64,000 bases of DNA, from NCBI GenBank assembly GCA_048885705.1, contig JBHLLJ010000001.1:8544-72543 (forward strand). The letters are read 5' to 3'. Source of the stretch: Candidatus Hermodarchaeota archaeon. Lineage in GTDB: Archaea; Asgardarchaeota; Lokiarchaeia; Sigyniarchaeales; SOKP01. Both the position numbers and the translations under genes were made by a program. Below are positions 1 to 64,000 of the stretch, piece after piece (position 1 is the first letter of the stretch; every line of letters starts with the position of its first letter). The notes under the pieces were generated by a model. The model saw only the letters and a program-made list of their open reading frames with translations, was not told the DNA's origin and did no database searches.

Positions 1-644
1 TCAGTCCTATCTTTATATTCAGGTGGTACTGCATGTGCTCCTAAAAATGTTGGAATTATATCTATAGGGTGGTCTTCATCTAAAATTTGGATAGCCTCCA
101 ATTGTTTAATTTCGCTTTCTGTTGTTAATCCATAACCCGATTTCGTTTCTATGGTAGTTGTACCGTATGAAATCATTTTATCTAAGATTTTCTTTCCATT
201 TTGAACTAATTTCTCTATTGATGCACTTCTAGTTTCTCGAACAGTCTTTAAAATTCCTCCTCCCAATGCTAAAATTTCAAGGTATGTCTTTCCTTCAAGT
301 TTCATTGATAATTCATTTTCTCGTGAACCTTCAAAAATTATATGAGTATGGGGATCAACAAACCCAGGGGTAACTAACTTATTTGTAGCATCAATTTTTG
401 TAGGGATCTTGCCAAATTCAAATTTTGATAAGAGTTCATCTGTAGTTCCTATAAAAATAATCCGATCATCCTTTACAGCAATAGCTCCATCATTAATAAT
501 ATCTAATTCAGACATATCTTCACCTATTCTGGGTGCACCATATTTGGTATTCATTGTTAAAAGTTCATTAGAGTGAAAGATAACTAAATCTGGTTCAACT
601 TCTGAGAATAATTCCTTTTTTGAATATGTAGAGGCTACAAACAA
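1..644 (-). CDS. hutI: imidazolonepropionase (HutI), C-terminus cut by window edge
   Basis: Not in the ORF track because it runs off the edge. My reverse-strand translation reads ...EPDLVIFHSNELLTM...KLVTPGFVDPHTHIIFEGSRENELSMKLEGKTYLEILALGGGILKTVRETR...MISYGTTTIETKSGYGL...IPTFLGAHAVPPEY. This is the amidohydrolase-fold HutI pattern, including the DPHTH metal site. It opens directly after the hutH stop (651-653). There is no in-frame ATG near the 5' end; start candidates are TTG 644-642 or ATT 650-648. Confidence 0.8.
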   Translation of the reverse strand, partial: MFVASTYSKKELFSEVEPDLVIFHSNELLTMNTKYGAPRIGEDMSELDIINDGAIAVKDDRIIFIGTTDELLSKFEFGKIPTKIDATNKLVTPGFVDPHTHIIFEGSRENELSMKLEGKTYLEILALGGGILKTVRETRSASIEKLVQNGKKILDKMISYGTTTIETKSGYGLTTESEIKQLEAIQILDEDHPIDIIPTFLGAHAVPPEYKDRT

Positions 645-650
645 TTTAAT

Positions 651-2180
651 TCAACTCAATCTTTTTTCTATAATTTTTAATAGTTGTTTACTTCTGATGA
701 TTTCTAATGCTGATTTAATATGAACAGATAACACTGTATCTTCAACTATATGAGGAATTTTAGTTCTCACATGTTTATGTACTTCTTCTATAATTACACT
801 AGATTTCAAGGGTTTTCTAAAATCAAAAGCTTGGGAAGCACAAAGAAGTTCAATGGCAAGAATTTTTTCAAGATTAGTTATAATTTTAAGAGCTTTTCTT
901 GCGCTAAAGGGTGCCATACTAACATGATCTTCTTGTCCAGCACCTGTGGGAATACTATCAGCACTCGAAGGGAAACAAAGCGATTTATTTTCACTAGTCA
1001 GAGCTGCTGATGTATATTGTGTTAACATAAATCCAGAGTTTAAACCAGCTTTTATTATTAAATTTGAAGGTAATCCCCATTTTCCTTCAAGTAATAAGAA
1101 AATACGACGATCCGAAATATTACCTAGCTCAGATGCAGCTAAACTTATATAATCTAATGGTAAAGCAAGAGGTTGCCCATGAAAATTACCTCCACTATAT
1201 ATTTCATTTTCACTGAAAATAATAGGATTATCTGTGACTGAATTAAGTTCACACTCTAATTTTTCATTTAAATGTAACAAAGCATCCCTAGAAGCTCCGT
1301 GAACTTGGGGGATGCATCGAATAGAATAGGGATCTTGTACACGTTCACATTCTTTATGGGATTCAATTAATTCGGAATTCTCAAGAAATTTTCTCATCCT
1401 TTTAGCAACAATCAATGCCCCAGTATGTGGTCTTAATTTTATTAGCTTCTCGACAAATGGTTGAGCTGAGGCTAAATAGCTTTCAAGAGTAAGGGCCCCA
1501 ATTAGATCAGCATGATCTAAACAAATTGAGAATTTTTCTGATAGTTTTATAGCATGAGCAGAGATAAATTGCGTCCCATTAATTAAAGCTATGCCTTCTT
1601 TTGCTTGAAGCTCTAATGGTGTTAGATTATTTTCTTCTAAAACTTTTTTTGTAGGTACATATAATTTATTATCGTGAGTTAAAAATCCTAATCCTATTAA
1701 AGGTAAGAAGAGATGTGCTAATGGCGCTAGATCTCCCGATGCTCCAACTGAGCCTTGTTTCGGAACTAATGGAATATAATTATTATCAATATGCCAACAA
1801 ATTCTTTCTACTACTTTTAGAGAAATTCCAGAATACCCCATACACAACGCATGAACTTTTAAAATAAGCATTAATTTTGAAATATCTGGGTCTATTGGAG
1901 AACCTACTCCAACACTATGACTTTTAAGAAGATTCTCCTGTAGAACTCCAGTCTCTTCCTTTGATATTTTGGTTGTACACAGAGATCCAAATCCAGTATT
2001 TATACTATAAACTAATTTCTCTCCTTTAACAATAGATTGAACAGCATTATAATTTGTAATTATTTTTTCTTTGACCTCGTTAGTTATAATTCCTTTTATA
2101 ATATCTCTTGATATATCTAAAGCTTTTTCTACCGTAAGTTTGTCTAATCCGTACTTAAATTCCTCTTTCATACAAACCAC
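651..2180 (-). CDS. hutH: histidine ammonia-lyase
   Basis: 509 aa. The MIO-forming Ala-Ser-Gly triad sits in GSVGASGDLAPLAHL. Length and overall pattern fit HAL. It lies between hutU and hutI on the same strand. Confidence 0.95.
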   Translation of the reverse strand: MVCMKEEFKYGLDKLTVEKALDISRDIIKGIITNEVKEKIITNYNAVQSIVKGEKLVYSINTGFGSLCTTKISKEETGVLQENLLKSHSVGVGSPIDPDISKLMLILKVHALCMGYSGISLKVVERICWHIDNNYIPLVPKQGSVGASGDLAPLAHLFLPLIGLGFLTHDNKLYVPTKKVLEENNLTPLELQAKEGIALINGTQFISAHAIKLSEKFSICLDHADLIGALTLESYLASAQPFVEKLIKLRPHTGALIVAKRMRKFLENSELIESHKECERVQDPYSIRCIPQVHGASRDALLHLNEKLECELNSVTDNPIIFSENEIYSGGNFHGQPLALPLDYISLAASELGNISDRRIFLLLEGKWGLPSNLIIKAGLNSGFMLTQYTSAALTSENKSLCFPSSADSIPTGAGQEDHVSMAPFSARKALKIITNLEKILAIELLCASQAFDFRKPLKSSVIIEEVHKHVRTKIPHIVEDTVLSVHIKSALEIIRSKQLLKIIEKRLS

Positions 2181-2244
2181 TCTTAATTTTTATAGTTCAA
2201 GCTTAAAAGTAAAATTTCCTTCAAATAAGAATTTTTTAAAAAAT

Positions 2245-4281
2245 TTAAATCGAATTATTTTTATTTGAATTTTTTAGATAATTATCTACAATATCTACCA
2301 AAAGGTTATCATCTGCTAAAAATGGTAAGGTTAGGTGTCCTTTATTTTCATTTTCTATATTCCAATTATATGCAGTTTCTAAAGCATTGTTATTCCTAGC
2401 CCAACTCCTTCTTGCTATGCCTCCCATTACATCCCATTCAATAGCTGATTCAATAATTAAGTCTACTCTCTTAGAGCCATCTAAAACTAATCCAAATCCT
2501 CCATTAAAACATTTTCCAATCCCAACCCCACCTCCGTTTGATAGAACTACATATGTCATTCCTCGAACAGCATTTCCAGTAAAACAATGAATAGCCATTT
2601 CAGCCATTACATTACTCCCATCTCTAATATTTGATGTTTCTCTAAAGGGTGAGTCTGTCCCAGATACATCATGATGATCTCTACCTAACATTATTGGTCC
2701 AATTTCACCTTTCTTTACTAAATTATTAAATTTTAAGGCGATATTAATACGTTCTTTAGCATCAGCATATAAAATTCTAGCTTTTGTCCCAACAACTAAT
2801 CTATTCTTCTTAGCATCTCGTATCCAAAAATAATTATCTCGATCTTGAGCCCTTCTTTCTGGGTCAATACAACTCATTGCTGCTTGATCTGTTTTATCTA
2901 GATCCTCTTCTTTTCCTGAAAGACAAACCCATCTAAATGGACCATATCCATAATCAAAGCAAATCGGTCCCATAAAGTCTTCAACATATGAAGGAAAAAT
3001 GAACCCTTCTGACAGATCCTTGCCATTCTTAGCAATATCTTTACATCCTGTATCAAATACAGCTTTCATAAAAGAATTCCCATAATCCCAAAAATATGTC
3101 CCTTTTTTTCTCATAATATTAATAAGCCGGAACTGTTCCTCCAAAGATTTATCAACAAGCTTTCTAAACCTTTCAATATTAGATTCAATTAATTCTCTAC
3201 CCTCTTTAAAGCTGATTTGATAAGGAGTATAACCACCTTCATACACTGCATGACAAGAGGTTTGATCTGAGGCAAGTTCTACATGGATATCATTTTCAAC
3301 TACATATTTCCATAAATTAACAACATTTCCAATGTAAGCTATTGATAAAGGTCTTTTTAATGCCCTAGCATCATCCACCCATTTAAAAATTTCCTCTAAA
3401 TCATCAGAGATTCGAGAAACCCATCCTTGTTCATGTCTGGTTTTAATCCTTGATTCATCAACTTCTGCAATTACACCTATTCCTCCTGCTATTTCTATTG
3501 CTTTAGCTTGCGCTCCACTCATACCACCTAGTCCAGAAGATATATATAAAACACCACTCAAATCTTTATCTTGAGGGATATTTAGATATAATCTACCTGC
3601 ATTTAATAGGGTAATATAGGTACCATGAACAATACCTTGAGGTCCAATATACATCCAACCTCCAGCAGTCATTTGACCATAATTAGCGACACCGAGGGCT
3701 GCAGCAATCGAAAAATCGTTTGAATTATCGAATATACCTACCATCAATCCGTTAGTCGAGATCACTCTTGGAGCGTTAGGCGATGATGGAAAGAGCCCAA
3801 CTGGATGACCTGAAGCTATAACAAGAGTTTGCGTTTCATTTAACAATTCAAGATATTTTTTAACTAATCGATATTGCATCCAATTTTGGAAAACTTGTCC
3901 GCTTTCTCCATATGTCACCAATTCATAAGGATAGAGTGCCACTTCGAAATCTAGATTATTATCAATCATTACCTGTAGAGCTTTACCCTCAAGAGTATTT
4001 CCTTTATAATCATTAATTGGCTTTCCTTTTATATTACCTTCAGGTCTATATCTATAACCGTAAATTCTTCCTCTGGATAACAATTCTTCCATAAATTCAG
4101 GAGCCAATTTTTCATGTAAGGAGTTAGGGAGATATCTTAAAGCATTTTTTAACGCTAACTTCGCTTGAGTAGGAGTTAAGTTAAAACCTCTAGATGGTGC
4201 TCTTCTAATATTTTCAACAAATTTAGGATAATTTGGTAGCTCTTCTGATAATTTTATTTTCATAGCTTTCGAAATATTCAT
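2245..4281 (-). CDS. hutU: urocanate hydratase (long form, 678 aa)
   Basis: Urocanase hallmarks are present: SSGLGGMSGAQAKA (NAD site region), ASDQTSCHAVYEGGYTP and MLGRDHHDVSGTDSPFRETSN. It lies 64 bp upstream of hutH on the same strand. Confidence 0.95.
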   Translation of the reverse strand: MNISKAMKIKLSEELPNYPKFVENIRRAPSRGFNLTPTQAKLALKNALRYLPNSLHEKLAPEFMEELLSRGRIYGYRYRPEGNIKGKPINDYKGNTLEGKALQVMIDNNLDFEVALYPYELVTYGESGQVFQNWMQYRLVKKYLELLNETQTLVIASGHPVGLFPSSPNAPRVISTNGLMVGIFDNSNDFSIAAALGVANYGQMTAGGWMYIGPQGIVHGTYITLLNAGRLYLNIPQDKDLSGVLYISSGLGGMSGAQAKAIEIAGGIGVIAEVDESRIKTRHEQGWVSRISDDLEEIFKWVDDARALKRPLSIAYIGNVVNLWKYVVENDIHVELASDQTSCHAVYEGGYTPYQISFKEGRELIESNIERFRKLVDKSLEEQFRLINIMRKKGTYFWDYGNSFMKAVFDTGCKDIAKNGKDLSEGFIFPSYVEDFMGPICFDYGYGPFRWVCLSGKEEDLDKTDQAAMSCIDPERRAQDRDNYFWIRDAKKNRLVVGTKARILYADAKERINIALKFNNLVKKGEIGPIMLGRDHHDVSGTDSPFRETSNIRDGSNVMAEMAIHCFTGNAVRGMTYVVLSNGGGVGIGKCFNGGFGLVLDGSKRVDLIIESAIEWDVMGGIARRSWARNNNALETAYNWNIENENKGHLTLPFLADDNLLVDIVDNYLKNSNKNNSI

Positions 4282-4387
4282 AGTTTAATCTAACTCCATT
4301 TAATATATAAATAATATTATTTTGGAGTTACTACTCTTTGAATTTAGTTGTCACTATTTATCTAACGATTGGTTAATTCAGGTTTGC

Positions 4388-6127
4388 TTATTTAAGTATT
4401 TTAATACCACGAAGCTCCAATTTATGTAGAAAATCTAAATATCCTTTAAGATTGTTTTTCTCAATATTTAGGTATTGAAGAGAAGGTAAAGATTCCAAAG
4501 ATTCTGGAAGATCGGTTAAATAATTCGATCTTAAAAACAAATACTTTAACTTTTTAAGTCTTCCTATTGAGATTGGAAGACTTGATAATTTATTGTTACC
4601 TAAGTATAAATACTTTAAAGATTGTAATGAGCCTATTGATTCTGGTATATCTTCTAATTCATTATAATATAAGTATAAATGTTTAAGGGAAGTTAGAGAG
4701 CCTATAGTTTCTGGTACTTCTATTAAATGATTTTTTCCTAAATCCAATACTTCAAGAGTGGTAAGAAAACCTAAAGATTTAGGAATTGAATTTAGCTTAT
4801 TAAAACCAAGAATAAGATTTTTTATTGAAGGAAGAGCTCCTATTGAGGGAGGAATCATTTCTAACTTGTTTGTGGAAATATCTAGTTCTATTAATGATTC
4901 TAATGACCCTATTGATTCGGGAAGCTTTTTTAAATTATTTTTGCTTAAATCTAATATTTCCAGAGAAGAAAGTGAGCCTATTGATTGAGGGAGATATTTA
5001 ATTTGATTATCATATAAACTTAACTCACGAAGAGATTTTAGATGGCCAATTGCTTCAGGTAATTCGACTATATTATTAATACTAATTCTTAAAATCTGAA
5101 GATTTTTAAGATTACCAATGGTTTCTGGAATGTGGATTAAATTATTACGGTCACACCTTAATATTGTAAGTGATGAAAGTTCTCCAATCGAATCTGGTAA
5201 CTTTTCTAATTTATTATCAGAAATTTCAAGTCTTAATAGTGATTTAAGAGATCCTATTGAATTAGGAATCTCTACTAAATTATTCGATGAAATACTCAGA
5301 TTTTCTAAAAGAGAAAGAAAACCAATACTCTCAGGAAGGGAAGTTAATTTATTTGAAGTTAAACCTAAATAAATTAAATTTTTAAACTTTCCTATGGATT
5401 CTGGTAACTTGGTAAGAATATTGCCTTTCAAAAATAATGATGTTAATGATGATAAATTTCCGATTGAATTAGGGAGCATCTCTATTCTATTATTTCTTAA
5501 ATTCAATCTTTTTAATGATTCTAATTCAGAGAGAGAATCTGGAAGGGAGATTAATCTATTATTGCCTAGAAAAAGTATTTCTAACGACTTTAGAGTTCCT
5601 ATTGAATCAGGTAATTTTTCAATTTTATTACCACTAAGATCCAAAGTCTTAAGGCTTTCCATTTCTCCTATTGAGATTGGAACACTTTTAAGGGCATTTT
5701 CACTTAGATCCAAGGTTTCTAAAAATTTAAGAGAACCAATAGTTTCTGGTAAATGACTTAACTGATTCGATTCTAAATGTAGTTCCTTAAGTGAAGAAAG
5801 TAAATTTATAGATTGAGGTAATTCTGTTAATTGATTTTCACTTATGTCTAAAATCTCTAGATTTGGAAGTGAAAAAAGTTCTTCTGTAATGGTTTCTAAA
5901 TTATTACCTCGGATAAAAATATTCTTTAATGATGTAAATAAATTAATTTCTTTTGGGATCGTTGATAATCCACAAGAAAAGAGATTTAATCCTGTTATAT
6001 GGCCATCTTCTACATAATAACCGAGTGAGTATCGCTCTAAGTGAGAAATTTCTGAAATTGATTCGCCTATTTGCCTTTTTAAAATTTCCAATGCTTCCAA
6101 TTCATTTTCTGAAATATTCATTTTCAT
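4388..6127 (-). CDS. leucine-rich repeat protein: 22 consecutive 23-residue LRRs, no other recognisable domain
   Basis: 579 aa. Residues 47-552 parse without any indel into 22 units of consensus LxLxxNxLxxLPxSIGxLxxLxx. A 46 aa N-terminal cap and a 27 aa C-terminal cap flank them. No signal peptide or TM segment is visible. Confidence 0.9.
   Translation of the reverse strand: MKMNISENELEALEILKRQIGESISEISHLERYSLGYYVEDGHITGLNLFSCGLSTIPKEINLFTSLKNIFIRGNNLETITEELFSLPNLEILDISENQLTELPQSINLLSSLKELHLESNQLSHLPETIGSLKFLETLDLSENALKSVPISIGEMESLKTLDLSGNKIEKLPDSIGTLKSLEILFLGNNRLISLPDSLSELESLKRLNLRNNRIEMLPNSIGNLSSLTSLFLKGNILTKLPESIGKFKNLIYLGLTSNKLTSLPESIGFLSLLENLSISSNNLVEIPNSIGSLKSLLRLEISDNKLEKLPDSIGELSSLTILRCDRNNLIHIPETIGNLKNLQILRISINNIVELPEAIGHLKSLRELSLYDNQIKYLPQSIGSLSSLEILDLSKNNLKKLPESIGSLESLIELDISTNKLEMIPPSIGALPSIKNLILGFNKLNSIPKSLGFLTTLEVLDLGKNHLIEVPETIGSLTSLKHLYLYYNELEDIPESIGSLQSLKYLYLGNNKLSSLPISIGRLKKLKYLFLRSNYLTDLPESLESLPSLQYLNIEKNNLKGYLDFLHKLELRGIKILK
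4472..5989 (-). repeat. coding tandem repeat, 69-bp period x22 (LRR array)
   Basis: This is the DNA counterpart of the 22 x 23-aa LRR units. The periodicity also produces the spurious plus-strand ORFs at 4758-4988, 5118-5372 and 5394-5756. Confidence 0.85.
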
Positions 6128-6280
6128 AATTTTTGTATTAATATTATTCTAGAAATATTATCAAGTATAATTTAAAAAAATAATATAATCTAGTAATATT
6201 AATGTTTATTGGATATGAAATTAGATCATATGAAAAAATTGAATTTAAGAATAAAAAAATAAATAGTTAAAAAATTCGAA

Positions 6281-7483
6281 TCAAAAATCAATATCTTTTC
6301 CCTCATAAGCATAGGTGTATAGTCTTGAAAAATCATCCTTACTAGGACTTCTAGGTGCCATTACACCACTTGGATCTTGATAACATAGGGAAATTAAAGG
6401 ACTCAAGTTCTTTTCAAAATTATCCCTTTCAATTCCTAAATTTTTGAGACTTGTAGTAAAATTTACAGATTTTTGAAGTTCCCTTACCTTTTCTACAACG
6501 GTATTAGCAGCTTTCTTATCATCATCACTCCAATTAGCCCATCCCAACTGTTTTGCTAATCTTGAATATAAAATGATTGATTCATTTGTTTCACCTGGAG
6601 CGTTCAAACAATATTGTAAAACATATGGTAAAAAAAGACCTACTAAACTTCCATGTGGGATTGGAAAAACTGCTGCAAAACTATGTCCCAATGCGTGCCC
6701 AATATGAAGTTGAGAATTACTGAATGCTATTCCTGCCATACTTGCTGCTTGGTGTAAAGAATCCCTAGCTTCCATATTATTCCCATCCTTATAAGCAATA
6801 GGGAGATATTTAAAGATTAGTTCTATTGCTTTAGGTATTAATGCATTGCTAAATTCATTCCTCCAAGCAGAAATATAACCTTCCAAAGCGTGCGCTAAAG
6901 CATCAAATGCTGTGCTAACAGTTAATTTTGCAGGCATTCCTTTAGGAAAAACTGGATCTAAAATCGCATATGTTGGAACTAAGGATTCATGGGCAAAAGA
7001 CCCTTTTCTCCAGACATCGTTTTCATATTTAGAAATAATTGCTGCCCATGTTGTTTCTGATCCTGTTCCAGAAGTAGTAGGAATTGCTATAAATTTTGCT
7101 TTCTTAGCAAAATCAAATAATTTAGGATTGTTAAAATTTATATCATCAAGGGTGAAGTTATGATATTCATACATTGCCCAAATAACTTTAGCGGTGTCTA
7201 TCACTGAGCCTCCTCCTAATGCAACAATTAAATCTGGAGCATATTTAATACATTTCTCCTTTCCCTTCATTACATCTTCTTCATGAGGATCCGGTATTAC
7301 GTCTTTAAATACAATGAATTCTTTTCCAAATTTTTTTAGAGTATCAGTAAGGATTTTTAAAAATCCTAATTCGTCTATAATATTATCAGTCACTATAAAA
7401 CATTTTTTTCCAATTATATTTTCAAGAGCTGCTAAAGAACCTTCACCATAAAATACTTTTGGACTAAAAAAGTGCCACATCAT
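6281..7483 (-). CDS. iron-containing (group III) alcohol dehydrogenase
   Basis: 400 aa. Contains the GGGSVIDTAK nucleotide-binding motif and the metal-binding His cluster HIGHALGHSF. The length is typical of Fe-ADH. Confidence 0.9.
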   Translation of the reverse strand: MMWHFFSPKVFYGEGSLAALENIIGKKCFIVTDNIIDELGFLKILTDTLKKFGKEFIVFKDVIPDPHEEDVMKGKEKCIKYAPDLIVALGGGSVIDTAKVIWAMYEYHNFTLDDINFNNPKLFDFAKKAKFIAIPTTSGTGSETTWAAIISKYENDVWRKGSFAHESLVPTYAILDPVFPKGMPAKLTVSTAFDALAHALEGYISAWRNEFSNALIPKAIELIFKYLPIAYKDGNNMEARDSLHQAASMAGIAFSNSQLHIGHALGHSFAAVFPIPHGSLVGLFLPYVLQYCLNAPGETNESIILYSRLAKQLGWANWSDDDKKAANTVVEKVRELQKSVNFTTSLKNLGIERDNFEKNLSPLISLCYQDPSGVMAPRSPSKDDFSRLYTYAYEGKDIDF

Positions 7484-7651
7484 TATGTCCTACCTTCAAT
7501 TTCACCATTCTTATTTGCAATTTATTAAATTAATTTAATTTGTTAATAATACTTATGATTTTATTAAATTTTATATTTAAATTAAATACAAATTTATAAT
7601 ATACAAGTTTCATTTTAAAATAATAAGGAAATTAAGGACGATGATTATATT

Positions 7652-8059
7652 ATGGAAGAATCAGAACAAGACAACTTATTTACAACATTTCAGCAAACTA
7701 TCGAAAGTGTAATAAAGGAAAAGCGAGAAAATCCTAAGAATAAAAAGTTGCTAGATAAATTCAATGCTCGAATAATTATTGGTTTACAAATCGAAGAGGA
7801 TTATTATTTTTGGGTCAATTTAATAGCAAAAGATGGAAATTATTCGTTGGGGAAAGGGAAATTAGATGATTATGATTTAGAACTTAGAGCAGCCCCTGAA
7901 GATTTAGTTTTTTTTGTAAATGGAGAGAATTCAGTTCTTAATATGATGTTTAAAAAAAGTCAATTTGGAGTTAAGAAATTAAGATTCTCAAAAGGTTCAA
8001 CGGGAAAACGCAACTTGGGGGTTTTATTAAAGCTTTCGAAAATTCTCGTTTTAGATTAA
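7652..8059 (+). CDS. SCP2 (sterol-carrier-protein-2)-like small protein
   Basis: 135 aa. The pattern ...ARIIIGLQIEEDYYFWVNLIAKDGNYSLGKGKLDDYDLELRAAPEDLVFFVNGE...KKLRFSKG resembles the SCP2 fold layout. The assignment is by eye only. Confidence 0.5.
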   Translation: MEESEQDNLFTTFQQTIESVIKEKRENPKNKKLLDKFNARIIIGLQIEEDYYFWVNLIAKDGNYSLGKGKLDDYDLELRAAPEDLVFFVNGENSVLNMMFKKSQFGVKKLRFSKGSTGKRNLGVLLKLSKILVLD

Positions 8060-8075
8060 ATTATTTTTTCAACAT

Positions 8076-8708
8076 TTAATTATTTTTTTTGTAAATTTGG
8101 TTATCTTTAAAGACAAAATTAGATTTTGAAGTTTCTATTTCTCTTGTTTGTTTATTAACTTGGAAAAGATTTATGATTATATCCTTATTTTTATTATCTA
8201 TATATAATTCAGCAAAAGAAGGGATTCCACTTGAAATAAAAGACCAAGCGCCAGTACAACTCCCAGGATTTATTAAAAGAATTCCTTTTTTCGTTAAAAA
8301 AATATCCTCCTTGTGTGTATGACCTGATACTAAAATGTTATAACATCTTTCTTGAGCTAAAATATCTAATTGATCATGATCTCCTCGAGGACTTATTTGT
8401 GCTCCATGTGTTAAACCTAAGTTAATTTTGTCTTTATCTTCAAAATATATTTCTAGCTTTTGATAATTAGGTGAATCACGATTTCCATAATAATAATCCA
8501 TATTTCCCGTTACTTTAAATAAAGTTCCCTTTGTTTTCTTGTTCAAGAAATCAATTAATTTTGGGAAATTAATTAAATCCCCTGTGAAAAAAGTATAATG
8601 AAAAAACTCGTACTTTGTCAATTCATTTATTTTATTATATATTTGGATAGATATATCTTGCGCACGAATAGGTACATGAGAATCTCCTATGCATAGTATT
8701 CGAACCAT
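8076..8708 (-). CDS. metallophosphoesterase, YfcE/MJ0936-type
   Basis: 210 aa. Calcineurin-like phosphoesterase motifs appear in order: GDSH, GDL, GNMD, (L)THG, GHTH. Confidence 0.85.
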   Translation of the reverse strand: MVRILCIGDSHVPIRAQDISIQIYNKINELTKYEFFHYTFFTGDLINFPKLIDFLNKKTKGTLFKVTGNMDYYYGNRDSPNYQKLEIYFEDKDKINLGLTHGAQISPRGDHDQLDILAQERCYNILVSGHTHKEDIFLTKKGILLINPGSCTGAWSFISSGIPSFAELYIDNKNKDIIINLFQVNKQTREIETSKSNFVFKDNQIYKKNN

Positions 8709-8716
8709 AATAATTT

Positions 8717-10189
8717 TTAATTAATTTTTAAGTTTTTTGAATTTTGGATTAAAATATAGAAATTTTTAATCATATCTTCCAAACTTGGAAACGTAGGTAC
8801 ATTGTGATTAGCCATATATAGAGATACACGTTCAACCTCTTTAATTTCACCAATTAACCAGAAAAATATTGGTTTAGTAGATTGTTTGACTTTTTCAACT
8901 ACTTTTATGTAGTTAATAGAACTTCTAAATTGCTTTGAACAGAACATCATATTAAGTATCCCTTCTATTTTATCATCTTCTAATAAAAGTTCATAGACAG
9001 AAATCATAAGTTCTGCGGGATTCATATTATTCATCATAGCTTTTTCCATTGCTGGCCAAAAATCTATGAGGGCAAATCGATTAGGGGGCATCCATTCAGG
9101 AAATATTTCTACTAGTCTATGATATAATTTTTCTCCAAAAATAGGAAACTTTAAACCATACTCATCTGTAATATCGGCAACAATTGTACCTGCACCACCA
9201 GATCCAGTAATTAAAGAAATATTGCCTACCTTTGGCATTTCCTTTTTTTCTTTATACATCATTGAAAACGTACGAGAAAATTGAAATAATTCATGGAAAC
9301 TTTTAGCCTGAATTACTCCAGATTGCTTTATTATTGCTTTAGTCAATTGAGAATTTTCGGCTAATGCACCTGTGTGGCTTGAAGTAGCTTTTTGACCCTG
9401 TAGAGTTATGCCTCCCTTAACAAAGACTATTGTTTTGTTGGGATATTCTCTTGCTTTCCTACATAGTTCGATAAATCTTCTTGGATCCTTAAATGATTCA
9501 AGATACACAGCGATAACATTTACAGAAGAATCTTCTAGAAAATATTCTAAAAATTCAAGTTCACTTAAATCCATTTTATTTCCGATTGAACATGAATATC
9601 TTATACCCAAATCAGGATATTTTTCCATCATATACATTAAAAAGCCACCATTTAACATCCCTGATTGACTGATTATAGCAATGTTGCCAGTTTTATATTT
9701 GGAAAAAACCGCAAAACTAGTGAAAAATCCACCCCTATTGTCAGAATTACTATCTCCATCAATCCGAGAAAGTCCCATACAGTTAGGCCCTAAAATATGG
9801 AATTTTGAGAAATTGTCTGTGATTTTTAATATCTGGTCTCTTAACTCAAGACCTTTTGTACCTACTTCTTCAAATCCAGAAGCCTCAATAATAGCACCTT
9901 TAATTCCTTTTTGAACGCATTCCTTTAATGTAGGAGGAATTTTTCGATTTGGAATATAAAAAACAGCGAGATCCACTTCTTCTTCAATATCCAAAACTGA
10001 TTTTTTAAATTTTAATCCAAATAATTCTCCTTCTGAGCTAGGATTTACAGGATATATTTTACCCTTGAAATTGTTTGTAACAAGATTGGCGACAATTCGG
10101 TGCCCTCCTTTTGCTGGATTTTTTGATGCCCCAATGACAGCAACAGATTTGGGATTTAAAAATAAATCAATTATTTCCTTGCTAAGCAA
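8717..10189 (-). CDS. NDP-forming acyl-CoA synthetase alpha subunit (CoA-binding / phosphohistidine domains)
   Basis: 490 aa. Contains the N-terminal CoA-binding motif VAVIGASKNPAKGGHRIV, ILGPNCMG, and the phospho-His loop SSHTGALAE. No ATP-grasp beta subunit is adjacent. Confidence 0.8.
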   Translation of the reverse strand: MLSKEIIDLFLNPKSVAVIGASKNPAKGGHRIVANLVTNNFKGKIYPVNPSSEGELFGLKFKKSVLDIEEEVDLAVFYIPNRKIPPTLKECVQKGIKGAIIEASGFEEVGTKGLELRDQILKITDNFSKFHILGPNCMGLSRIDGDSNSDNRGGFFTSFAVFSKYKTGNIAIISQSGMLNGGFLMYMMEKYPDLGIRYSCSIGNKMDLSELEFLEYFLEDSSVNVIAVYLESFKDPRRFIELCRKAREYPNKTIVFVKGGITLQGQKATSSHTGALAENSQLTKAIIKQSGVIQAKSFHELFQFSRTFSMMYKEKKEMPKVGNISLITGSGGAGTIVADITDEYGLKFPIFGEKLYHRLVEIFPEWMPPNRFALIDFWPAMEKAMMNNMNPAELMISVYELLLEDDKIEGILNMMFCSKQFRSSINYIKVVEKVKQSTKPIFFWLIGEIKEVERVSLYMANHNVPTFPSLEDMIKNFYILIQNSKNLKIN

Positions 10190-10217
10190 TATTTTAACCG
10201 TTCTTTGATTTTGCTAA

Positions 10218-11333
10218 TTAAATTTCCTTATATTTTCTATATTCCTTTTGAACAAATTGATATAATTTTTTTGCAGTTTCATCTTTCTCAAAATGATTTA
10301 TAACTGGTGCTAAAAAACGATTAATGTATTTGACGACTGCAGGTTTTAAATCGGCTGGATTTAATTTCCCTTTAATATAATCCTTTTCTAATTCATTAAA
10401 TGAGTTATATTTAACATTTCCACCATATTTCTCAGGACGTTCAATCTCAAAAACCGGTACTAGTTCAAATATGATATATCTACAATATTCTAGAATGGGA
10501 TTTTCTTTAGCTTGCTTAGGGGGACAATAAGCTTTATTTATCTTGCGTTTTACGTCATCAGGAGAATCTAACATAAAAATCGATGAATCAGGATCTGATT
10601 TTGACATTTTAATTTCTATAGTTCTATCAACACCGTTTAGTTCTGTTGCTGGTGGTTTTTTTAATCCCATTAACATATGGTGATGAATCGCAACTGGTTT
10701 AGGTTTATTTAGGCTTTTAGCGATCTCTCTTGCTAACACATTCACTTTTCTTTGATCCATACCAAGTTGACAAATATCTGCTGGAAGATAAAAAATATCT
10801 GCTGCTTGCATTAAAGGATATAATATTTGAGAAGCGTATAGTTTATCTGATTCGCTTCTTCCCATAATTTGTGTGCATCTCATAATTCTCTTTAGTGTTG
10901 TGTCTATTCCTATCTTAAGTACTAACTCCCAATATTTATCCTCTTTAACTAGATCAGAAGCATAAATAAACTCTATTTTACTTAAATCCATTCCACATAC
11001 TTTCCAAACTTCTATGAAAAAATTTCCTACTTTTTTAATTACTTCTAAATTACCACCAAACTTCTTATTAGCAGCAGCATGCCAATCAGCAACCAGAAAT
11101 TTAAACCTTATCCCTGCTTTTGTTATTTTATTAACATTAATAGATCTTAAAAGCCCTTGAGCAATATGAATATTTCCTGAGGGCTCAAAACCATCATAAG
11201 CGTAAATTTCCTTATTATGTTTAACTTTCCATGTAATCATTTCTCTTAATTCATCTAAATTTATAATTTCTTCTCCGACTTCTTCTAATAAAGAGATTTT
11301 TTCGTCTAAAGTTAAACCCATATTATTATTCAC
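10218..11333 (-). CDS. tyrS: tyrosyl-tRNA synthetase, archaeal/eukaryotic type
   Basis: 371 aa class I aaRS. Contains YDGFEPSGNIHIAQG (HIGH-type motif) and KMSKSDP (KMSKS). Confidence 0.9.
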   Translation of the reverse strand: MNNNMGLTLDEKISLLEEVGEEIINLDELREMITWKVKHNKEIYAYDGFEPSGNIHIAQGLLRSINVNKITKAGIRFKFLVADWHAAANKKFGGNLEVIKKVGNFFIEVWKVCGMDLSKIEFIYASDLVKEDKYWELVLKIGIDTTLKRIMRCTQIMGRSESDKLYASQILYPLMQAADIFYLPADICQLGMDQRKVNVLAREIAKSLNKPKPVAIHHHMLMGLKKPPATELNGVDRTIEIKMSKSDPDSSIFMLDSPDDVKRKINKAYCPPKQAKENPILEYCRYIIFELVPVFEIERPEKYGGNVKYNSFNELEKDYIKGKLNPADLKPAVVKYINRFLAPVINHFEKDETAKKLYQFVQKEYRKYKEI

Positions 11334-11427
11334 TAAATATTATATAAATTAGGTAATTGTTAGATTGATATAACATTTATGGATTTTTTAAATTCACTTT
11401 TAATAAATATTAGAATTTATGCAATTA

Positions 11428-11964
11428 CTATTTACCTATTTTATATCGATATAGAAATCCTGGCAACCATAAAAAAATCCCTAATAGACCACCAAATAAA
11501 AAAGTGAAGGGATCATTCCATAAATATAATTTGTAGATCATTGTTATAACAAGAATCACTATTCCAATTAACAATCTTATTGGATAGTGAAATCGATTAT
11601 TTACAGCTTGATGAAATAAATAAAAAAATAATATAATTGCGTGACCACTAAATGGAATGGGTATAATGTATCGAACAAGAGAAAATGAACCAATAATAAT
11701 GGATTCTAAAAATAATAAAATGTAAAGATATCGACTTTTTTGTTCATTCCAGAGCCAAATTACTTCACCTATTAAAATTCCATAAGGAAGAAAGATTGGA
11801 ATCATATAAATTGGAGGAGTAGAAATTGTTAATGTTTCAGTAGCAGTATTAATTAAGGGATAACCTTTAATAGAGAAAAAGATTAATGAAAAAATAGTAA
11901 GAATAAACCCCGTTCCATAAATAATAAGCAGTTCCCTTATTGAAGGTTTTAACTTGGATAACAT
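11428..11964 (-). CDS. polytopic membrane protein, unknown function
   Basis: 178 aa. About 5 hydrophobic helices are visible (e.g. LLIIYGTGFILTIFSLIFFSI, IWLWNE..., LLIGIVILVITMIY). No recognisable motif. Confidence 0.55.
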   Translation of the reverse strand: MLSKLKPSIRELLIIYGTGFILTIFSLIFFSIKGYPLINTATETLTISTPPIYMIPIFLPYGILIGEVIWLWNEQKSRYLYILLFLESIIIGSFSLVRYIIPIPFSGHAIILFFYLFHQAVNNRFHYPIRLLIGIVILVITMIYKLYLWNDPFTFLFGGLLGIFLWLPGFLYRYKIGK

Positions 11965-12132
11965 GACTTATAATCTTTCAATATTTTAAAGGATCTTAAT
12001 ATATCTCTAATCTTAGAATGTTTTAAAGTACTTTAGATCTTCCGTGAAATAGTTAATTTTGAAAATAATTGGTAAAATGTTAGAAAATAAGAAGATAATT
12101 AACATGATTGCTATTAAAAATATCGATAAAAA

Positions 12133-14826
12133 TTATTTGCGCTTTTCTTCGATCGCTGCTTGAGCAGCGGCAATACGTGCAACGGGGATTCTAAATGGGG
12201 AACATGAAACGTAATCTAATCCTATTGAATGAGCAAATTTAATTGAGTTTGGTTCCCCTCCATGTTCTCCACACACACCTAATTTCAAATCAGGTCTTGT
12301 CTTTTTGCCTAATTCAATAGCTAATTTCATTAATTTTCCAACACCATCTTGATCGAGAATTTCAAAAGGATTATTTTCTAAAATTTCCTTATTAAGGTAG
12401 ATTGGAAGAAATTTTCCTTCAGCATCATCACGTGAAAACCCAAATGTCATTTGTGTTAAGTCATTTGTACCAAAGGAGAAGAATTCAGCTTCAATTGCAA
12501 TTTCATCAGCTGTTAATGCTGCTCTGGGAATTTCAATCATTGTGCCAAACTTATATTCCAAATCTACATTATAACTTTCAATCGTATCTAAAGCTACTTC
12601 CATTAATTGTGCCTTAACGTATTGTAATTCAGATATCATTCCTACAAGAGGAATCATAACCTCGGGAATAACGTTAATTCCTTTAAGTTTAAGTTCACAA
12701 GCAGCTTGGAATATTGCCTTTACTTGCATTTCATTTATTTCAGGCCAAACGATCCCCAACCTGCAACCTCTTAAACCCATCATGGGATTTTCTTCCGAAA
12801 GAGACCTAATCAAGGAGATTACTTCACTCTTTTTCTTAATTTCATCATCTAAAGGACTTATATCTAATAATGATCTTGATAAAGCATTAGTCATTTTAAG
12901 CTCCTGACTTTCTAATTGCACTGTAGACAATTCAGGTAAGAACTCGTGTAATGGTGGATCTAATAAACGTATTGTGACTGGTTTTCCCTCCATGATCATG
13001 AATATTTCATAAAAATCTCCTTTCTGCATAGGAAGTAGCTTATTTAATGCATCTTGACGTTCTTCTGTGGTTCTTGCCATTATCATATTCTGGACAACAG
13101 GCAAACGAGAAATATCCATGAACATATGTTCAGTTCTACAAAGGCCTATCCCTTGAGCTCCAAATTCTATTGCTTTCCGAGCATCTATTGGAGTATCAGC
13201 ATTTGCTCTTACCCCTAGAGTTTTTATTTCATCTGCCATCTCTAATAATTCTAAAAATTCTCCTTTAATTTCAGGCTCAACTAAAGATACTTTTCCTTCT
13301 ATAATACGCCCAGTTGTTCCATCAATGGTTATCCAATCACCTTCTTTTACAATCATTTCAGCAACTCGAAATTCTCTTTTTTCTTCATCGATTTCAACAT
13401 CTTGGGCACCTACAACAGCGGGTTTCCCCATTCCTCTAGCAACTACTGCAGCATGAGAAGTTTTACCACCAAATTGAGTTAAAACTCCACTTGAAGCATA
13501 AAGACCATGTACATCTTCAGGTTTTGTTTGGGGCCGTACTAAAATTATCTCTTTATGCTCCTGATTTGCTAATTCCTCTGCTCTATCAGAATCAAAAATA
13601 GCTACCCCAGAAACTGCCCCAGGAGATGCATTAATACCATGAGCTAAAACATGAACAATTGAGTTTTCATCAATACTTTTAAATAATAGTTTAGCTACTT
13701 TGTTTGGATCTATACTCATGATCGCTTCTTCTTTAGAAATTAATCCTTCTTTAACCATATCAACAGCAATTTTAACAGCTGCTGATGGAGTTCTTTTTCC
13801 ATTACGTGTTTGTAAAATGTTAAGTTTTCCATCTTCAATGGTAAATTCAATATCTTGCATGTCTCTATAGTGTTTTTCCAAATTATTCATAGTTTTTAGT
13901 AATTGCTTGTATATCTTTGGAAATTCATCCTTCATCTCTTCAAGTTTTTTAGGAGTTCTTATACCTGCTACAACATCTTCTCCTTGAGCATTTGCCAAGT
14001 ATTCACCAAATTTTATATTTTCTCCCGTCGAGGGATCTCTAGTAAATGCAACCCCAGTAGCAGAATTCCAACCTTTATTTCCAAACACCATAGTCTGAAT
14101 ATTAACTGCAGTACCAAAATCAGGAATATTATTAATCTTTCGATACGTTATTGCTCTTCTATTATTCCAGGACTTGAATACAGCTTCAATCGCAAGAAAA
14201 AGTTGTTTGTTTGGATCTTGAGGAAAAGGTCTTCCAATTTCCTTTTCGTATAGTGCTTTATAATCAGCAATTACTTTTTGTAGATCCATTACTTCTAAAT
14301 CAGTATCTTGGGCGTTACGTCCGATAGCTCTTTTATATTTATCCAATATTCTCTCAAACTTTTCATCCCCAATTCCCATTACTACATCTCCAAACATTTG
14401 GATAAATCTACGATATGAGTCGTAAGCAAACCGGGGATTATCTGTTTGTTCACCTAATCCTAAGACACTCTCATCATTTAAACCTAAATTAAGAACAGTA
14501 TCCATCATACCGGGCATACTCATGGGTGCTCCAGATCGAACAGATACTAGTAAAGGGTTTTTATTATCACCGAACTTCTTCCCCGTACTTTCCTCTAATT
14601 TTTTTAGATGAGCTATTACATTGGGTTTCAGTTCTTCCATTATTTTTTCTGGTTTTACAAAATAGAGTAAACAGGCTTCAGTGGTTATTGTGAAACCAGG
14701 CGGAATACTAAGTCCTAATTTGGTCATTTCTGCTAGATTTGCTCCCTTTCCACCAAGGAGTTTTTTTAAATCTTTGTTTCCTTCACTAAAATTATAGACA
14801 AATTTCTTATTTTCAGTAGTAGTCAT
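12133..14826 (-). CDS. ppdK: pyruvate, phosphate dikinase
   Basis: 897 aa. Contains N-terminal GGKGANLAEM, the phospho-His motif GGKTSHAAVVARGMGKP, and the C-terminal PEP/pyruvate domain motifs GLCRTEHMF, FFSFGTNDLTQ and VCGEHGG. Confidence 0.95.
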   Translation of the reverse strand: MTTTENKKFVYNFSEGNKDLKKLLGGKGANLAEMTKLGLSIPPGFTITTEACLLYFVKPEKIMEELKPNVIAHLKKLEESTGKKFGDNKNPLLVSVRSGAPMSMPGMMDTVLNLGLNDESVLGLGEQTDNPRFAYDSYRRFIQMFGDVVMGIGDEKFERILDKYKRAIGRNAQDTDLEVMDLQKVIADYKALYEKEIGRPFPQDPNKQLFLAIEAVFKSWNNRRAITYRKINNIPDFGTAVNIQTMVFGNKGWNSATGVAFTRDPSTGENIKFGEYLANAQGEDVVAGIRTPKKLEEMKDEFPKIYKQLLKTMNNLEKHYRDMQDIEFTIEDGKLNILQTRNGKRTPSAAVKIAVDMVKEGLISKEEAIMSIDPNKVAKLLFKSIDENSIVHVLAHGINASPGAVSGVAIFDSDRAEELANQEHKEIILVRPQTKPEDVHGLYASSGVLTQFGGKTSHAAVVARGMGKPAVVGAQDVEIDEEKREFRVAEMIVKEGDWITIDGTTGRIIEGKVSLVEPEIKGEFLELLEMADEIKTLGVRANADTPIDARKAIEFGAQGIGLCRTEHMFMDISRLPVVQNMIMARTTEERQDALNKLLPMQKGDFYEIFMIMEGKPVTIRLLDPPLHEFLPELSTVQLESQELKMTNALSRSLLDISPLDDEIKKKSEVISLIRSLSEENPMMGLRGCRLGIVWPEINEMQVKAIFQAACELKLKGINVIPEVMIPLVGMISELQYVKAQLMEVALDTIESYNVDLEYKFGTMIEIPRAALTADEIAIEAEFFSFGTNDLTQMTFGFSRDDAEGKFLPIYLNKEILENNPFEILDQDGVGKLMKLAIELGKKTRPDLKLGVCGEHGGEPNSIKFAHSIGLDYVSCSPFRIPVARIAAAQAAIEEKRK

Positions 14827-14992
14827 GTTTCTTTACCAAAGTCTTAATAATCATCAAGTAGATAAAATAAAAACAACACTCTTAATTTTTATATTTTACT
14901 TAGAATACTTGTAATACTTTTCTTATTATAGTAAAGTTTCTTTATTGAAATAAAATTTTCGAAAAATAGACTAAAAGTTAAGAAATTATCTT

Positions 14993-15803
14993 TTATTTCT
15001 TATTAAAAGCATCAAGCAATTCCCAAATTCCATTTATAATAAAATTAGGTTTAAATTTACTCCTCTTTAAAGCTTTTTTTGTTGTTTCTCCAGATAACAC
15101 GCAACAAGTAGTTATTCCTGCTTCGATACCCATTTTTATATCAGTATAGAGACGATCTCCAAAAATAATAGCATTTTTAGGTGAAATATTTAAGTTTTTC
15201 AATTTAAAAAGAAGCATTTCTTTATTTGGTTTTCCAAAAACTTTTGGCATCCTTTCGGTAGTTTTAAAGAGAAGTGCAGCAATACCTCCAGCATCGGGGA
15301 TGTATCCATTTTCAGTAGGGCATCTATTATCGAGATGAGTAGCAATATATGGTAAACTCTGATTTTGAAGAAGAAAAGCAGCTTTCATTAAACGGTTATA
15401 AGTTAATTCTTGATCAAATGCAAGTACTAATATTTCTGGATCTTCTTCGGTTAATTCAAATCCTTCATTTCTAAATTCATTTTTAAGAGATTGAGTACCT
15501 AATAAAAATATTTTTTTAAATTTGTTTTTTTTAAGATAGTCTATTGTAGGGTGTTGAGATAAAATAACATTTTCCCGATTTATGTCAAAATTGAATTTAT
15601 TTAATTTTTTCAAGTAATCTTCTGTTGAAATACTTGAATTGTTTGAAAGAAAAAAAAAAAATTTTTTTATTATTTCTTAATATTTTAATTAATTTAGGAA
15701 CTCCTTGAAATAGTGAATCACCTAAATAAAGTGTGCCATCTAAATCAAAAAAATAGACTTGTTTATTCGTTAATTCGGTTATATTACCAATATTATTAAC
15801 CAT
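14993..15803 (-). pseudogene. HAD-IIA (NagD-like) sugar phosphatase split by a +1 frameshift in a homopolymer
   Basis: Track ORFs 15597-15803 (YFFDLDGTLYLGD..., HAD motif I) and 14993-15613 lie in different frames. Removing one base from the A12 run at 15650-15661 (T12 on the coding strand) gives KKIFFFLSNNSSISTEDYLKKLNKFNFD.... That restores motif II (SNN) and one continuous protein of about 269 aa ending with GDRLYTDI (motif IV). Confidence 0.8.
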
Positions 15804-15867
15804 TTTAGATTTTACACAATATTTATGTTTGAATTAAAAAGAAAAAAAATAATTGGATGTTCAATAT

Positions 15868-16299
15868 TTAATAAAATTCAGTGTCAATCATAGTAGTCGA
15901 AACTACAAGTTCCTGTGCCGCTCTAGTGGCTCTTAAAACTTTAGCCATATCCCCTTTAAGTTTGAATTTTCCAGCAAGCAAACCTCGGATTGGATCTAAT
16001 TCCTTTTTTAAAACTTGAACCCATGCATCATAAGGTCCTGAATATACGTATTCAACATCAACTTCTTCGCCTGGTTCAACTATTTTGGCTCCTGTGCATT
16101 CACCATGATAAAGACCCACATACATCCTGATTTCATGGTCTAAGTTTCCAGAGGGTTCTACAATAAATAGAAAATCACCTTCCCATCCATTAGGTGGAAA
16201 TCCTTCAGGTCCAGCTGCATCTTTATAATTTGGATTGTCATTAATTGCTTTACAATACGCTTTAGCCCATTCTGGTGTACCAAATTTCATTTTTATCAC
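15868..16299 (-). CDS. SCP2 sterol-binding-domain protein
   Basis: 143 aa. Contains MKFGTPEWAKAYCKAINDN...LLAGKFKLKGDMAKVLR, the typical SCP2 C-terminal GKxKxxGdmaK signature. Confidence 0.7.
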   Translation of the reverse strand: MIKMKFGTPEWAKAYCKAINDNPNYKDAAGPEGFPPNGWEGDFLFIVEPSGNLDHEIRMYVGLYHGECTGAKIVEPGEEVDVEYVYSGPYDAWVQVLKKELDPIRGLLAGKFKLKGDMAKVLRATRAAQELVVSTTMIDTEFY

Positions 16300-16423
16300 T
16301 TTTGAAAAATTTTTGTTACTTATTATTTTATAAGTTTTTTATTTGTATAATTTTTTAAATTACGATTTCAATAAATATTTCATTTTTTTATTAAAAAAAA
16401 AAATATTGTATAAATTTTAATTA

Positions 16424-18145
16424 TTACTTAATTTCTCCTCTTTCTTTCATTTTGGCAATTTCTTCATCTCTAAGTTTTCTCTTAAAAAGTTTCATAACCA
16501 TTGTTAATGGTAGATCGTTTCTAAATTCTACACTCTTCGGTACGGCATAAGGTTTAACTTTCTCTTTCAAATAGTTGATTATTTCCTGCTCTGAAACTTT
16601 TCCTTCGTACTCCTTATTCAATGATATGAATGCTTTAACTCTCTCACTGCCAGGGCGTTCTGGATCTGGAATTCCAATTACACCCGCAACTCTAACAGCA
16701 GGATGTTCATGCAAAATATCGTCAAGAACTCTAGAATAGACTTTATTACCAGATACGTTAATCATATCTTTTACACGATCTTCTATGTAGAAATACCCAT
16801 CTTCATCCATTCTGCCTATATCACCCATCCTAAGCCAACCATCTTCAGTTAAACCGTTCCCTGGTGTGGGCCAATAACCCTTCATAACTTGTGGACCACG
16901 AACCCATATCTCGCCAGATTCACCAAATGGAACTTCCTCTTCTGTTTCTGGATTGACAATTTTGACTTCTGTATCTGGTAATGGGACTCCTACACCTAAT
17001 TTCTTTTTAAGCATGAATCCAGTTACTTTTGAAAGTGGAGAAAAATTAATGGCTACGACAGCACTAGTTTCAGTTGCACCGTATCCCTCGCCCATTGGAA
17101 TGCCAGTTCTCTTCTCAAACTGATCCGCAACTTCCGGAGGCATTGCTGCAGCCCCCGATATGTATACAATTGGGAATTTAGGTATATCTAATTGAAGAAA
17201 TCGCATGTAATGAGCAGGAACAGCAGCAACTAGAAAAGGACGATGTTTTTTTATGATATCAACCATTGCTTTCATATCTCTTGGGTCCATTAAATATCCT
17301 TTAAGACCCCAAGATATGCCAATATGAATAGAAAAATGCCCATATGCATGGAAAACTGGAACACAAATTAAAGCAGCAGCTTTTCCTATAATTCCCGCTT
17401 TTATAGGATCCGCCATCCAATGAAGGAATTGAATTACATTAGTTGTGATATTATAATGTGTAAGCATAGTTCCCTTTGGAAGACCAGTAGTTCCCCCAGT
17501 AAAAGGTAATAACGCGATATCTTCCATTGGGTCGATTTCTGCTGTTTTTTCAAGAGGTTCATAATCATTAATCATATCTTCTAAAAGATAATAACGGTCT
17601 GTTGATATTTTTTTCATTTCAGGTAAATTATAGTCCGGAAATAGTCTTGTAGGAGTATAAATAATATTATCAATATCAATTTCATTTTTTACTTCATTAA
17701 CGCGTTCAATGCGTCTATAGGAGCATATTATTGTTTTAGCACCACTCTCTTTAATCTCATGAATTAAATCATCTGTTTTATGTAAAATGCTTAAAGGAAC
17801 GTGTATTGCTCCTATTTTCATCGCAGCATAATCTGCAAAGATAAATTGTTGGCAAGAGGGTAGAACAGTAGCTATTTTATCTCCTTTTTTCACTCCTAAA
17901 TCAATAAATGCATTTGCTAACTTATCTACTTTTAATTTCAAATCTTTATATGTAATTTCTTCATCTAAATAAACACTAGCAATATTATCAGGATATTTTG
18001 AAGCACTCTCTTCAAGAAACTCATAAACATTAATTTTAGGGTACGGCTCCATTGATTGCTTAAGCTTCCAAGGCCCCAAGAAATAGGATTTTAACCAAGG
18101 TTTTTCAGCATAAGAATTTTTTTCTTTCTCACTCATCATTCTCAC
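16424..18145 (-). CDS. AMP-forming acyl-CoA synthetase (fatty-acid/aryl-CoA ligase family)
   Basis: 573 aa. Adenylate-forming motifs are present: LPFTGGTTGLPKG, GEGYGATE, GDIGRMDEDGYFYIEDRVKD. Confidence 0.9.
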   Translation of the reverse strand: MRMMSEKEKNSYAEKPWLKSYFLGPWKLKQSMEPYPKINVYEFLEESASKYPDNIASVYLDEEITYKDLKLKVDKLANAFIDLGVKKGDKIATVLPSCQQFIFADYAAMKIGAIHVPLSILHKTDDLIHEIKESGAKTIICSYRRIERVNEVKNEIDIDNIIYTPTRLFPDYNLPEMKKISTDRYYLLEDMINDYEPLEKTAEIDPMEDIALLPFTGGTTGLPKGTMLTHYNITTNVIQFLHWMADPIKAGIIGKAAALICVPVFHAYGHFSIHIGISWGLKGYLMDPRDMKAMVDIIKKHRPFLVAAVPAHYMRFLQLDIPKFPIVYISGAAAMPPEVADQFEKRTGIPMGEGYGATETSAVVAINFSPLSKVTGFMLKKKLGVGVPLPDTEVKIVNPETEEEVPFGESGEIWVRGPQVMKGYWPTPGNGLTEDGWLRMGDIGRMDEDGYFYIEDRVKDMINVSGNKVYSRVLDDILHEHPAVRVAGVIGIPDPERPGSERVKAFISLNKEYEGKVSEQEIINYLKEKVKPYAVPKSVEFRNDLPLTMVMKLFKRKLRDEEIAKMKERGEIK

Positions 18146-18175
18146 TAATAAATAAAAAAAATTGAAGATAAATCA

Positions 18176-20032
18176 CTAATAAATTATATCGATAGTCCAA
18201 TCTAACTGAAGTTCTTTAAGTTTCTCTTTAGTAGGGATTCCATTTTTATCCCAACCACGAAATTCATAGTAAGCATCTAAAAGGGGATCTAAATTTACTG
18301 TCTGTCCTTCAGCTGGGCCCTCAGGAAGAGGTTCCTCTAATAATCGAGCAGGAAGTGTATCATCTTTTCTAGTTATCCCTTCTCTGACATTAAAAACTCT
18401 AGCAAGATTATATAGTCTCTCGCCGGTTTTTCTAAAATCTGATGCAGTGAATTCATAGCCTAATAATTTTGATATCAATGATGCCCAATCATCAGCGCTG
18501 AGAACAATACCCATAAATTTACAACCCCCAATCGCATCAAATACACTGAAACCATCTTCCAAGTCCTTAAGGATAAAAGTTTTTTCTGGGATTTCTTGAA
18601 GTGGATCACCAACATCAGCATCATCAACAAGCATAAAAGGCATTGACAAGAAGGCAGGTCCTTCAATCCATGCAGTAATGTGATCACCACCTCGATTTGC
18701 AGTGGCATATGCTAATCCAGTGATTTTAGCAGCTCTACTATCATATGCAGGAAGCTCTAATCCTTTCACTTGCATAGCGAATTTTATTGAGTCTTTGTCT
18801 AATTTTTGAGCCATTATTCTTGTTCCTTCCGCTAATAAATCACCAATACCTTCTCTTTTACTAATTTTAGGAATAAGATCAATTACTAGATCTTCATCAC
18901 CAAACTTTATTTCAATTCCTTCTGTTTGTTCCTTAGTTAATATGCCTTTTTCATAACATTCCATTGCAAAACCAATTACATTTCCGGCAGAAATGGTATC
19001 AAGTCCATATTCATTACATAAGAAATGAGCAAATGTAATCGCTTCTAAATTATCAATACCACACATAGTTCCAAGGGAACCTATTGATTCATATTCTGGT
19101 CCTTCTCCTTCACTTTTATACTTTCCTTCCTTAATTTCAGCAAGACGTCCACAAGCAATTGGACAAGCAAAACAAGGCTTTCGATCAGTTAGAATTGTCT
19201 CATTTATTGCAGTTCCGTTTATTTTTTCCATATTGGGGAAAACCCCTGTTTGCCAATTTCGTGTTGGTAAACCTCCTTTAACTCCAACCAAATCAACCAT
19301 AGTAGCTGTCCCATACACCTCAAGAGTCATTTTTAATAAGCTCTGATTGACCCAATCGTATCTTTGTTTAGCTTCTGCTTTATATTCATCTGGATTGGCT
19401 ACTTGAATTTTAGTATTTCCTCTAGCTGCTAGAGCTTTAACCTTTTTAGACCCCATTACAGCACCCACTCCACATCTTCCAGCAGCACGTCCCCAATTAG
19501 GCTTATCACAATCATTCATTATTGCAGCATATTTAACTAGATTTTCACCTGAAATTCCTATACAAGAGACATTAAACTTATCTCCTAATTCTTCTTTTAT
19601 AATTTTCGTAGTTTCAGAAGTATTTTTACCCCATAAATGTGATGCATCTCTAAGTTCTGCTTTCCCATCTTCTGTAACTAAATAAACGGGTTTCGGAGAA
19701 ACCCCTTCGAATATAACGCCATCAAATCCAGATCTCTTTAGATCACGCCCCCAAAAACCCGCAGAATTTGCTTCTCCCCAAATACCAGTGAGAGGAGATT
19801 TTGTAACAACAGCATATCTTCCAGTACTGGGTGAAGGTGTTCCTGTTAATGGTCCCGTCATAAAAATTAATTTGTTTTCAGGGCTTAATGGATCTGTCCC
19901 TTTTGGTACTTCTTCTAATAGATATTTAGTAGCTAATCCAGCTCCTCCTAAATATAGTTTTAATGTTTCTTCATCAGGAAATTCTTCAGTAATTTTACCG
20001 TTAGCTAAATCAACTCTTAATATTTTTCCCAT
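18176..20032 (-). CDS. aor: aldehyde:ferredoxin oxidoreductase (tungstopterin AOR family)
   Basis: 618 aa. Contains the N-terminal MGKILRVDLANGK, the Fe-S ligand region CFACPIACGR, and ANRGGDH. It lies 30 bp upstream of the CoA ligase on the same strand. Confidence 0.93.
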   Translation of the reverse strand: MGKILRVDLANGKITEEFPDEETLKLYLGGAGLATKYLLEEVPKGTDPLSPENKLIFMTGPLTGTPSPSTGRYAVVTKSPLTGIWGEANSAGFWGRDLKRSGFDGVIFEGVSPKPVYLVTEDGKAELRDASHLWGKNTSETTKIIKEELGDKFNVSCIGISGENLVKYAAIMNDCDKPNWGRAAGRCGVGAVMGSKKVKALAARGNTKIQVANPDEYKAEAKQRYDWVNQSLLKMTLEVYGTATMVDLVGVKGGLPTRNWQTGVFPNMEKINGTAINETILTDRKPCFACPIACGRLAEIKEGKYKSEGEGPEYESIGSLGTMCGIDNLEAITFAHFLCNEYGLDTISAGNVIGFAMECYEKGILTKEQTEGIEIKFGDEDLVIDLIPKISKREGIGDLLAEGTRIMAQKLDKDSIKFAMQVKGLELPAYDSRAAKITGLAYATANRGGDHITAWIEGPAFLSMPFMLVDDADVGDPLQEIPEKTFILKDLEDGFSVFDAIGGCKFMGIVLSADDWASLISKLLGYEFTASDFRKTGERLYNLARVFNVREGITRKDDTLPARLLEEPLPEGPAEGQTVNLDPLLDAYYEFRGWDKNGIPTKEKLKELQLDWTIDIIY

Positions 20033-20255
20033 ATAACCATAAATATTCTTTACACCTCGATATTAATTTTATCTTATTATTTAATTTAAAATCTCAAAAA
20101 ATTAAAATATGCAATTAATTAATTTTATTCCTTTAATTATAAAATGATTTCTATTTTTCTAAAAAACTAATTAAAGTAATCAACTTTTAGGATTTAAACA
20201 ATAATTCTAAAATTTGAACAGAAAAGTATATAAAATTTAGAAAAACAAATAGAAA

Positions 20256-21395
20256 TTAAACTCCAATTCCAATAGTATTTCCTATACCAGCTATAATAAT
20301 TTTTGAGCCTTTTTCGGTTCTTTTTCGGATAGATTGCTTTATATTTTCAATAAACTTTGGAACAGATTGAGTAATTGGGCGTTTCATAGTAGTTATCGCA
20401 TCTTCTAATGATTGTTTACAAATTAGTGCATCAATAGGAATTGCATTCCCTGTTGTTGATTCCTCAATATAATGTTTTTCGATTCCAATACCTCCTATAG
20501 CAGCTCCAACTCCAACTGCAATTGAACCAGTTTTATCTCCCGTAAGTTTTAAACCAGCATCAATCATAATTATTCTTGATATTGAATCTCCATGTTGTTC
20601 AATTAACTTTTTGATGGCTTTACCTGGTTTACCAACTGTACCACCTGGACCTTTAGCTCGAACAATAAAAATTGTTCTTCCTTCAAATTCTAATTCTTGT
20701 ACAATTGTTTCTCTTTCAAGTTCATCGGCTAAAATATCATTATTAGTTACAGTTCTTATAAAACTTGCTGCAACGAGTGGTCCAAGTCCATCTCCAATAG
20801 GACTTCCTTCTGAGAATGCTTTAGCAGCATGATAATAGGCTTTAGCCATAGTCATGATTAATCCCAATTGATATGAAATCTGGAGTAATAATATCATTGA
20901 TTTAGATTTTTTTCCTAATATAAGGTAGTGTCGGATTAATCGATAGATAAAATCAATTGCCATAGTTGCTTCTAATAGATTCTCTAAATTGGATCTTTGA
21001 ACAGGATCAGCATTTGGAGCTAGTATTGCAACCTCTTCTTTAAACCTATTATCTCTCACATCTACAATATGATCAAATTTAGGAATGATTCCGTAAGGAT
21101 CGAGAGAAACTGGAGATATAGTTATAAAAGTGAGGAAATCTTCAATTTGGAACATTAAATCTTTCTGTGTCTTTTTTTTATCTGCAAACTCTTTAAAATT
21201 CGCAACTAAAATTTCTTTACATTCATCATTCCATTTTTTTAATTTCTCTAAAGCAGTTTGGATTTCTCTAGATGCCTTCCATGCTTGTAATTTTTGCCCA
21301 TAAAACATAGAAATAAATATGAGCAAGAACCATAATAAAGATATTATTAGAGAAATAGGATCTGTACCAGTGCCAGTTTGATATATAATATTCAT
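20256..21395 (-). CDS. N-terminally membrane-anchored conserved hypothetical protein (possibly archaeal DUF1512-like; unverified)
   Basis: 379 aa. One N-terminal TM segment (ISLIISLLWFLLIFISMFY) is followed by a soluble Gly-rich C-terminal half (GPGGTVGKPGKA..., VGVGAAIGGIGIE). The family name is from memory only. Confidence 0.55.
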   Translation of the reverse strand: MNIIYQTGTGTDPISLIISLLWFLLIFISMFYGQKLQAWKASREIQTALEKLKKWNDECKEILVANFKEFADKKKTQKDLMFQIEDFLTFITISPVSLDPYGIIPKFDHIVDVRDNRFKEEVAILAPNADPVQRSNLENLLEATMAIDFIYRLIRHYLILGKKSKSMILLLQISYQLGLIMTMAKAYYHAAKAFSEGSPIGDGLGPLVAASFIRTVTNNDILADELERETIVQELEFEGRTIFIVRAKGPGGTVGKPGKAIKKLIEQHGDSISRIIMIDAGLKLTGDKTGSIAVGVGAAIGGIGIEKHYIEESTTGNAIPIDALICKQSLEDAITTMKRPITQSVPKFIENIKQSIRKRTEKGSKIIIAGIGNTIGIGV

Positions 21396-21515
21396 CTCTT
21401 TGTTAAAATTATAGGTTATTTTGAAAAAATTAACCTTCTGAATTTTTATAATAAAAAAATTTATTTATTCTTTTCGATTATAAAGCATAGAAAAGAAGAT
21501 ATTAAAACACATCCT

Positions 21516-21950
21516 ATGATTGACGAAGAAGATGATGAGGAAATATTAAAGAAAGGAATCACCCTTAAAAGCATTTTAAAAAACCTTGCTTTAATTTTGC
21601 TAATTTTAATTGGGGTGCTATTTATATATCTTGATCTTCCATTTGATCAATTAACCCGTTGGTCAATTGGTTTTATGCTGATTTGCTTTGGAGCTACATT
21701 AATCCAATTTCAAAAAAGTGCTCCTGAACCTATTAGACAGACTCTAACAATTTTGATCTGCAAGTTATGTGGAATTACAAAAGTAAGGAATTACCAGAAA
21801 GGAGATTATGTGTTTAAACAATTAGACAAATGTGAAAAATGTGAGGACTTAATGGAGATAAAGCAAATTTATTCTGTTAGATTAAAGAGCCCTACTGAAA
21901 AAACTAAAGTGCAAGAACAAAAGAAAGAAAATTTAAAGGTTAAAAAATAA
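21516..21950 (+). CDS. small membrane protein with C-terminal CxxC...CxxC zinc ribbon
   Basis: The track ORF starts at 21378 and overlaps the divergent gene. The internal Met at 21516 (MIDEEDDEE...) is the more plausible start. Two TM helices are followed by CKLCG-x18-CEKCE. Confidence 0.5.
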   Translation: MIDEEDDEEILKKGITLKSILKNLALILLILIGVLFIYLDLPFDQLTRWSIGFMLICFGATLIQFQKSAPEPIRQTLTILICKLCGITKVRNYQKGDYVFKQLDKCEKCEDLMEIKQIYSVRLKSPTEKTKVQEQKKENLKVKK

Positions 21951-21978
21951 AATTAAATACTATTATTTTCAACTTAGT

Positions 21979-21985
21979 AGGGGGT
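21979..21985 (+). promoter_or_regulatory. Shine-Dalgarno-like AGGGGGT, 7 nt upstream of the ATT codon at 21993
   Basis: It has one mismatch to AGGAGGT. It sits in the only open stretch upstream of the PPAT nucleotide-binding motif. Confidence 0.45.
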
Positions 21986-21992
21986 TTTATAG

Positions 21993-22439
21993 ATTCTCAA
22001 GAAGGTTGGATTAGGAGGAACTTTCGATCATCTCCACGAGGGTCATAAATTTCTTTTGAAAATAGCATTATCTTTATCTGAATTTGTTGAAATAGGATTA
22101 ACTTCTCAAGACTTATTAAAAAATAAACAATATGCCTCAAAATTAGAAGATTATGACGCGAGAAAGGAAAATTTGAAATCGTTTGTAAATTCCATTGCTG
22201 ATTTAAATCGTATTAGGATTGTAGAAATAAAGAATTGGGAAGATATGGATAAATATGCTCAAGATCCAGAATATGAAGGTCTAGTTGTCAGTCAGGAAAC
22301 ATACGAAAATGGCCTAAAATTAAATGAGAATAGAGAAAGAATAGGATTAAAGCCTCTCGTTTTAATTGTAATTCCCTTACTCAAAGATAGTAATAATAAA
22401 AAAATTAATTCTACTTCAATAAGAGGAAAAATTAAATAA
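21993..22439 (+). CDS. phosphopantetheine adenylyltransferase, archaeal type (cytidylyltransferase-like fold)
   Basis: The track starts at a TTG (22056). The frame is open from 21993 and there encodes ILKKVGLGGTFDHLHEGHKFLLK, which is the GGTFDxLHxGH nucleotidyltransferase signature. In-frame stops lie at 21975, 21978 and 21990. No ATG, GTG or TTG lies between 21993 and the motif, so I propose the ATT at 21993 as the start. Confidence 0.7.
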   Translation: MLKKVGLGGTFDHLHEGHKFLLKIALSLSEFVEIGLTSQDLLKNKQYASKLEDYDARKENLKSFVNSIADLNRIRIVEIKNWEDMDKYAQDPEYEGLVVSQETYENGLKLNENRERIGLKPLVLIVIPLLKDSNNKKINSTSIRGKIK

Positions 22440-22961
22440 AAAAAATTAGGTTTATAATAATTATTTTAACTTCTTCTTGAGAAAAAGTGAATTAACTATA
22501 CTTATAACACCAATTGTTACAATTAATTGATGTTCAGGTATTCTATGTGGAGCTTGGAATATTAAAGATATTAATGATAAGAAGATTAGTTTTGCCTTAA
22601 TAAGAATATTTTTTAGGAATTAAATATATAGTAATTATAATTAAAATGAATTCTTGAACCGGTAAATATGATTTTAAAGACTTTGGATATTAAGTTATAT
22701 CGAAATTTTTATCAAGATTCATTTTTCTTTGTATTCTTTATATTGCCAAGGGAACGCCAATTTTAAATTAAAATTACTCCCTTGGCTACTGACTTAATTA
22801 GTTTTTCATTATTCAAAATTTAAAATCTGAATATCTAAAAAGTAATGGGATCTTTCTAATTCAAGATCGGGCTATTTACAATGATTAAATTCACGAAAGA
22901 TTTAAATAACTTAGAGATTTTAAAAGATATAAGAAAAATGTAAAAATAATAGCCTAAGTAG

Positions 22962-24503
22962 ATGACAATTAAACTTAAAAAACAAACCATAGAAATTTTA
23001 AAAGTGTTAAAGAAAAAGCCTTCGGATGTATTGGCAAAAGAATTAGCAAGAGATTTAAAAATTGATTATATAGTGCTTATGTCAGCGATAAATGAATTAA
23101 TTGAGTATGATTTAGGAGGTTTTAAGGAAGAGGGAATATATCAGATTTCTTTAAATGATGAAGGTATAAATTATTTAGAAAATGGGCTTCCTGAACGTCA
23201 ATTACTTAATATTTTGTTAGAAAGTTCTATTAAGGAAATAGGTATAGACGATTTATTAAAAAGATCAAAACTGAATAGAAAAATTTTTTATGTTGGTATT
23301 TCGAATCTTAAAAAAAATCGATGGGTCGCTCAAAGTAAAGCTTCTGGAGAAAATAAAATATATCTAATCTCAGAGGAATTTCCTCAAACTGAAAGTGAAA
23401 AGTTTCTTCTTAATTTTAAAGAAAAATCTATACTTGATCATTCTACTCTTTCAAACGATGAATTAAAGCAATTAGATCTTCTAAATAAACGAAAATTAAT
23501 TAAGAAAGATCATAAAACGCAGAGAATCATCTATTTAACTGAAAAAGGAAAAAAAACTGCAATTACGAAGATAAAAGAATTAGAGCAAATCAGTAAAATT
23601 ACTCACGAAATGCTTAGCTCTAAAACATGGAACAAATATGAATTAAAACCTTTTGATGTTACTAAATCAGGACCTTTATTAAAAGCTGGAAAAATTCATC
23701 CATTAATAAATTTAATTAATGAAATTAGAGAGATATTTTTATCAATGGGATTTATAGAAATAAGGGGGCCTATTATAGAGAGTGCTTTTTACAATTTTGA
23801 TGCTTTATTTCAGCCACAAGACCATCCTGCCAGAGAATTACAAGATACTTTTTACTTAAACAATCCGAAAGTTGCAAAATTACCAGAAAAAGATAGAGTC
23901 TTAGCTGTGAAAAAAACTCATGAAACTGGTGGTGATAGTGGATCTCTTGGGTGGGGATATGAATGGGATGAAAATATAGCAAAACAAACTGTATTAAGAC
24001 CTCATACAACAGCTACAACTATGAGAAGATTGGCCCAATTTTACAGAAACAAGGAAAAAGTACCAGTAAAAGTATTTTGTATAGATAGAGTATTTCGAAA
24101 TGAAAAGCTTGATAAATCTCATTTGGCAGAATTCACTCAGATAGAAGGGATTGTTATTGATGATAATGCAAATCTATGTGACTTAATTGGATTATTATCT
24201 GAATTCTATCGAAAAATGGGTTTTAAGAAGATAATCACTAGACCCGGATTCTTCCCTTATACTGAACCAAGTATGGAAGTAGCAGTATATTATGATAAAT
24301 TGAATGAATGGTTAGAAATGGGAGGATCAGGAATTTTTCGACCAGAGGTTACATATCCATGGGGAATTAAAGAACCTACGAGAGTTTTAGCTTGGGGTCA
24401 AGGTCTTGAAAGGATAGCAATGCCATATTATGAACGGACAGATATACGAGATTTTTATATTAATCCAATAAAATGGTTGAGGGAACAATCGTATCTTAAA
24501 TGA
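22962..24503 (+). CDS. pheS: phenylalanyl-tRNA synthetase alpha subunit (archaeal/eukaryotic type)
   Basis: 513 aa. A long N-terminal winged-helix-like region precedes the class II core (FQPQDHPARELQDTF, LRPHTTA, RVFRNE..., GFFPYTEPS, GSGIFRPEV). Confidence 0.95.
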   Translation: MTIKLKKQTIEILKVLKKKPSDVLAKELARDLKIDYIVLMSAINELIEYDLGGFKEEGIYQISLNDEGINYLENGLPERQLLNILLESSIKEIGIDDLLKRSKLNRKIFYVGISNLKKNRWVAQSKASGENKIYLISEEFPQTESEKFLLNFKEKSILDHSTLSNDELKQLDLLNKRKLIKKDHKTQRIIYLTEKGKKTAITKIKELEQISKITHEMLSSKTWNKYELKPFDVTKSGPLLKAGKIHPLINLINEIREIFLSMGFIEIRGPIIESAFYNFDALFQPQDHPARELQDTFYLNNPKVAKLPEKDRVLAVKKTHETGGDSGSLGWGYEWDENIAKQTVLRPHTTATTMRRLAQFYRNKEKVPVKVFCIDRVFRNEKLDKSHLAEFTQIEGIVIDDNANLCDLIGLLSEFYRKMGFKKIITRPGFFPYTEPSMEVAVYYDKLNEWLEMGGSGIFRPEVTYPWGIKEPTRVLAWGQGLERIAMPYYERTDIRDFYINPIKWLREQSYLK

Positions 24504-24508
24504 GGTGA
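24502..24508 (+). promoter_or_regulatory. Shine-Dalgarno GAGGTGA for pheT, overlapping the pheS stop
   Basis: The motif is complementary to the canonical 16S 3' tail. It lies 4 nt before the ATG at 24513. Confidence 0.55.
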
Positions 24509-24512
24509 AAGA

Positions 24513-26189
24513 ATGCCCACTATTGAATTAAAAATTGAAAGATTAGAAAAGCTAGTTGGAAAAAAATTAGACTTAAAAGAATTAGAATATGATTTGCAAT
24601 GGATAGGATTAGATTTAGAAGATATTAACTTAGAAGAAAAAAAAGTAAAAGTAGAATATAATCCAAATAGACCTGATTTTTCTAGTCCTGAGGGAATTGC
24701 TAGAGCACTGAAAGGGTACTATGAAATTGAGCTAGGTCTCCCATCTTATGAGATACTTAAGGGAGAAATTGTATTGAATGTTGATCCTAGTGTAAAGAAA
24801 GTGAGACCGTATATCGTATGTGCAGTCATTAGAGATATTGATTTAGATGAGGATGAGGTTGCTACTTTAATGAACATTCAGGAGCAATTACATTGGGCGG
24901 TAGGAAGAGATAGAAAGAAAGTAGCTATCGGAGTTCATGATTTAGATAAAATTATGCCTCCTTATAGATATACTGCTGTGAAGCCAGATTCGGTGAGTTT
25001 TACACCTTTACATGGAGATGGATATCCAATGAATCTAGAAGAGATTTTATTATTACATGAGAAAGGGATTGAATATGCTCACGTTTTAGAAGGAAAGGAT
25101 GTATATCCCATAATTTTTGATAATAATAATGAAGTTCTCTCATTTCCCCCTATTATTAACGGCGTACTTACAACTGTTACAGATGATACAAAGAATTTGT
25201 TTTTAGACTTAACTGGAACTGATTTTAAGGCAGTAAATTTGGCATTAAATATTTTATCTACAACTTTAGCAGACATGGGTGCTAAGATAGAAAGAGTTAA
25301 AGTAAATTATCAAGGAGAAAAAGAAATTTATACTCCTAATTTGGAACCTAAAAAGTGGGAAGTAAAAGTTGATTATATCAATAATGTTGTTGGTTTAGAG
25401 TTACCAGTACCAGAAATGATTAGATGTTTTCAAAAAGTTAGATTGGAGGCAAATAAGTCTAAAAAGCAAGGTTATTTGGATATTTGGGTTCCAGCCTATC
25501 GTGGAGATGTTATGCATACAGTAGATTTTACTGAAGAATGTGCAATTGGCTATGGTTATTTTAATTTACCACTCACAATTAAAACAGGTGGGGTGGGAGG
25601 ATATCATCATATAGTAGATTTTTCGAACAAGATTAGAAAAATTATGATTGGAGCAGGATATTTAGAAATAGTTAATTTCATTCTAACAAGCTCAGAAAAG
25701 CAATTTACTCTTATGAGACAAGATTATGAATCTGCAAATATAGTAGAAATTGCAAATCCTGTCTCAAAAGAATACGATACAACTAGAATTAGATTGTTAC
25801 CTCAACTAATGGACACTTTACTATTAAATCGTTCAGAAGAGAAACCAATTAGGATCTTTGAAGTAGGGGATGTAATTTTATTGAACCCTAATGAGGAAAC
25901 TGGTGCTAAAAGGGAAGTTCATCTTTCTGCTGTTACTTATCATGACGAAGCTGATTTCACAGAGATCAGATCTACTTTAGATTTTATAATGGGCTCTCTT
26001 GGACATAAATATAATTTTATAGTTAAGCCTGATAAGAATTTGAGCTATATTGATGGTCGTTATGGAACAATTTATTTGAACGGGAAAAAGATAGGAGAGA
26101 TTGGTGAAATTAATCCCGAAGTGTTAACTAATTTCAAATTAGAGTTTCCAGCAGCGGCTATAGAATTAAATTTAGAAATTTTCTTTTAA
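24513..26189 (+). CDS. pheT: phenylalanyl-tRNA synthetase beta subunit (archaeal type)
   Basis: 558 aa, the short archaeal/eukaryotic form. Contains B3/4-like and B5-like regions (NPNRPDFSSPEGIARAL, VPAYRGDVMH). It is translationally coupled to pheS. Confidence 0.93.
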   Translation: MPTIELKIERLEKLVGKKLDLKELEYDLQWIGLDLEDINLEEKKVKVEYNPNRPDFSSPEGIARALKGYYEIELGLPSYEILKGEIVLNVDPSVKKVRPYIVCAVIRDIDLDEDEVATLMNIQEQLHWAVGRDRKKVAIGVHDLDKIMPPYRYTAVKPDSVSFTPLHGDGYPMNLEEILLLHEKGIEYAHVLEGKDVYPIIFDNNNEVLSFPPIINGVLTTVTDDTKNLFLDLTGTDFKAVNLALNILSTTLADMGAKIERVKVNYQGEKEIYTPNLEPKKWEVKVDYINNVVGLELPVPEMIRCFQKVRLEANKSKKQGYLDIWVPAYRGDVMHTVDFTEECAIGYGYFNLPLTIKTGGVGGYHHIVDFSNKIRKIMIGAGYLEIVNFILTSSEKQFTLMRQDYESANIVEIANPVSKEYDTTRIRLLPQLMDTLLLNRSEEKPIRIFEVGDVILLNPNEETGAKREVHLSAVTYHDEADFTEIRSTLDFIMGSLGHKYNFIVKPDKNLSYIDGRYGTIYLNGKKIGEIGEINPEVLTNFKLEFPAAAIELNLEIFF

Positions 26190-26217
26190 GTAGATTTTTC
26201 TTAATTTCTAGTTATGG

Positions 26218-26532
26218 GTGGCTTTAATCATGTTAAAAGAAAATAAGGTATTTGATGAAGAATTGGAAAAATATAGGAAAAAAATTGATAGAATAGATGA
26301 TAAAATTATTAAACTCTTAGATGAACGAGGAAAACTGGCTAAAAATTTGGGAATATTTAAAAAAAAGCATAATGTTGATATTTATCAACCCGAACGGGAA
26401 GAATATGTTATTGAAAGAATGAGTAATAAGTCTAAAATTCTGAAGAATATAAGCATCGAATCTATTTGGAGAGAAATTATTAAAGGGTGCAAAATTATCC
26501 AAACCATGGATATTCCAGAGAAAAAATACTAA
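26218..26532 (+). CDS. chorismate mutase, AroQ class (monofunctional)
   Basis: About 100 aa. Contains LEKYRKKIDRIDDKIIKLLDERGKLAKNLG...PEREEYVIERM, the typical AroQ helix pattern. The start is either GTG 26218 or ATG 26230. Confidence 0.85.
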   Translation: MALIMLKENKVFDEELEKYRKKIDRIDDKIIKLLDERGKLAKNLGIFKKKHNVDIYQPEREEYVIERMSNKSKILKNISIESIWREIIKGCKIIQTMDIPEKKY

Positions 26533-26635
26533 AAATTTGATTTTTAGAAACTTTTTTACTTCACAAAAAATATATTAATATACTTTATAACAAGAATTTT
26601 TAAAACATCTATCAATAGAAAAATGGTTTAATTTC

Positions 26636-27352
26636 ATGGCAGGGAATATAAGGATTGATGGCAGGAAATTTGATGAACTAAGGAATATTCAAATTAAAAG
26701 AAATTATCTTAAATATCCTGAAGGTTCAGTATTGATAACTCAAGGTGGTACAAAAATTATTATAACGGCATCAGTTATTGAATCAGTTCCACGGTTTTTA
26801 ATAGATACAGGAACAGGATGGATAACAGCAGAGTATTCAATGTTACCAAGAGCAACTCAAGTAAGAAATCAAAGAGAAACTTACAGGGGTAGATCAATCG
26901 AAATACAGAGGTTAATTGGACGAAGTATTCGTGCTGCTTTTAATTATGAGAAACTGGGAGAACGAACAATAAAAGTGGATTGCGATGTAATTCAAGCTGA
27001 TGGAGGAACAAGATGTGCATCTATTACAGGAGCATTTATTGCTGTTTTTGACGCTATAAATTATCTCTACAACCAACAACTTATTTATGATTTTCCAAAT
27101 TATAAATTAACAGCTGCAGTTTCTCTAGGTATAAAAAATAACCAGATTCTATTAGATTTAGATTATAATGAAGATTCAAAAGTTGATGCGGATTTTAATT
27201 TAGTCATGAATGAGGACTCAGAAATTATTGAAATACAAGGAACTGCTGAAGGGGCTACTTTTTCAAAGAATAAATTAAGAGAGATTATAGATTTAGGAGA
27301 AAAAGGTATTTTACAATTAATGAATATTCAAAAAAGTGAACTAAATTTGTAG
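26636..27352 (+). CDS. rph: ribonuclease PH (bacterial Rph type)
   Basis: 238 aa. Contains RIDGRKFDELR, GWITAEYSMLPRAT, GRSIEIQRLIGRSIRA, DCDVIQADGGTRCASITGA and LDLDYNEDSKVDADFNLVM, which run collinear with bacterial Rph rather than exosome Rrp41/42. Confidence 0.9.
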   Translation: MAGNIRIDGRKFDELRNIQIKRNYLKYPEGSVLITQGGTKIIITASVIESVPRFLIDTGTGWITAEYSMLPRATQVRNQRETYRGRSIEIQRLIGRSIRAAFNYEKLGERTIKVDCDVIQADGGTRCASITGAFIAVFDAINYLYNQQLIYDFPNYKLTAAVSLGIKNNQILLDLDYNEDSKVDADFNLVMNEDSEIIEIQGTAEGATFSKNKLREIIDLGEKGILQLMNIQKSELNL

Positions 27353-27432
27353 TTTTCATCCTTTTGAATGAAGATTTAACATATAAAACCGATTCTATTT
27401 TTCTATAATATTTAAACAAATATTCTAATGAA

Positions 27433-27603
27433 ATGGGGTTGGGTTTTGATTTGGAAGAAATACCTCCTTGTCCTATTTTATATATAGCAAATGATTTGTT
27501 GAATTCTTTGACAAGTATTGATATTATTGTTAAAATTTATCAACAAAAAAGGAAAATAGTTAGAGATTTGATTCAAAAATATAAGGGAGGAGAAGCAATA
27601 TAA
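27433..27603 (+). CDS. possible small protein (56 aa), unknown function
   Basis: An ATG ORF below the track threshold: MGLGFDLEEIPPCPILYIANDLLNSLTSIDIIVKIYQQKRKIVRDLIQKYKGGEAI. It has no recognisable motif. It is the only open frame in the 266-bp spacer. Confidence 0.2.
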   Translation: MGLGFDLEEIPPCPILYIANDLLNSLTSIDIIVKIYQQKRKIVRDLIQKYKGGEAI

Positions 27604-27618
27604 AAATCTTTAATCGGG

Positions 27619-28770
27619 TTAATGGGCTTCAATTCCTAATTGTTCTGGATGGTTTTGAAAGTATTCTACTCCATCTTTGATTATATCAATTATCGATCTT
27701 ACTGGTCTCCACCCAGTTTCTTTTAAGATTTTATCATTTCTGCCAATTAATAATGGAACTTCACTGGGACGCATTCTTTCCGTATTTACAAACTCCCTTG
27801 CAGAAATATTAAAAATTTTCTTCGCAATTTTAATATAATCCATAACGGTAATTCCCTTTCCAGAACATACGTTAAAAGGATCCCCATATTTTTTCTTTTC
27901 GCTAACTAAGATATATGCATTGACAGTATCTTTTACATGAGTAAAATCTCGAATAGCATTAGGATTTCCAACGATAATGTTATCTCTCTTTTTTTGTAGA
28001 ATTTCAACAATCTGTCGATGTATTACACTCGTGACAAATTGAATACCTCTCCGCGGACCTTCATGATTGAATCCTCTAGTTATGATACTAGGAACATTAT
28101 AGGAATTATGATATAGCCAAGCTATGTGTTCTGTAGCAACTTTAGATATTCCATAAACACTTCTTGGACGAAATGGGTTAATCTTTACGTCTTCTACAAC
28201 AGGAATTTCGTTAGGATCAACTAATCCATATTGTTCACTACTACAAGCGACATGAATACTTTCTAAATTTTGATCAATTCTTCGTGCTGCTTCAAATATT
28301 TTAATTGTTCCTACAATATTATTATGAATAACTCGAGCAGGTTCTCTGAAAGAGGTTGGAACAAAGGATTCTGCAGCAAGGTGAAATACTGCATTAGGTT
28401 CAATTTCTTCGAAGATCCCTAAAATTCTTTCGGCACTTGTTATATCTGCTTCATGTAATGTAATTTTCCCTCGTAAATGTTCTATATTTTCATGCATAGG
28501 AACTGCATGTCGCCTTATCGTTCCATGAACTTCACAACCTAAATCTAACAATTGCTCTGCTAAATGACTTCCAGCAAAACCACTAATTCCTGTAATAAGA
28601 ATCCTTTTTTCCTTCCAGTACTTACTATCTGGTAAAGCAGAAGTTCGATTCTTGAACTCAAGTATATAATCATCAATTTTCTCTGGTTTTATAATATAAC
28701 CTTGGTTTTCAAGTTCTTTGACCCTAATATTTTCTTCTAAAAGTTGTTCAATTGGTATAAGATCTTCCAT
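27619..28770 (-). CDS. SDR-family NAD-dependent sugar-nucleotide dehydratase/epimerase (GDP-mannose 4,6-dehydratase/Rmd-like) with a ~55 aa N-terminal extension
   Basis: 383 aa. Contains the Rossmann motif ILITGISGFAGSHLAEQLL, ACSSEQYG and YGISKVATEH (the S/T...YxxxK triad). The first ~55 residues have no SDR counterpart. Confidence 0.85.
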   Translation of the reverse strand: MEDLIPIEQLLEENIRVKELENQGYIIKPEKIDDYILEFKNRTSALPDSKYWKEKRILITGISGFAGSHLAEQLLDLGCEVHGTIRRHAVPMHENIEHLRGKITLHEADITSAERILGIFEEIEPNAVFHLAAESFVPTSFREPARVIHNNIVGTIKIFEAARRIDQNLESIHVACSSEQYGLVDPNEIPVVEDVKINPFRPRSVYGISKVATEHIAWLYHNSYNVPSIITRGFNHEGPRRGIQFVTSVIHRQIVEILQKKRDNIIVGNPNAIRDFTHVKDTVNAYILVSEKKKYGDPFNVCSGKGITVMDYIKIAKKIFNISAREFVNTERMRPSEVPLLIGRNDKILKETGWRPVRSIIDIIKDGVEYFQNHPEQLGIEAH

Positions 28771-29126
28771 GATAATATTTGTAATTTATCTTTGATTTAT
28801 TTTTAATTTAACTATTAAAAATTTACCACATTTTTAATAATTGATTAATTAATTCCTTGGATAAGGATATAATATAATTTTCTATAAATTTTATGATATT
28901 ATCACTGATAACCTCAATAAATATCAGAAATAAAATTAAAAATTTTATGATTTATGCATACAAAACCATAATTCATATCTATTTGAAATATGAAAGATAA
29001 TTTATTAACTCAATAACTAATTTCTTGTTTGAGATAAATTATATATGATCCTGATTTTTAACACATAATTGTATCTATATTTTAAATCTTGGAGATTAAA
29101 AAATTAATCAATTACACAAGAAAAAA

Positions 29127-30308
29127 ATGACAAATATTCTTATATTCTCTCCACTAAGTTTGAATTATGGACGAGGTGGAGAATTCTCCATAATAGAATT
29201 AGCCTCTTCACTCAAGAAATATTTTAATGTAACTTTAGTAGATACAAATAAAATTTTAGGAAAAGAAAGCAAAATATTGTCAAAAAAAATACTTAATGAT
29301 AAGTTAGAAGGTATTAAACGAGATGAATTTAAACTAGCGATAATTTCAATCTTTAATAAATATTTTTCAATTCCATATCCATACAGATTTCTTAAGTTAT
29401 TAAAAAGAGTTAAAGAGAGTGATGTTGTTATTTTTAGTATCAGTGGTATTGGAACAAATATAATCTTTCTTATTCTACGTCTTTTGACTGTAAGACCAAG
29501 ATTTATTGTAAGTCATAGAATACCATTGTACAGTTTTAAAAAGCATTCTTTTCATAATCTCAGATTAAAAATATCATTTGTTCTATTCACCATTTTTAAA
29601 AAAAGATTTTACCATCATACTATCTCATATAGAAGAAAAAAATTCTTAGAAGCATACTATAAACCCGACAAAGTTTTTCATATCAGACACTGTATAGAAC
29701 TGAATAAATTTCTTCAAGATTTTGAAGCTATTGATCAAGATAATTGTTTAAAATTTATATATGTAGGAAATCTTGATAGTGTGGATAAAGGTATTGATAT
29801 TTTAATACACGCAATAGAAAATATTTTAAAAGAAAATAAAACATTCAAGACTAAATTTGAGTTTTGTGGTAAAGGGCCACTAGAATCTAAAATCAAGGAT
29901 TTAGAAAGTAAATTCCCTAATCATGTGAAATTTAATGGATATGTGAGTTATAATGAAGTTCCCAAGTATTATGGAAAGAGTGATGTATTTTTATTCACTT
30001 CCCGTAGAGAAGCTTTTGGAAGAGTAATTATCGAAGCATTAGCATCAAAATTATTAATAATAAGCACAAAAACGATAGGATCTAATGAAATTTTAAAGGG
30101 AAAGGAATTTGCTTTTTTTTTAAACACATTAAATACATTAGAAATTGAAGCTACCATTAAAAAAGTCTATAATTTATGGGAGAATGAACCACAAAAGTTT
30201 AATAAATTAAAGAAATTAGCAAGAAGACATGCTCTTGAAAATTATGATTATTCACATGAACTTAGTGGCTTTGTTCAATTAATTAATTCAATTATTAAAA
30301 GACGTTAG
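29127..30308 (+). CDS. glycosyltransferase, GT-B fold (GT4-like)
   Basis: 393 aa. The C-terminal Glycos_transf_1-type region reads SDVFLFTSRREAFGRVIIEALASKLLIISTKTIGSNEIL (E-x7-E). Confidence 0.8.
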   Translation: MTNILIFSPLSLNYGRGGEFSIIELASSLKKYFNVTLVDTNKILGKESKILSKKILNDKLEGIKRDEFKLAIISIFNKYFSIPYPYRFLKLLKRVKESDVVIFSISGIGTNIIFLILRLLTVRPRFIVSHRIPLYSFKKHSFHNLRLKISFVLFTIFKKRFYHHTISYRRKKFLEAYYKPDKVFHIRHCIELNKFLQDFEAIDQDNCLKFIYVGNLDSVDKGIDILIHAIENILKENKTFKTKFEFCGKGPLESKIKDLESKFPNHVKFNGYVSYNEVPKYYGKSDVFLFTSRREAFGRVIIEALASKLLIISTKTIGSNEILKGKEFAFFLNTLNTLEIEATIKKVYNLWENEPQKFNKLKKLARRHALENYDYSHELSGFVQLINSIIKRR

Positions 30309-30696
30309 CTCTTTAAAGGATTGATTAAAATCACTACTTACAGTATTTAATTCAGAAGCAGAAATAATGATATTTTGCACTGTATATTCAGAAATCTTTC
30401 TAGGATACTTTATAAGTAAAATTTTCATCAATTTCTTTATTGAGAGTTTAAATTTATAATGAATTCATTTTGAAATTATTTTTGATTAATAGATTTTCGA
30501 ATATTTTTAGGGGTTAATTGATAAAAACATTTATAAATTAAAGAGAACAAGTAAAAAATTAAAAAATTGCTATAAATATATGAAACTTGTTTATTGAGTG
30601 GGTAAACAAACCAGTAAATGAAGAGGATAAAGTAAAAATTGTCAAAAATTAATATATCTGTAAGGGAATATTAAAGTAATAAATATAATTAGAATT

Positions 30697-31956
30697 ATGA
30701 GATTAGCTCTCTTATATTATGATAAATTTCCCCATTCAGGTGGAATCGGTTATGTAATTGAAGGTTTATATCGAAGTTTTAAGTATACTGGGCATAAATT
30801 ATTTCTTTTTAATCCCAATTATGAAGCAGTGACTGCTTTTCCAATCTTAAAAAAGAGATATCATTCAAGAAGAGATTTAATTGAACTTTTTCTTCATCCA
30901 AAGCTTATTAAAATGTTTATTGAATATTCATGGAAAATTATATCTAACGTTCGATTACCCGGTTCACATCGCTTAAGAATGTTATTATACTTAATCCTTA
31001 AACCAGACATCCTCTTAAATACTTTAAAGAATTCCATAGTTTTAATTCCAAAGTTGAGAAAATTAAATGTTGATATTTTAATAGGAGGCGCTTCAGATAA
31101 TTATACTATTACTCTGATCAATTTGCTTTCATTATTTCTCAATAAAAAATCTGTCTCCCTCGCTTATGGAAATGATTTTTTGGTGAGATCAAGGTATTCA
31201 TTGAAATCATATTATTATCAAAGTTTAAATTTAATATTTTTCGGAACAAATGTATTGAGAGACTTATTTCAAAAAATTCATCATTTTACTGATAAGAGTA
31301 GATTAAAAGTAATACCTTATGGGCTTATTTTAAAAGATTATAAATTAGATATTACAAAAAATGAATTGAGAAAAAGGTTCAATATATCTTCGCAAGATTT
31401 TGTTATGTTAAGCGTTGGTCGTCATGTTCCAAGAAAAAATTTTGATTTAGTGATAAAAGCTTTAAAGATAATTGTTGAATCAACACTCATAAAAAATATA
31501 AAGTATTACCTCATTGGGGAAGGGCCATCTACACCCGAATTGAAATCTCTTGTAAAAAAACTAGAATTAAACGATTTTGTAGAATTTCTAGGATTTACTC
31601 CCCGAGAGATGAGAAATTATTTTTATAAGTTATCTGATGTATTATTAATGCCATCTTTAGTAAAAAAAGAATCTATTGAAGGATTTGGAATAGTATTCAT
31701 TGAAGCAAATTTTTATAAAATCCCTGTTATTGGAGCCAGGACTGGAGGTATTATAGAAGCCATTATTGAAGGTGAAACAGGTTTACTGATAAAGCCTGGG
31801 GACGTAAATGATTTAGTAGAAAAAGTTACTTTTCTTTACAAAAATCCCGATGCTGCATTAAAGATGGGAGAAAGGGGTCATAAACGTGTTCTTGAGAAAT
31901 TTGATATTCTTAAAAATTCCAATATTTACTTAAAAGAATTTCTTATGTTAATGTAA
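30697..31956 (+). CDS. glycosyltransferase family 4-like (paralog of 39685-40947)
   Basis: 419 aa. Contains VGRHVPRKNF and PSLVKKESIEGFGIVFIEANFYKIPVIGARTGGIIEAIIEGETGLLIKPGD. Confidence 0.85.
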   Translation: MRLALLYYDKFPHSGGIGYVIEGLYRSFKYTGHKLFLFNPNYEAVTAFPILKKRYHSRRDLIELFLHPKLIKMFIEYSWKIISNVRLPGSHRLRMLLYLILKPDILLNTLKNSIVLIPKLRKLNVDILIGGASDNYTITLINLLSLFLNKKSVSLAYGNDFLVRSRYSLKSYYYQSLNLIFFGTNVLRDLFQKIHHFTDKSRLKVIPYGLILKDYKLDITKNELRKRFNISSQDFVMLSVGRHVPRKNFDLVIKALKIIVESTLIKNIKYYLIGEGPSTPELKSLVKKLELNDFVEFLGFTPREMRNYFYKLSDVLLMPSLVKKESIEGFGIVFIEANFYKIPVIGARTGGIIEAIIEGETGLLIKPGDVNDLVEKVTFLYKNPDAALKMGERGHKRVLEKFDILKNSNIYLKEFLMLM

Positions 31957-32406
31957 TAGTATTTTCAAATTTTAACAAAAGGCAATACAAATGTGCCGTA
32001 GAACGGATTTTTGAATTATTGATATAATAATAATATAGAAATTTTTTTTATCAAAATTGAAATAATTTTAGTATTTTAATTTTATATTTAAAAAACGGTA
32101 AATTAATGCTGTTAGAGTAACTTTTACTACATATCACTTGAGTCTAAAGAAAAAATCAAAGAAAGTTATGAACTGTGGATAAAAAATCCTAATAAAATAA
32201 TTACTTGGCAGAATTGCGCTGGAAATTATGCTATTTCGAATTATTCTTTTACTAATGACCTGATAAAATTTTAAAATTTAATTAAGAAAATAACTAAATC
32301 AATTAAATGAATAACTATTTTATAAAGAAAAAGTAGATATTTGAAAGTTTAAGATTTTTATTTATTAATTACTTGATTTATATATTCCCTATTATATTTA
32401 AAAAAG

Positions 32407-33522
32407 GTGATACAGAAGATAAGAGTTCTCTATGTTGCACCATATTTTACTACTAGACGAGGGGGTGAAAATGTATTAACAAATGAAGTTGGAGCTGTAA
32501 TAAGAAATTTCAAAAATGTGGAATTTTTAGTATATGCAGTTGGACGGGGAAATATAAAATGTAGCACATATCGTAAAAATATATTATATCTGGGTAAATC
32601 TCATAAGAATATTCGTTTTTTTTTAGATATGATTAAAATTTTTGTTAAATTCAAACCAGATATAATACACTCCCATTATGTCATTCCCTCCATAATAATG
32701 TGTATATTTGGAAAATTATTCAGAGTTCCATGTATTTTACACGGAAGGGCTGTGGATATTAATTATTGGCCATACTTTAAAATTAAAAGTAAAATTCTAT
32801 TTCTGATAACGGGTAAATTAAGTAATACTATTTTAACTGTGAGTAAAAGGATGAAATTGGATTGTTTAAGATTTAAAATTCCTTCGAAGAAAATTACAGT
32901 TATTTATAATGGAATTGATTCAGAACAATTCAAACCAATAAATAAAAATTTTTTCTCAAGGAATAGATCCTTAGAATTATTACATATTGGAACAATTTCT
33001 CATAGAAAATCACAAAATCTTATTATTGAAGCGTGTAGAATATTAAGAAGTAAAGGTGTAAATTTTCACTTAACTTTAATTGGAGATGGTCCTCAAAAGA
33101 AAGAGATCCTAGATTTAATTAATAAATATAGCCTAGAAAAATATGTAACTCTTTTAGGTACAATTGATCACAACATATTGCAAAATTATATGAAAAATTC
33201 AGATCTATTAGTCTTTCCCTCTACAACAGAAGGATTACCAAATGCTGTATTGGAATCAATGAGTATGCAATTACCGGTGATTTTAACCAGAGTAGATGGA
33301 CATATAGAGATATCCCAGAAAGAAGGAAGTGTTTTAATTGAAAAGGATAACGTAGATCAAATTGTTAATGGTATTTTAGACTATTATGATAATCCAAAGA
33401 AGATTGAAATAGGAGGGCGTATTAATAGAGACTTTATTGTCAATAATCTTAGTTGGGACAGACATGGTAACGAATTATATCAGATATACACTAGAATAAT
33501 AAAAAATAATAAGATGTTTTAA
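32407..33522 (+). CDS. glycosyltransferase family 4-like
   Basis: 371 aa with a GTG start. Contains HIGTISHRKSQN and FPSTTEGLPNAVLESMSMQLPVILTRVDGHIEI. Confidence 0.85.
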   Translation: MIQKIRVLYVAPYFTTRRGGENVLTNEVGAVIRNFKNVEFLVYAVGRGNIKCSTYRKNILYLGKSHKNIRFFLDMIKIFVKFKPDIIHSHYVIPSIIMCIFGKLFRVPCILHGRAVDINYWPYFKIKSKILFLITGKLSNTILTVSKRMKLDCLRFKIPSKKITVIYNGIDSEQFKPINKNFFSRNRSLELLHIGTISHRKSQNLIIEACRILRSKGVNFHLTLIGDGPQKKEILDLINKYSLEKYVTLLGTIDHNILQNYMKNSDLLVFPSTTEGLPNAVLESMSMQLPVILTRVDGHIEISQKEGSVLIEKDNVDQIVNGILDYYDNPKKIEIGGRINRDFIVNNLSWDRHGNELYQIYTRIIKNNKMF

Positions 33523-33685
33523 AATATTTTCTATAAAGTCTAGATAATTTAATTGTGTTATGTATTTCTTTTTTTCTAACCAATAGCTTTAGATAGAGTT
33601 ATTAATGAATTTAGTTGGAATAATATTTTTATGATTATATCAAAGTGATTGAAAATGTGCTAAAGAAAAATTAAATTGTAAAAAT

Positions 33686-34846
33686 TTAGAATTTAATTTT
33701 TCGAATGCTTCGAAATATTTTTTGCTTTTCTCTTGCAATATCTCCTTCTTTTAAAAGATTATAAAGTGAAAAGCCATTATTGCTTCTCACATCAATTTTA
33801 TTATCTGTTAGGTCATTAATAGTATTGATTAAATCAAATAAGGTTACTTTATGGTTGTAGATCCTTCCCCCAAATTCATTTCCTGGAAATTTTATAAATA
33901 ATGGAATAAATTTCTGTAATTTATAATCCCCATTATGATAAAATACTACATGATCCCATCTACAACAGTAAAATCTTCTAATATCTGGAATAAAAGAAAT
34001 TTTCGTTCTAATTTTGTTTAAAATCCTTTTGGTTAAGTTGTATAAATAATATAAACCATAATTACAATATTTACCAATATCACCAAGTCCTTCTCCATGA
34101 TCGGATGTAATTATAATTAATGAATCATTATAAATCCCAGTTTCTTGTAAGATTTTTATCATTTTCTTAATATATTTATTGAAAACTTCATATATTTGTT
34201 TTGAATAGATTTTTCTTACAAAATGTTCTGTTAATTCTTTTTTAACAATTCTCTTTATTAAGCTCGCTCCAATTTCTCGATAATTCTTACCAATTATTTT
34301 GTTTTGCAAGTATCTATTGATTTCATAATTATGATGTGTTTTCCAAAAGTGTAAAAACATAAAGTTTTTTTTTTCTTTATTAGTATGAATATAATTTTCC
34401 CATTCACTAGGTATGTTCATATTTTCATCATCAGCTGCACCATGATAATCTTTCAAATAACTACCAAATTTAGCCCTTTTCCAATTTTTCAAAGGTTGAA
34501 TTCCAAGATCTTTTATCATCTGTTCCTTTGTTGGGATTCTATGATTCTTTTTAGAAGTTTTAAATTCACTTTCAAAAGGATATCCTAACATAACAGCATA
34601 ATTACAATATGAACGACTTTTATAGCCTAAACTCTTTAATTGAGCCGGGAAGTTTTCATTTTCAGATTTATTGATATAGTCCCCAAAAAAGATAGTGTAA
34701 TGAGATAAAAATGTGGAAGTATAGATTGACCAACAATTATTAAAATCAACGAAATCAGTTTTTAGCTCAGGAAAATTATCTTTAATGTTATTAAAAATAA
34801 AATCCTTTCTTGCACTATCCAAGACAATTAGAAATATGTTGTTCAT
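33686..34846 (-). CDS. cytoplasmic sulfatase-fold / alkaline-phosphatase-superfamily protein lacking the C/S-x-P-x-R formylglycine motif
   Basis: 386 aa. Contains the N-terminal metal Asp (FLIVLDSARKD), the nucleophile region YTSTFLSHYTIFFGDY (Ser/Thr, no CxPxR), and ITSDHGEGLGD. No signal peptide or TM segment. Confidence 0.7.
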   Translation of the reverse strand: MNNIFLIVLDSARKDFIFNNIKDNFPELKTDFVDFNNCWSIYTSTFLSHYTIFFGDYINKSENENFPAQLKSLGYKSRSYCNYAVMLGYPFESEFKTSKKNHRIPTKEQMIKDLGIQPLKNWKRAKFGSYLKDYHGAADDENMNIPSEWENYIHTNKEKKNFMFLHFWKTHHNYEINRYLQNKIIGKNYREIGASLIKRIVKKELTEHFVRKIYSKQIYEVFNKYIKKMIKILQETGIYNDSLIIITSDHGEGLGDIGKYCNYGLYYLYNLTKRILNKIRTKISFIPDIRRFYCCRWDHVVFYHNGDYKLQKFIPLFIKFPGNEFGGRIYNHKVTLFDLINTINDLTDNKIDVRSNNGFSLYNLLKEGDIAREKQKIFRSIRKIKF

Positions 34847-35286
34847 TATAGGTTTGATCTTTAAAATATCTCAGAGAGTTATCTAATTATAAGAAATTAA
34901 ATAAATAAAATCTTTTTAATTAAAAAATTTAAGAATTTTAAGAATTTTTGGTTAAATATGAACAATCTCAATCCAATCCTAAATCAAATTTACTCAAATT
35001 ATATAATTTTGAATTTTTTCCAATATCTTTGTAACTGCTGTTCTATCTTCTGAACTATAAACAAAACTTTATGGAAAACAAAGATAAGTTCATAGTTTTA
35101 AACTGTGTTGATTTATTTTAAAAATTATTATTAAAAACAATTATTCTATTAAATAATGATTAATTAGAAATTATTAATAATAGTTAATTACTTAGATTTT
35201 AACCAGAATAAAAATAAATAATTAAGCTCATCATAAATTAGAAAAATTTACATTTATTTAATTATTGGACTAAAAGGATTCTACTT

Positions 35287-35655
35287 ATGAATTTCTCTAG
35301 AAATGAACTAGCTAGTTTTAAAGGAAAATTACGGGTATTATATTTCACACCTTTTTTCACATTAGAAAATACTAAATTTGATACTTATATGGCGAATGAA
35401 GTTAACTCTGTTGTTAAGAATTATCCAAATATAGAATCTTTGATATATCTAGTAGATCAACGCAAAAAAAGTGAAATAATTAAATATAATAAGAGAACAC
35501 TACAAATTATCAGGAGATCTTATAAAAATATTCTTACAGCTATTTCTCATCCATTCCATGTTTCCATATCTGTTATCTCTTTTACAATATTTCCAATTAT
35601 ATGTGTATATATCTTCAATATAATATATAAGAAATTGGGTATTACGAGGTATTAA
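35287..35655 (+). pseudogene. chimeric remnant ORF: GT4 N-terminal fragment fused to a duplicated ABC-2 permease C-terminal tail
   Basis: Residues 15-80 (LRVLYFTPFFTLENTKFDTYMANEVNSVVKNYPNIESLIY...) parallel the N-terminus of the GT at 32407 (IRVLYVAPYFTTRRGGENVLTNEVGAVIRNFKNVEFLVY...). The last ~37 aa (SHPFHVSISVISFTIFPIICVYIFNIIYKKLGITRY) nearly repeat the C-terminus of the permease at 36635-37456. Confidence 0.65.
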
Positions 35656-35806
35656 TTTGAATAAAGCTATTATAGAGACTTTTAATTTGTCCAAAATTTA
35701 TCATCTAAAAAATAAAAAGCTTATCCATGCCTTAGATAATGTAAATATTAGGGTAGATGAAGGAGAAAAATTTGGATTATTAGGACCAAATGGAGCTGGT
35801 AAAACT
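35525..35806 (+). repeat. direct repeat copy A (permease 3' end + ATPase 5' end)
   Basis: By eye it aligns base for base with 37326-37604 at an offset of 1801 bp (1800 after one indel near 35727). For example, ...tctcatccattccat...ccaattatatgtgt(a/g)tatatcttcaatataatatataagaaatt(g/a)ggtattacg(a/g)ggtattaatttgaata... is shared. Confidence 0.85.
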
Positions 35807-36571
35807 ACATTGATTTCTATTTTATCAACATTAATTCAACCTTCAAGTGGTTATGCAATTATTGATGGTTATAATGTTCTTAAAAATCCGAATAATATTA
35901 AAAATATAATTGCGTTAATGCTCGGAAATGATATGATCTACTATAGAATAACAGGTTATGCAAATTTAAAATTCTATTGTAAAGTATATGGTATAAAAGA
36001 TTATAAAAAAAAAATTGAAGACATAGCTAAAGAATTTGAATTGTATAATTGGCTTAATGAATACGTTGAGCGATATTCTTCAGGTATGAAATGTAAATTA
36101 TCACTTTGTAGAGTTTTACTTTCAGATCCCAAGATCTTATTTTTAGATGAACCTACATTAGGCCTTGACGTTAAAACTACAAAATTCATTATTGACAAGT
36201 TAAAAAAATCAGATAAAACAATTTTTCTAACAAGTCATAATATGGATGTAGTAGAAAAATTATGTGATAGAATTGCATTTCTTAACTATGGTAAGATCAT
36301 AAAACTGGGAACTAAAGAAGAACTTCGTGAACTACTACAAAAAGGAGTGAATGTCTTTATAGGTATTGTTGAAAATAAAAGAGATTTACAACAAGAATTA
36401 GAGCAGCAAAATTTTATAACAGATATAACTAATGAGAAAAAAGGACTTATCATAGAACTTTTAGAAAGAGATTACTATATTAAATTATTCCCTATTTTTA
36501 GCAAGTATAGAATTACCAAAATACAAGAATTAGAAATGTCTGTGGAAGATTTATTCTTGAAAATAGTTTAA
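35657..36571 (+). CDS. ABC transporter ATP-binding protein (ABC-2/DrrA-like) with ~80 aa C-terminal extension
   Basis: 304 aa with a TTG start. Contains Walker A GPNGAGKTT, the signature YSSGMKCKL, and Walker B ILFLDEPTLGLD. Confidence 0.9.
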   Translation: MNKAIIETFNLSKIYHLKNKKLIHALDNVNIRVDEGEKFGLLGPNGAGKTTLISILSTLIQPSSGYAIIDGYNVLKNPNNIKNIIALMLGNDMIYYRITGYANLKFYCKVYGIKDYKKKIEDIAKEFELYNWLNEYVERYSSGMKCKLSLCRVLLSDPKILFLDEPTLGLDVKTTKFIIDKLKKSDKTIFLTSHNMDVVEKLCDRIAFLNYGKIIKLGTKEELRELLQKGVNVFIGIVENKRDLQQELEQQNFITDITNEKKGLIIELLERDYYIKLFPIFSKYRITKIQELEMSVEDLFLKIV

Positions 36572-36634
36572 ACAATTATCATTATTTCAATTTTCAATTG
36601 TTTTATTATTTAGCAAACAAAAAGAGGAAAAATT

Positions 36635-37456
36635 ATGAAAATTAGAAAAAAAATTAAAAGAATTTTATCAAAAACTTTAGCGATTGCAGAAAAAAACGCA
36701 CGTACACAGTTTAGATTTAAATATAATGTTATTCTTCGGTGGTTCGTACCAATTATCACATTATTAATGTCAATTATTATCTTAGGTACATTTTTTGAGA
36801 ATAATATAGACGTTGGACCGTGGACACAGGAGAATTATTTAATTTTCATTTTTATTGGATATAATATCATGATCATGCAAAGTATGATAACTTATATTCC
36901 AAAATATTTATTACAAGAAAAATACTGGAAAACACTCCCTGCGCTTATAACGGCTCCATTCAACAGATTTTATTTATTATTTGGTTATATTCTTTCAGAA
37001 TATTTAGGGATTATTATACCTTTTACTATATTTTTCGTAATAATGCTTTTTATTCTGCCTATTTCAATACCAATATTATTAATAGTACTATTGATGTTTT
37101 TCGGTATTGGGATAATCTTTTCAGGATTAGGACTATTTTTAGGTGTATTTGCAATTTCAAATGAAAATTATCTGTATTTTTTTGATTTTGCTTCTAGACT
37201 TATTTTTTGGGTTAGTTGTATAACTTACCCTTTTCAATTATTTCCAGAAATTATTCAAAATATTATTCAAATAAATCCAATTTATTATATGATAGATATT
37301 ATTCGCCTAACCTGGATTGAAAATAATATAATACTTACCACAACCTCTCATCCATTCCATATTTCTATGTTTGTTATCTCTTTAATAATTTTTCCAATTA
37401 TATGTGTGTATATCTTCAATATAATATATAAGAAATTAGGTATTACGGGGTATTAA
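36635..37456 (+). CDS. ABC-2 type transporter permease
   Basis: 273 aa. About 6 hydrophobic helices are visible, and it lies immediately downstream of the ATPase, the usual ABC-2 exporter gene pair. Confidence 0.85.
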   Translation: MKIRKKIKRILSKTLAIAEKNARTQFRFKYNVILRWFVPIITLLMSIIILGTFFENNIDVGPWTQENYLIFIFIGYNIMIMQSMITYIPKYLLQEKYWKTLPALITAPFNRFYLLFGYILSEYLGIIIPFTIFFVIMLFILPISIPILLIVLLMFFGIGIIFSGLGLFLGVFAISNENYLYFFDFASRLIFWVSCITYPFQLFPEIIQNIIQINPIYYMIDIIRLTWIENNIILTTTSHPFHISMFVISLIIFPIICVYIFNIIYKKLGITGY

Positions 37457-37604
37457 TTTGAATAGAGCGATTATATAGATTTTTAACTAGTCCAAAATTT
37501 ATCATCTAAAAAATAAAAAGCTTATCCCTACATGGATAATGTGAATATTAAGGTGAATGAAGGTGAAAAATGAATTATAAGGACTAAATAGAGCAGGGGA
37601 ACCA
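37326..37604 (+). repeat. direct repeat copy B (permease 3' end + degraded ATPase 5' end)
   Basis: See copy A. Copy B carries substitutions that create in-frame stops (ttg aat aga gcg att ata TAG). Confidence 0.85.
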
Positions 37605-37800
37605 AAAAAATAGTTATTTTATAACATCATTGATACAGAATTATTGATCCAAATTAATACAAATTTTCATTGAAATTGATGAAAATAAGAATGAATTAAA
37701 AGGAGATTTGGAAAAACAAAATTTCATAACTAATGTAAATTTTTAAGCAAATATATTGAAAATTGAACTCGTGAGCTTGGAATATCTTAAAAATTTTTAA
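37458..37800 (+). pseudogene. degraded second copy of the ABC ATPase gene (5' end with stops, internal deletion, 3' remnant)
   Basis: The 5' 150 bp aligns to 35657-35806 but contains stops. After roughly 37650 the sequence is recognisably related to the 3' end of the intact ATPase: ...ENKNELKGDLEKQNFITNVN... against ...ENKRDLQQELEQQNFITDITN.... The Walker A-to-D-loop region is missing. Confidence 0.7.
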
Positions 37801-37814
37801 AATTTATCAATTTT

Positions 37815-38573
37815 TTACTTTTTTATTACTCCAATTCCTCCAGTACTTTGATTTCTATCATCAATGAACTCATCGAAATCAAAATTATATTTAATTTCTT
37901 CCCAAAATTTATGAACATCATTGGAGTTATACCCTAAGGGTACTATGTCATGAAAGCCAATCAGACCAGAGTTTTTTACAAGCGGATTATACATTTCAAA
38001 GTCCTTCTTAACACCCTTATAAGAATGATCCGCATCAATGAACAAAAAATCTAATTTTTCACCATTTAGGATTTTTCTAAGATGATATAGTGTCGATGCT
38101 TCGTGAGAATTTGCTCTTATTAATATTGTTTTTTGACTAGGTAATGAAATTCTCTTTATTAATGGAACTCTCCAATCAGAGTATATCCTCCATTTAGAAT
38201 TAGGACTTCCAATTTTTCCTTTAGGCATATCTATACTTATTAATATTGCGTCCTTTCGAGAAACTCTTGAGAATAAAAATAATGTTCCTCCATTTAGAGT
38301 TCCTATTTCAAGTATGTATTTCGGTTGGAGTCTTTTTACCTTTTGTAATAAAGATACTAATTCAGATGAAATTTGTTGTGTTTTTACAATTTTTTTCTGA
38401 GAAATAACAAAATCTACTAAGTTTGTTATATTACAATTATTAGAAATATTTTTGATTTTTATAAATAATAGAAATACATTAAGGACTTTTAAAATTTCTA
38501 AATATAAGATCTTAATTATATTTCCTCTTTGGTTAATTATATAATCCTTAATCCTAATAATGAGCTTTAACAT
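37815..38573 (-). CDS. class I SAM-dependent methyltransferase (CmcI/Methyltransf_24-like)
   Basis: 252 aa. Contains ILEIGTLNGGTLFLFS (motif I), ILISIDMP, and FLFIDADHSYKGVKKDFEMYNPLVKNSGLIGFHDI. Confidence 0.75.
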   Translation of the reverse strand: MLKLIIRIKDYIINQRGNIIKILYLEILKVLNVFLLFIKIKNISNNCNITNLVDFVISQKKIVKTQQISSELVSLLQKVKRLQPKYILEIGTLNGGTLFLFSRVSRKDAILISIDMPKGKIGSPNSKWRIYSDWRVPLIKRISLPSQKTILIRANSHEASTLYHLRKILNGEKLDFLFIDADHSYKGVKKDFEMYNPLVKNSGLIGFHDIVPLGYNSNDVHKFWEEIKYNFDFDEFIDDRNQSTGGIGVIKK

Positions 38574-38636
38574 CGTTATATTATTTCATTTTATTTACTT
38601 TTTGATATTTCAAATATACAATGCCTAGGGATTTAA

Positions 38637-39608
38637 TTAAAATTTACTTAGATTCTTCAAAAATTTAATTTTATTCGATATAATTTCTTTCTCTAAAAGA
38701 GATCTTTTTTCCATAATATCTTCATTTTCTTGTTTAACAGTTAACCAAGGAACATTAACTAATATAGGAATTCTAACTCCATTCCGATGACCATAATATC
38801 TAATTGGTAAAAAAGGATGAATAAATTCTCCAAACGCTTCTCCATGATCTGCTGTAATAACTGTTATACCAGGAAGTATTTTTAATAATTTTTCTATATA
38901 TGGAAAAGTATATTCCAAATTTTTCCAATAACCTCTGAGATGTATACCAATATCTATCATTCCATAAACATAAGAACTGTATAATGTGAAAAAATTTTCT
39001 TTAATTCTTTTCTTATTCGGACTTTTTACTATTGCATCTTTTTTTTTTAAAGCAGTATCCCTTATTGTTTCAAGGTTGTTAAATTTAAGATTATATCCAA
39101 TATAAGGGTAATGAGGTTGCATAAAATGAATTATAATTTTTTTATTAGGATATTTCTTGATTGCATTGAGAGTAAGTATATACATATTCTTAGGTAAAAC
39201 TGTATGATATTCTGCATCCCATTCTTCTTTCCATAGAGAGATTATTTTAAATAGTTTCCCTTTAAGGAGTATATCTACATATGGATTAGCAGTAATATAA
39301 ATAATGTCATTGTAAAATTTATTTTTAAAATTTTCTGTTAAAAATGATGAAGTATGAGTTCCTCTTGAAATCTTCTTTTCAAGAATACCTTCTATCTTAT
39401 AATTCTTATATATTTTTTCAAAAAAATCGTATCTGCAAGCATCTAAGATAATTAAATTATCCCACTCTTCATCTAAGATATAAATCCCATTATTATTTCT
39501 ATATAATAAAGAAATTAATTTGTATAAAATATACTTGCGAAAAATCATTGGGTTCTTAATGCTTTTGATAGTCTTGATAATATTCTTTAGATCCAATTTT
39601 TTCCACAA
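38637..39608 (-). CDS. cytoplasmic alkaline-phosphatase-superfamily (sulfatase-fold) protein, no CxPxR motif
   Basis: 323 aa. Contains LIILDACRYDFF (metal Asp), SRGTHTSSFLTENF (Ser/Thr nucleophile region), IIIHFMQPHYPY, and ITADHGEAFGE. No signal peptide. Confidence 0.65.
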   Translation of the reverse strand: MWKKLDLKNIIKTIKSIKNPMIFRKYILYKLISLLYRNNNGIYILDEEWDNLIILDACRYDFFEKIYKNYKIEGILEKKISRGTHTSSFLTENFKNKFYNDIIYITANPYVDILLKGKLFKIISLWKEEWDAEYHTVLPKNMYILTLNAIKKYPNKKIIIHFMQPHYPYIGYNLKFNNLETIRDTALKKKDAIVKSPNKKRIKENFFTLYSSYVYGMIDIGIHLRGYWKNLEYTFPYIEKLLKILPGITVITADHGEAFGEFIHPFLPIRYYGHRNGVRIPILVNVPWLTVKQENEDIMEKRSLLEKEIISNKIKFLKNLSKF

Positions 39609-39684
39609 TTACTTTATATTTACATTTTTCTTTTCTAATTATTTTAAAATAAAATTTAAAATCATTTTCAATGACCTAAAACAA

Positions 39685-40947
39685 TTATTGTATCAATTCC
39701 TCAAATAATTTGATATAATTATTTACTAGTATTTCCCAGTTATAATTTTCTATAACTCTTTTATGACCATATTCCCCCATCATTATTCTCTCTTTTTCAT
39801 TTTCATATAAATAAACGATGGCATTTATTAATCCATTTAAATCATTTGGTTTAATCAATAATCCCGATTTTTGATGCTCAATAGCTTCCATAATTCCACC
39901 TGAAATTGTCCCAATAACTGGTAATTTATAAAAATTAGCTTCTAAATAGACGATGCCAAATCCTTCGATAGATTCTTTTGTTGCAATAGATGGCATAATA
40001 AAGACATCAGAGACTTTCAAATATTTATTTTTCATTTTGTCATCAACAGCACCTAGAAAGGTAACTTCTTCCTCTAATCCCAGAATCCTTGTCAAATATT
40101 TTAAATTTTCTGTTTCTGATCCACTGCCTACTAGGAAATATCTAAAATTTGCATATCTCTTTGTCTTTTTGAGAATTTCTATTGCTTGAATGACTAATTG
40201 GAAATTTTTTCTGGGTACATGACGACCTACGCTAATTAAAATAAAGTCTTTTTGTCTAATTGATAATTCTTTTTTTAATACTGAAACATCTTGTATTATT
40301 TTATAATCTTGAAGATAAAGACCGTAAGGAATTACTACTAATTGATAATCACTTAAATGATTAATCTTCTTTATCATTTCTTTATTTGTATTACTACTTA
40401 CAATTATTTTATCAATAGTTTTTAAAAAGTAAGTTTTTAATGAATACCGGGTGCGAACCAAGAAGTCTGTTCCATGAGCGCTACAAATAAACTTTTTTTT
40501 CATTAATCTTGATAAAATAAATCCTAAAGGTAGTTCAGTAGTTCCTAAAGTACTTCCAAATATCAGGTCTGGCTTAATTTTTTTTAGTAATGGATGTATT
40601 AATGATAAATTTTTGATGAGTTTTATTAAAACTTTTGGATTTATAAGAAGATAGATTATCATAGTAAGTTTGTAGTAGAATTTCAATCTTTTTGTTGTAA
40701 GTATCTTCCATATTGAGATTAAAAAATAGGAAAAGTATTCTCTTTTTTTAAATAGGACTAATAGATCTTTCAAATTGTAATTACTCGCATTATCTAAAAA
40801 ATCAAATATATTTTTACCTCTGAATTTTCTATTAAAAATAAATAGATTTTGGTTCTTAAGCTTAAAGGCTTTACACATATCAGTGAAAGATTTACCAATT
40901 CCTCCTATCGAAGGATAGAATTCAGATGCGATTAGACAAACTTTCAT
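39685..40947 (-). CDS. glycosyltransferase family 4-like (paralog of 30697-31956)
   Basis: 420 aa. Contains VGRHVPRKNF and PSIATKESIEGFGIVYLEANFYKLPVIGTISGGIMEAIEHQKSGLLIKPND. It runs collinear with the 419 aa GT at 30697. Confidence 0.85.
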   Translation of the reverse strand: MKVCLIASEFYPSIGGIGKSFTDMCKAFKLKNQNLFIFNRKFRGKNIFDFLDNASNYNLKDLLVLFKKREYFSYFLISIWKILTTKRLKFYYKLTMIIYLLINPKVLIKLIKNLSLIHPLLKKIKPDLIFGSTLGTTELPLGFILSRLMKKKFICSAHGTDFLVRTRYSLKTYFLKTIDKIIVSSNTNKEMIKKINHLSDYQLVVIPYGLYLQDYKIIQDVSVLKKELSIRQKDFILISVGRHVPRKNFQLVIQAIEILKKTKRYANFRYFLVGSGSETENLKYLTRILGLEEEVTFLGAVDDKMKNKYLKVSDVFIMPSIATKESIEGFGIVYLEANFYKLPVIGTISGGIMEAIEHQKSGLLIKPNDLNGLINAIVYLYENEKERIMMGEYGHKRVIENYNWEILVNNYIKLFEELIQ

Positions 40948-41236
40948 TTATTTGGAGAAACTTCTCTATTTTATCATAGTAAATTTAAGTAATCTAATAG
41001 AAGATCTCTAAAAAACATTTAGTATAAGAGAAAATATATTTCTAATTAATATCTCTAATATAATTAACCTTTGTGAGATTATTGAGTATTTAGATATTTA
41101 TTTCGCATTAAGATTATTTTTTTAATCCAGATTTATAACTATTCTTTTATTAATTTAATATAATTATCCGTCATTATATAAAATTAAATATAATGAAAGA
41201 CTACTAAAATTTAAAATACTATTAAGGTAAATTATC

Positions 41237-41476
41237 ATGTCAGAAGATGAACATAAAGTAGAATATACGACAGTTTCAATTCCTAAGCCTCTTGTTGATA
41301 AAATTAAGGAAAGAATGAAGGGTACAGGTTTTGCATCTGTATCTAGCTATGTCACATATGTTCTAAGACAGGTTATTTCTTCAATAGAAGAAGAAGAGAA
41401 ATCCAGGCAAGCATTTACTAAGGAAGAGGAAGAAAAAGTAAAGCAACGCTTAAGAGACTTAGGTTATATCGATTAA
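41237..41476 (+). CDS. ribbon-helix-helix (CopG-like) DNA-binding protein
   Basis: 79 aa. TTVSIPKPLVDKIKERMKGTGFASVSSYVTYVLRQVI matches the beta-strand/helix/helix layout of RHH proteins. The C-terminal tail is acidic and ends LRDLGYID. Confidence 0.65.
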   Translation: MSEDEHKVEYTTVSIPKPLVDKIKERMKGTGFASVSSYVTYVLRQVISSIEEEEKSRQAFTKEEEEKVKQRLRDLGYID

Positions 41477-41528
41477 AAAGGAATATTTTCAAAATTATAT
41501 TAAAAAATGCATGAGGTTATGAAATTAA

Positions 41529-42677
41529 ATGATAAAACCACATGGTGGATTATTAATTAATAAAGAACTGCCTAGAATTGAGAAACAAAGGATATTGGGA
41601 GAAATTGATGAGTATGAAACCATAGAAGTTAACCCAGAAACTCTAAAAGTAATAAAGAATATTTGTTATGGAGTTTTTAGTCCTTTAGAAGGATTTTTAA
41701 ACGAAAATGATTATCATTACGTTTTAGATACCATGTACTTGGAAAATAATGTTGCATGGCCCCTTCCAATCACACTTGATGTTTCAGAACAAGAAATTAA
41801 AAGTATTAAACCTGGTGATAAAATAATTCTTAAAAATGAAAATGAAACTGCGATTGCATTAATGAGTGTTGAAACCATTTATAACTATGATAAAAAGGAA
41901 TACGCTGAAAAAACGTATGGTACATTAGATAAAAATCATCCAGGAGTTGAAGCTGTTTTCAATTATAAAAGAAAACTAATGGGTGGAGAAATTTTTCTAA
42001 TTACTGACCCAAAACCAATTTTTCCTGACTTAGATTTAAAACCTGTTGAAACAAGAGTACTTTTTAAGGAAAGGGGATGGGATAGAGTAGTTGCTTTTCA
42101 AACAAGGAATCCTCCTCATTTAGGGCATGAGTATGTTCAGAAAGCAGGATTGACATATGTAGATGGTCTTTTTATTAATCCTGTAATAGGAAAAAAGAAA
42201 GTGGGTGATTTTCTGGATGAAGTAATAATTGAATCATATAAAGCATTAATAAAAGAATATTATCCAAAAGATAGAGTGGTTTTAAGCACATTTGAAACAG
42301 AAATGAGATATGCTGGCCCAAAAGAAGCTATTTTCCATGCAATAGCAAGAAAAAATTATGGGTGCGATCATATTATTATTGGAAGAGATCATGCTGGCGT
42401 TGGAGATTACTATGGTCCATATGATGCACATTATATCTTCGATAGATTTCCAGATTTAGGAATCGAACCAATAAAATTTAGATCTTTTTCAAAATGCAGT
42501 AAATGTGATGGAGTTGTGAATGATAAAATTTGCCCTCATCCTCCCGAGAAGCAAAATTATTTTGCAGGAAGAGAAATAAGAGATTCTATACGACAAGGAA
42601 AACCACCTAGTATTGAAGTTATGCGTCCTGAAGTCGCCGAGGTTATCCTTAGATATAAAAATCCATTCGTAACATGA
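41529..42677 (+). CDS. sat: sulfate adenylyltransferase (ATP sulfurylase)
   Basis: 382 aa. Contains the N-terminal IKPHGG, QTRNPPHLGHEY and IIGRDHAGVGDYYG. Confidence 0.93.
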   Translation: MIKPHGGLLINKELPRIEKQRILGEIDEYETIEVNPETLKVIKNICYGVFSPLEGFLNENDYHYVLDTMYLENNVAWPLPITLDVSEQEIKSIKPGDKIILKNENETAIALMSVETIYNYDKKEYAEKTYGTLDKNHPGVEAVFNYKRKLMGGEIFLITDPKPIFPDLDLKPVETRVLFKERGWDRVVAFQTRNPPHLGHEYVQKAGLTYVDGLFINPVIGKKKVGDFLDEVIIESYKALIKEYYPKDRVVLSTFETEMRYAGPKEAIFHAIARKNYGCDHIIIGRDHAGVGDYYGPYDAHYIFDRFPDLGIEPIKFRSFSKCSKCDGVVNDKICPHPPEKQNYFAGREIRDSIRQGKPPSIEVMRPEVAEVILRYKNPFVT

Positions 42678-42713
42678 TTTTAATTTTAATATTTAGATTC
42701 AAGTTTTTCGATC

Positions 42714-44096
42714 ATGATTAGAAAGAAATTATTTATCATCGGATTAGATTGCGCAACGCCAAAAACATTATTTGAAGAATTTATCGGGGATTGTCCTAAT
42801 ATAAGAAAATTGATGGAATCAGGTGTCTATGGAAAACTAAGGACATGTGATCCTCCAATCACAATTCCTGCTTGGTTAGTAATGTCAACAGGGAAAAAAG
42901 CTGGAACCTTAGGATTATACGGTTTTAGACATAGAAAAAAGAATTCCTATGGTGATTTCTGGATTGCTTCTTCTTTTAGTACAAAAGAACCAAAAGTATG
43001 GGATATTATTGCTCAAAAAAACTTAAAATCATGTATTTTAGGAATACCACCAACTTATCCGCCTCAAAAAGTAAATGGGTGCCTTGTCACAGGATTTATT
43101 ACTCCAGACCGCAATACAGAATTCACATACCCGCCAGAGCTTAAAACTGAAATTTTAAAGTACATTGGAGATTACATTTTCGATGTTAATTTTAGAGTGG
43201 ATAAGAAAGAGAAATTGTTAAAAGAAATTTATGAAATGAGTGAGATTCAATTTAAAACTGTAAAATTTTTAATGCAAAATAAAGAATGGGATTACTTTAA
43301 ATTCGTGATAATAGGTTTAGATAGATTCCATCATGCATTTTGGAAATATTTTGATAAAAATCATCATAAATATAAACCCGGAAATGAGTTTGAATTTGAA
43401 ATGAAAAAATATTATCATTATTTAGATAATAAAATAGGAGAACTTTTAGATTTACTCGATGTTAATACAATGATAATGGTAGTATCAGATCATGGTGCAA
43501 AAGCAATGAAAGGATTGATATGTATAAACATGGCTCTTGAAGATTTAGGATATTTGAAATTCAAAACAAAGCCAAAACCAAGAACTAGAATTGGAGATGC
43601 AGACATTGATTGGAATAATACTTATGCCTGGGGATGGGGTGGATATTATGCACGAATATTTTTAAATTTAAAAGGTAGAGAACCAAATGGAATTATAGAA
43701 GAAAAAGATTTTGAAAAGTATCGAGAGGAAATTAGGCAAAGATTGAAAAGTATAAAGGATTCTAATGGGAATCCAATGAATACTAAGATCTATAAACCAG
43801 AAGAGATTTTTGAGATTACCCGAGGGGATTCACCTGATTTAATTGTATATTTTGATGATTTGAATTGGAGATCAGCGGGAACAGTTGGGTATGACTCAAT
43901 GTATTTAAGTGAAAATGATACTGGACCTGATGATGCTGTTCATGATTGGTATGGTATATATATTATTAATGATCCAAAGAAAAAAATAGGGAAAGATTTA
44001 GGAATTAAAAGTATTCTTGACATAGCACCTACTTCTCTTGATCTTTTAGGTTTTGAGGTTCCTTTTGATATGGAAGGTAATATTATTAGATTTTAG
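42714..44096 (+). CDS. alkaline-phosphatase-superfamily protein, nucleotide pyrophosphatase/phosphodiesterase (NPP)-like
   Basis: 460 aa. Contains FIIGLDCATP (metal Asp), DPPITIPAWLVMSTGKKAGTLGLYGF (Thr nucleophile context, like the NPP T-x-P-x-h...TG) and MVVSDHGAK. It sits between sat and cysC with gaps of 36 and 19 bp. Confidence 0.8.
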   Translation: MIRKKLFIIGLDCATPKTLFEEFIGDCPNIRKLMESGVYGKLRTCDPPITIPAWLVMSTGKKAGTLGLYGFRHRKKNSYGDFWIASSFSTKEPKVWDIIAQKNLKSCILGIPPTYPPQKVNGCLVTGFITPDRNTEFTYPPELKTEILKYIGDYIFDVNFRVDKKEKLLKEIYEMSEIQFKTVKFLMQNKEWDYFKFVIIGLDRFHHAFWKYFDKNHHKYKPGNEFEFEMKKYYHYLDNKIGELLDLLDVNTMIMVVSDHGAKAMKGLICINMALEDLGYLKFKTKPKPRTRIGDADIDWNNTYAWGWGGYYARIFLNLKGREPNGIIEEKDFEKYREEIRQRLKSIKDSNGNPMNTKIYKPEEIFEITRGDSPDLIVYFDDLNWRSAGTVGYDSMYLSENDTGPDDAVHDWYGIYIINDPKKKIGKDLGIKSILDIAPTSLDLLGFEVPFDMEGNIIRF

Positions 44097-44102
44097 AGGA
44101 GG
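44097..44102 (+). promoter_or_regulatory. Shine-Dalgarno AGGAGG upstream of the cysC GTG start
   Basis: It lies 13 nt before the GTG at 44116. The frame opens only at 44110, after TAA 44107-44109, so the GTG is the only available start. Confidence 0.5.
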
Positions 44103-44115
44103 TATGTAAGTAAAA

Positions 44116-44661
44116 GTGGAACATAAAGGATTTACATTGTGGTTTACTGGACTTCCATGTTCGGGTAAAAGCATCCTTGCGAACGCAGTTGCTGAGGACT
44201 TAAGAGCCCGCGGAATGAAAGTAGAACGCCTTGATGGAGATATCGTAAGAAAAAGTCTAACTAGAGATTTGGGTTTTACTGAAGAAGATAGAAATATGAA
44301 CATTGAACGAGTAACATTTGTAGCTAAATTATTAACTCGAAATGGAGTGGCTGTACTTGCTTCTTTTGTATCACCATATAATAAGATTAGAGATTATTCA
44401 CGCGAAGAAATTGGTGACTACATTCTTGTATATGTAAAATGTTCTCTTGAGGAATGTGAAAAGCGTGATGTTAAGGGAATGTACGCAAAAGCCAGAGCAG
44501 GTGAAATAAAAGATTTCACTGGAATTGATCATCCTTTTGAAGAACCGGATAAAGCAGATATAATTGTTGAAACTGATATACAAACAGTAGAAGAAAGCAA
44601 AGAAATTATATTGAAAGCCCTAGATTCGATGGGATATTTGCCTAATAAAAATAAACAATGA
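44116..44661 (+). CDS. cysC: adenylylsulfate (APS) kinase
   Basis: 181 aa. Contains the P-loop FTGLPCSGKS, LDGDIVR, and SFVSPY. Confidence 0.9.
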   Translation: MEHKGFTLWFTGLPCSGKSILANAVAEDLRARGMKVERLDGDIVRKSLTRDLGFTEEDRNMNIERVTFVAKLLTRNGVAVLASFVSPYNKIRDYSREEIGDYILVYVKCSLEECEKRDVKGMYAKARAGEIKDFTGIDHPFEEPDKADIIVETDIQTVEESKEIILKALDSMGYLPNKNKQ

Positions 44662-44687
44662 TCAATTTGTATATTTAGAAAATTAAT

Positions 44688-45617
44688 TTAATTAATTAAA
44701 AGTTTTTTTACTTGTTTTAATACTTCTTGTCTATTCAAGCTATATTTATTTAATAAAATTTCTCTTTTACCTGATTGGGCAAATTTATTATTAATTCCAA
44801 CGAATCTTATTTTTTTAGGATCCTTTTTTGAGATGATTCGGGCAATTATACTTCCAAAACCACAATAGATATTATGTTCTTCTAGAACTACAATTCCTTC
44901 AACATCATTAATCTCATTTAATAAAGTTTTTTCATCTATGGGTTTAACAGTTGGAAGATTAATTACTTTAATTGATAAATTTAATTCTTTTTCGATACTT
45001 AAGACTGAATCAAAAGCCAACACAGTTCCATAGCCAATTCCAATCAAACAAATATCTTTTCCTTCTTTTAATATATCAGGTTTACCTATTTTAAAATTAT
45101 AATCATCATTATGTATTTTAGGAAATGAACCTCTTGGTAATCGAACATAAAAAGTACCTTCAGTTTTAAATACAAATTCTAATATTTTAACAAGTTCAAG
45201 GTTATCTGATGGCACTAATACAGTTATATTGGGTAAAGATCCCATTAAACTTAAATCCTCTAAAGCGTTATGAGTACTTCCATCTTGTCCTACAATCCCC
45301 CCATGTGTAGTCACAATTTTTACATTCAAATTATCATGACAGGCAAATCTTATAAATTCCCATGCTCTTCCAGTTGTAAAGATGGAAAATCCACTTACAA
45401 CAGGAATTTTACCCGAGATTGCAAATCCCAATGCTGTACCTAACATATTTTGTTCAGCAATCCCCATATTAAAGAACCGTTGAGGAAATTTTTTAGCAAA
45501 TTTACTTGTCCTGGTAGAAGTAGAAAGATCTGCATCTAATACTACAATATCTTTATTTTTTTGACCTTCTTCAACTAAAAAAACTCCGAAAGTATCTCTA
45601 AGTGTCGAGTTTGGCAT
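44688..45617 (-). CDS. transketolase, C-terminal (pyrimidine-binding) subunit
   Basis: 309 aa. Contains NMGIAEQNMLG and THGGIVGQDGSTHNALEDL. Its ATG abuts the stop of the N-terminal subunit (45615-45620, cat|tta on the plus strand). Confidence 0.9.
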   Translation of the reverse strand: MPNSTLRDTFGVFLVEEGQKNKDIVVLDADLSTSTRTSKFAKKFPQRFFNMGIAEQNMLGTALGFAISGKIPVVSGFSIFTTGRAWEFIRFACHDNLNVKIVTTHGGIVGQDGSTHNALEDLSLMGSLPNITVLVPSDNLELVKILEFVFKTEGTFYVRLPRGSFPKIHNDDYNFKIGKPDILKEGKDICLIGIGYGTVLAFDSVLSIEKELNLSIKVINLPTVKPIDEKTLLNEINDVEGIVVLEEHNIYCGFGSIIARIISKKDPKKIRFVGINNKFAQSGKREILLNKYSLNRQEVLKQVKKLLIN

Positions 45618-46484
45618 TTAAAACCCCTCTAAGAGTTCTTTTTTAATTTTCTCAAGCTCTTTAAGAGCAGCTTCATATTCTTGTTTATTAGGTGCCCTTC
45701 CATGAAACTCTCTAGTGTGTTGCATAAAGGATATTTCAGATCCTTTGATTAGATAAGATATTATTACTTTAGGTTTACCAATTATAGACTTAGAACGTTC
45801 AAACCCTTGCAATAAGTTTGTTAAATTCGAACCATCAATTTCAATTACTTCCCAACCAAAAGCCTTCCATTTCTCTCCTAATGGTTCTAATGCCATTATC
45901 TCTTCTGTTGAACCATCTATCTGCAATCCATTACGATCCACAATTGCAATTAGATTGTCTAATTTAAAGTGATTAGCTGACATAGCTGCTTCCCAAATTG
46001 CACCTTCATTTAATTCTCCATCTCCTAATAAAACAAATATTTTTTTATCAGAATTATCTAATTTAGCAGATAAAGCACATCCAATACCAATCGATAAACC
46101 CATTCCTAAAGAACCTGTAGAGATCTCTATTCCAAATTCTGGATTTTTAACTGGGTGACCCTGTAATTTTGAGTTAAACTCTCTTAAAGTAAATAATTCC
46201 TCTCTTTTTATTAGACCAAATTTTGATAAAACAGCATATAGTGCAGGTGCTGCATGACCCTTACTCAATATAAACATATCTCTTTCTTTCCAAGAAGGAT
46301 TTTTAAAATTAATTCTCATTATAGAATAATATAGAAGATATATAATAGTAACACATGATAATGAGCCACCTGGATGACCAGATTGAGCGTTATATATCAT
46401 TTTCAAAATATCTTTTTTGATATCTAAAATATCAATTAAAATTTTTTTTTCAATCGTTTTAGAAAGTGCCATTCTAACACACAA
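45618..46484 (-). CDS. transketolase, N-terminal (TPP-binding) subunit
   Basis: 288 aa. Contains SGHPGGSLS, LSKGHAAPALYA, LLGDGELNEGAIWEA and VDRNGLQIDG. Confidence 0.9.
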   Translation of the reverse strand: MCVRMALSKTIEKKILIDILDIKKDILKMIYNAQSGHPGGSLSCVTIIYLLYYSIMRINFKNPSWKERDMFILSKGHAAPALYAVLSKFGLIKREELFTLREFNSKLQGHPVKNPEFGIEISTGSLGMGLSIGIGCALSAKLDNSDKKIFVLLGDGELNEGAIWEAAMSANHFKLDNLIAIVDRNGLQIDGSTEEIMALEPLGEKWKAFGWEVIEIDGSNLTNLLQGFERSKSIIGKPKVIISYLIKGSEISFMQHTREFHGRAPNKQEYEAALKELEKIKKELLEGF

Positions 46485-46493
46485 ATTAGTAAA

Positions 46494-47492
46494 TTATATT
46501 TTTTTCATTTTAGCTATTATATATTTTTGAAGTTGATCCTGTTTATAGAATTCTACTGGAGGGAGGGTTGCTGTAAGTGCAGCAGCATAAAGTGCAATTT
46601 TAATTCCATCTGAAATCGAAATTTTAGAGGCATAAGTCAACCCTAAAATAGCCATAATTACACTACCAACTGCTACATAACTTCTAACTGGTTGTTTCAG
46701 TATAGGTTGAAATTTTTCAATTGTATCATTTCCCCTTGAAAAGAGATATGATTCTAATTCTAAGTAATTTAAAAGTAAGCTTTTGCATTTTGATGCGTTT
46801 AAAATTCTTTTTCCAGCAATTATAATGCTAGTTTCATTACAACAATCGATTGAAAATGTATCCAAAGCTTTTTGAAGATTCATTTTAATTAAGTCTACAT
46901 TTTCATAAAGATAATAATTTGAAATGGTAGGGCGTACTATTATTGGTACATCTTGAAATTTTTCTTTCAATAAAAATAACAATTTTTGTATAAATTGATC
47001 ATTGAAAATACCACCTAAACCATAATCTAAAATTAAAATAGATGATATATCTTGAGAACTTTCGGCTATTAAATTTTTGAATTTTTCTTTAATTGATGGA
47101 GAAATATCTCTATTATAATCAGTTTCTAATCGTAAGAGATGCTGATTCATAGCTTTTATTCTAGTTATTTGGGGAGTTTTTATTGTTTCATTTATAAGAA
47201 TTCCAGAATGATTTAATTTTAAGTCTTTAATCTTTTTTAAAAAAAAATCTCCTTCAAAATCATTACCGATTATAGTACAAACCTTTGGGATTCCTCCTAA
47301 TGATTGAATAAATTGCAGAACTAAACCAATTGCACCGATATAAATATTACTGTTCTCTATTTTAACATTAGGGACAGGAGCATCAGGAGATATTCTATCT
47401 GTGTGACCAAAAATATATTTATCTATTAATGCATCTCCAATAACCAATACATTTTTTTTATTCCATTTGGAAATTTCATCAATAAGAGCCAT
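46494..47492 (-). CDS. PfkB-family carbohydrate kinase homolog, RfaE/HldE domain-I-like, with degenerate catalytic motifs
   Basis: 332 aa. The N-terminus VLVIGDALIDKYIFGHTDRISPDAPVPNV closely parallels heptose-7-P kinase domain I. However, GGAANV is replaced by GAIGLV, and the GAGD anion-hole/catalytic-Asp motif by AVGS (46662-46673). Confidence 0.65.
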   Translation of the reverse strand: MALIDEISKWNKKNVLVIGDALIDKYIFGHTDRISPDAPVPNVKIENSNIYIGAIGLVLQFIQSLGGIPKVCTIIGNDFEGDFFLKKIKDLKLNHSGILINETIKTPQITRIKAMNQHLLRLETDYNRDISPSIKEKFKNLIAESSQDISSILILDYGLGGIFNDQFIQKLLFLLKEKFQDVPIIVRPTISNYYLYENVDLIKMNLQKALDTFSIDCCNETSIIIAGKRILNASKCKSLLLNYLELESYLFSRGNDTIEKFQPILKQPVRSYVAVGSVIMAILGLTYASKISISDGIKIALYAAALTATLPPVEFYKQDQLQKYIIAKMKKI

Positions 47493-47499
47493 TTTCCAA

Positions 47500-48156
47500 T
47501 TATTTTTTTAATTCTCTTTGTAATTTTTCCCAATCTTTTAGAAATGCCTCTAAGCCTTGATCAGTATTAGGGTGTTTGAACATTTTTTCAAGTACATCGA
47601 ACGGAATTGTAGCAATATGTGCTCCGATTTTAGCAGCTTCAATAACATGTCTAGTATTTCTCACAGAAGCAACTATTAGTTCAGAATTGAAATCGTATGC
47701 ATTTAAAATATCCATAGATTCCCAAAGAAAATCTATTTCATTTTGACCATTATCCATTAACCTTCCTATAAAAGGACTTATATATGAAGCTCCAGCTTTT
47801 GCTGCGATCAAGACTTGATTTTGTGAAAAAACAAGAGTGACGTTTGTTTTTATTCCTTCAGCTTCAAGTATTTTTACGGCTTTAATACCATCCTTAGTAA
47901 AAGGGATCTTTATTATTATATTCGGTGCAATTTTTGCTAATTCACGTGCTTCTTTAACCATTTCTTGTGCAGTTAACCCGATAACTTCTCCACTTACAGG
48001 TCCATCAACAATTTCACAGATTTTTTTCAATTGTTCCGTCGGATCAGCCCCTTCTTTCGCCAAAAGTGTAGGATTAGTAGTTACCCCATCGATTATTCCC
48101 AGTTCCTGCATTTCTTTAATTTGTGCTAAATTAGCAGTATCTATAAAAAATTTTAT
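47500..48156 (-). CDS. tal: transaldolase (short TalC/FSA-type)
   Basis: The track starts at an internal Met (48111). The frame is open to 48162 and encodes [31 protein letters not shown]..., collinear with the MKFF(I/L)DTAN N-termini of short transaldolases. The Schiff-base Lys context is [10 protein letters not shown], and SPFIGR is also present. I propose the ATA at 48156-48154 as the start, preceded by GGTGA. Confidence 0.8.
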
Positions 48157-48162
48157 ATTTTT

Positions 48163-48167
48163 TCACC
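48163..48167 (-). promoter_or_regulatory. Shine-Dalgarno GGTGA, 6 nt upstream of the ATA codon at 48156
   Basis: The minus strand reads ...taatGGTGAaaaaatATAaaatttttt.... Confidence 0.45.
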
Positions 48168-48199
48168 ATTATATTTGATGATTATATTAATTATTTGTT

Positions 48200-48748
48200 T
48201 TATATATTTATAGCAAATTCTTTTAAATTTTTAAATATCATGTCTGGTATCATAGAGCTAATATTTTTTTGTTCCTCTTTTCCATAACCTGTTAAGACTA
48301 AAACAGTTTTACAATTTGCAGCTTTACCTGTTTGAATATCATTTAATGTATCTCCAACCATATATGATTTTGTTAAATCAATATTATATTTTGATTTAGC
48401 TTTTAAAATCATCGCAGGATTTGGTTTCCTACAATTACATGGACCTGTAAAGTCAGGATGATGAGGACAATAATAAATATCATCTAATTCAATTCCTTGT
48501 TTTTCCAATCTACTAATCATTTTATTATGAATTGTTTTAAGAGTTTCCTCTGTAAAAAAGCCCCTGGCAATACCTGCTTGATTGGTAATAATAATAAGTA
48601 AAAAACCTTTTTGTTTGAGGATTTTTAAAGCTTCAATTGAACCTTTAATAAATTTAAAGTTTTTTGGATTTGAGAGATAATTGACCTCCTTGTTAATTAC
48701 ACCATCTCGATCCAAGAAAACTGCTCTCTTTTTTTCACTCATATTCAT
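48200..48748 (-). CDS. gmhB: D-glycero-D-manno-heptose 1,7-bisphosphate phosphatase (HAD-IIIA)
   Basis: Contains AVFLDRDGVIN (motif I), IITNQAGIARG (motif II) and the Zn-binding insert YYCPHHPDFTGPCNCRKP, then GDTLNDI. The start is probably ATG 48748 or 48742, not the track start at 48793. Confidence 0.85.
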   Translation of the reverse strand: MNMSEKKRAVFLDRDGVINKEVNYLSNPKNFKFIKGSIEALKILKQKGFLLIIITNQAGIARGFFTEETLKTIHNKMISRLEKQGIELDDIYYCPHHPDFTGPCNCRKPNPAMILKAKSKYNIDLTKSYMVGDTLNDIQTGKAANCKTVLVLTGYGKEEQKNISSMIPDMIFKNLKEFAINI

Positions 48749-49370
48749 CTGAAAATTTAAGCATATTAATAATTTTATTTGGATCTTGAGCATTTAAAAT
48801 AGAACTTGAGCTTGTTAATATATCAGTTTTGAATAGTAGCTTCGCGTTTATTAAATTAACTCCACCATCAATATCAATAATAAAGTTATATTTACTCTTA
48901 TATTCAGCCAATTTATTTAATTTATCTATAGAATTAATTAAAAATTTTTGACCTGACCAGCCAGGATTTACACTCATTACTAAAATCATATCAATTTTTT
49001 TAAGATATGGTATAATTTCCTTAATATTCGTCCCTGGATTTATTGCGATACCAACTTTTTTATTGTATTTCTTTACTTCTTTTATAATTTTATCTTTATT
49101 ATTATCTATTTCAAAATGAAATAAGAAGATGTCAATATAATTAATAACATCTTTAATGTAACTAAATGGATCAACGACCATAAAATGGGCAATAATAGGA
49201 AAACTAAAAGCTTCATTTATCTTTTGAAAAACATCTAAATTTCTGCTTTCATTATTTACAAATATTCCATCCATGATATCTACATGAATGTAATCGAATC
49301 CTTCCAATCCTTTTAAAACATCCACAGTGAAGTTTTCTTTAGCATGAATTGAAATTGCGACTTTTTTCAT
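48735..49370 (-). CDS. rpe: ribulose-phosphate 3-epimerase-like
   Basis: Contains YIHVDIMDGIFVNN, AHFMV, FHFE, VMSVNPGWSGQKF and IDIDGGVN, which run collinear with Rpe. I prefer the Met at 49370 (MKKVAISIH...) to the track start at 49403. Confidence 0.75.
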   Translation of the reverse strand: MKKVAISIHAKENFTVDVLKGLEGFDYIHVDIMDGIFVNNESRNLDVFQKINEAFSFPIIAHFMVVDPFSYIKDVINYIDIFLFHFEIDNNKDKIIKEVKKYNKKVGIAINPGTNIKEIIPYLKKIDMILVMSVNPGWSGQKFLINSIDKLNKLAEYKSKYNFIIDIDGGVNLINAKLLFKTDILTSSSSILNAQDPNKIINMLKFSDEYE

Positions 49371-49380
49371 ATATAATCGA

Positions 49381-49947
49381 TTACTCAAAAAGTTCTTTCT
49401 CAACTAAATAACAAATAATATGTCCTACTGTAATATGTCCTTCTTGAATTCGTGGAGTATCTGTTGAGGGTATTTTTAAACAAAGATCAACTATTTCTTC
49501 TATTTTATTATGCTTTTGACCTGTAAAGCCTATCGTTATTGCCCCTTTCTCTTTAGCTTTCAGTAAACCTTTAATTACATTTGGTGAATTACCAGAAGTG
49601 CTAATTCCAATGACTATATCTCCGTTCTCAACAAATGAAGATACTTGTCTCTCAAATACTAAGTCATAACCAAAGTCATTAGCAGTTGCTGTAAGAACAG
49701 AAGTATTAGTATGAAACGCTAACGAGGGAAGTGAAGGTCGGTCTTTGTAAAATTTACCCACAAATTCTGCGGCTATATGTTGGGCATCCGCCGCACTTCC
49801 ACCATTACCAAACAGAATAACTTTCTTCTTTTTTTTGTAGGCATTAATAATTTTTTTGGAAATTTTTGCTACAATTGGTGCTAGGACCTTTATAGCTTCT
49901 TTTACTTTAATATTTTCGTTTAAAATCGAAATAATTTCATTTTCCAT
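49381..49947 (-). CDS. gmhA: sedoheptulose-7-phosphate isomerase (SIS domain)
   Basis: 188 aa. Contains LFGNGGSAADAQHIAAEFVGKF and LTATANDFGYDLVFERQV. Confidence 0.9.
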   Translation of the reverse strand: MENEIISILNENIKVKEAIKVLAPIVAKISKKIINAYKKKKKVILFGNGGSAADAQHIAAEFVGKFYKDRPSLPSLAFHTNTSVLTATANDFGYDLVFERQVSSFVENGDIVIGISTSGNSPNVIKGLLKAKEKGAITIGFTGQKHNKIEEIVDLCLKIPSTDTPRIQEGHITVGHIICYLVEKELFE

Positions 49948-49979
49948 ATTATTTTCTCTTTCTAAATGTTATATTAATT

Positions 49980-50990
49980 CTAATTTATTTTCCAAACTTC
50001 AAGTCCCTTAGGATTAAAATGAAAATTAACAATTACTCCACCTATTTTTTCCAACTCTTGAATTACGATACGTTTTTTATCAGGATCTGAAAAGAGTAAT
50101 AAATGCCCTCCACCTCCAGCACCTAATAATTTCCCCCCAAGAGTTCCGAACTTTCTTGAGGTAATATAAAAATTTTCAATATTTTTGTTAGATATTTTAT
50201 TACTTAAACTCTTTTTTGCTAACCAACCTTTATGTAAGAGTAGCCCAAATTCATTTAATTGATTTAAGTTGTTGGATTCTACAATTTTTTTCATAGAATG
50301 AGCAACATCTTTTAAATCTTGCATAACTTCGATGTAAGATTTTTTTTCAACTTTATAACCTTTTAATACTTCATCTTGTATATTTGAGGAGAAATGAGAG
50401 CCTCCTACATAACATAATATTAACCGAAATTGGAGTTCATTTATCATTTCTGGACTTGAAACAACAGGAGTAATTTTAACTTCATCAGAAAATTCAATAA
50501 AATTAAAACCCCCATAAACTGCAGCAAATTGATCTTGATATCCTCCTTTCTGCTTTAACTCAATCCGTTCAATATCATATGCTTTTTGAGCGATTTCGTA
50601 TTTAGAAAGTCCTAAATTATAATAGATATTTAAAGCACCAGTTAATGCTACAGATAAAGAAGATGATCCTCCCATTCCAGAACCAGCAGGAAGTTCTGAA
50701 TAGAAATTGATGTTAAACCCATCTTTCACATCTAAAACACTAAAAATTCCTTTGAACAATTCAAATTTGGTGGAATAATCTCTATCTCCAATTTCAAAAA
50801 TGAATTCTTCATTAAGATTATTTGAATAAATTCTCACTTGCTTATCAGATCTAGGCTTTAAAGTTATGTAAATATGACGATCTATTGTTGTGCTTATTAC
50901 ACAGCCTCCATGTTCAAGACAATATGGAGCCATATCTGTTCCTCCGCCTCCAAAACTAACTCTAAATGGTGCTTTTGAACGAATAATCAT
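49980..50990 (-). CDS. hddA: GHMP-family sugar kinase, D-glycero-alpha-D-manno-heptose-7-phosphate kinase-like
   Basis: 336 aa. Contains SKAPFRVSFGGGGTDMAPY, the GHMP motif LPAGSGMGGSSSLSVA, and GAGGGGHLLLF. Confidence 0.8.
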   Translation of the reverse strand: MIIRSKAPFRVSFGGGGTDMAPYCLEHGGCVISTTIDRHIYITLKPRSDKQVRIYSNNLNEEFIFEIGDRDYSTKFELFKGIFSVLDVKDGFNINFYSELPAGSGMGGSSSLSVALTGALNIYYNLGLSKYEIAQKAYDIERIELKQKGGYQDQFAAVYGGFNFIEFSDEVKITPVVSSPEMINELQFRLILCYVGGSHFSSNIQDEVLKGYKVEKKSYIEVMQDLKDVAHSMKKIVESNNLNQLNEFGLLLHKGWLAKKSLSNKISNKNIENFYITSRKFGTLGGKLLGAGGGGHLLLFSDPDKKRIVIQELEKIGGVIVNFHFNPKGLEVWKIN

Positions 50991-51206
50991 AGTCTTTTAT
51001 ATTAATTGAAAAATCTGTTATATCAATTTCATTCATGATATTTCGTTAAAAAATTTGATTATTATTTAATTTATAATTTATCAGTTTTCTATCTTCTTTA
51101 GATAGGGTATAAAATATACAAAATGTTTAGCATTTATGATATTCTTTAATTTCAATAAAACGTTATGAAAAATTAAAAAATCTAAAAATAGATATTAAAG
51201 TAGGTA

Positions 51207-52340
51207 ATGACAAAAAAAGTTTTAATTACTGGAGGAGCAGGTTTCATCGGTTCTCATTTAGTTGATCATTTAATCGAACAAAAAGGTTATCAAATTTCAA
51301 TTCTAGATATTTTAGAAGAACAAGTCCATGGAAAAACCGATAAACCTCCTTCTTACTTGAATGAAAATTCTGAATTTTTCCGAGGTTCTGTAACTGATTA
51401 TAATAAATTGGAGAAATTAGTAAAAGAAAATGAGATCATTGTCCATATGGCTGCTATTGTTGGTGTAGGGCAATCGATGTACCAAATAGAAAAATATGTT
51501 GATAATAATATCCATGGATTAGCGAATTTGTTTGATATCTTAGTAAATAGTGAACATAATGTTGAAAAAGTTATTATTGCTTCCTCTAATACGGTATATG
51601 GAGAAACCAAATCTCAATGTAATGAATGCGGAGTGGTTTTTCCAAAACTACGAACCATAGATCAATTAAATAATAAAGAGTGGGAACTTAATTGTCCCAA
51701 ATGTGGATCTAAAGTTAAACCGCTATTAACAGATGAAAATTCACCTTTAAATCCTAGCTCCGTCTATGCCTTTTCCAAACTAGCTCAAGAAAGATTAAGT
51801 CTTATGATTGGTAATACTTATGGAATTAATACAACAGTTTTAAGATTTTTCTTAGTTTATGGTACAAGACAAGCCCTTTCTAATCCATACACTGGAGTCT
51901 GTTCAATCTTTAGCAGTAGAGCACTTTATGGAAAACCTCCGATTGTTTTTGAGGATGGAAATCAAACACGAGATTTTATAAATGTAGATGATATTTGTCA
52001 AGCTTTAATTCTTGCTATAGAGAAAAATGCTGCAAATGGTGAAATCTTTAATGTGGGTACTGGGACTCCAATTAAAATAAAAGATGTAGCAGAAATTATT
52101 CTTAAAAAAATAAATCCAAAATTAAAGCCCCTCTATTCTCAACAATTTAGAATCGGTGATATCAGACATAGTGTCGCAGATATTTCTAAAATAAAAAATA
52201 AATTATGTTTTTCACCAAATGTTACATTTAAAGAAGGAATTAATGATTTAATAGAATGGGTCAAAATTCGAAAAAAAGATCTACAAGAACCATCACAAAA
52301 GGCTATACAAGAATTAAAAGAAAAAGGATTATTAAAGTAG
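51207..52340 (+). CDS. SDR-family NAD-dependent sugar epimerase/dehydratase with an inserted CxxC-x21-CxxC zinc ribbon
   Basis: 377 aa. Contains VLITGGAGFIGSHLVDHL, ASSNTVYGE and YAFSKLAQE. Between the Ser and Tyr-x3-Lys elements lies KSQCNECGVVFPKLRTIDQLNNKEWELNCPKCGSKVKP (about 51606-51722). Confidence 0.85.
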   Translation: MTKKVLITGGAGFIGSHLVDHLIEQKGYQISILDILEEQVHGKTDKPPSYLNENSEFFRGSVTDYNKLEKLVKENEIIVHMAAIVGVGQSMYQIEKYVDNNIHGLANLFDILVNSEHNVEKVIIASSNTVYGETKSQCNECGVVFPKLRTIDQLNNKEWELNCPKCGSKVKPLLTDENSPLNPSSVYAFSKLAQERLSLMIGNTYGINTTVLRFFLVYGTRQALSNPYTGVCSIFSSRALYGKPPIVFEDGNQTRDFINVDDICQALILAIEKNAANGEIFNVGTGTPIKIKDVAEIILKKINPKLKPLYSQQFRIGDIRHSVADISKIKNKLCFSPNVTFKEGINDLIEWVKIRKKDLQEPSQKAIQELKEKGLLK

Positions 52341-52372
52341 AATGTTTGAATTTAAAATATTAGGATTTTAAA

Positions 52373-53422
52373 ATGGAAAGAATACTCATAACGGGAGCAA
52401 ATGGTTTTTTAGGATCGCATCTAATTGATTTCTGTATTGAAAAAAATTATATGGTATATGGTATAGATAGACCGAATCAAACTTATAGGAATTTATCACA
52501 TTATACAAATCAAAAAATAAATTTCTCAGAAGAGGAAAAAGTAAGAATATTTAATGAAAATATTGAAATCCCAACTAATAATAAAAAATTAAAAATAATT
52601 GAATGCAATATAAAAAATTTTGAACTCCTAAAAAAAATAATAGCAGAAATTAAACCTAGGTTTTTATTTCATTTTGGAGCACAACCATTAGTATTACCTT
52701 CATGGAAAGATCCAGTAGATACTATAGAAACAAATGTAATAGGAACAATAAATGTATTTGAAGCAATTAAGAAGCATAAAATTCGTACTAGAGTTATAGT
52801 AGCTTGCACTAGTGCAGAATATGGAACAACAACTTCACTAAACAGACCATTAAAAGAATCAGATCCATTATTAGCCATACATCCTTACGGAATTAGTAAA
52901 GTGGCAACTGAATTACTTGCTCGTCAATATTTTATCAATTTTGGAATTGAAGTTATAAATCTTAGGTTTTTTAATCAAACAGGTCCTAGGAGAAGGGGGG
53001 ATGCAACTTCAGATTTTATCAAAAAAATAGCCCAGATTGAATTAGGTTTGTCAGAACCAGTAATTGAAGTTGGAAATCTTGAACCTTATAGAGATTATAC
53101 CGGGATTAAAGATTCAATTAAGGCAATCTGGTTAGCAGCAACAATGGGATCACCAGGAGAAACCTATAATATTTGTTCTAGTAAAAAGCTTCAGATTCGT
53201 CAAATTTTAGAGATCGCTCTAAGTTTTTCTGAAAAAAGGATTAAAGTAAAAGAAAATGTATCCCATAAATTAAGAAGAACTGATGAGGATATCATTCTCG
53301 GTGATAATACAAAGATTAAAAACGAATTAGGTTGGGATATTTCCACTCCTATAGAAGTAACTCTTAGAGATATGTTTGATTATTGGTTGGATTATTATAA
53401 AAAATATGGGTTTTCAGATTAA
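52373..53422 (+). CDS. SDR-family sugar-nucleotide dehydratase/reductase (GMD/Rmd-like)
   Basis: 349 aa. Contains ILITGANGFLGSHLIDF, ACTSAEYG and YGISKVATELLARQY. Confidence 0.85.
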   Translation: MERILITGANGFLGSHLIDFCIEKNYMVYGIDRPNQTYRNLSHYTNQKINFSEEEKVRIFNENIEIPTNNKKLKIIECNIKNFELLKKIIAEIKPRFLFHFGAQPLVLPSWKDPVDTIETNVIGTINVFEAIKKHKIRTRVIVACTSAEYGTTTSLNRPLKESDPLLAIHPYGISKVATELLARQYFINFGIEVINLRFFNQTGPRRRGDATSDFIKKIAQIELGLSEPVIEVGNLEPYRDYTGIKDSIKAIWLAATMGSPGETYNICSSKKLQIRQILEIALSFSEKRIKVKENVSHKLRRTDEDIILGDNTKIKNELGWDISTPIEVTLRDMFDYWLDYYKKYGFSD

Positions 53423-53435
53423 TAAAGAAAAAAAT

Positions 53436-56400
53436 TTATTTTCTCTTAAAGTTAAATTTGATTTTTTTGATTGTATCTTTTGTTATTTTAGCATCACAAT
53501 GTGGACATTTAATTTCAAGGCTTTTCTTTAACTTCTTAACTATGTTATCTTTTAAAGCTGCAGAGCAATTTCTATTTGAACATATATCCAAATAACCAAA
53601 AATTTTATTTTTTTCTTCAGAAATATCTTCGAGGACGATTTCTAAATTTTCAACATTTATTTTTTCTATAATTGTATTTTGATTTCTATCAAGAAAATCT
53701 TTTAAATATTCAGTTTCAGTTCCAATCTTCAATATTATTTTTTCTTCCACCTTGAATCCATGGTTCTTGCGGATAAATTGAATATTTCTTATCAAATCAT
53801 TTATTATTCTTTCAGATAATAATGTGTCATCGATCGATATATCTAAATATACGTTGCAATACCTAGATTCAGCTTTAATAAGGTTATCTGATGGTTTAAC
53901 TGATTTTACTATTTCTAATTCTTTTACATTTCCAATTTTCTTAATAATCTCAAGAAATTCTATTTTTGGCATATTTTCTTTTGCTTCTATAATGATTTTC
54001 TTATTTGGCCACCTTAACCTTATTCTATTTTCATCCTTTATTGCTCTAATCATCTCTATTAATTCTCTAGTGAAATACATCTGTTCTTCTAACGCTACGT
54101 TAATCCTTTTTTCATCATATTTAGGCCAATCTTGTAAATGAATGCTTTCTGTTTCTTCAAAACCAATAAATTTCAAATTTTTTTTAAACATTCTAAGAAA
54201 AATTTCTTCACTTATCATTGGATTAATTGGAGCTAATAATAATAAAACCTTATATAACACTCGATAAAGGACACTCATAATCAATAATTTATTAGGATCC
54301 TCTGAATATATATCGAGTTTTTCGCGATTTAGCATTATATACCATCTGCTTATATCATTTACTATTAAATCTCTTAGCTCCCCCGTAATCCAAGGAAGTT
54401 GATATTTATCTGATAATTCTGTTATCTTCTTGATCGTAGAATTCAATCTTGAAATTATCCAACTATCTAATTTACTTATCTTTTTTAAATCTAGTTTACT
54501 ACGTGAAGGATCAAATTCAGCCAAATTAAACTTTTCATTGGCATATACGTAGACATTCCAAATAGTATTAATAATTTTGTAGGTATCAGTGTATTCTTTA
54601 AGATTAAAATTGAAATCTCGCCCTGGTTGAGCTGCACCTATACAATAAAAACGAAATGTTTCAGCTCCTTTAATATTTGACAATGACCTTTTTTTTTGTA
54701 ATTCTGGAACTGTTCCCTCTATTAGATCTTCAGGATTTATTACTGTCCCTTTAGATTTACTCATTTTTGCTCTTTCCATTAAGACCCATCCATGCATATA
54801 GCAAGCATTGTAATTTTTACGACCTGAAGATACCATAGCACTATTTAATAAACTATTAAACCACCCTCTTATCTGGTCTTTTCCTTCTATTATAAAGTCT
54901 GCTGGAACCCATGTATCATAATGACTTTGACCATCGTATACCTCTTGGGCAGCCCACATTACCGAACCAGAATCCAACCATACATCTAAAATATCTGGTA
55001 TCCTCTTTTTGATTCCCTTGTTGCAAATTTTACATTTCCATGTTATTTTATCTATCCAAGGTCTATGTAAATCGTCAGGACATTCACCTGCAATCTCCTG
55101 TAATTCTTTTCCTGAGCCTATTACTGTAATATCTTCACATTCTTCATTATCACATATCCAAACACTTAAAGGGATGCCCCAAAAACGTTGACGTGATATA
55201 CACCAATCTTTTAATGTTGATAACCAACTAGTAAACCATCTTTTTCCTGCCCAATCAGGAATCCAGTATATCTCATTGTTTTTTTTAAGTAATTCAGGAA
55301 TTAAGCTTTCGGTTTTAAAAAACCATTGATTAGTTGCTCTGTAAACTAATTTTGAATCACATCTCCAACAATGTGCATACTCATGTTCGATTTCATTAGT
55401 TAATATCAGTGTACCCTTTTTCTTTAATAAATCTAAAATCTTCTTATTAGCATCAAAAACATTCATTCCCTCGAATTTTCCTGCTTCTTTTTTGTAAACA
55501 CCCCTGATACTCACTGGATTAAAAATTGGTATATTATTTGCTACTCCTACTTCAAAATCTTCAGGACCATGACCTGGTGCTGTATGTACTAATCCCACGC
55601 CCTCTGAGGCTGAGACATATTCTTCAGAAAGGATTATTGAATGAATTTTTTCACTTTTTTTTGCGAGTTCTATCTGATAGGGAACTTCTTCTAATAAAGG
55701 GTGTACATATTTTCTTCCTTCTAAATCTTCTCCGATGTAATCTTCTACTATCTTATATTTATAACCTAATTGCCCAGAAATTAAATGGGTTATTGAATTT
55801 TTTGATAAAATCCAATTCTCATTTAGATCTTCAATATGCACCTTAGCATATTCTGCTATTGGATTTGCCATTATTGCTGAATTTGCTACTAATGTCCAAG
55901 GTGTAGTAGTCCAAATAATGAAATATGTGTCATCACTGTCTTTTGATTTAATTTTCAAGAATAAACTTATGTCCTTAATATTTTTATATTCATGTTCATG
56001 TTTTGCTAAAGCAGTTGCACATCGAGGACAACAATTTAAAGGGCGATAAAACTTGTATAGTAAATTATTTTCCCAGGCTTTTTTTAAAGTCCACCAAATT
56101 CCCTCAATATAGCTGTTTTTAAAGGTAATATAGGGATTATCCCAATCCCAGAAATAGCATCCTAATCTTTTGAATTGGTCGTTCATTATTGCTAGATTTT
56201 TTAAAGCGAACTCTTTACAATTCTTAATGAAATTATCTATTCCATATTCTTGAATCTCTTGTTTATTTTTAATACCTAATTCCTTTTCCATTTGAACTTC
56301 GATTGGTAATCCGTGAGTATCATAACCAGGAGTATCAGTAACTTTATAACCTCTCATTCGTTTGTAATTTATTAAATAATCTTTTAAAATCTTATTCCAT

Positions 56401-56582
56401 GCAGTTCCAAGATGGATAGATCCAGTCGTGTAAGGAGGACCATCAATAAACCGCCATATTTGCTTGCGTTCTTCTTTTTTCCTAATTAGATTATAGATAT
56501 CTTTTTCTTTCCAAGAGAGTAAAATTTTTTCTTCTAGATCTTTTAAATTCAAATTCTTCTCTAATTCTTCCACGAAAACCAT
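53436..56582 (-). CDS. ileS: isoleucyl-tRNA synthetase (archaeal/eukaryotic type)
   Basis: 1048 aa. Contains PPYTTGSIHLGTAWNK (HIGH-type), KMSKSKG, editing-domain-length insertions and C-terminal Cys pairs (CSNRNC...CPHC). Confidence 0.95.
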   Translation of the reverse strand: MVFVEELEKNLNLKDLEEKILLSWKEKDIYNLIRKKEERKQIWRFIDGPPYTTGSIHLGTAWNKILKDYLINYKRMRGYKVTDTPGYDTHGLPIEVQMEKELGIKNKQEIQEYGIDNFIKNCKEFALKNLAIMNDQFKRLGCYFWDWDNPYITFKNSYIEGIWWTLKKAWENNLLYKFYRPLNCCPRCATALAKHEHEYKNIKDISLFLKIKSKDSDDTYFIIWTTTPWTLVANSAIMANPIAEYAKVHIEDLNENWILSKNSITHLISGQLGYKYKIVEDYIGEDLEGRKYVHPLLEEVPYQIELAKKSEKIHSIILSEEYVSASEGVGLVHTAPGHGPEDFEVGVANNIPIFNPVSIRGVYKKEAGKFEGMNVFDANKKILDLLKKKGTLILTNEIEHEYAHCWRCDSKLVYRATNQWFFKTESLIPELLKKNNEIYWIPDWAGKRWFTSWLSTLKDWCISRQRFWGIPLSVWICDNEECEDITVIGSGKELQEIAGECPDDLHRPWIDKITWKCKICNKGIKKRIPDILDVWLDSGSVMWAAQEVYDGQSHYDTWVPADFIIEGKDQIRGWFNSLLNSAMVSSGRKNYNACYMHGWVLMERAKMSKSKGTVINPEDLIEGTVPELQKKRSLSNIKGAETFRFYCIGAAQPGRDFNFNLKEYTDTYKIINTIWNVYVYANEKFNLAEFDPSRSKLDLKKISKLDSWIISRLNSTIKKITELSDKYQLPWITGELRDLIVNDISRWYIMLNREKLDIYSEDPNKLLIMSVLYRVLYKVLLLLAPINPMISEEIFLRMFKKNLKFIGFEETESIHLQDWPKYDEKRINVALEEQMYFTRELIEMIRAIKDENRIRLRWPNKKIIIEAKENMPKIEFLEIIKKIGNVKELEIVKSVKPSDNLIKAESRYCNVYLDISIDDTLLSERIINDLIRNIQFIRKNHGFKVEEKIILKIGTETEYLKDFLDRNQNTIIEKINVENLEIVLEDISEEKNKIFGYLDICSNRNCSAALKDNIVKKLKKSLEIKCPHCDAKITKDTIKKIKFNFKRK

Positions 56583-56807
56583 CCTAATGAAAATGTGAAT
56601 GTATATAATAAGAAGATCAAATTAAAAAATTTAATTAATTCATCAAAAAACTTATATATGGGTGTTTTAGATTTAAGAATAAAAGTAAAACATAGAATAG
56701 AAAGCTGTGTTTTTGAAATGGGTATTAATTCAAGTTAGAATTTCAATTTGCTAAATTTTTTTTAATTCATCTAAAATTATTTAAAAAAGCATATTTATAA
56801 CTCTTTT

Positions 56808-58451
56808 TTATCTTAAACAGAAACCACATTTACCAAATGATTTAATTGTTTGTTCCCAGCAATGATTATGATATGCTCGACTACAGTGGGGACATTCTGT
56901 ATGGCAATTATCTTCTCCAGCAATTTTTTTACTACAGCTTGGACATTCAATTTTATGACATATAACACATGATACAACTGAAATCTCGAAAATCTTTTTA
57001 GAGATCAAATTGAATAGGTCAACAAGATAGCTGAATGGAGTCCATTCATTGAAGAAATCATTAAATGAGGTATGTAAATCATTCTTAATTTTCTCATGAG
57101 CTTCTAAATCAAATTCATTTATCACTTTTACTTCAGGCATTTTCATTGGGTAATCAATTGGTAGATTAATCTGAAATTCAAATGTTAGATCTTCAGTTTT
57201 CATTTTACCTTTCATTTCGACATTTAAAGTTGCTGTTAATGGATCATATTTAATATTTTTATAATGATCTTTTAATAAATCAATTTCAAAATTGATTCTT
57301 GAATTTTTATCCACTAACCAAGATACTTCTCTCACAATCTCGACAGGTTCAGATACATTTTCTTCCCAATTTTTATAAGCTTTTAATTCTGTGATTGGAA
57401 TTGTAATAATTTCTTGCAATTCAGGGGATAGATCAATTTTAGGAGGTTTAGGATAAGTTTCTAAATCAATAGATAAAATATATTCCTTAAAACCATAAGT
57501 TAACATATGAACTTTTAGAGCTGTCAAACTATTGGGAATTTTTTCACACTTATATTCTCCTGATATCATTTTGGATTGTGTTTCAATTTCTTTGATGAAC
57601 AACAATCTTTTTTCTAGCTCATGCAATATTTCAATGATATGAGATGGTTTTTTTGAATTCCATTCTCTCAAAATATTTAAGTTTTTGTAAGGATCTCCTA
57701 AAATTTGACTTAATTCTTTTGGTAATTTTATATTTGGCTTTTCAGGATAATTTGTAAAATCTAGAGCGATTATAAATGTACTTGTAAGAGTAATTGTCAG
57801 ATATACATTAATATTTGCTTCATTGATACCAGCTTGATCATAAGCATATTCCTGTTGAATTAGACTCAATTCGGTATTAATTTCAATACTTAACGGGGCA
57901 CTTTGATCTTGGAAATCTTGTTTGAGAGGAGAATCATGCTCATTATCAGATTTTTCAACTATAGAACTTTCAAGATCCTTTAAATCGTAAAGATTTTCAT
58001 CAGTATAATCTAAGGGGTTAATTTCTTCTTCAAATTCGAAATCTGGTGGATATGCATTTAAATCAGGGGTTAGATATTCTTCTTCAGCTAAATTATTATG
58101 ATCTTCTTTAATAGGAACTGGTTTTTCTTCTGAAATCATTTTTGGTATTTCTAAAACGTTTTTTATTGCATTATTAAGTTCTAGAACGATATCAAGTACA
58201 TTAGATTCTGGAGTCCAATTAATTAAGGATTTGGGCTGAAAGGAACCTAAAGTTTCTTTTATTTCAGAATGATAAATTATTTTCGGTGGTGTTTTTGGGA
58301 ATTCTTCATCGAATTTAATTTCAATCTCATACTTTTTTCCTGCTGTCTCATAAATATAACCATATAAATGTGAAATGTCTCCAGAAACCATCCAAAATGA
58401 AAATTTTTTTGCTATTTGCTGTGCTTCTCTTAATATTCTCTGCTTATTCAT
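56808..58451 (-). CDS. 4x RWD/UBC-like (catalytic-Cys-less E2 fold) domains + acidic linker + C-terminal Cys/His-rich cross-brace-type zinc finger
   Basis: 547 aa. Four segments each carry the [FY]P-x3-P signature after a beta-strand: YEIEIKFDEEFPKTPPKIIY, IIALDFTNYPEKPNIKLP, ILSIDLETYPKPPKIDLS, FEFQINLPIDYPMKMPEVKV. The first is preceded by an E2-like helix, RILREAQQIAKKF. None has an HPN...Cys active site. The C-terminus (56811-56969) reads CVIC-x4-CPSC-x9-CHTECPHC-x4-HNHC-x10-CGFC. Confidence 0.65.
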   Translation of the reverse strand: MNKQRILREAQQIAKKFSFWMVSGDISHLYGYIYETAGKKYEIEIKFDEEFPKTPPKIIYHSEIKETLGSFQPKSLINWTPESNVLDIVLELNNAIKNVLEIPKMISEEKPVPIKEDHNNLAEEEYLTPDLNAYPPDFEFEEEINPLDYTDENLYDLKDLESSIVEKSDNEHDSPLKQDFQDQSAPLSIEINTELSLIQQEYAYDQAGINEANINVYLTITLTSTFIIALDFTNYPEKPNIKLPKELSQILGDPYKNLNILREWNSKKPSHIIEILHELEKRLLFIKEIETQSKMISGEYKCEKIPNSLTALKVHMLTYGFKEYILSIDLETYPKPPKIDLSPELQEIITIPITELKAYKNWEENVSEPVEIVREVSWLVDKNSRINFEIDLLKDHYKNIKYDPLTATLNVEMKGKMKTEDLTFEFQINLPIDYPMKMPEVKVINEFDLEAHEKIKNDLHTSFNDFFNEWTPFSYLVDLFNLISKKIFEISVVSCVICHKIECPSCSKKIAGEDNCHTECPHCSRAYHNHCWEQTIKSFGKCGFCLR

Positions 58452-58594
58452 AATTATGCTTTTTTTTTCTCTATATAAAAATCAATAAAGTGTAGTCTTA
58501 AAAATATTTATTAAATTCTCTTAAGTAAAGCTATTTCTATTTAAAAATAAATTGTTCAAAAATTTATATAACATTTCTTTTATGTAGAATTTTG

Positions 58595-59737
58595 TTATAA
58601 GTTTAACTCATTCAATAGTTCTTTAATTCTATCTTTATAAATTTGCATTGATCTATGTTCTTTTTGATATTTACTTATATTTATCGAAATATTTCTATAT
58701 TTATCATAATTTTCATAAACTAATTTTATCTTTTCCGCAATTAAATCACTTGTACAAGCTTTTAAGATTAATTCGTCATTTCCTAAAAATAATGAGACAT
58801 TATTACCACTATTAGTAGTAATTATAATCATACCCTTCATTACACCCTCTAATATTTTAATCGCAACGGCAGAAGGACAAATATTATTTAACATTGGTAA
58901 AACAAGGCAATGATATTGTTCAATCAAAATTGAAACTTCTTTATGAGGTTTGGAACCCAAAAAAATAATATTCTCTGTTAAATTTTTCTCTTTTACGTAT
59001 GTTTCCATATTTTCCCTTGTAATTCCGTCTCCTATAAGGAATAATTTAATCTTATAACCTTGTTTTTTTAGTAAAAAGACTGCATCAATAATAGGAGGTA
59101 GTAAATCATATAGACTAAACCTTCCAGTATAACCAATTTTAAAAAATTCTTTTTTTTTTTCAAAATTGAGATCTTTACTTTTAAGGAAGTATTTCTCTAC
59201 GTAGTAGGGAACAATTTTAATTTTTTCAGGATGAGCCCCATAAAAAATTGCTATTTTTTTTGCTCGTTGATTTTCGATTATGAATTTATCAGCATGACGA
59301 ATTGCATATAATTCAAGATGGGGTTCAAGAAAATAGAAAATTCTCTTGAAAATATTTTTGCTATATTGAAATTCAGGATTTCGTGCGAAAGCTCTCCTCT
59401 CAATAAATACTGCGGGTGTACATCCCATCCTTATAATAACCTTGTTATTGAAGATTTTGTTCAAGATAATTGGCAAAAGGGCTAATTTTGGTGCCCTTGT
59501 AATAAAAATTCTATTTGATGATACGATTTCATTCAAATACTTAATAAAGTACTTGAATAATGATTTAAGATCTATTTTATTAACGGATTTATAATTAGGA
59601 TAGAAAGCAACTTTCTCATATTCTAAAGGGATTGCTCCAAATAGTTTTCTATCATTTACAGAGTCCCCTTGATTTCCAGCTTTGAAATCTGAAAACGTAC
59701 AAAAAACTATTCTTTGTTTAACACTATTTTTTTTCAT
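58595..59737 (-). CDS. glycosyltransferase, GT-B fold, divergent
   Basis: 380 aa. The GT4-like C-terminal half reads IGYTGRFSLYD...LFLIGDGITRENMETYVKEKNL...IFLGSKPHKEV...LVLPM. An A11 tract on the coding strand lies at 59150-59160. Confidence 0.6.
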   Translation of the reverse strand: MKKNSVKQRIVFCTFSDFKAGNQGDSVNDRKLFGAIPLEYEKVAFYPNYKSVNKIDLKSLFKYFIKYLNEIVSSNRIFITRAPKLALLPIILNKIFNNKVIIRMGCTPAVFIERRAFARNPEFQYSKNIFKRIFYFLEPHLELYAIRHADKFIIENQRAKKIAIFYGAHPEKIKIVPYYVEKYFLKSKDLNFEKKKEFFKIGYTGRFSLYDLLPPIIDAVFLLKKQGYKIKLFLIGDGITRENMETYVKEKNLTENIIFLGSKPHKEVSILIEQYHCLVLPMLNNICPSAVAIKILEGVMKGMIIITTNSGNNVSLFLGNDELILKACTSDLIAEKIKLVYENYDKYRNISINISKYQKEHRSMQIYKDRIKELLNELNL

Positions 59738-59834
59738 AATTAATTCTATGATTTAGCAAAATTACATAATTTATATAATTATCTAGGTGTTAGCAGATTC
59801 TTTATACTTAAAAATAATACAACAAAATCATTTA

Positions 59835-60614
59835 TCAGTTTGGCCTTTCCCCCCAATAAATTACAGTCCAAGCAAGGTTTTTAAATGGCCACTTATCTAG
59901 TAATGGCTTTGTAAAAAAATGAATTAATTTAGCTAATGGAATATAATAAAAACAATGACTAAAAGTCCCACCATATAATTCAATACCTTTAAAGCCAACT
60001 CGATTTAATGAATCAATCATATATTTGGGACGATAAGGTGCCTCTTCTTCAATTTCTCCATAAGGATTATGGAGTAATTTTTTCAAAGGTCTGGTTAATG
60101 CATTTAATGGGTAGAATACTGAAAAATCTAGAATCGCAATTTTACCACCCGGTTTAAGAATTCTATAGAATTCTCTTAAAAAGGGATCAAATCCTATTTT
60201 CAATAAATGATGAAAAAAGAGTGTACTTGCTATTAAGTCAAAGGTTTCGTTAGGATACCCAGATTCTAAGATATCAGCAGTAGTGGTGATCATTTTACCT
60301 GGGCAGTTTTGTATGCAAACAGGGGAAAGATCAATACCATAAATTTGATGGGAAAACCCTTTCAGGTATTTAAAATCATCTCCTTCACCACACGGTGCTA
60401 TTAATAATTTTTCAAGTTGTTTTTTTTTCAAATTTTTTTGAATAACATATTTAAACTTATTTTTAGAAAGAGAATAACTGTAATAACTTCTTGTAGGATC
60501 GTAAAAAAGTTTCGAATTAAGAATTGTACTAATTAAACCCTTTTTTTTCTTTTTGCTTTTCCACCATTCTAATTCTCTTTTCTTTTGATCCTCATAAAGA
60601 TTTTTTTTACTCAT
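59835..60614 (-). CDS. class I SAM-dependent methyltransferase
   Basis: 259 aa. Contains LLIAPCGEGDDFKYL (motif I variant), IYGIDLS and ILKPGGKIAILDF. It overlaps the upstream GT gene by 8 nt. Confidence 0.8.
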   Translation of the reverse strand: MSKKNLYEDQKKRELEWWKSKKKKKGLISTILNSKLFYDPTRSYYSYSLSKNKFKYVIQKNLKKKQLEKLLIAPCGEGDDFKYLKGFSHQIYGIDLSPVCIQNCPGKMITTTADILESGYPNETFDLIASTLFFHHLLKIGFDPFLREFYRILKPGGKIAILDFSVFYPLNALTRPLKKLLHNPYGEIEEEAPYRPKYMIDSLNRVGFKGIELYGGTFSHCFYYIPLAKLIHFFTKPLLDKWPFKNLAWTVIYWGERPN

Positions 60615-61836
60615 TGTTATTAATCCCTAATGATTTTTTTTTAATTATTTCTATTATAGTTTTTTTGAATTCAGTTATAATTTTTGACCATGTATATTTC
60701 TTCTTAACCAATTCAAATCCTTTTTGACCTGTTTTTTTCAAATTTTCTTTTTGAGGTACTAACTCTCCGATCATTTTAATTAAATCTTGTTGATTTTTAG
60801 CAAAAATGAGATCGCTGTCATTTTTAAGTTCTGATACTATGGCAGGCAAACTGTTGGTTAAAACAGGTTTTTTCATTGCCATATATTCAATTATTTTTAT
60901 AGGAGTTATCTCTTTCGTAATATCGTTAATTTCAAAACTAAGGAGGCACAGATCTGCAAGTTCAATGAATTCAGTTATTTCCGCATATTGTACTCGTCCT
61001 GCAAGAATTACCCAATTTGCATCAATTTTCTTTACATAATTTTGTAGAAAATTAAAAATTCCTCCATCTCCTAAAATTAAAAATTTTATATTGAGATTAT
61101 TTTCATGAATTTTTGGATTATAATAGTCAATAATCTCTTTCAAACCTGCAAAATCGTATAAATAACCCATAAAGAAAATAACAAAATCAGTATCTTCAAT
61201 TGAATATTTTTTTTTTAATTGGATATATCTTTTCTTATCAACTACGGTATTTTTAAGAGAAATGCCATCTGGAGATATTTCAACTTTTTTTGCTGGAATT
61301 CCTTTACTTTTTAAATATCGATACTGATATTTAGTATGAACTAAAATTTTGTCTGCATATTTTAAAGTAAAATAAGAAATCAATTCAGCAAATTTTCTTA
61401 CATAAGAGATTGGAACAAGTTGATGCAGAATATCAATATAAAAGAATAGATATGGAATTTTAAAAATTTTTGATAAAATCAATCCAATAAATCCATTAGT
61501 TATGGAAAATCCAACTATTATATCCGGTCTATTTTTTCTAAATATTTTAAGAATTTCTAAAAAGTTTGTAATTAATGATGAAATTCTTCTAACATAAGGT
61601 ATCTGTAGATGGGCTGTGCGAATTATACTAATATTCGAATCTTCAAATACTCGATGAATATTCCTAAATATTTGCTTTTTTACAATACATGAGCTGAATT
61701 TTTGAATTTTGTCGATATCATAATCAATAACTGTGATTTTCATTGTGTTTTTTCTTGAAAGATTCTCAAATATATGATGTTGTGTATGTGGTCCTCGAGT
61801 TAGCCAATCGGTCTCTTGGAGAACGAGAATATTCAT
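60607..61836 (-). CDS. glycosyltransferase family 4-like
   Basis: 409 aa. Contains FMGYLYDFAGL and FLILGDGG...LAGRVQY...ADLCLLSFE...KIIEYMAMKKPVLTNSLP. Confidence 0.8.
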   Translation of the reverse strand: MNILVLQETDWLTRGPHTQHHIFENLSRKNTMKITVIDYDIDKIQKFSSCIVKKQIFRNIHRVFEDSNISIIRTAHLQIPYVRRISSLITNFLEILKIFRKNRPDIIVGFSITNGFIGLILSKIFKIPYLFFYIDILHQLVPISYVRKFAELISYFTLKYADKILVHTKYQYRYLKSKGIPAKKVEISPDGISLKNTVVDKKRYIQLKKKYSIEDTDFVIFFMGYLYDFAGLKEIIDYYNPKIHENNLNIKFLILGDGGIFNFLQNYVKKIDANWVILAGRVQYAEITEFIELADLCLLSFEINDITKEITPIKIIEYMAMKKPVLTNSLPAIVSELKNDSDLIFAKNQQDLIKMIGELVPQKENLKKTGQKGFELVKKKYTWSKIITEFKKTIIEIIKKKSLGINNNE

Positions 61837-61989
61837 CAGAAAGCTTTTAAAATTATTTTTCTTTTAGTTTGCATTATTTTTTATTATTAGGTGTATTTAA
61901 TTTATTAAAAATTTATTTAAAATTAGTTTCTGAGATTTGATTTATAGAAAAAAGCTCTAAAACCTATATAAAGTTAGAATTGAGAAAAT

Positions 61990-63378
61990 ATGTCAAAAAA
62001 AATTTTAATTTTGGGTGGTCTTGGATACATTGGTAATGTATTATATGACATTATTAAACAAGAAGATTGGGAAGTAGATGTAATGGATAACCGTCTATAT
62101 AAAGATCTACATCCTCAGATTCCTTACATTGAAGCAGATGTAAGAAATAGAGAACAGATGGAAAAATTAATTAAGAATTACGATGTAATAGTAAATCTCG
62201 CAGCAATAGTTGGGGATCCTGCTTGCTTAATAGACACGAGTTTAGCAATTGAAATAAATTGTATAGGAGCAAGAAATGTAGCAGAAATATGTAAAAAATT
62301 AAAAAAGTTCATAGTACACATTAGCACTTGTAGTATTTATGGAAGTGAGCCAAACAAAATTGTCAAGGAAGAAGATGAGGGATTCCCAATTGATTTTTAT
62401 GGCCAAACAAAGTATACTCAAGAAAGATTAATAAGGGAAATATGCAATGATAATCATTGTATCCTAAGATTAGGTACAGCATATGGGTTAAGTCCAAGAA
62501 TGCGATATGATTTAGTTGTAAATACTTTTGCTGCCAGAGCTCTAAAATTTAATAAAATAACAATTTTCGGTGGAGAACAAGAACGCCCATTTGTTCATAT
62601 TCGTGATATTTCAAGGGCAATCATACATGTTATCAACAATGAGTTACATGGAATTTATAATGTAAGGGGTGAAAATCTTAGTCTTTTAAAATTAGGAGAA
62701 ATCGTTAGAGATATAACAAATTGTGAAATTGAAATAAATAGAAATATTGTTGATAATAGGAGTTATATGGTAGATAGTACAAAATTAAAAAAAACCGGCT
62801 TCGAATTCAAATACAATATAAAATATGCAGTGAATGAAATCATTAACTCTCCAACGGCATTAGAATTTCATAAAGGAATATATTCTAATCTAAAATTAGC
62901 TGAAAGAGTAAAAATATCCAGTACAATTGGTAAGAGAGAATTAAATCTAATTAATGGAGGAATAGCTGTTGATGACAGAGGAACACTTAATTTTGCTAAT
63001 GATTTCAATTTTTATGGAGTTAAACGTTTTTATCAGGTTCAAAATTTTAATACATCAACAATTCGTGCATTCCATGGTCATCTAAATGAAGCTAAATATG
63101 TATTTGTTTCAAAAGGTTCTGCTATTGTTGCTGCTGTTAAATTAGATGATGTTAAATCTCCCTCGAAAAATCAAAAGGTTAATAGATTCATATTATCAGA
63201 CAGAAGTCCACAAATATTATTTATTCCACCGAAATATGCTAATGGCTTTAAACCTTTAGAAGAAGATACTCGAATAATTTTCTTTTCGACAAGTTCCCTT
63301 GAAGAGAGTAAAGGAGATGACTACCGTTTTCCCATAGATTACTGGGGTAAAGAAATATGGGAAGTAGAGAATCGTTGA
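61990..63378 (+). CDS. fusion protein: N-terminal SDR epimerase/reductase domain + C-terminal RmlC/FdtA-like cupin domain
   Basis: 462 aa. The SDR part has ILILGGLGYIGNVL, STCSIYG and YGQTKYTQERL. The C-terminal ~140 aa reads DDRGTLNFAN...VKRFYQVQN...IRAFHGHLNEAKYVFVSKGSAIV...LFIPPKYANGF, the cupin sugar epimerase/ketoisomerase pattern. Confidence 0.8.
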   Translation: MSKKILILGGLGYIGNVLYDIIKQEDWEVDVMDNRLYKDLHPQIPYIEADVRNREQMEKLIKNYDVIVNLAAIVGDPACLIDTSLAIEINCIGARNVAEICKKLKKFIVHISTCSIYGSEPNKIVKEEDEGFPIDFYGQTKYTQERLIREICNDNHCILRLGTAYGLSPRMRYDLVVNTFAARALKFNKITIFGGEQERPFVHIRDISRAIIHVINNELHGIYNVRGENLSLLKLGEIVRDITNCEIEINRNIVDNRSYMVDSTKLKKTGFEFKYNIKYAVNEIINSPTALEFHKGIYSNLKLAERVKISSTIGKRELNLINGGIAVDDRGTLNFANDFNFYGVKRFYQVQNFNTSTIRAFHGHLNEAKYVFVSKGSAIVAAVKLDDVKSPSKNQKVNRFILSDRSPQILFIPPKYANGFKPLEEDTRIIFFSTSSLEESKGDDYRFPIDYWGKEIWEVENR

Positions 63379-63403
63379 ATTATAGGAGAGGATTGAAATT
63401 AAA

Positions 63404-64000
63404 ATGACAAATATTTTAGTCCTTGGTGTTAGTGGAATGTTAGGTTCAATGGTTTTTGACTATTTGTCAAGAAACCCTAATTTCAATGTCTATGGTACTG
63501 TTAGAAATCCAAAATATCTGGAGGAAAAAGTCTACATTTTTGACGCTAATGAAATTGCTCAGTTAGAGCAAAAACAATATTTGGAGTTGAAAATGAATTA
63601 TATTATCAATTGTATAGGTATTACTAAGCCATTTTCTAAAGATGATGATCCGGAAGGTGTTAAACGAGCAATTCGTATAAATGCTGATTTCCCCTGGAAA
63701 TTATCTAGTTATGCTAAGAAACAAAATATTAGAATAATTCAAATTGGAACTGATTGTGTATATTCTGGGAAAAAGGGTAAATATTACGAAGATGATCCAC
63801 ATGATCCTTTAGATGTTTATGGCAAATCAAAAAGTCTTGGAGAAGTATTTAACAAATCAATGTTAATAATAAGATGTTCTATTATTGGCCCCGAATTCAA
63901 AAAAGAAAAAAATTTTTTATTTGAATGGTTTTTAAGTCAGCCAAATGAAGGAACTATTGGAGGATTTGAACATCATATATGGAATGGAATAACTACCCTT
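63404..64000 (+). CDS. SDR, dTDP-4-dehydrorhamnose reductase (RmlD)-like, 3'-truncated by window edge
   Basis: Not in the track. The ATG at 63404 is preceded by AGGAGAG (63385). The translation is MTNILVLGVSGMLGSMVFDYL...IQIGTDCVYSG...YGKSKSLGE..., open to the window end. Confidence 0.75.
   Translation, partial: MTNILVLGVSGMLGSMVFDYLSRNPNFNVYGTVRNPKYLEEKVYIFDANEIAQLEQKQYLELKMNYIINCIGITKPFSKDDDPEGVKRAIRINADFPWKLSSYAKKQNIRIIQIGTDCVYSGKKGKYYEDDPHDPLDVYGKSKSLGEVFNKSMLIIRCSIIGPEFKKEKNFLFEWFLSQPNEGTIGGFEHHIWNGITTL

Follow-up and report, generated by a model that had tools for sequence, protein, structure and literature searches.

In the 64,000-nucleotide stretch of DNA analysed here (the window), eight consecutive genes join enzymes that would make sedoheptulose-7-phosphate (S7P) to enzymes that would yield a heptose unit to be built into a surface glycan. 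We lean towards the view that this conserved Asgard (Lokiarchaeia-type) operon serves to convert ordinary pentose and hexose phosphates into an activated-heptose precursor. The directly observed features, namely the identities of the genes, the state of their motifs and their synteny, support a reading in which the operon combines its own S7P supply with heptose-1-phosphate synthesis, with the substrates, anomer, nucleotide and glycan fate predicted from these features.

Many archaea produce pentoses via the RuMP route and are otherwise without a source of S7P. In the proposed pathway, the split transketolase would yield S7P by moving a C2 unit onto ribose-5-phosphate, with F6P or Xu5P as the donor. 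The Loki lineage appears to have recruited both a transaldolase, which would convert E4P and F6P to S7P and GAP, and an Rpe-like epimerase, which would convert Ru5P to Xu5P, and therefore both transketolase products would be drawn towards S7P. GmhA would then form D-glycero-D-manno-heptose-7-phosphate, an HddA-type GHMP kinase would phosphorylate C1 (presumably of the alpha anomer), and GmhB would remove the 7-phosphate to leave heptose-1-phosphate. A nucleotidyltransferase from another part of the genome would be required, and the product would most likely be GDP-heptose; GmhA, HddA, GmhB and HddC form the established route to GDP-D-glycero-alpha-D-manno-heptose. Adjacent GDP-sugar SDRs could turn this product into a 6-deoxy or epimerised heptose, which would feed the surrounding glycosyltransferase/ABC-transporter glycan locus.

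An earlier note on this DNA described heptose as essentially uncharacterised in archaea, which is overstated. The N-glycan of Thermoplasma acidophilum includes a heptose (PMC11407970), and archaeal NDP-heptose enzymes have been assayed, according to summaries of the work of Tang et al. 2024 (PMC11461863, PMC11573728). In the one Asgard archaeon studied by glycoproteomics, P. syntrophicum, plain heptose was not reported (bioRxiv 10.64898/2026.04.15.718822), and this organism was not found among the cassette-bearing loci. Papers on Asgard metabolism list the NO-PPP and leave heptose unmentioned (PMC11291895; bioRxiv 10.1101/2025.07.22.663070).

An eight-gene operon within a glycan locus

The ORF listing and Pfam/NCBIfam scans agree with the gene order and coordinates given in the earlier note (Table 1), and gene boundaries are those of the public gene calls for the identical contig (L001). 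Spacings from the GHMP kinase gene to tktC are 32, 10, -8, 43, 7, 21 and 0 bp; these values (0-43 bp, or an 8-bp overlap) lie within the previously estimated limit of about 90 bp. Catalytic motifs are intact in seven of the eight genes, the exception being the pfkB-like gene. The operon and its flanks have the same GC content, which gives no hint of recent transfer. Pfam matches in the surrounding region include several GT4 glycosyltransferases, an ABC-2 exporter, methyltransferases and PAPS genes.

Table 1. Coordinates of the operon genes and associated features in the window
Feature	Position	Strand	Remarks
GHMP/HddA-like kinase	49980..50990	-	First operon gene; best NCBIfam model HddA
GmhA, sedoheptulose-7-P isomerase, SIS domain	49381..49947	-	Best NCBIfam models all GmhA
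Rpe-like, ribulose-phosphate 3-epimerase-like	48735..49370	-	Pfam and NCBIfam Rpe models
GmhB, heptose-1,7-bisphosphate 7-phosphatase, HAD-IIIA	48200..48742	-	Above NCBIfam cut-offs
Transaldolase, small type, 218 aa	47500..48156	-	TIGR00875 above cut-off
PfkB/RfaE-domain-I-like, predicted HldA-derived pseudokinase	46494..47492	-	TIGR02198 best, below cut-off
Transketolase N-half (TktN), ThDP/PP domain	45618..46472	-	Pfam Transketolase_N
Transketolase C-half (TktC), Pyr and C domains	44688..45617	-	Pfam Transket_pyr, Transketolase_C
SDR1, extended SDR, epimerase/dehydratase family	51207..52340	+	Divergent; Pfam Epimerase
SDR2, GDP-sugar SDR, GMD/RMD clade	52373..53422	+	Pfam GDP_Man_Dehyd, 225 bits
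ATP sulfurylase	41529..42677	+	Pfam; PAPS module, convergent with operon
Alkaline-phosphatase-superfamily 'Phosphodiest' protein	42714..44096	+	Pfam; middle gene of PAPS module
APS kinase	44116..44661	+	Pfam; PAPS module
GDP-mannose-4,6-dehydratase/reductase-clade SDR	27619..28770	-	GDP_Man_Dehyd, 268 bits; edge of glycan locus

Enzymes predicted to form heptose-1-phosphate

The GHMP kinase matches Pfam GHMP_kinases_N/C and carries the motifs PAGSGMGGSSS and GAGGGG. It aligns along its full length with the HddA model (234 bits, against an equivalog cut-off of 600) and with the solved heptose-7-phosphate kinases 4n3o, 3k85 and 4usk (177-184 bits). Presumably, it is an HddA/WcbL-like D-glycero-D-manno-heptose-7-phosphate 1-kinase of the alpha route. 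GmhA matches Pfam SIS_2 (94 bits) and carries the motifs NGGSAADAQHIAAEF and QEGHITVGH; its top four NCBIfam models are all GmhA (143-177 bits), each match falling below the equivalog cut-off. Because both enzymes score below these cut-offs, the substrates given for them are putative. GmhB, with the motifs DRDGVIN and CPHHP...CNCRKP, exceeds the cut-offs of NF006506 (206.6 versus 178 bits) and TIGR00213 (172.9 versus 149.6 bits). The beta-anomer NCBIfam model outscores the alpha model for this protein, even though the kinase belongs to the alpha (GHMP) type.

Such enzymes might instead produce another higher-carbon sugar, such as an octose. In lincosamide biosynthesis, the transaldolase LmbR generates octulose-8-phosphate, which is then processed by the GmhA-, HddA- and GmhB-like proteins LmbN, LmbP and LmbK, and LmbO is the guanylyltransferase of this pathway. 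The transaldolase, SIS isomerase, GHMP kinase and HAD phosphatase of the operon match this octose set, and the modest GmhA and HddA scores are compatible with a substrate of this kind. However, GmhB passes the cut-offs for heptose-bisphosphate phosphatases, and the top-scoring models and solved relatives are all heptose enzymes. Moreover, ancestral cassettes have only transketolase and no transaldolase, and the normal product of transketolase with ribose-5-phosphate is S7P. We consider an octose product highly improbable.

Enzymes predicted to supply sedoheptulose-7-phosphate

TktN matches Transketolase_N (163 bits) and positions 25-283 of NF004559 (296 bits), and includes the motifs SGHPGG, KGH, GHP, GDGELNEG...DRNGLQIDG and FHG. 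TktC, whose gene start abuts the tktN stop, matches Transket_pyr (135 bits), Transketolase_C (65 bits) and positions 320-624 of NF004559 (250 bits), and includes GIAEQNM and THGGIVGQDGSTH. The transaldolase exceeds the TIGR00875 cut-off (279 versus 246 bits) and has Asp6 (FIDTAN), Glu57, Lys83 (IIIKIPFT) and Phe129 (SPFIGR). Glu57 and Phe129 are residues of the transaldolase type and not of the F6P-aldolase type, as a comparison of TacTal with FSA indicates. Its gene begins with ATA AAA TTT TTT in the window, compared with ATG AAA TTT TTT in all orthologs, and expression here is therefore uncertain.

The Rpe-like protein matches Pfam Ribul_P_3_epim (131 bits) and scores above the cut-off of NF004076 (174 versus 165 bits) and below that of TIGR01163 (141 versus 212.6 bits). 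Its His/Asp/His/Asp metal and catalytic positions align with those of human RPE (3ovp). It is the fastest-evolving member of the operon, with a median score ratio across species of 0.60.

Conservation of the transketolase-heptose linkage

Every one of the 27 Asgard (Lokiarchaeia-type) loci that extend from GHMP to TktC contains the cassette, and all counts out of 27 are limited to these loci. GmhB occurs in 25 of them and Rpe in 24; the rpe gene has shifted to a position after TktC in two (L030 and L031) and is absent from L032, L034 and L038. The outer flanks vary, but the usual setting places two sugar-nucleotide SDR genes on one side of the cassette and a PAPS-synthesis trio on the other. 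Contigs from deeper Asgard lineages carry a core of GHMP-GmhA-GmhB-PfkB-TktN-TktC without Tal or Rpe. A Hadarchaeota contig has the order PfkB-TktN-TktC-HddC-like-GHMP-GmhA-GmhB-GT4, in which the nucleotidyltransferase best matches HddC (149 bits). No transketolase linkage was found at bacterial HldE loci.

This arrangement is far beyond chance, and retention of the core in distant Asgard lineages and Hadarchaeota indicates that the transketolase-heptose link is old. Thus, the coupling of S7P-forming enzymes to GmhA, HddA and GmhB proposed in the earlier note is borne out by synteny in approximately 34 Asgard species. The same note held that the clustering would be accidental if these tkt, tal and rpe genes were the only genomic copies. 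This reasoning is invalid, since an operon conserved across lineages cannot be due to chance, regardless of copy number.

A different concern is that tkt, tal and rpe constitute a housekeeping non-oxidative pentose-phosphate pathway into which heptose genes were inserted; the operon would then serve to coordinate central carbon metabolism, and heptose would be a side branch. By motifs and alignment, the three enzymes appear canonical, with intact catalytic sites, and no second copy of their genes lies within the 64-kb window. The best 120 TktN homologs are all orthologs (identity of at least 74%), with no second group among them. Published Asgard reconstructions also assign these genes to housekeeping (PMC11291895; bioRxiv 10.1101/2025.07.22.663070). 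If they are the sole genomic copies, general pentose and E4P metabolism must also depend on them, and the two roles are not mutually exclusive. However, Rpi and other genes of the pathway are absent from the cassette, and Tal and Rpe, the latter at varying positions, joined a pre-existing transketolase-heptose core. Furthermore, three separate archaeal lineages, with differing gene orders, all link transketolase with PfkB, GHMP, GmhA and GmhB, a pattern difficult to account for unless selection acted on the supply of S7P to the heptose branch. Insertion into a housekeeping pathway is therefore unlikely.

A conserved pseudokinase adjacent to transketolase

The PfkB-like protein scores 144 bits with TIGR02198 (cut-off 345) and 24.7 bits with Pfam PfkB (gathering score 25.8). 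In every Asgard locus its kinase motifs are replaced (GGAxN by GAIGL, NxxE by NLQK and GAGD by AVGS), and the last replacement occurs in 120 of 120 homologs; bacterial and Hadarchaeota PfkB homologs keep the kinase motifs. An AF2 model (pLDDT 85.6) best matches the fold of B. cenocepacia HldA (TM 0.76-0.83). The protein retains an N-terminal RISPDAPVP and columns that are invariant across canonical kinases (e.g. D24, T106, R111, R121 and D156), and the clade-specific conserved motifs NETS, RSYVAVGS and LPPVEF surround the former active site. Its score ratio (0.72) is that of TktC, and its gene always lies directly upstream of tktN.

Given the loss of all three kinase motifs and a rate of evolution as low as that of the genuine enzymes, the protein is a conserved pseudokinase by sequence criteria: a former HldA-type heptose-7-phosphate kinase that has lost its phosphotransfer machinery and is under purifying selection. 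The earlier note had grouped it with heptose activation, but with these motifs gone it does not qualify as a heptose kinase. Most likely it binds sugar phosphates without catalysis, as a regulatory or scaffolding partner of the adjacent transketolase.

Activation and modification of the predicted heptose

As the earlier note had observed, the window holds no recognizable heptose-1-phosphate nucleotidyltransferase: Pfam/NCBIfam scans found no NTP_transferase or cytidylyltransferase of this function in the 64 kb. The sole ORF with a cytidylyltransferase fold is a pantetheine-phosphate adenylyltransferase and was rejected as the activator. In 34 loci from related species, none was found at a distance of up to 10 kb from the cassette either. 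The activating step thus has no assigned gene in these regions.

It is conceivable that no HddC/HldC-made NDP-heptose is formed, and that heptose-1-phosphate or heptose-1,7-bisphosphate is used directly or a newly catalytic PfkB-fold protein replaces the missing step. Examples of direct use would be transfer of either compound to a lipid carrier, or service as a metabolite. The nucleotidyltransferase is missing from every Asgard cassette neighbourhood with a dead PfkB, the one cassette bearing an HddC-like gene (Hadarchaeota) has an intact PfkB, and the PfkB-like protein is strongly conserved, including the three clade-specific motifs around its former active site. However, the PfkB/HddC correlation rests on this single HddC-containing cassette, nucleotidyltransferase genes are frequently unlinked, and we know of no precedent for nucleotidyl transfer by a ribokinase fold. 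The adjacent GDP-sugar SDRs also imply a nucleotide-activated substrate. We strongly doubt that nucleotide activation is bypassed or replaced, and favour GDP-heptose formation by an enzyme encoded elsewhere.

The best solved relative of SDR2 is the GDP-6-deoxy-D-lyxo-4-hexulose reductase 2pk3 (203 bits), and the protein scores 147 bits with the GDP-D-glycero-D-manno-heptose 4,6-dehydratase 7us5. SDR2, syntenic in 18 of 27 loci, is a candidate GDP-heptose 4,6-dehydratase or 4-reductase, and its kinship with GDP-heptose/GDP-mannose dehydratases and reductases would point to a GDP-alpha-heptose route. SDR1 has a Pfam Epimerase match split into two stretches and a CxxC...CxxC insert, is nearest among solved proteins to generic NAD-dependent epimerases and UDP-hexose 4-epimerases, and adjoins the cassette in 16 of 27 loci. 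The earlier proposal that these divergent SDRs modify a nucleotide-heptose gains from the closest solved relatives of SDR2, which make them good candidates. The more distant SDR at 27619 also matches 2pk3 (204 bits), GMDs and 7us5 (131 bits), and its orthologs lie near PAPS genes in L019, L033 and L039.

In 15-19 of 27 loci, the PAPS module is found immediately downstream of tktC, and this synteny suggests sulfation. For the 'Phosphodiest' protein of this module, no NCBIfam family or PDB sequence relative was found.

Comparison with known systems

The bacterial GDP-heptose pathway serves the Aneurinibacillus S-layer glycan, the Campylobacter jejuni capsule, the Yersinia pseudotuberculosis O-antigen and the Burkholderia pseudomallei wcb capsule locus, and has a 6-deoxyheptose branch formed by the dehydratase DmhA/WcbK and the reductase DmhB/WcbJ. 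Both it and the Asgard system place a SIS isomerase, GHMP 1-kinase and HAD 7-phosphatase in one operon with adjacent GMD/RMD-clade SDRs and, as in the wcb cluster, GT4 glycosyltransferases and an ABC-2 exporter in the same locus. However, the Asgard operon has an archaeal host, lacks HddC/WcbM in or nearby, includes transketolase, transaldolase and Rpe, and adds the dead PfkB and a syntenic PAPS module.

The lincosamide octose pathway likewise encodes a precursor-forming aldol/ketol transferase with GmhA-, HddA- and GmhB-like enzymes and so follows the same principle of assembling a higher sugar phosphate within the cluster, but belongs to a bacterial natural-product cluster with a C8 product and its own nucleotidyltransferase, and lacks transketolase and a pseudokinase. 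HldA, the only PDB sequence match of the PfkB-like protein, shares its fold and N-terminal GDxxxDxY...RISP(D/E)APVP. In the Asgard protein, GG(A)xN, NxxE and GAGD are replaced (with Ser in place of the catalytic Asp in all homologs), there is neither an adenylyltransferase domain nor an HldC partner, and the gene lies beside transketolase. Finally, archaeal NO-PPP genes, as in Methanocaldococcus jannaschii, where the tkt halves flank rpe, have in common a split transketolase, a transaldolase of about 218 aa and clustering of rpe with tkt. The Asgard copies, in contrast, are intermixed with genes for heptose synthesis in one operon, and the deeper lineages have only transketolase beside the heptose genes.

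Organization of the operon

The operon is a predicted GDP-heptose route with a built-in supply of sedoheptulose-7-P (S7P) and a conserved HldA-derived pseudokinase, and it has no linked nucleotidyltransferase. Its eight consecutive minus-strand genes are found in the order that the earlier note had reported, as seen in the ORF listing and in Pfam and NCBIfam scans: GHMP/HddA-like kinase, GmhA, Rpe-like protein, GmhB, transaldolase (Tal), PfkB/RfaE-domain-I-like protein (hereafter the PfkB-like protein) and the two transketolase halves, TktN and TktC. Intergenic distances along the operon are 32, 10, -8, 43, 7, 21 and 0 bp, with gene boundaries taken from the public gene calls on an identical 16.7-kb contig (GCA_048886825.1, locus L001 of those retrieved).

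The window, of Asgard archaeal origin, has a low GC content of approximately 25-36% throughout. Among MAG contigs with 70-98% identity in their cassette proteins, depositor labels conflict (Hodarchaeota, Hermodarchaeota, Thorarchaeota, Odinarchaeota, Promethearchaeota and Lokiarchaeia), and identical or near-identical proteins have been deposited as "Candidatus Hodarchaeota", Promethearchaeota or Lokiarchaeia. Phylum- and class-level labels in this MAG series look unreliable.

Coordinates of the operon, of neighbouring genes and of features on related contigs (L-numbers denote retrieved loci)
Feature	Source	Positions	Strand
Histidine ammonia-lyase and urocanase (histidine degradation) beside a 579-aa leucine-rich-repeat protein; unrelated to the operon	window	651-6127	-
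Pantetheine-phosphate adenylyltransferase	window	21993-22436	+
SDR 27619	window	27619-28770	
PAPS genes	window	41529-44661	
460-aa alkaline-phosphatase-superfamily protein (Pfam Phosphodiest)	window	42714-44096	+
Eight-gene operon	window	44688-50990	-
PfkB-like gene	window	46494-47492	-
Transaldolase start codon, ATA	window	48154-48156	-
First in-frame transaldolase ATG	window	48111	-
SDR1 (divergent from the operon)	window	51207-52340	+
SDR2 (divergent from the operon)	window	52373-53422	
547-aa protein, ubiquitin-conjugating-enzyme/RWD-like N-terminal region	window	56808-58451	-
RmlD-RmlC fusion, at the edge of the glycan locus	window	61990-63378	+
Second GHMP-kinase paralog	L035	4067-5092	opposite to cassette
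Second GHMP-kinase paralog	L040	4628-5632	opposite to cassette
Second GHMP-kinase paralog	L038	1-171	opposite to cassette
Two-kinase cassette (Hadarchaeota CAZWBJ010000021)	L043	5955-11480	
Two-kinase cassette	L096	6049-9172	

Conservation across archaeal lineages

One genome per species was scanned with an alignment of the PfkB-like protein, and the window proteins were then mapped onto the resulting loci. This survey yielded 34 Asgard loci in which the PfkB-like protein shows 53-85% identity; the next matches are a Hadarchaeota contig, at 26%, and bacterial HldA and HldE, at about 19-26%. All 27 Asgard loci that span the region from the GHMP kinase to TktC carry GHMP kinase, GmhA, Tal, PfkB-like protein, TktN and TktC in identical order, with Rpe present in 24 and GmhB in 25 of these. 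In two loci Rpe instead follows TktC, and three loci lack it. In most species the cassette sits within a wider block composed of UBC-like, IleRS, SDR2 and SDR1 genes (SDR1 being divergent), the cassette itself, and then convergent genes for APS kinase, an AP-superfamily protein and ATP sulfurylase. Elsewhere, in other genomes, the outer flanks of the cassette are unrelated housekeeping genes.

In more distant Asgard contigs the core is smaller, lacking both Tal and Rpe (GHMP-GmhA-GmhB-PfkB-like-TktN-TktC), and the Hadarchaeota contig has the order PfkB-TktN-TktC-nucleotidyltransferase-GHMP-GmhA-GmhB-GT4. No transketolase neighbour was seen in bacterial HldE loci. Because synteny extends across Asgard archaea and Hadarchaeota and bacterial HldE loci are free of transketolase, the linkage between transketolase and heptose genes is old, archaea-specific and selected, and Tal and Rpe are additions in the Lokiarchaeia-type lineage. 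The earlier note had held that tkt, tal and rpe genes present as the only copies in the genome would have to be regarded as clustered by chance, an argument that is unsound in view of this cross-lineage synteny. The 120 best TktN homologs are cassette-type orthologs throughout (at least 74% identity) and are uninformative on copy number per genome.

All-against-all clustering of unassigned ORFs from 35 Asgard loci revealed no hidden conserved partner gene and gave only antisense shadow ORFs. In some species, a second, divergent GHMP-kinase paralog (about 185 bits against the kinase of the cassette) lies just upstream of the cassette. The 547-aa protein with the ubiquitin-conjugating-enzyme/RWD-like region keeps synteny with IleRS and the cassette in L003, L009-L012, L016, L027, L030, L032, L039 and L041.

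Predicted enzymes of S7P supply and heptose activation

Translations of the two transketolase halves retain the ThDP-binding GDG...N motif and, across both proteins, the catalytic His, Glu and Arg positions. TktN and TktC match successive parts of the 627-position model NF004559, with 296 bits over positions 25-283 and 250 bits over positions 320-624, respectively. For the roles of the residues concerned (catalytic His, cofactor-activating Glu and substrate-phosphate residues), we assume correspondence with the E. coli and yeast transketolases.

The transaldolase scores 279 against TIGR00875, above the cut-off of 246, and includes Asp6, Glu57, Lys83 and Phe129 if translation begins at an ATA codon. 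Phe129, rather than Tyr, at the aldolase-switch position, together with the Schiff-base Lys and its accompanying Asp and Glu, is what we take to be the transaldolase pattern as distinct from that of F6P-aldolase (FSA). The identical public contig also has ATA; the orthologous transaldolase loci, 35 in number, all read ATG AAA TTT TTT at this point, and starting instead at the first in-frame ATG would remove catalytic Asp6. The codon could reflect genuine AUA initiation, a weakened gene or a base-call error. A second gene in the window with an AT(A/T) start encodes pantetheine-phosphate adenylyltransferase, whose conserved GGTFDHLHEGH begins five codons past a TAG stop. It has no ATG, GTG or TTG at hand, and its sole possible initiator is the ATT at 21993.

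Rpe-like is the fastest-evolving and most divergent member of the cassette (median score ratio 0.60). Its His/Asp/His/Asp metal and catalytic set aligns with that of human RPE, its phosphate-loop residues differ, and it scores 174 against NF004076 (above 165) but 141 against TIGR01163 (below 212.6).

Among the heptose enzymes, GmhB exceeds two heptose-bisphosphate phosphatase cut-offs (NF006506, 206.6 against 178; TIGR00213, 172.9 against 149.6), falls under that of the alpha-specific model NF050049 (151 against 250), and carries both a DxDGT-type motif and a Cys/His zinc motif. The four best NCBIfam models for GmhA are all GmhA models, at 143-177 bits against equivalog cut-offs of 209-320; it also scores 94 bits against Pfam SIS_2 and has the catalytic Glu and His motifs. 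For the GHMP kinase the best NCBIfam model is HddA, matched over its full length at 234 bits (cut-off 600), and solved HddA/WcbL structures are likewise matched over their full length at 177-184 bits. As both proteins score below equivalog thresholds, GmhA and the GHMP kinase are predicted heptose enzymes whose substrates are suggested by their closest models and solved relatives, which are themselves heptose enzymes.

A conserved HldA-derived pseudokinase

The AF2 model of the PfkB-like protein (pLDDT 85.6) has its top Foldseek matches in Burkholderia cenocepacia HldA (E = 2e-23, TM 0.76-0.83), and HldA is also its sole PDB match by sequence. The protein falls under family thresholds (TIGR02198, 143.9 vs 345; Pfam PfkB, 24.7 vs a gathering score of 25.8). 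Aligned with B. cenocepacia HldA and canonical relatives, it keeps the N-terminal GDxxxDxY...RISPDAPVP and several columns that are invariant in real kinases. Three motifs are changed: GG(A)xN has become GAIGL, NxxE has become NLQK, and GAGD, with the catalytic Asp, has become AVGS. These replacements occur in the window protein, in every Asgard locus and in all 120 database homologs; kinase motifs are intact in the Hadarchaeota protein, on contig L096 and in bacterial relatives. The cross-species score ratio of the PfkB-like protein equals that of TktC (both 0.72; TktN, 0.77), and its gene is always directly upstream of tktN, with the two genes overlapping in L007.

Given that the kinase motifs are lost, the HldA fold is kept in the model and conservation equals that of TktC, the protein is functional yet almost certainly not a kinase. 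The coupling of S7P supply to heptose synthesis proposed in the earlier note is supported by synteny and enzyme families; the place given there to the PfkB homolog in heptose activation is not, its kinase motifs being lost. We infer that the protein is a non-catalytic, sugar-phosphate-binding partner of transketolase, which is the weakest step of the model. An HldA-derived protein that always adjoins transketolase represents a clean natural case of a deeply conserved metabolic pseudokinase.

A more far-reaching reading, which we consider rather improbable, is that the protein is no relic and forms an Asgard-specific new module: either a pseudokinase that binds S7P or heptose phosphate, forms a complex with the split transketolase and controls how much S7P enters heptose synthesis, or a ribokinase fold remodelled to carry out the activation step that is missing. 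With either option, Asgard archaea would arrive at a lineage-typical heptose glycan (possibly 6-deoxy and sulfated) by a mechanism unlike both bacterial heptose pathways.

The L043 and L096 cassettes each combine an apparently intact HldA-type PfkB with an HddA-type GHMP kinase, GmhA and GmhB; L043 additionally bears a split transketolase and an HddC-like gene. We know of no bacterial precedent for two anomeric kinases in one operon. A metagenome scan with the intact Hadarchaeota PfkB for cassettes with two kinases and HddC returned five short contigs only. The nearest intact kinases among the homologs (P0136 and P0137) are stand-alone bacterial genes adjoined by neither transketolase nor heptose genes, and a further homolog (P0145) lies in another PfkB-GHMP-GmhA-GmhB cassette at a contig end.

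The missing nucleotidyltransferase

The window holds no NTP_transferase in any ORF, which bears out the statement in the earlier note that a heptose-1-P nucleotidyltransferase is missing from it. Scans by motif and by phmmer, covering the window and up to 10 kb around the cassette in 34 related Asgard species, likewise found no enzyme of the HddC type. The sole nucleotidyltransferase type near Asgard cassettes is the CDP-glucose RfbF type, at two loci; these ORFs (L017 and L041) were rejected as the activating enzyme, being glucose-1-P cytidylyltransferases (TIGR02623, 328 bits, cut-off 300). The only cytidylyltransferase-fold ORF of the window, which has the motif GTFDHLHEGH, was rejected as a pantetheine-phosphate adenylyltransferase (NF001985, 124.7 bits, cut-off 104). 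The nucleotidyltransferase of the Hadarchaeota cassette has HddC as its best match (149 bits). A heptose-1-P guanylyltransferase gene may reside elsewhere in the genome.

Proposed pathway and its glycan setting

Transketolase would form S7P from R5P and F6P or Xu5P, transaldolase would convert the by-product E4P and F6P to further S7P, and Rpe would serve as a source of Xu5P. GmhA, the GHMP kinase and GmhB would then convert S7P to heptose-1-P. These steps follow from established family enzymology. Gene context further suggests that an unlinked nucleotidyltransferase would produce GDP-heptose from heptose-1-P, and that the SDRs would modify GDP-heptose for a possibly sulfated glycan.

SDR2 has as its closest solved relatives GDP-6-deoxy-D-lyxo-4-hexulose reductase and GDP-D-glycero-D-manno-heptose 4,6-dehydratase, and SDR 27619 belongs to the same GDP-sugar clade. 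SDR1, an epimerase-like SDR of generic type, carries a CxxC...CxxC insert. This zinc-ribbon-like insert (residues ~139-170) splits the Rossmann/epimerase domain, and the 377-aa form of SDR1 is conserved beside SDR2 in many Asgard loci. The region around the cassette (27.6-63.4 kb) contains genes for several GT4 glycosyltransferases and for a pair of ABC-2 exporter proteins, together with those for methyltransferases, a sulfatase-like protein, an RmlD-RmlC fusion and PAPS synthesis. The GDP-sugar SDRs, GT4 glycosyltransferases and ABC-2 exporter are consistent, by their predicted families, with a nucleotide-activated heptose going into a glycan.

The RmlD-RmlC fusion joins an N-terminal RmlD-like reductase to a C-terminal dTDP-4-dehydrorhamnose 3,5-epimerase-like cupin. 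In most related loci the gene for the 460-aa Phosphodiest protein is flanked by those for ATP sulfurylase and APS kinase; the protein belongs to no NCBIfam family, lacks sequence relatives in the PDB and may act as a PAP nucleotidase or in sulfuryl transfer.

An archaeal N-glycan that contains heptose has already been described, in Thermoplasma acidophilum (PMC11407970), and assays of archaeal NDP-heptose enzymes have been published (Tang et al. 2024, as related in PMC11461863 and PMC11573728). Our literature search on heptose in Asgard archaea gave only general archaeal glycan reviews and commentaries on the latter study, and it turned up neither a transketolase-linked heptose operon nor this HldA-derived pseudokinase. 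Asgard metabolic reconstructions count tkt and tal genes of the cassette type simply as the non-oxidative pentose-phosphate pathway (PMC11291895; bioRxiv 10.1101/2025.07.22.663070). The linkage of these genes to a predicted glycan pathway alters how such reconstructions are to be read. Almost nothing is known of the cell-surface chemistry of Asgard archaea, the closest known relatives of eukaryotes. The operon makes a testable prediction that many Lokiarchaeia-type archaea bear a surface glycan that is based on heptose, is probably GDP-activated and may be sulfated. The layout of the locus is like that of bacterial GDP-(6-deoxy)heptose capsule and O-antigen loci, for which we take as comparators wcb of B. 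pseudomallei, the C. jejuni locus and dmhA/dmhB of Y. pseudotuberculosis.
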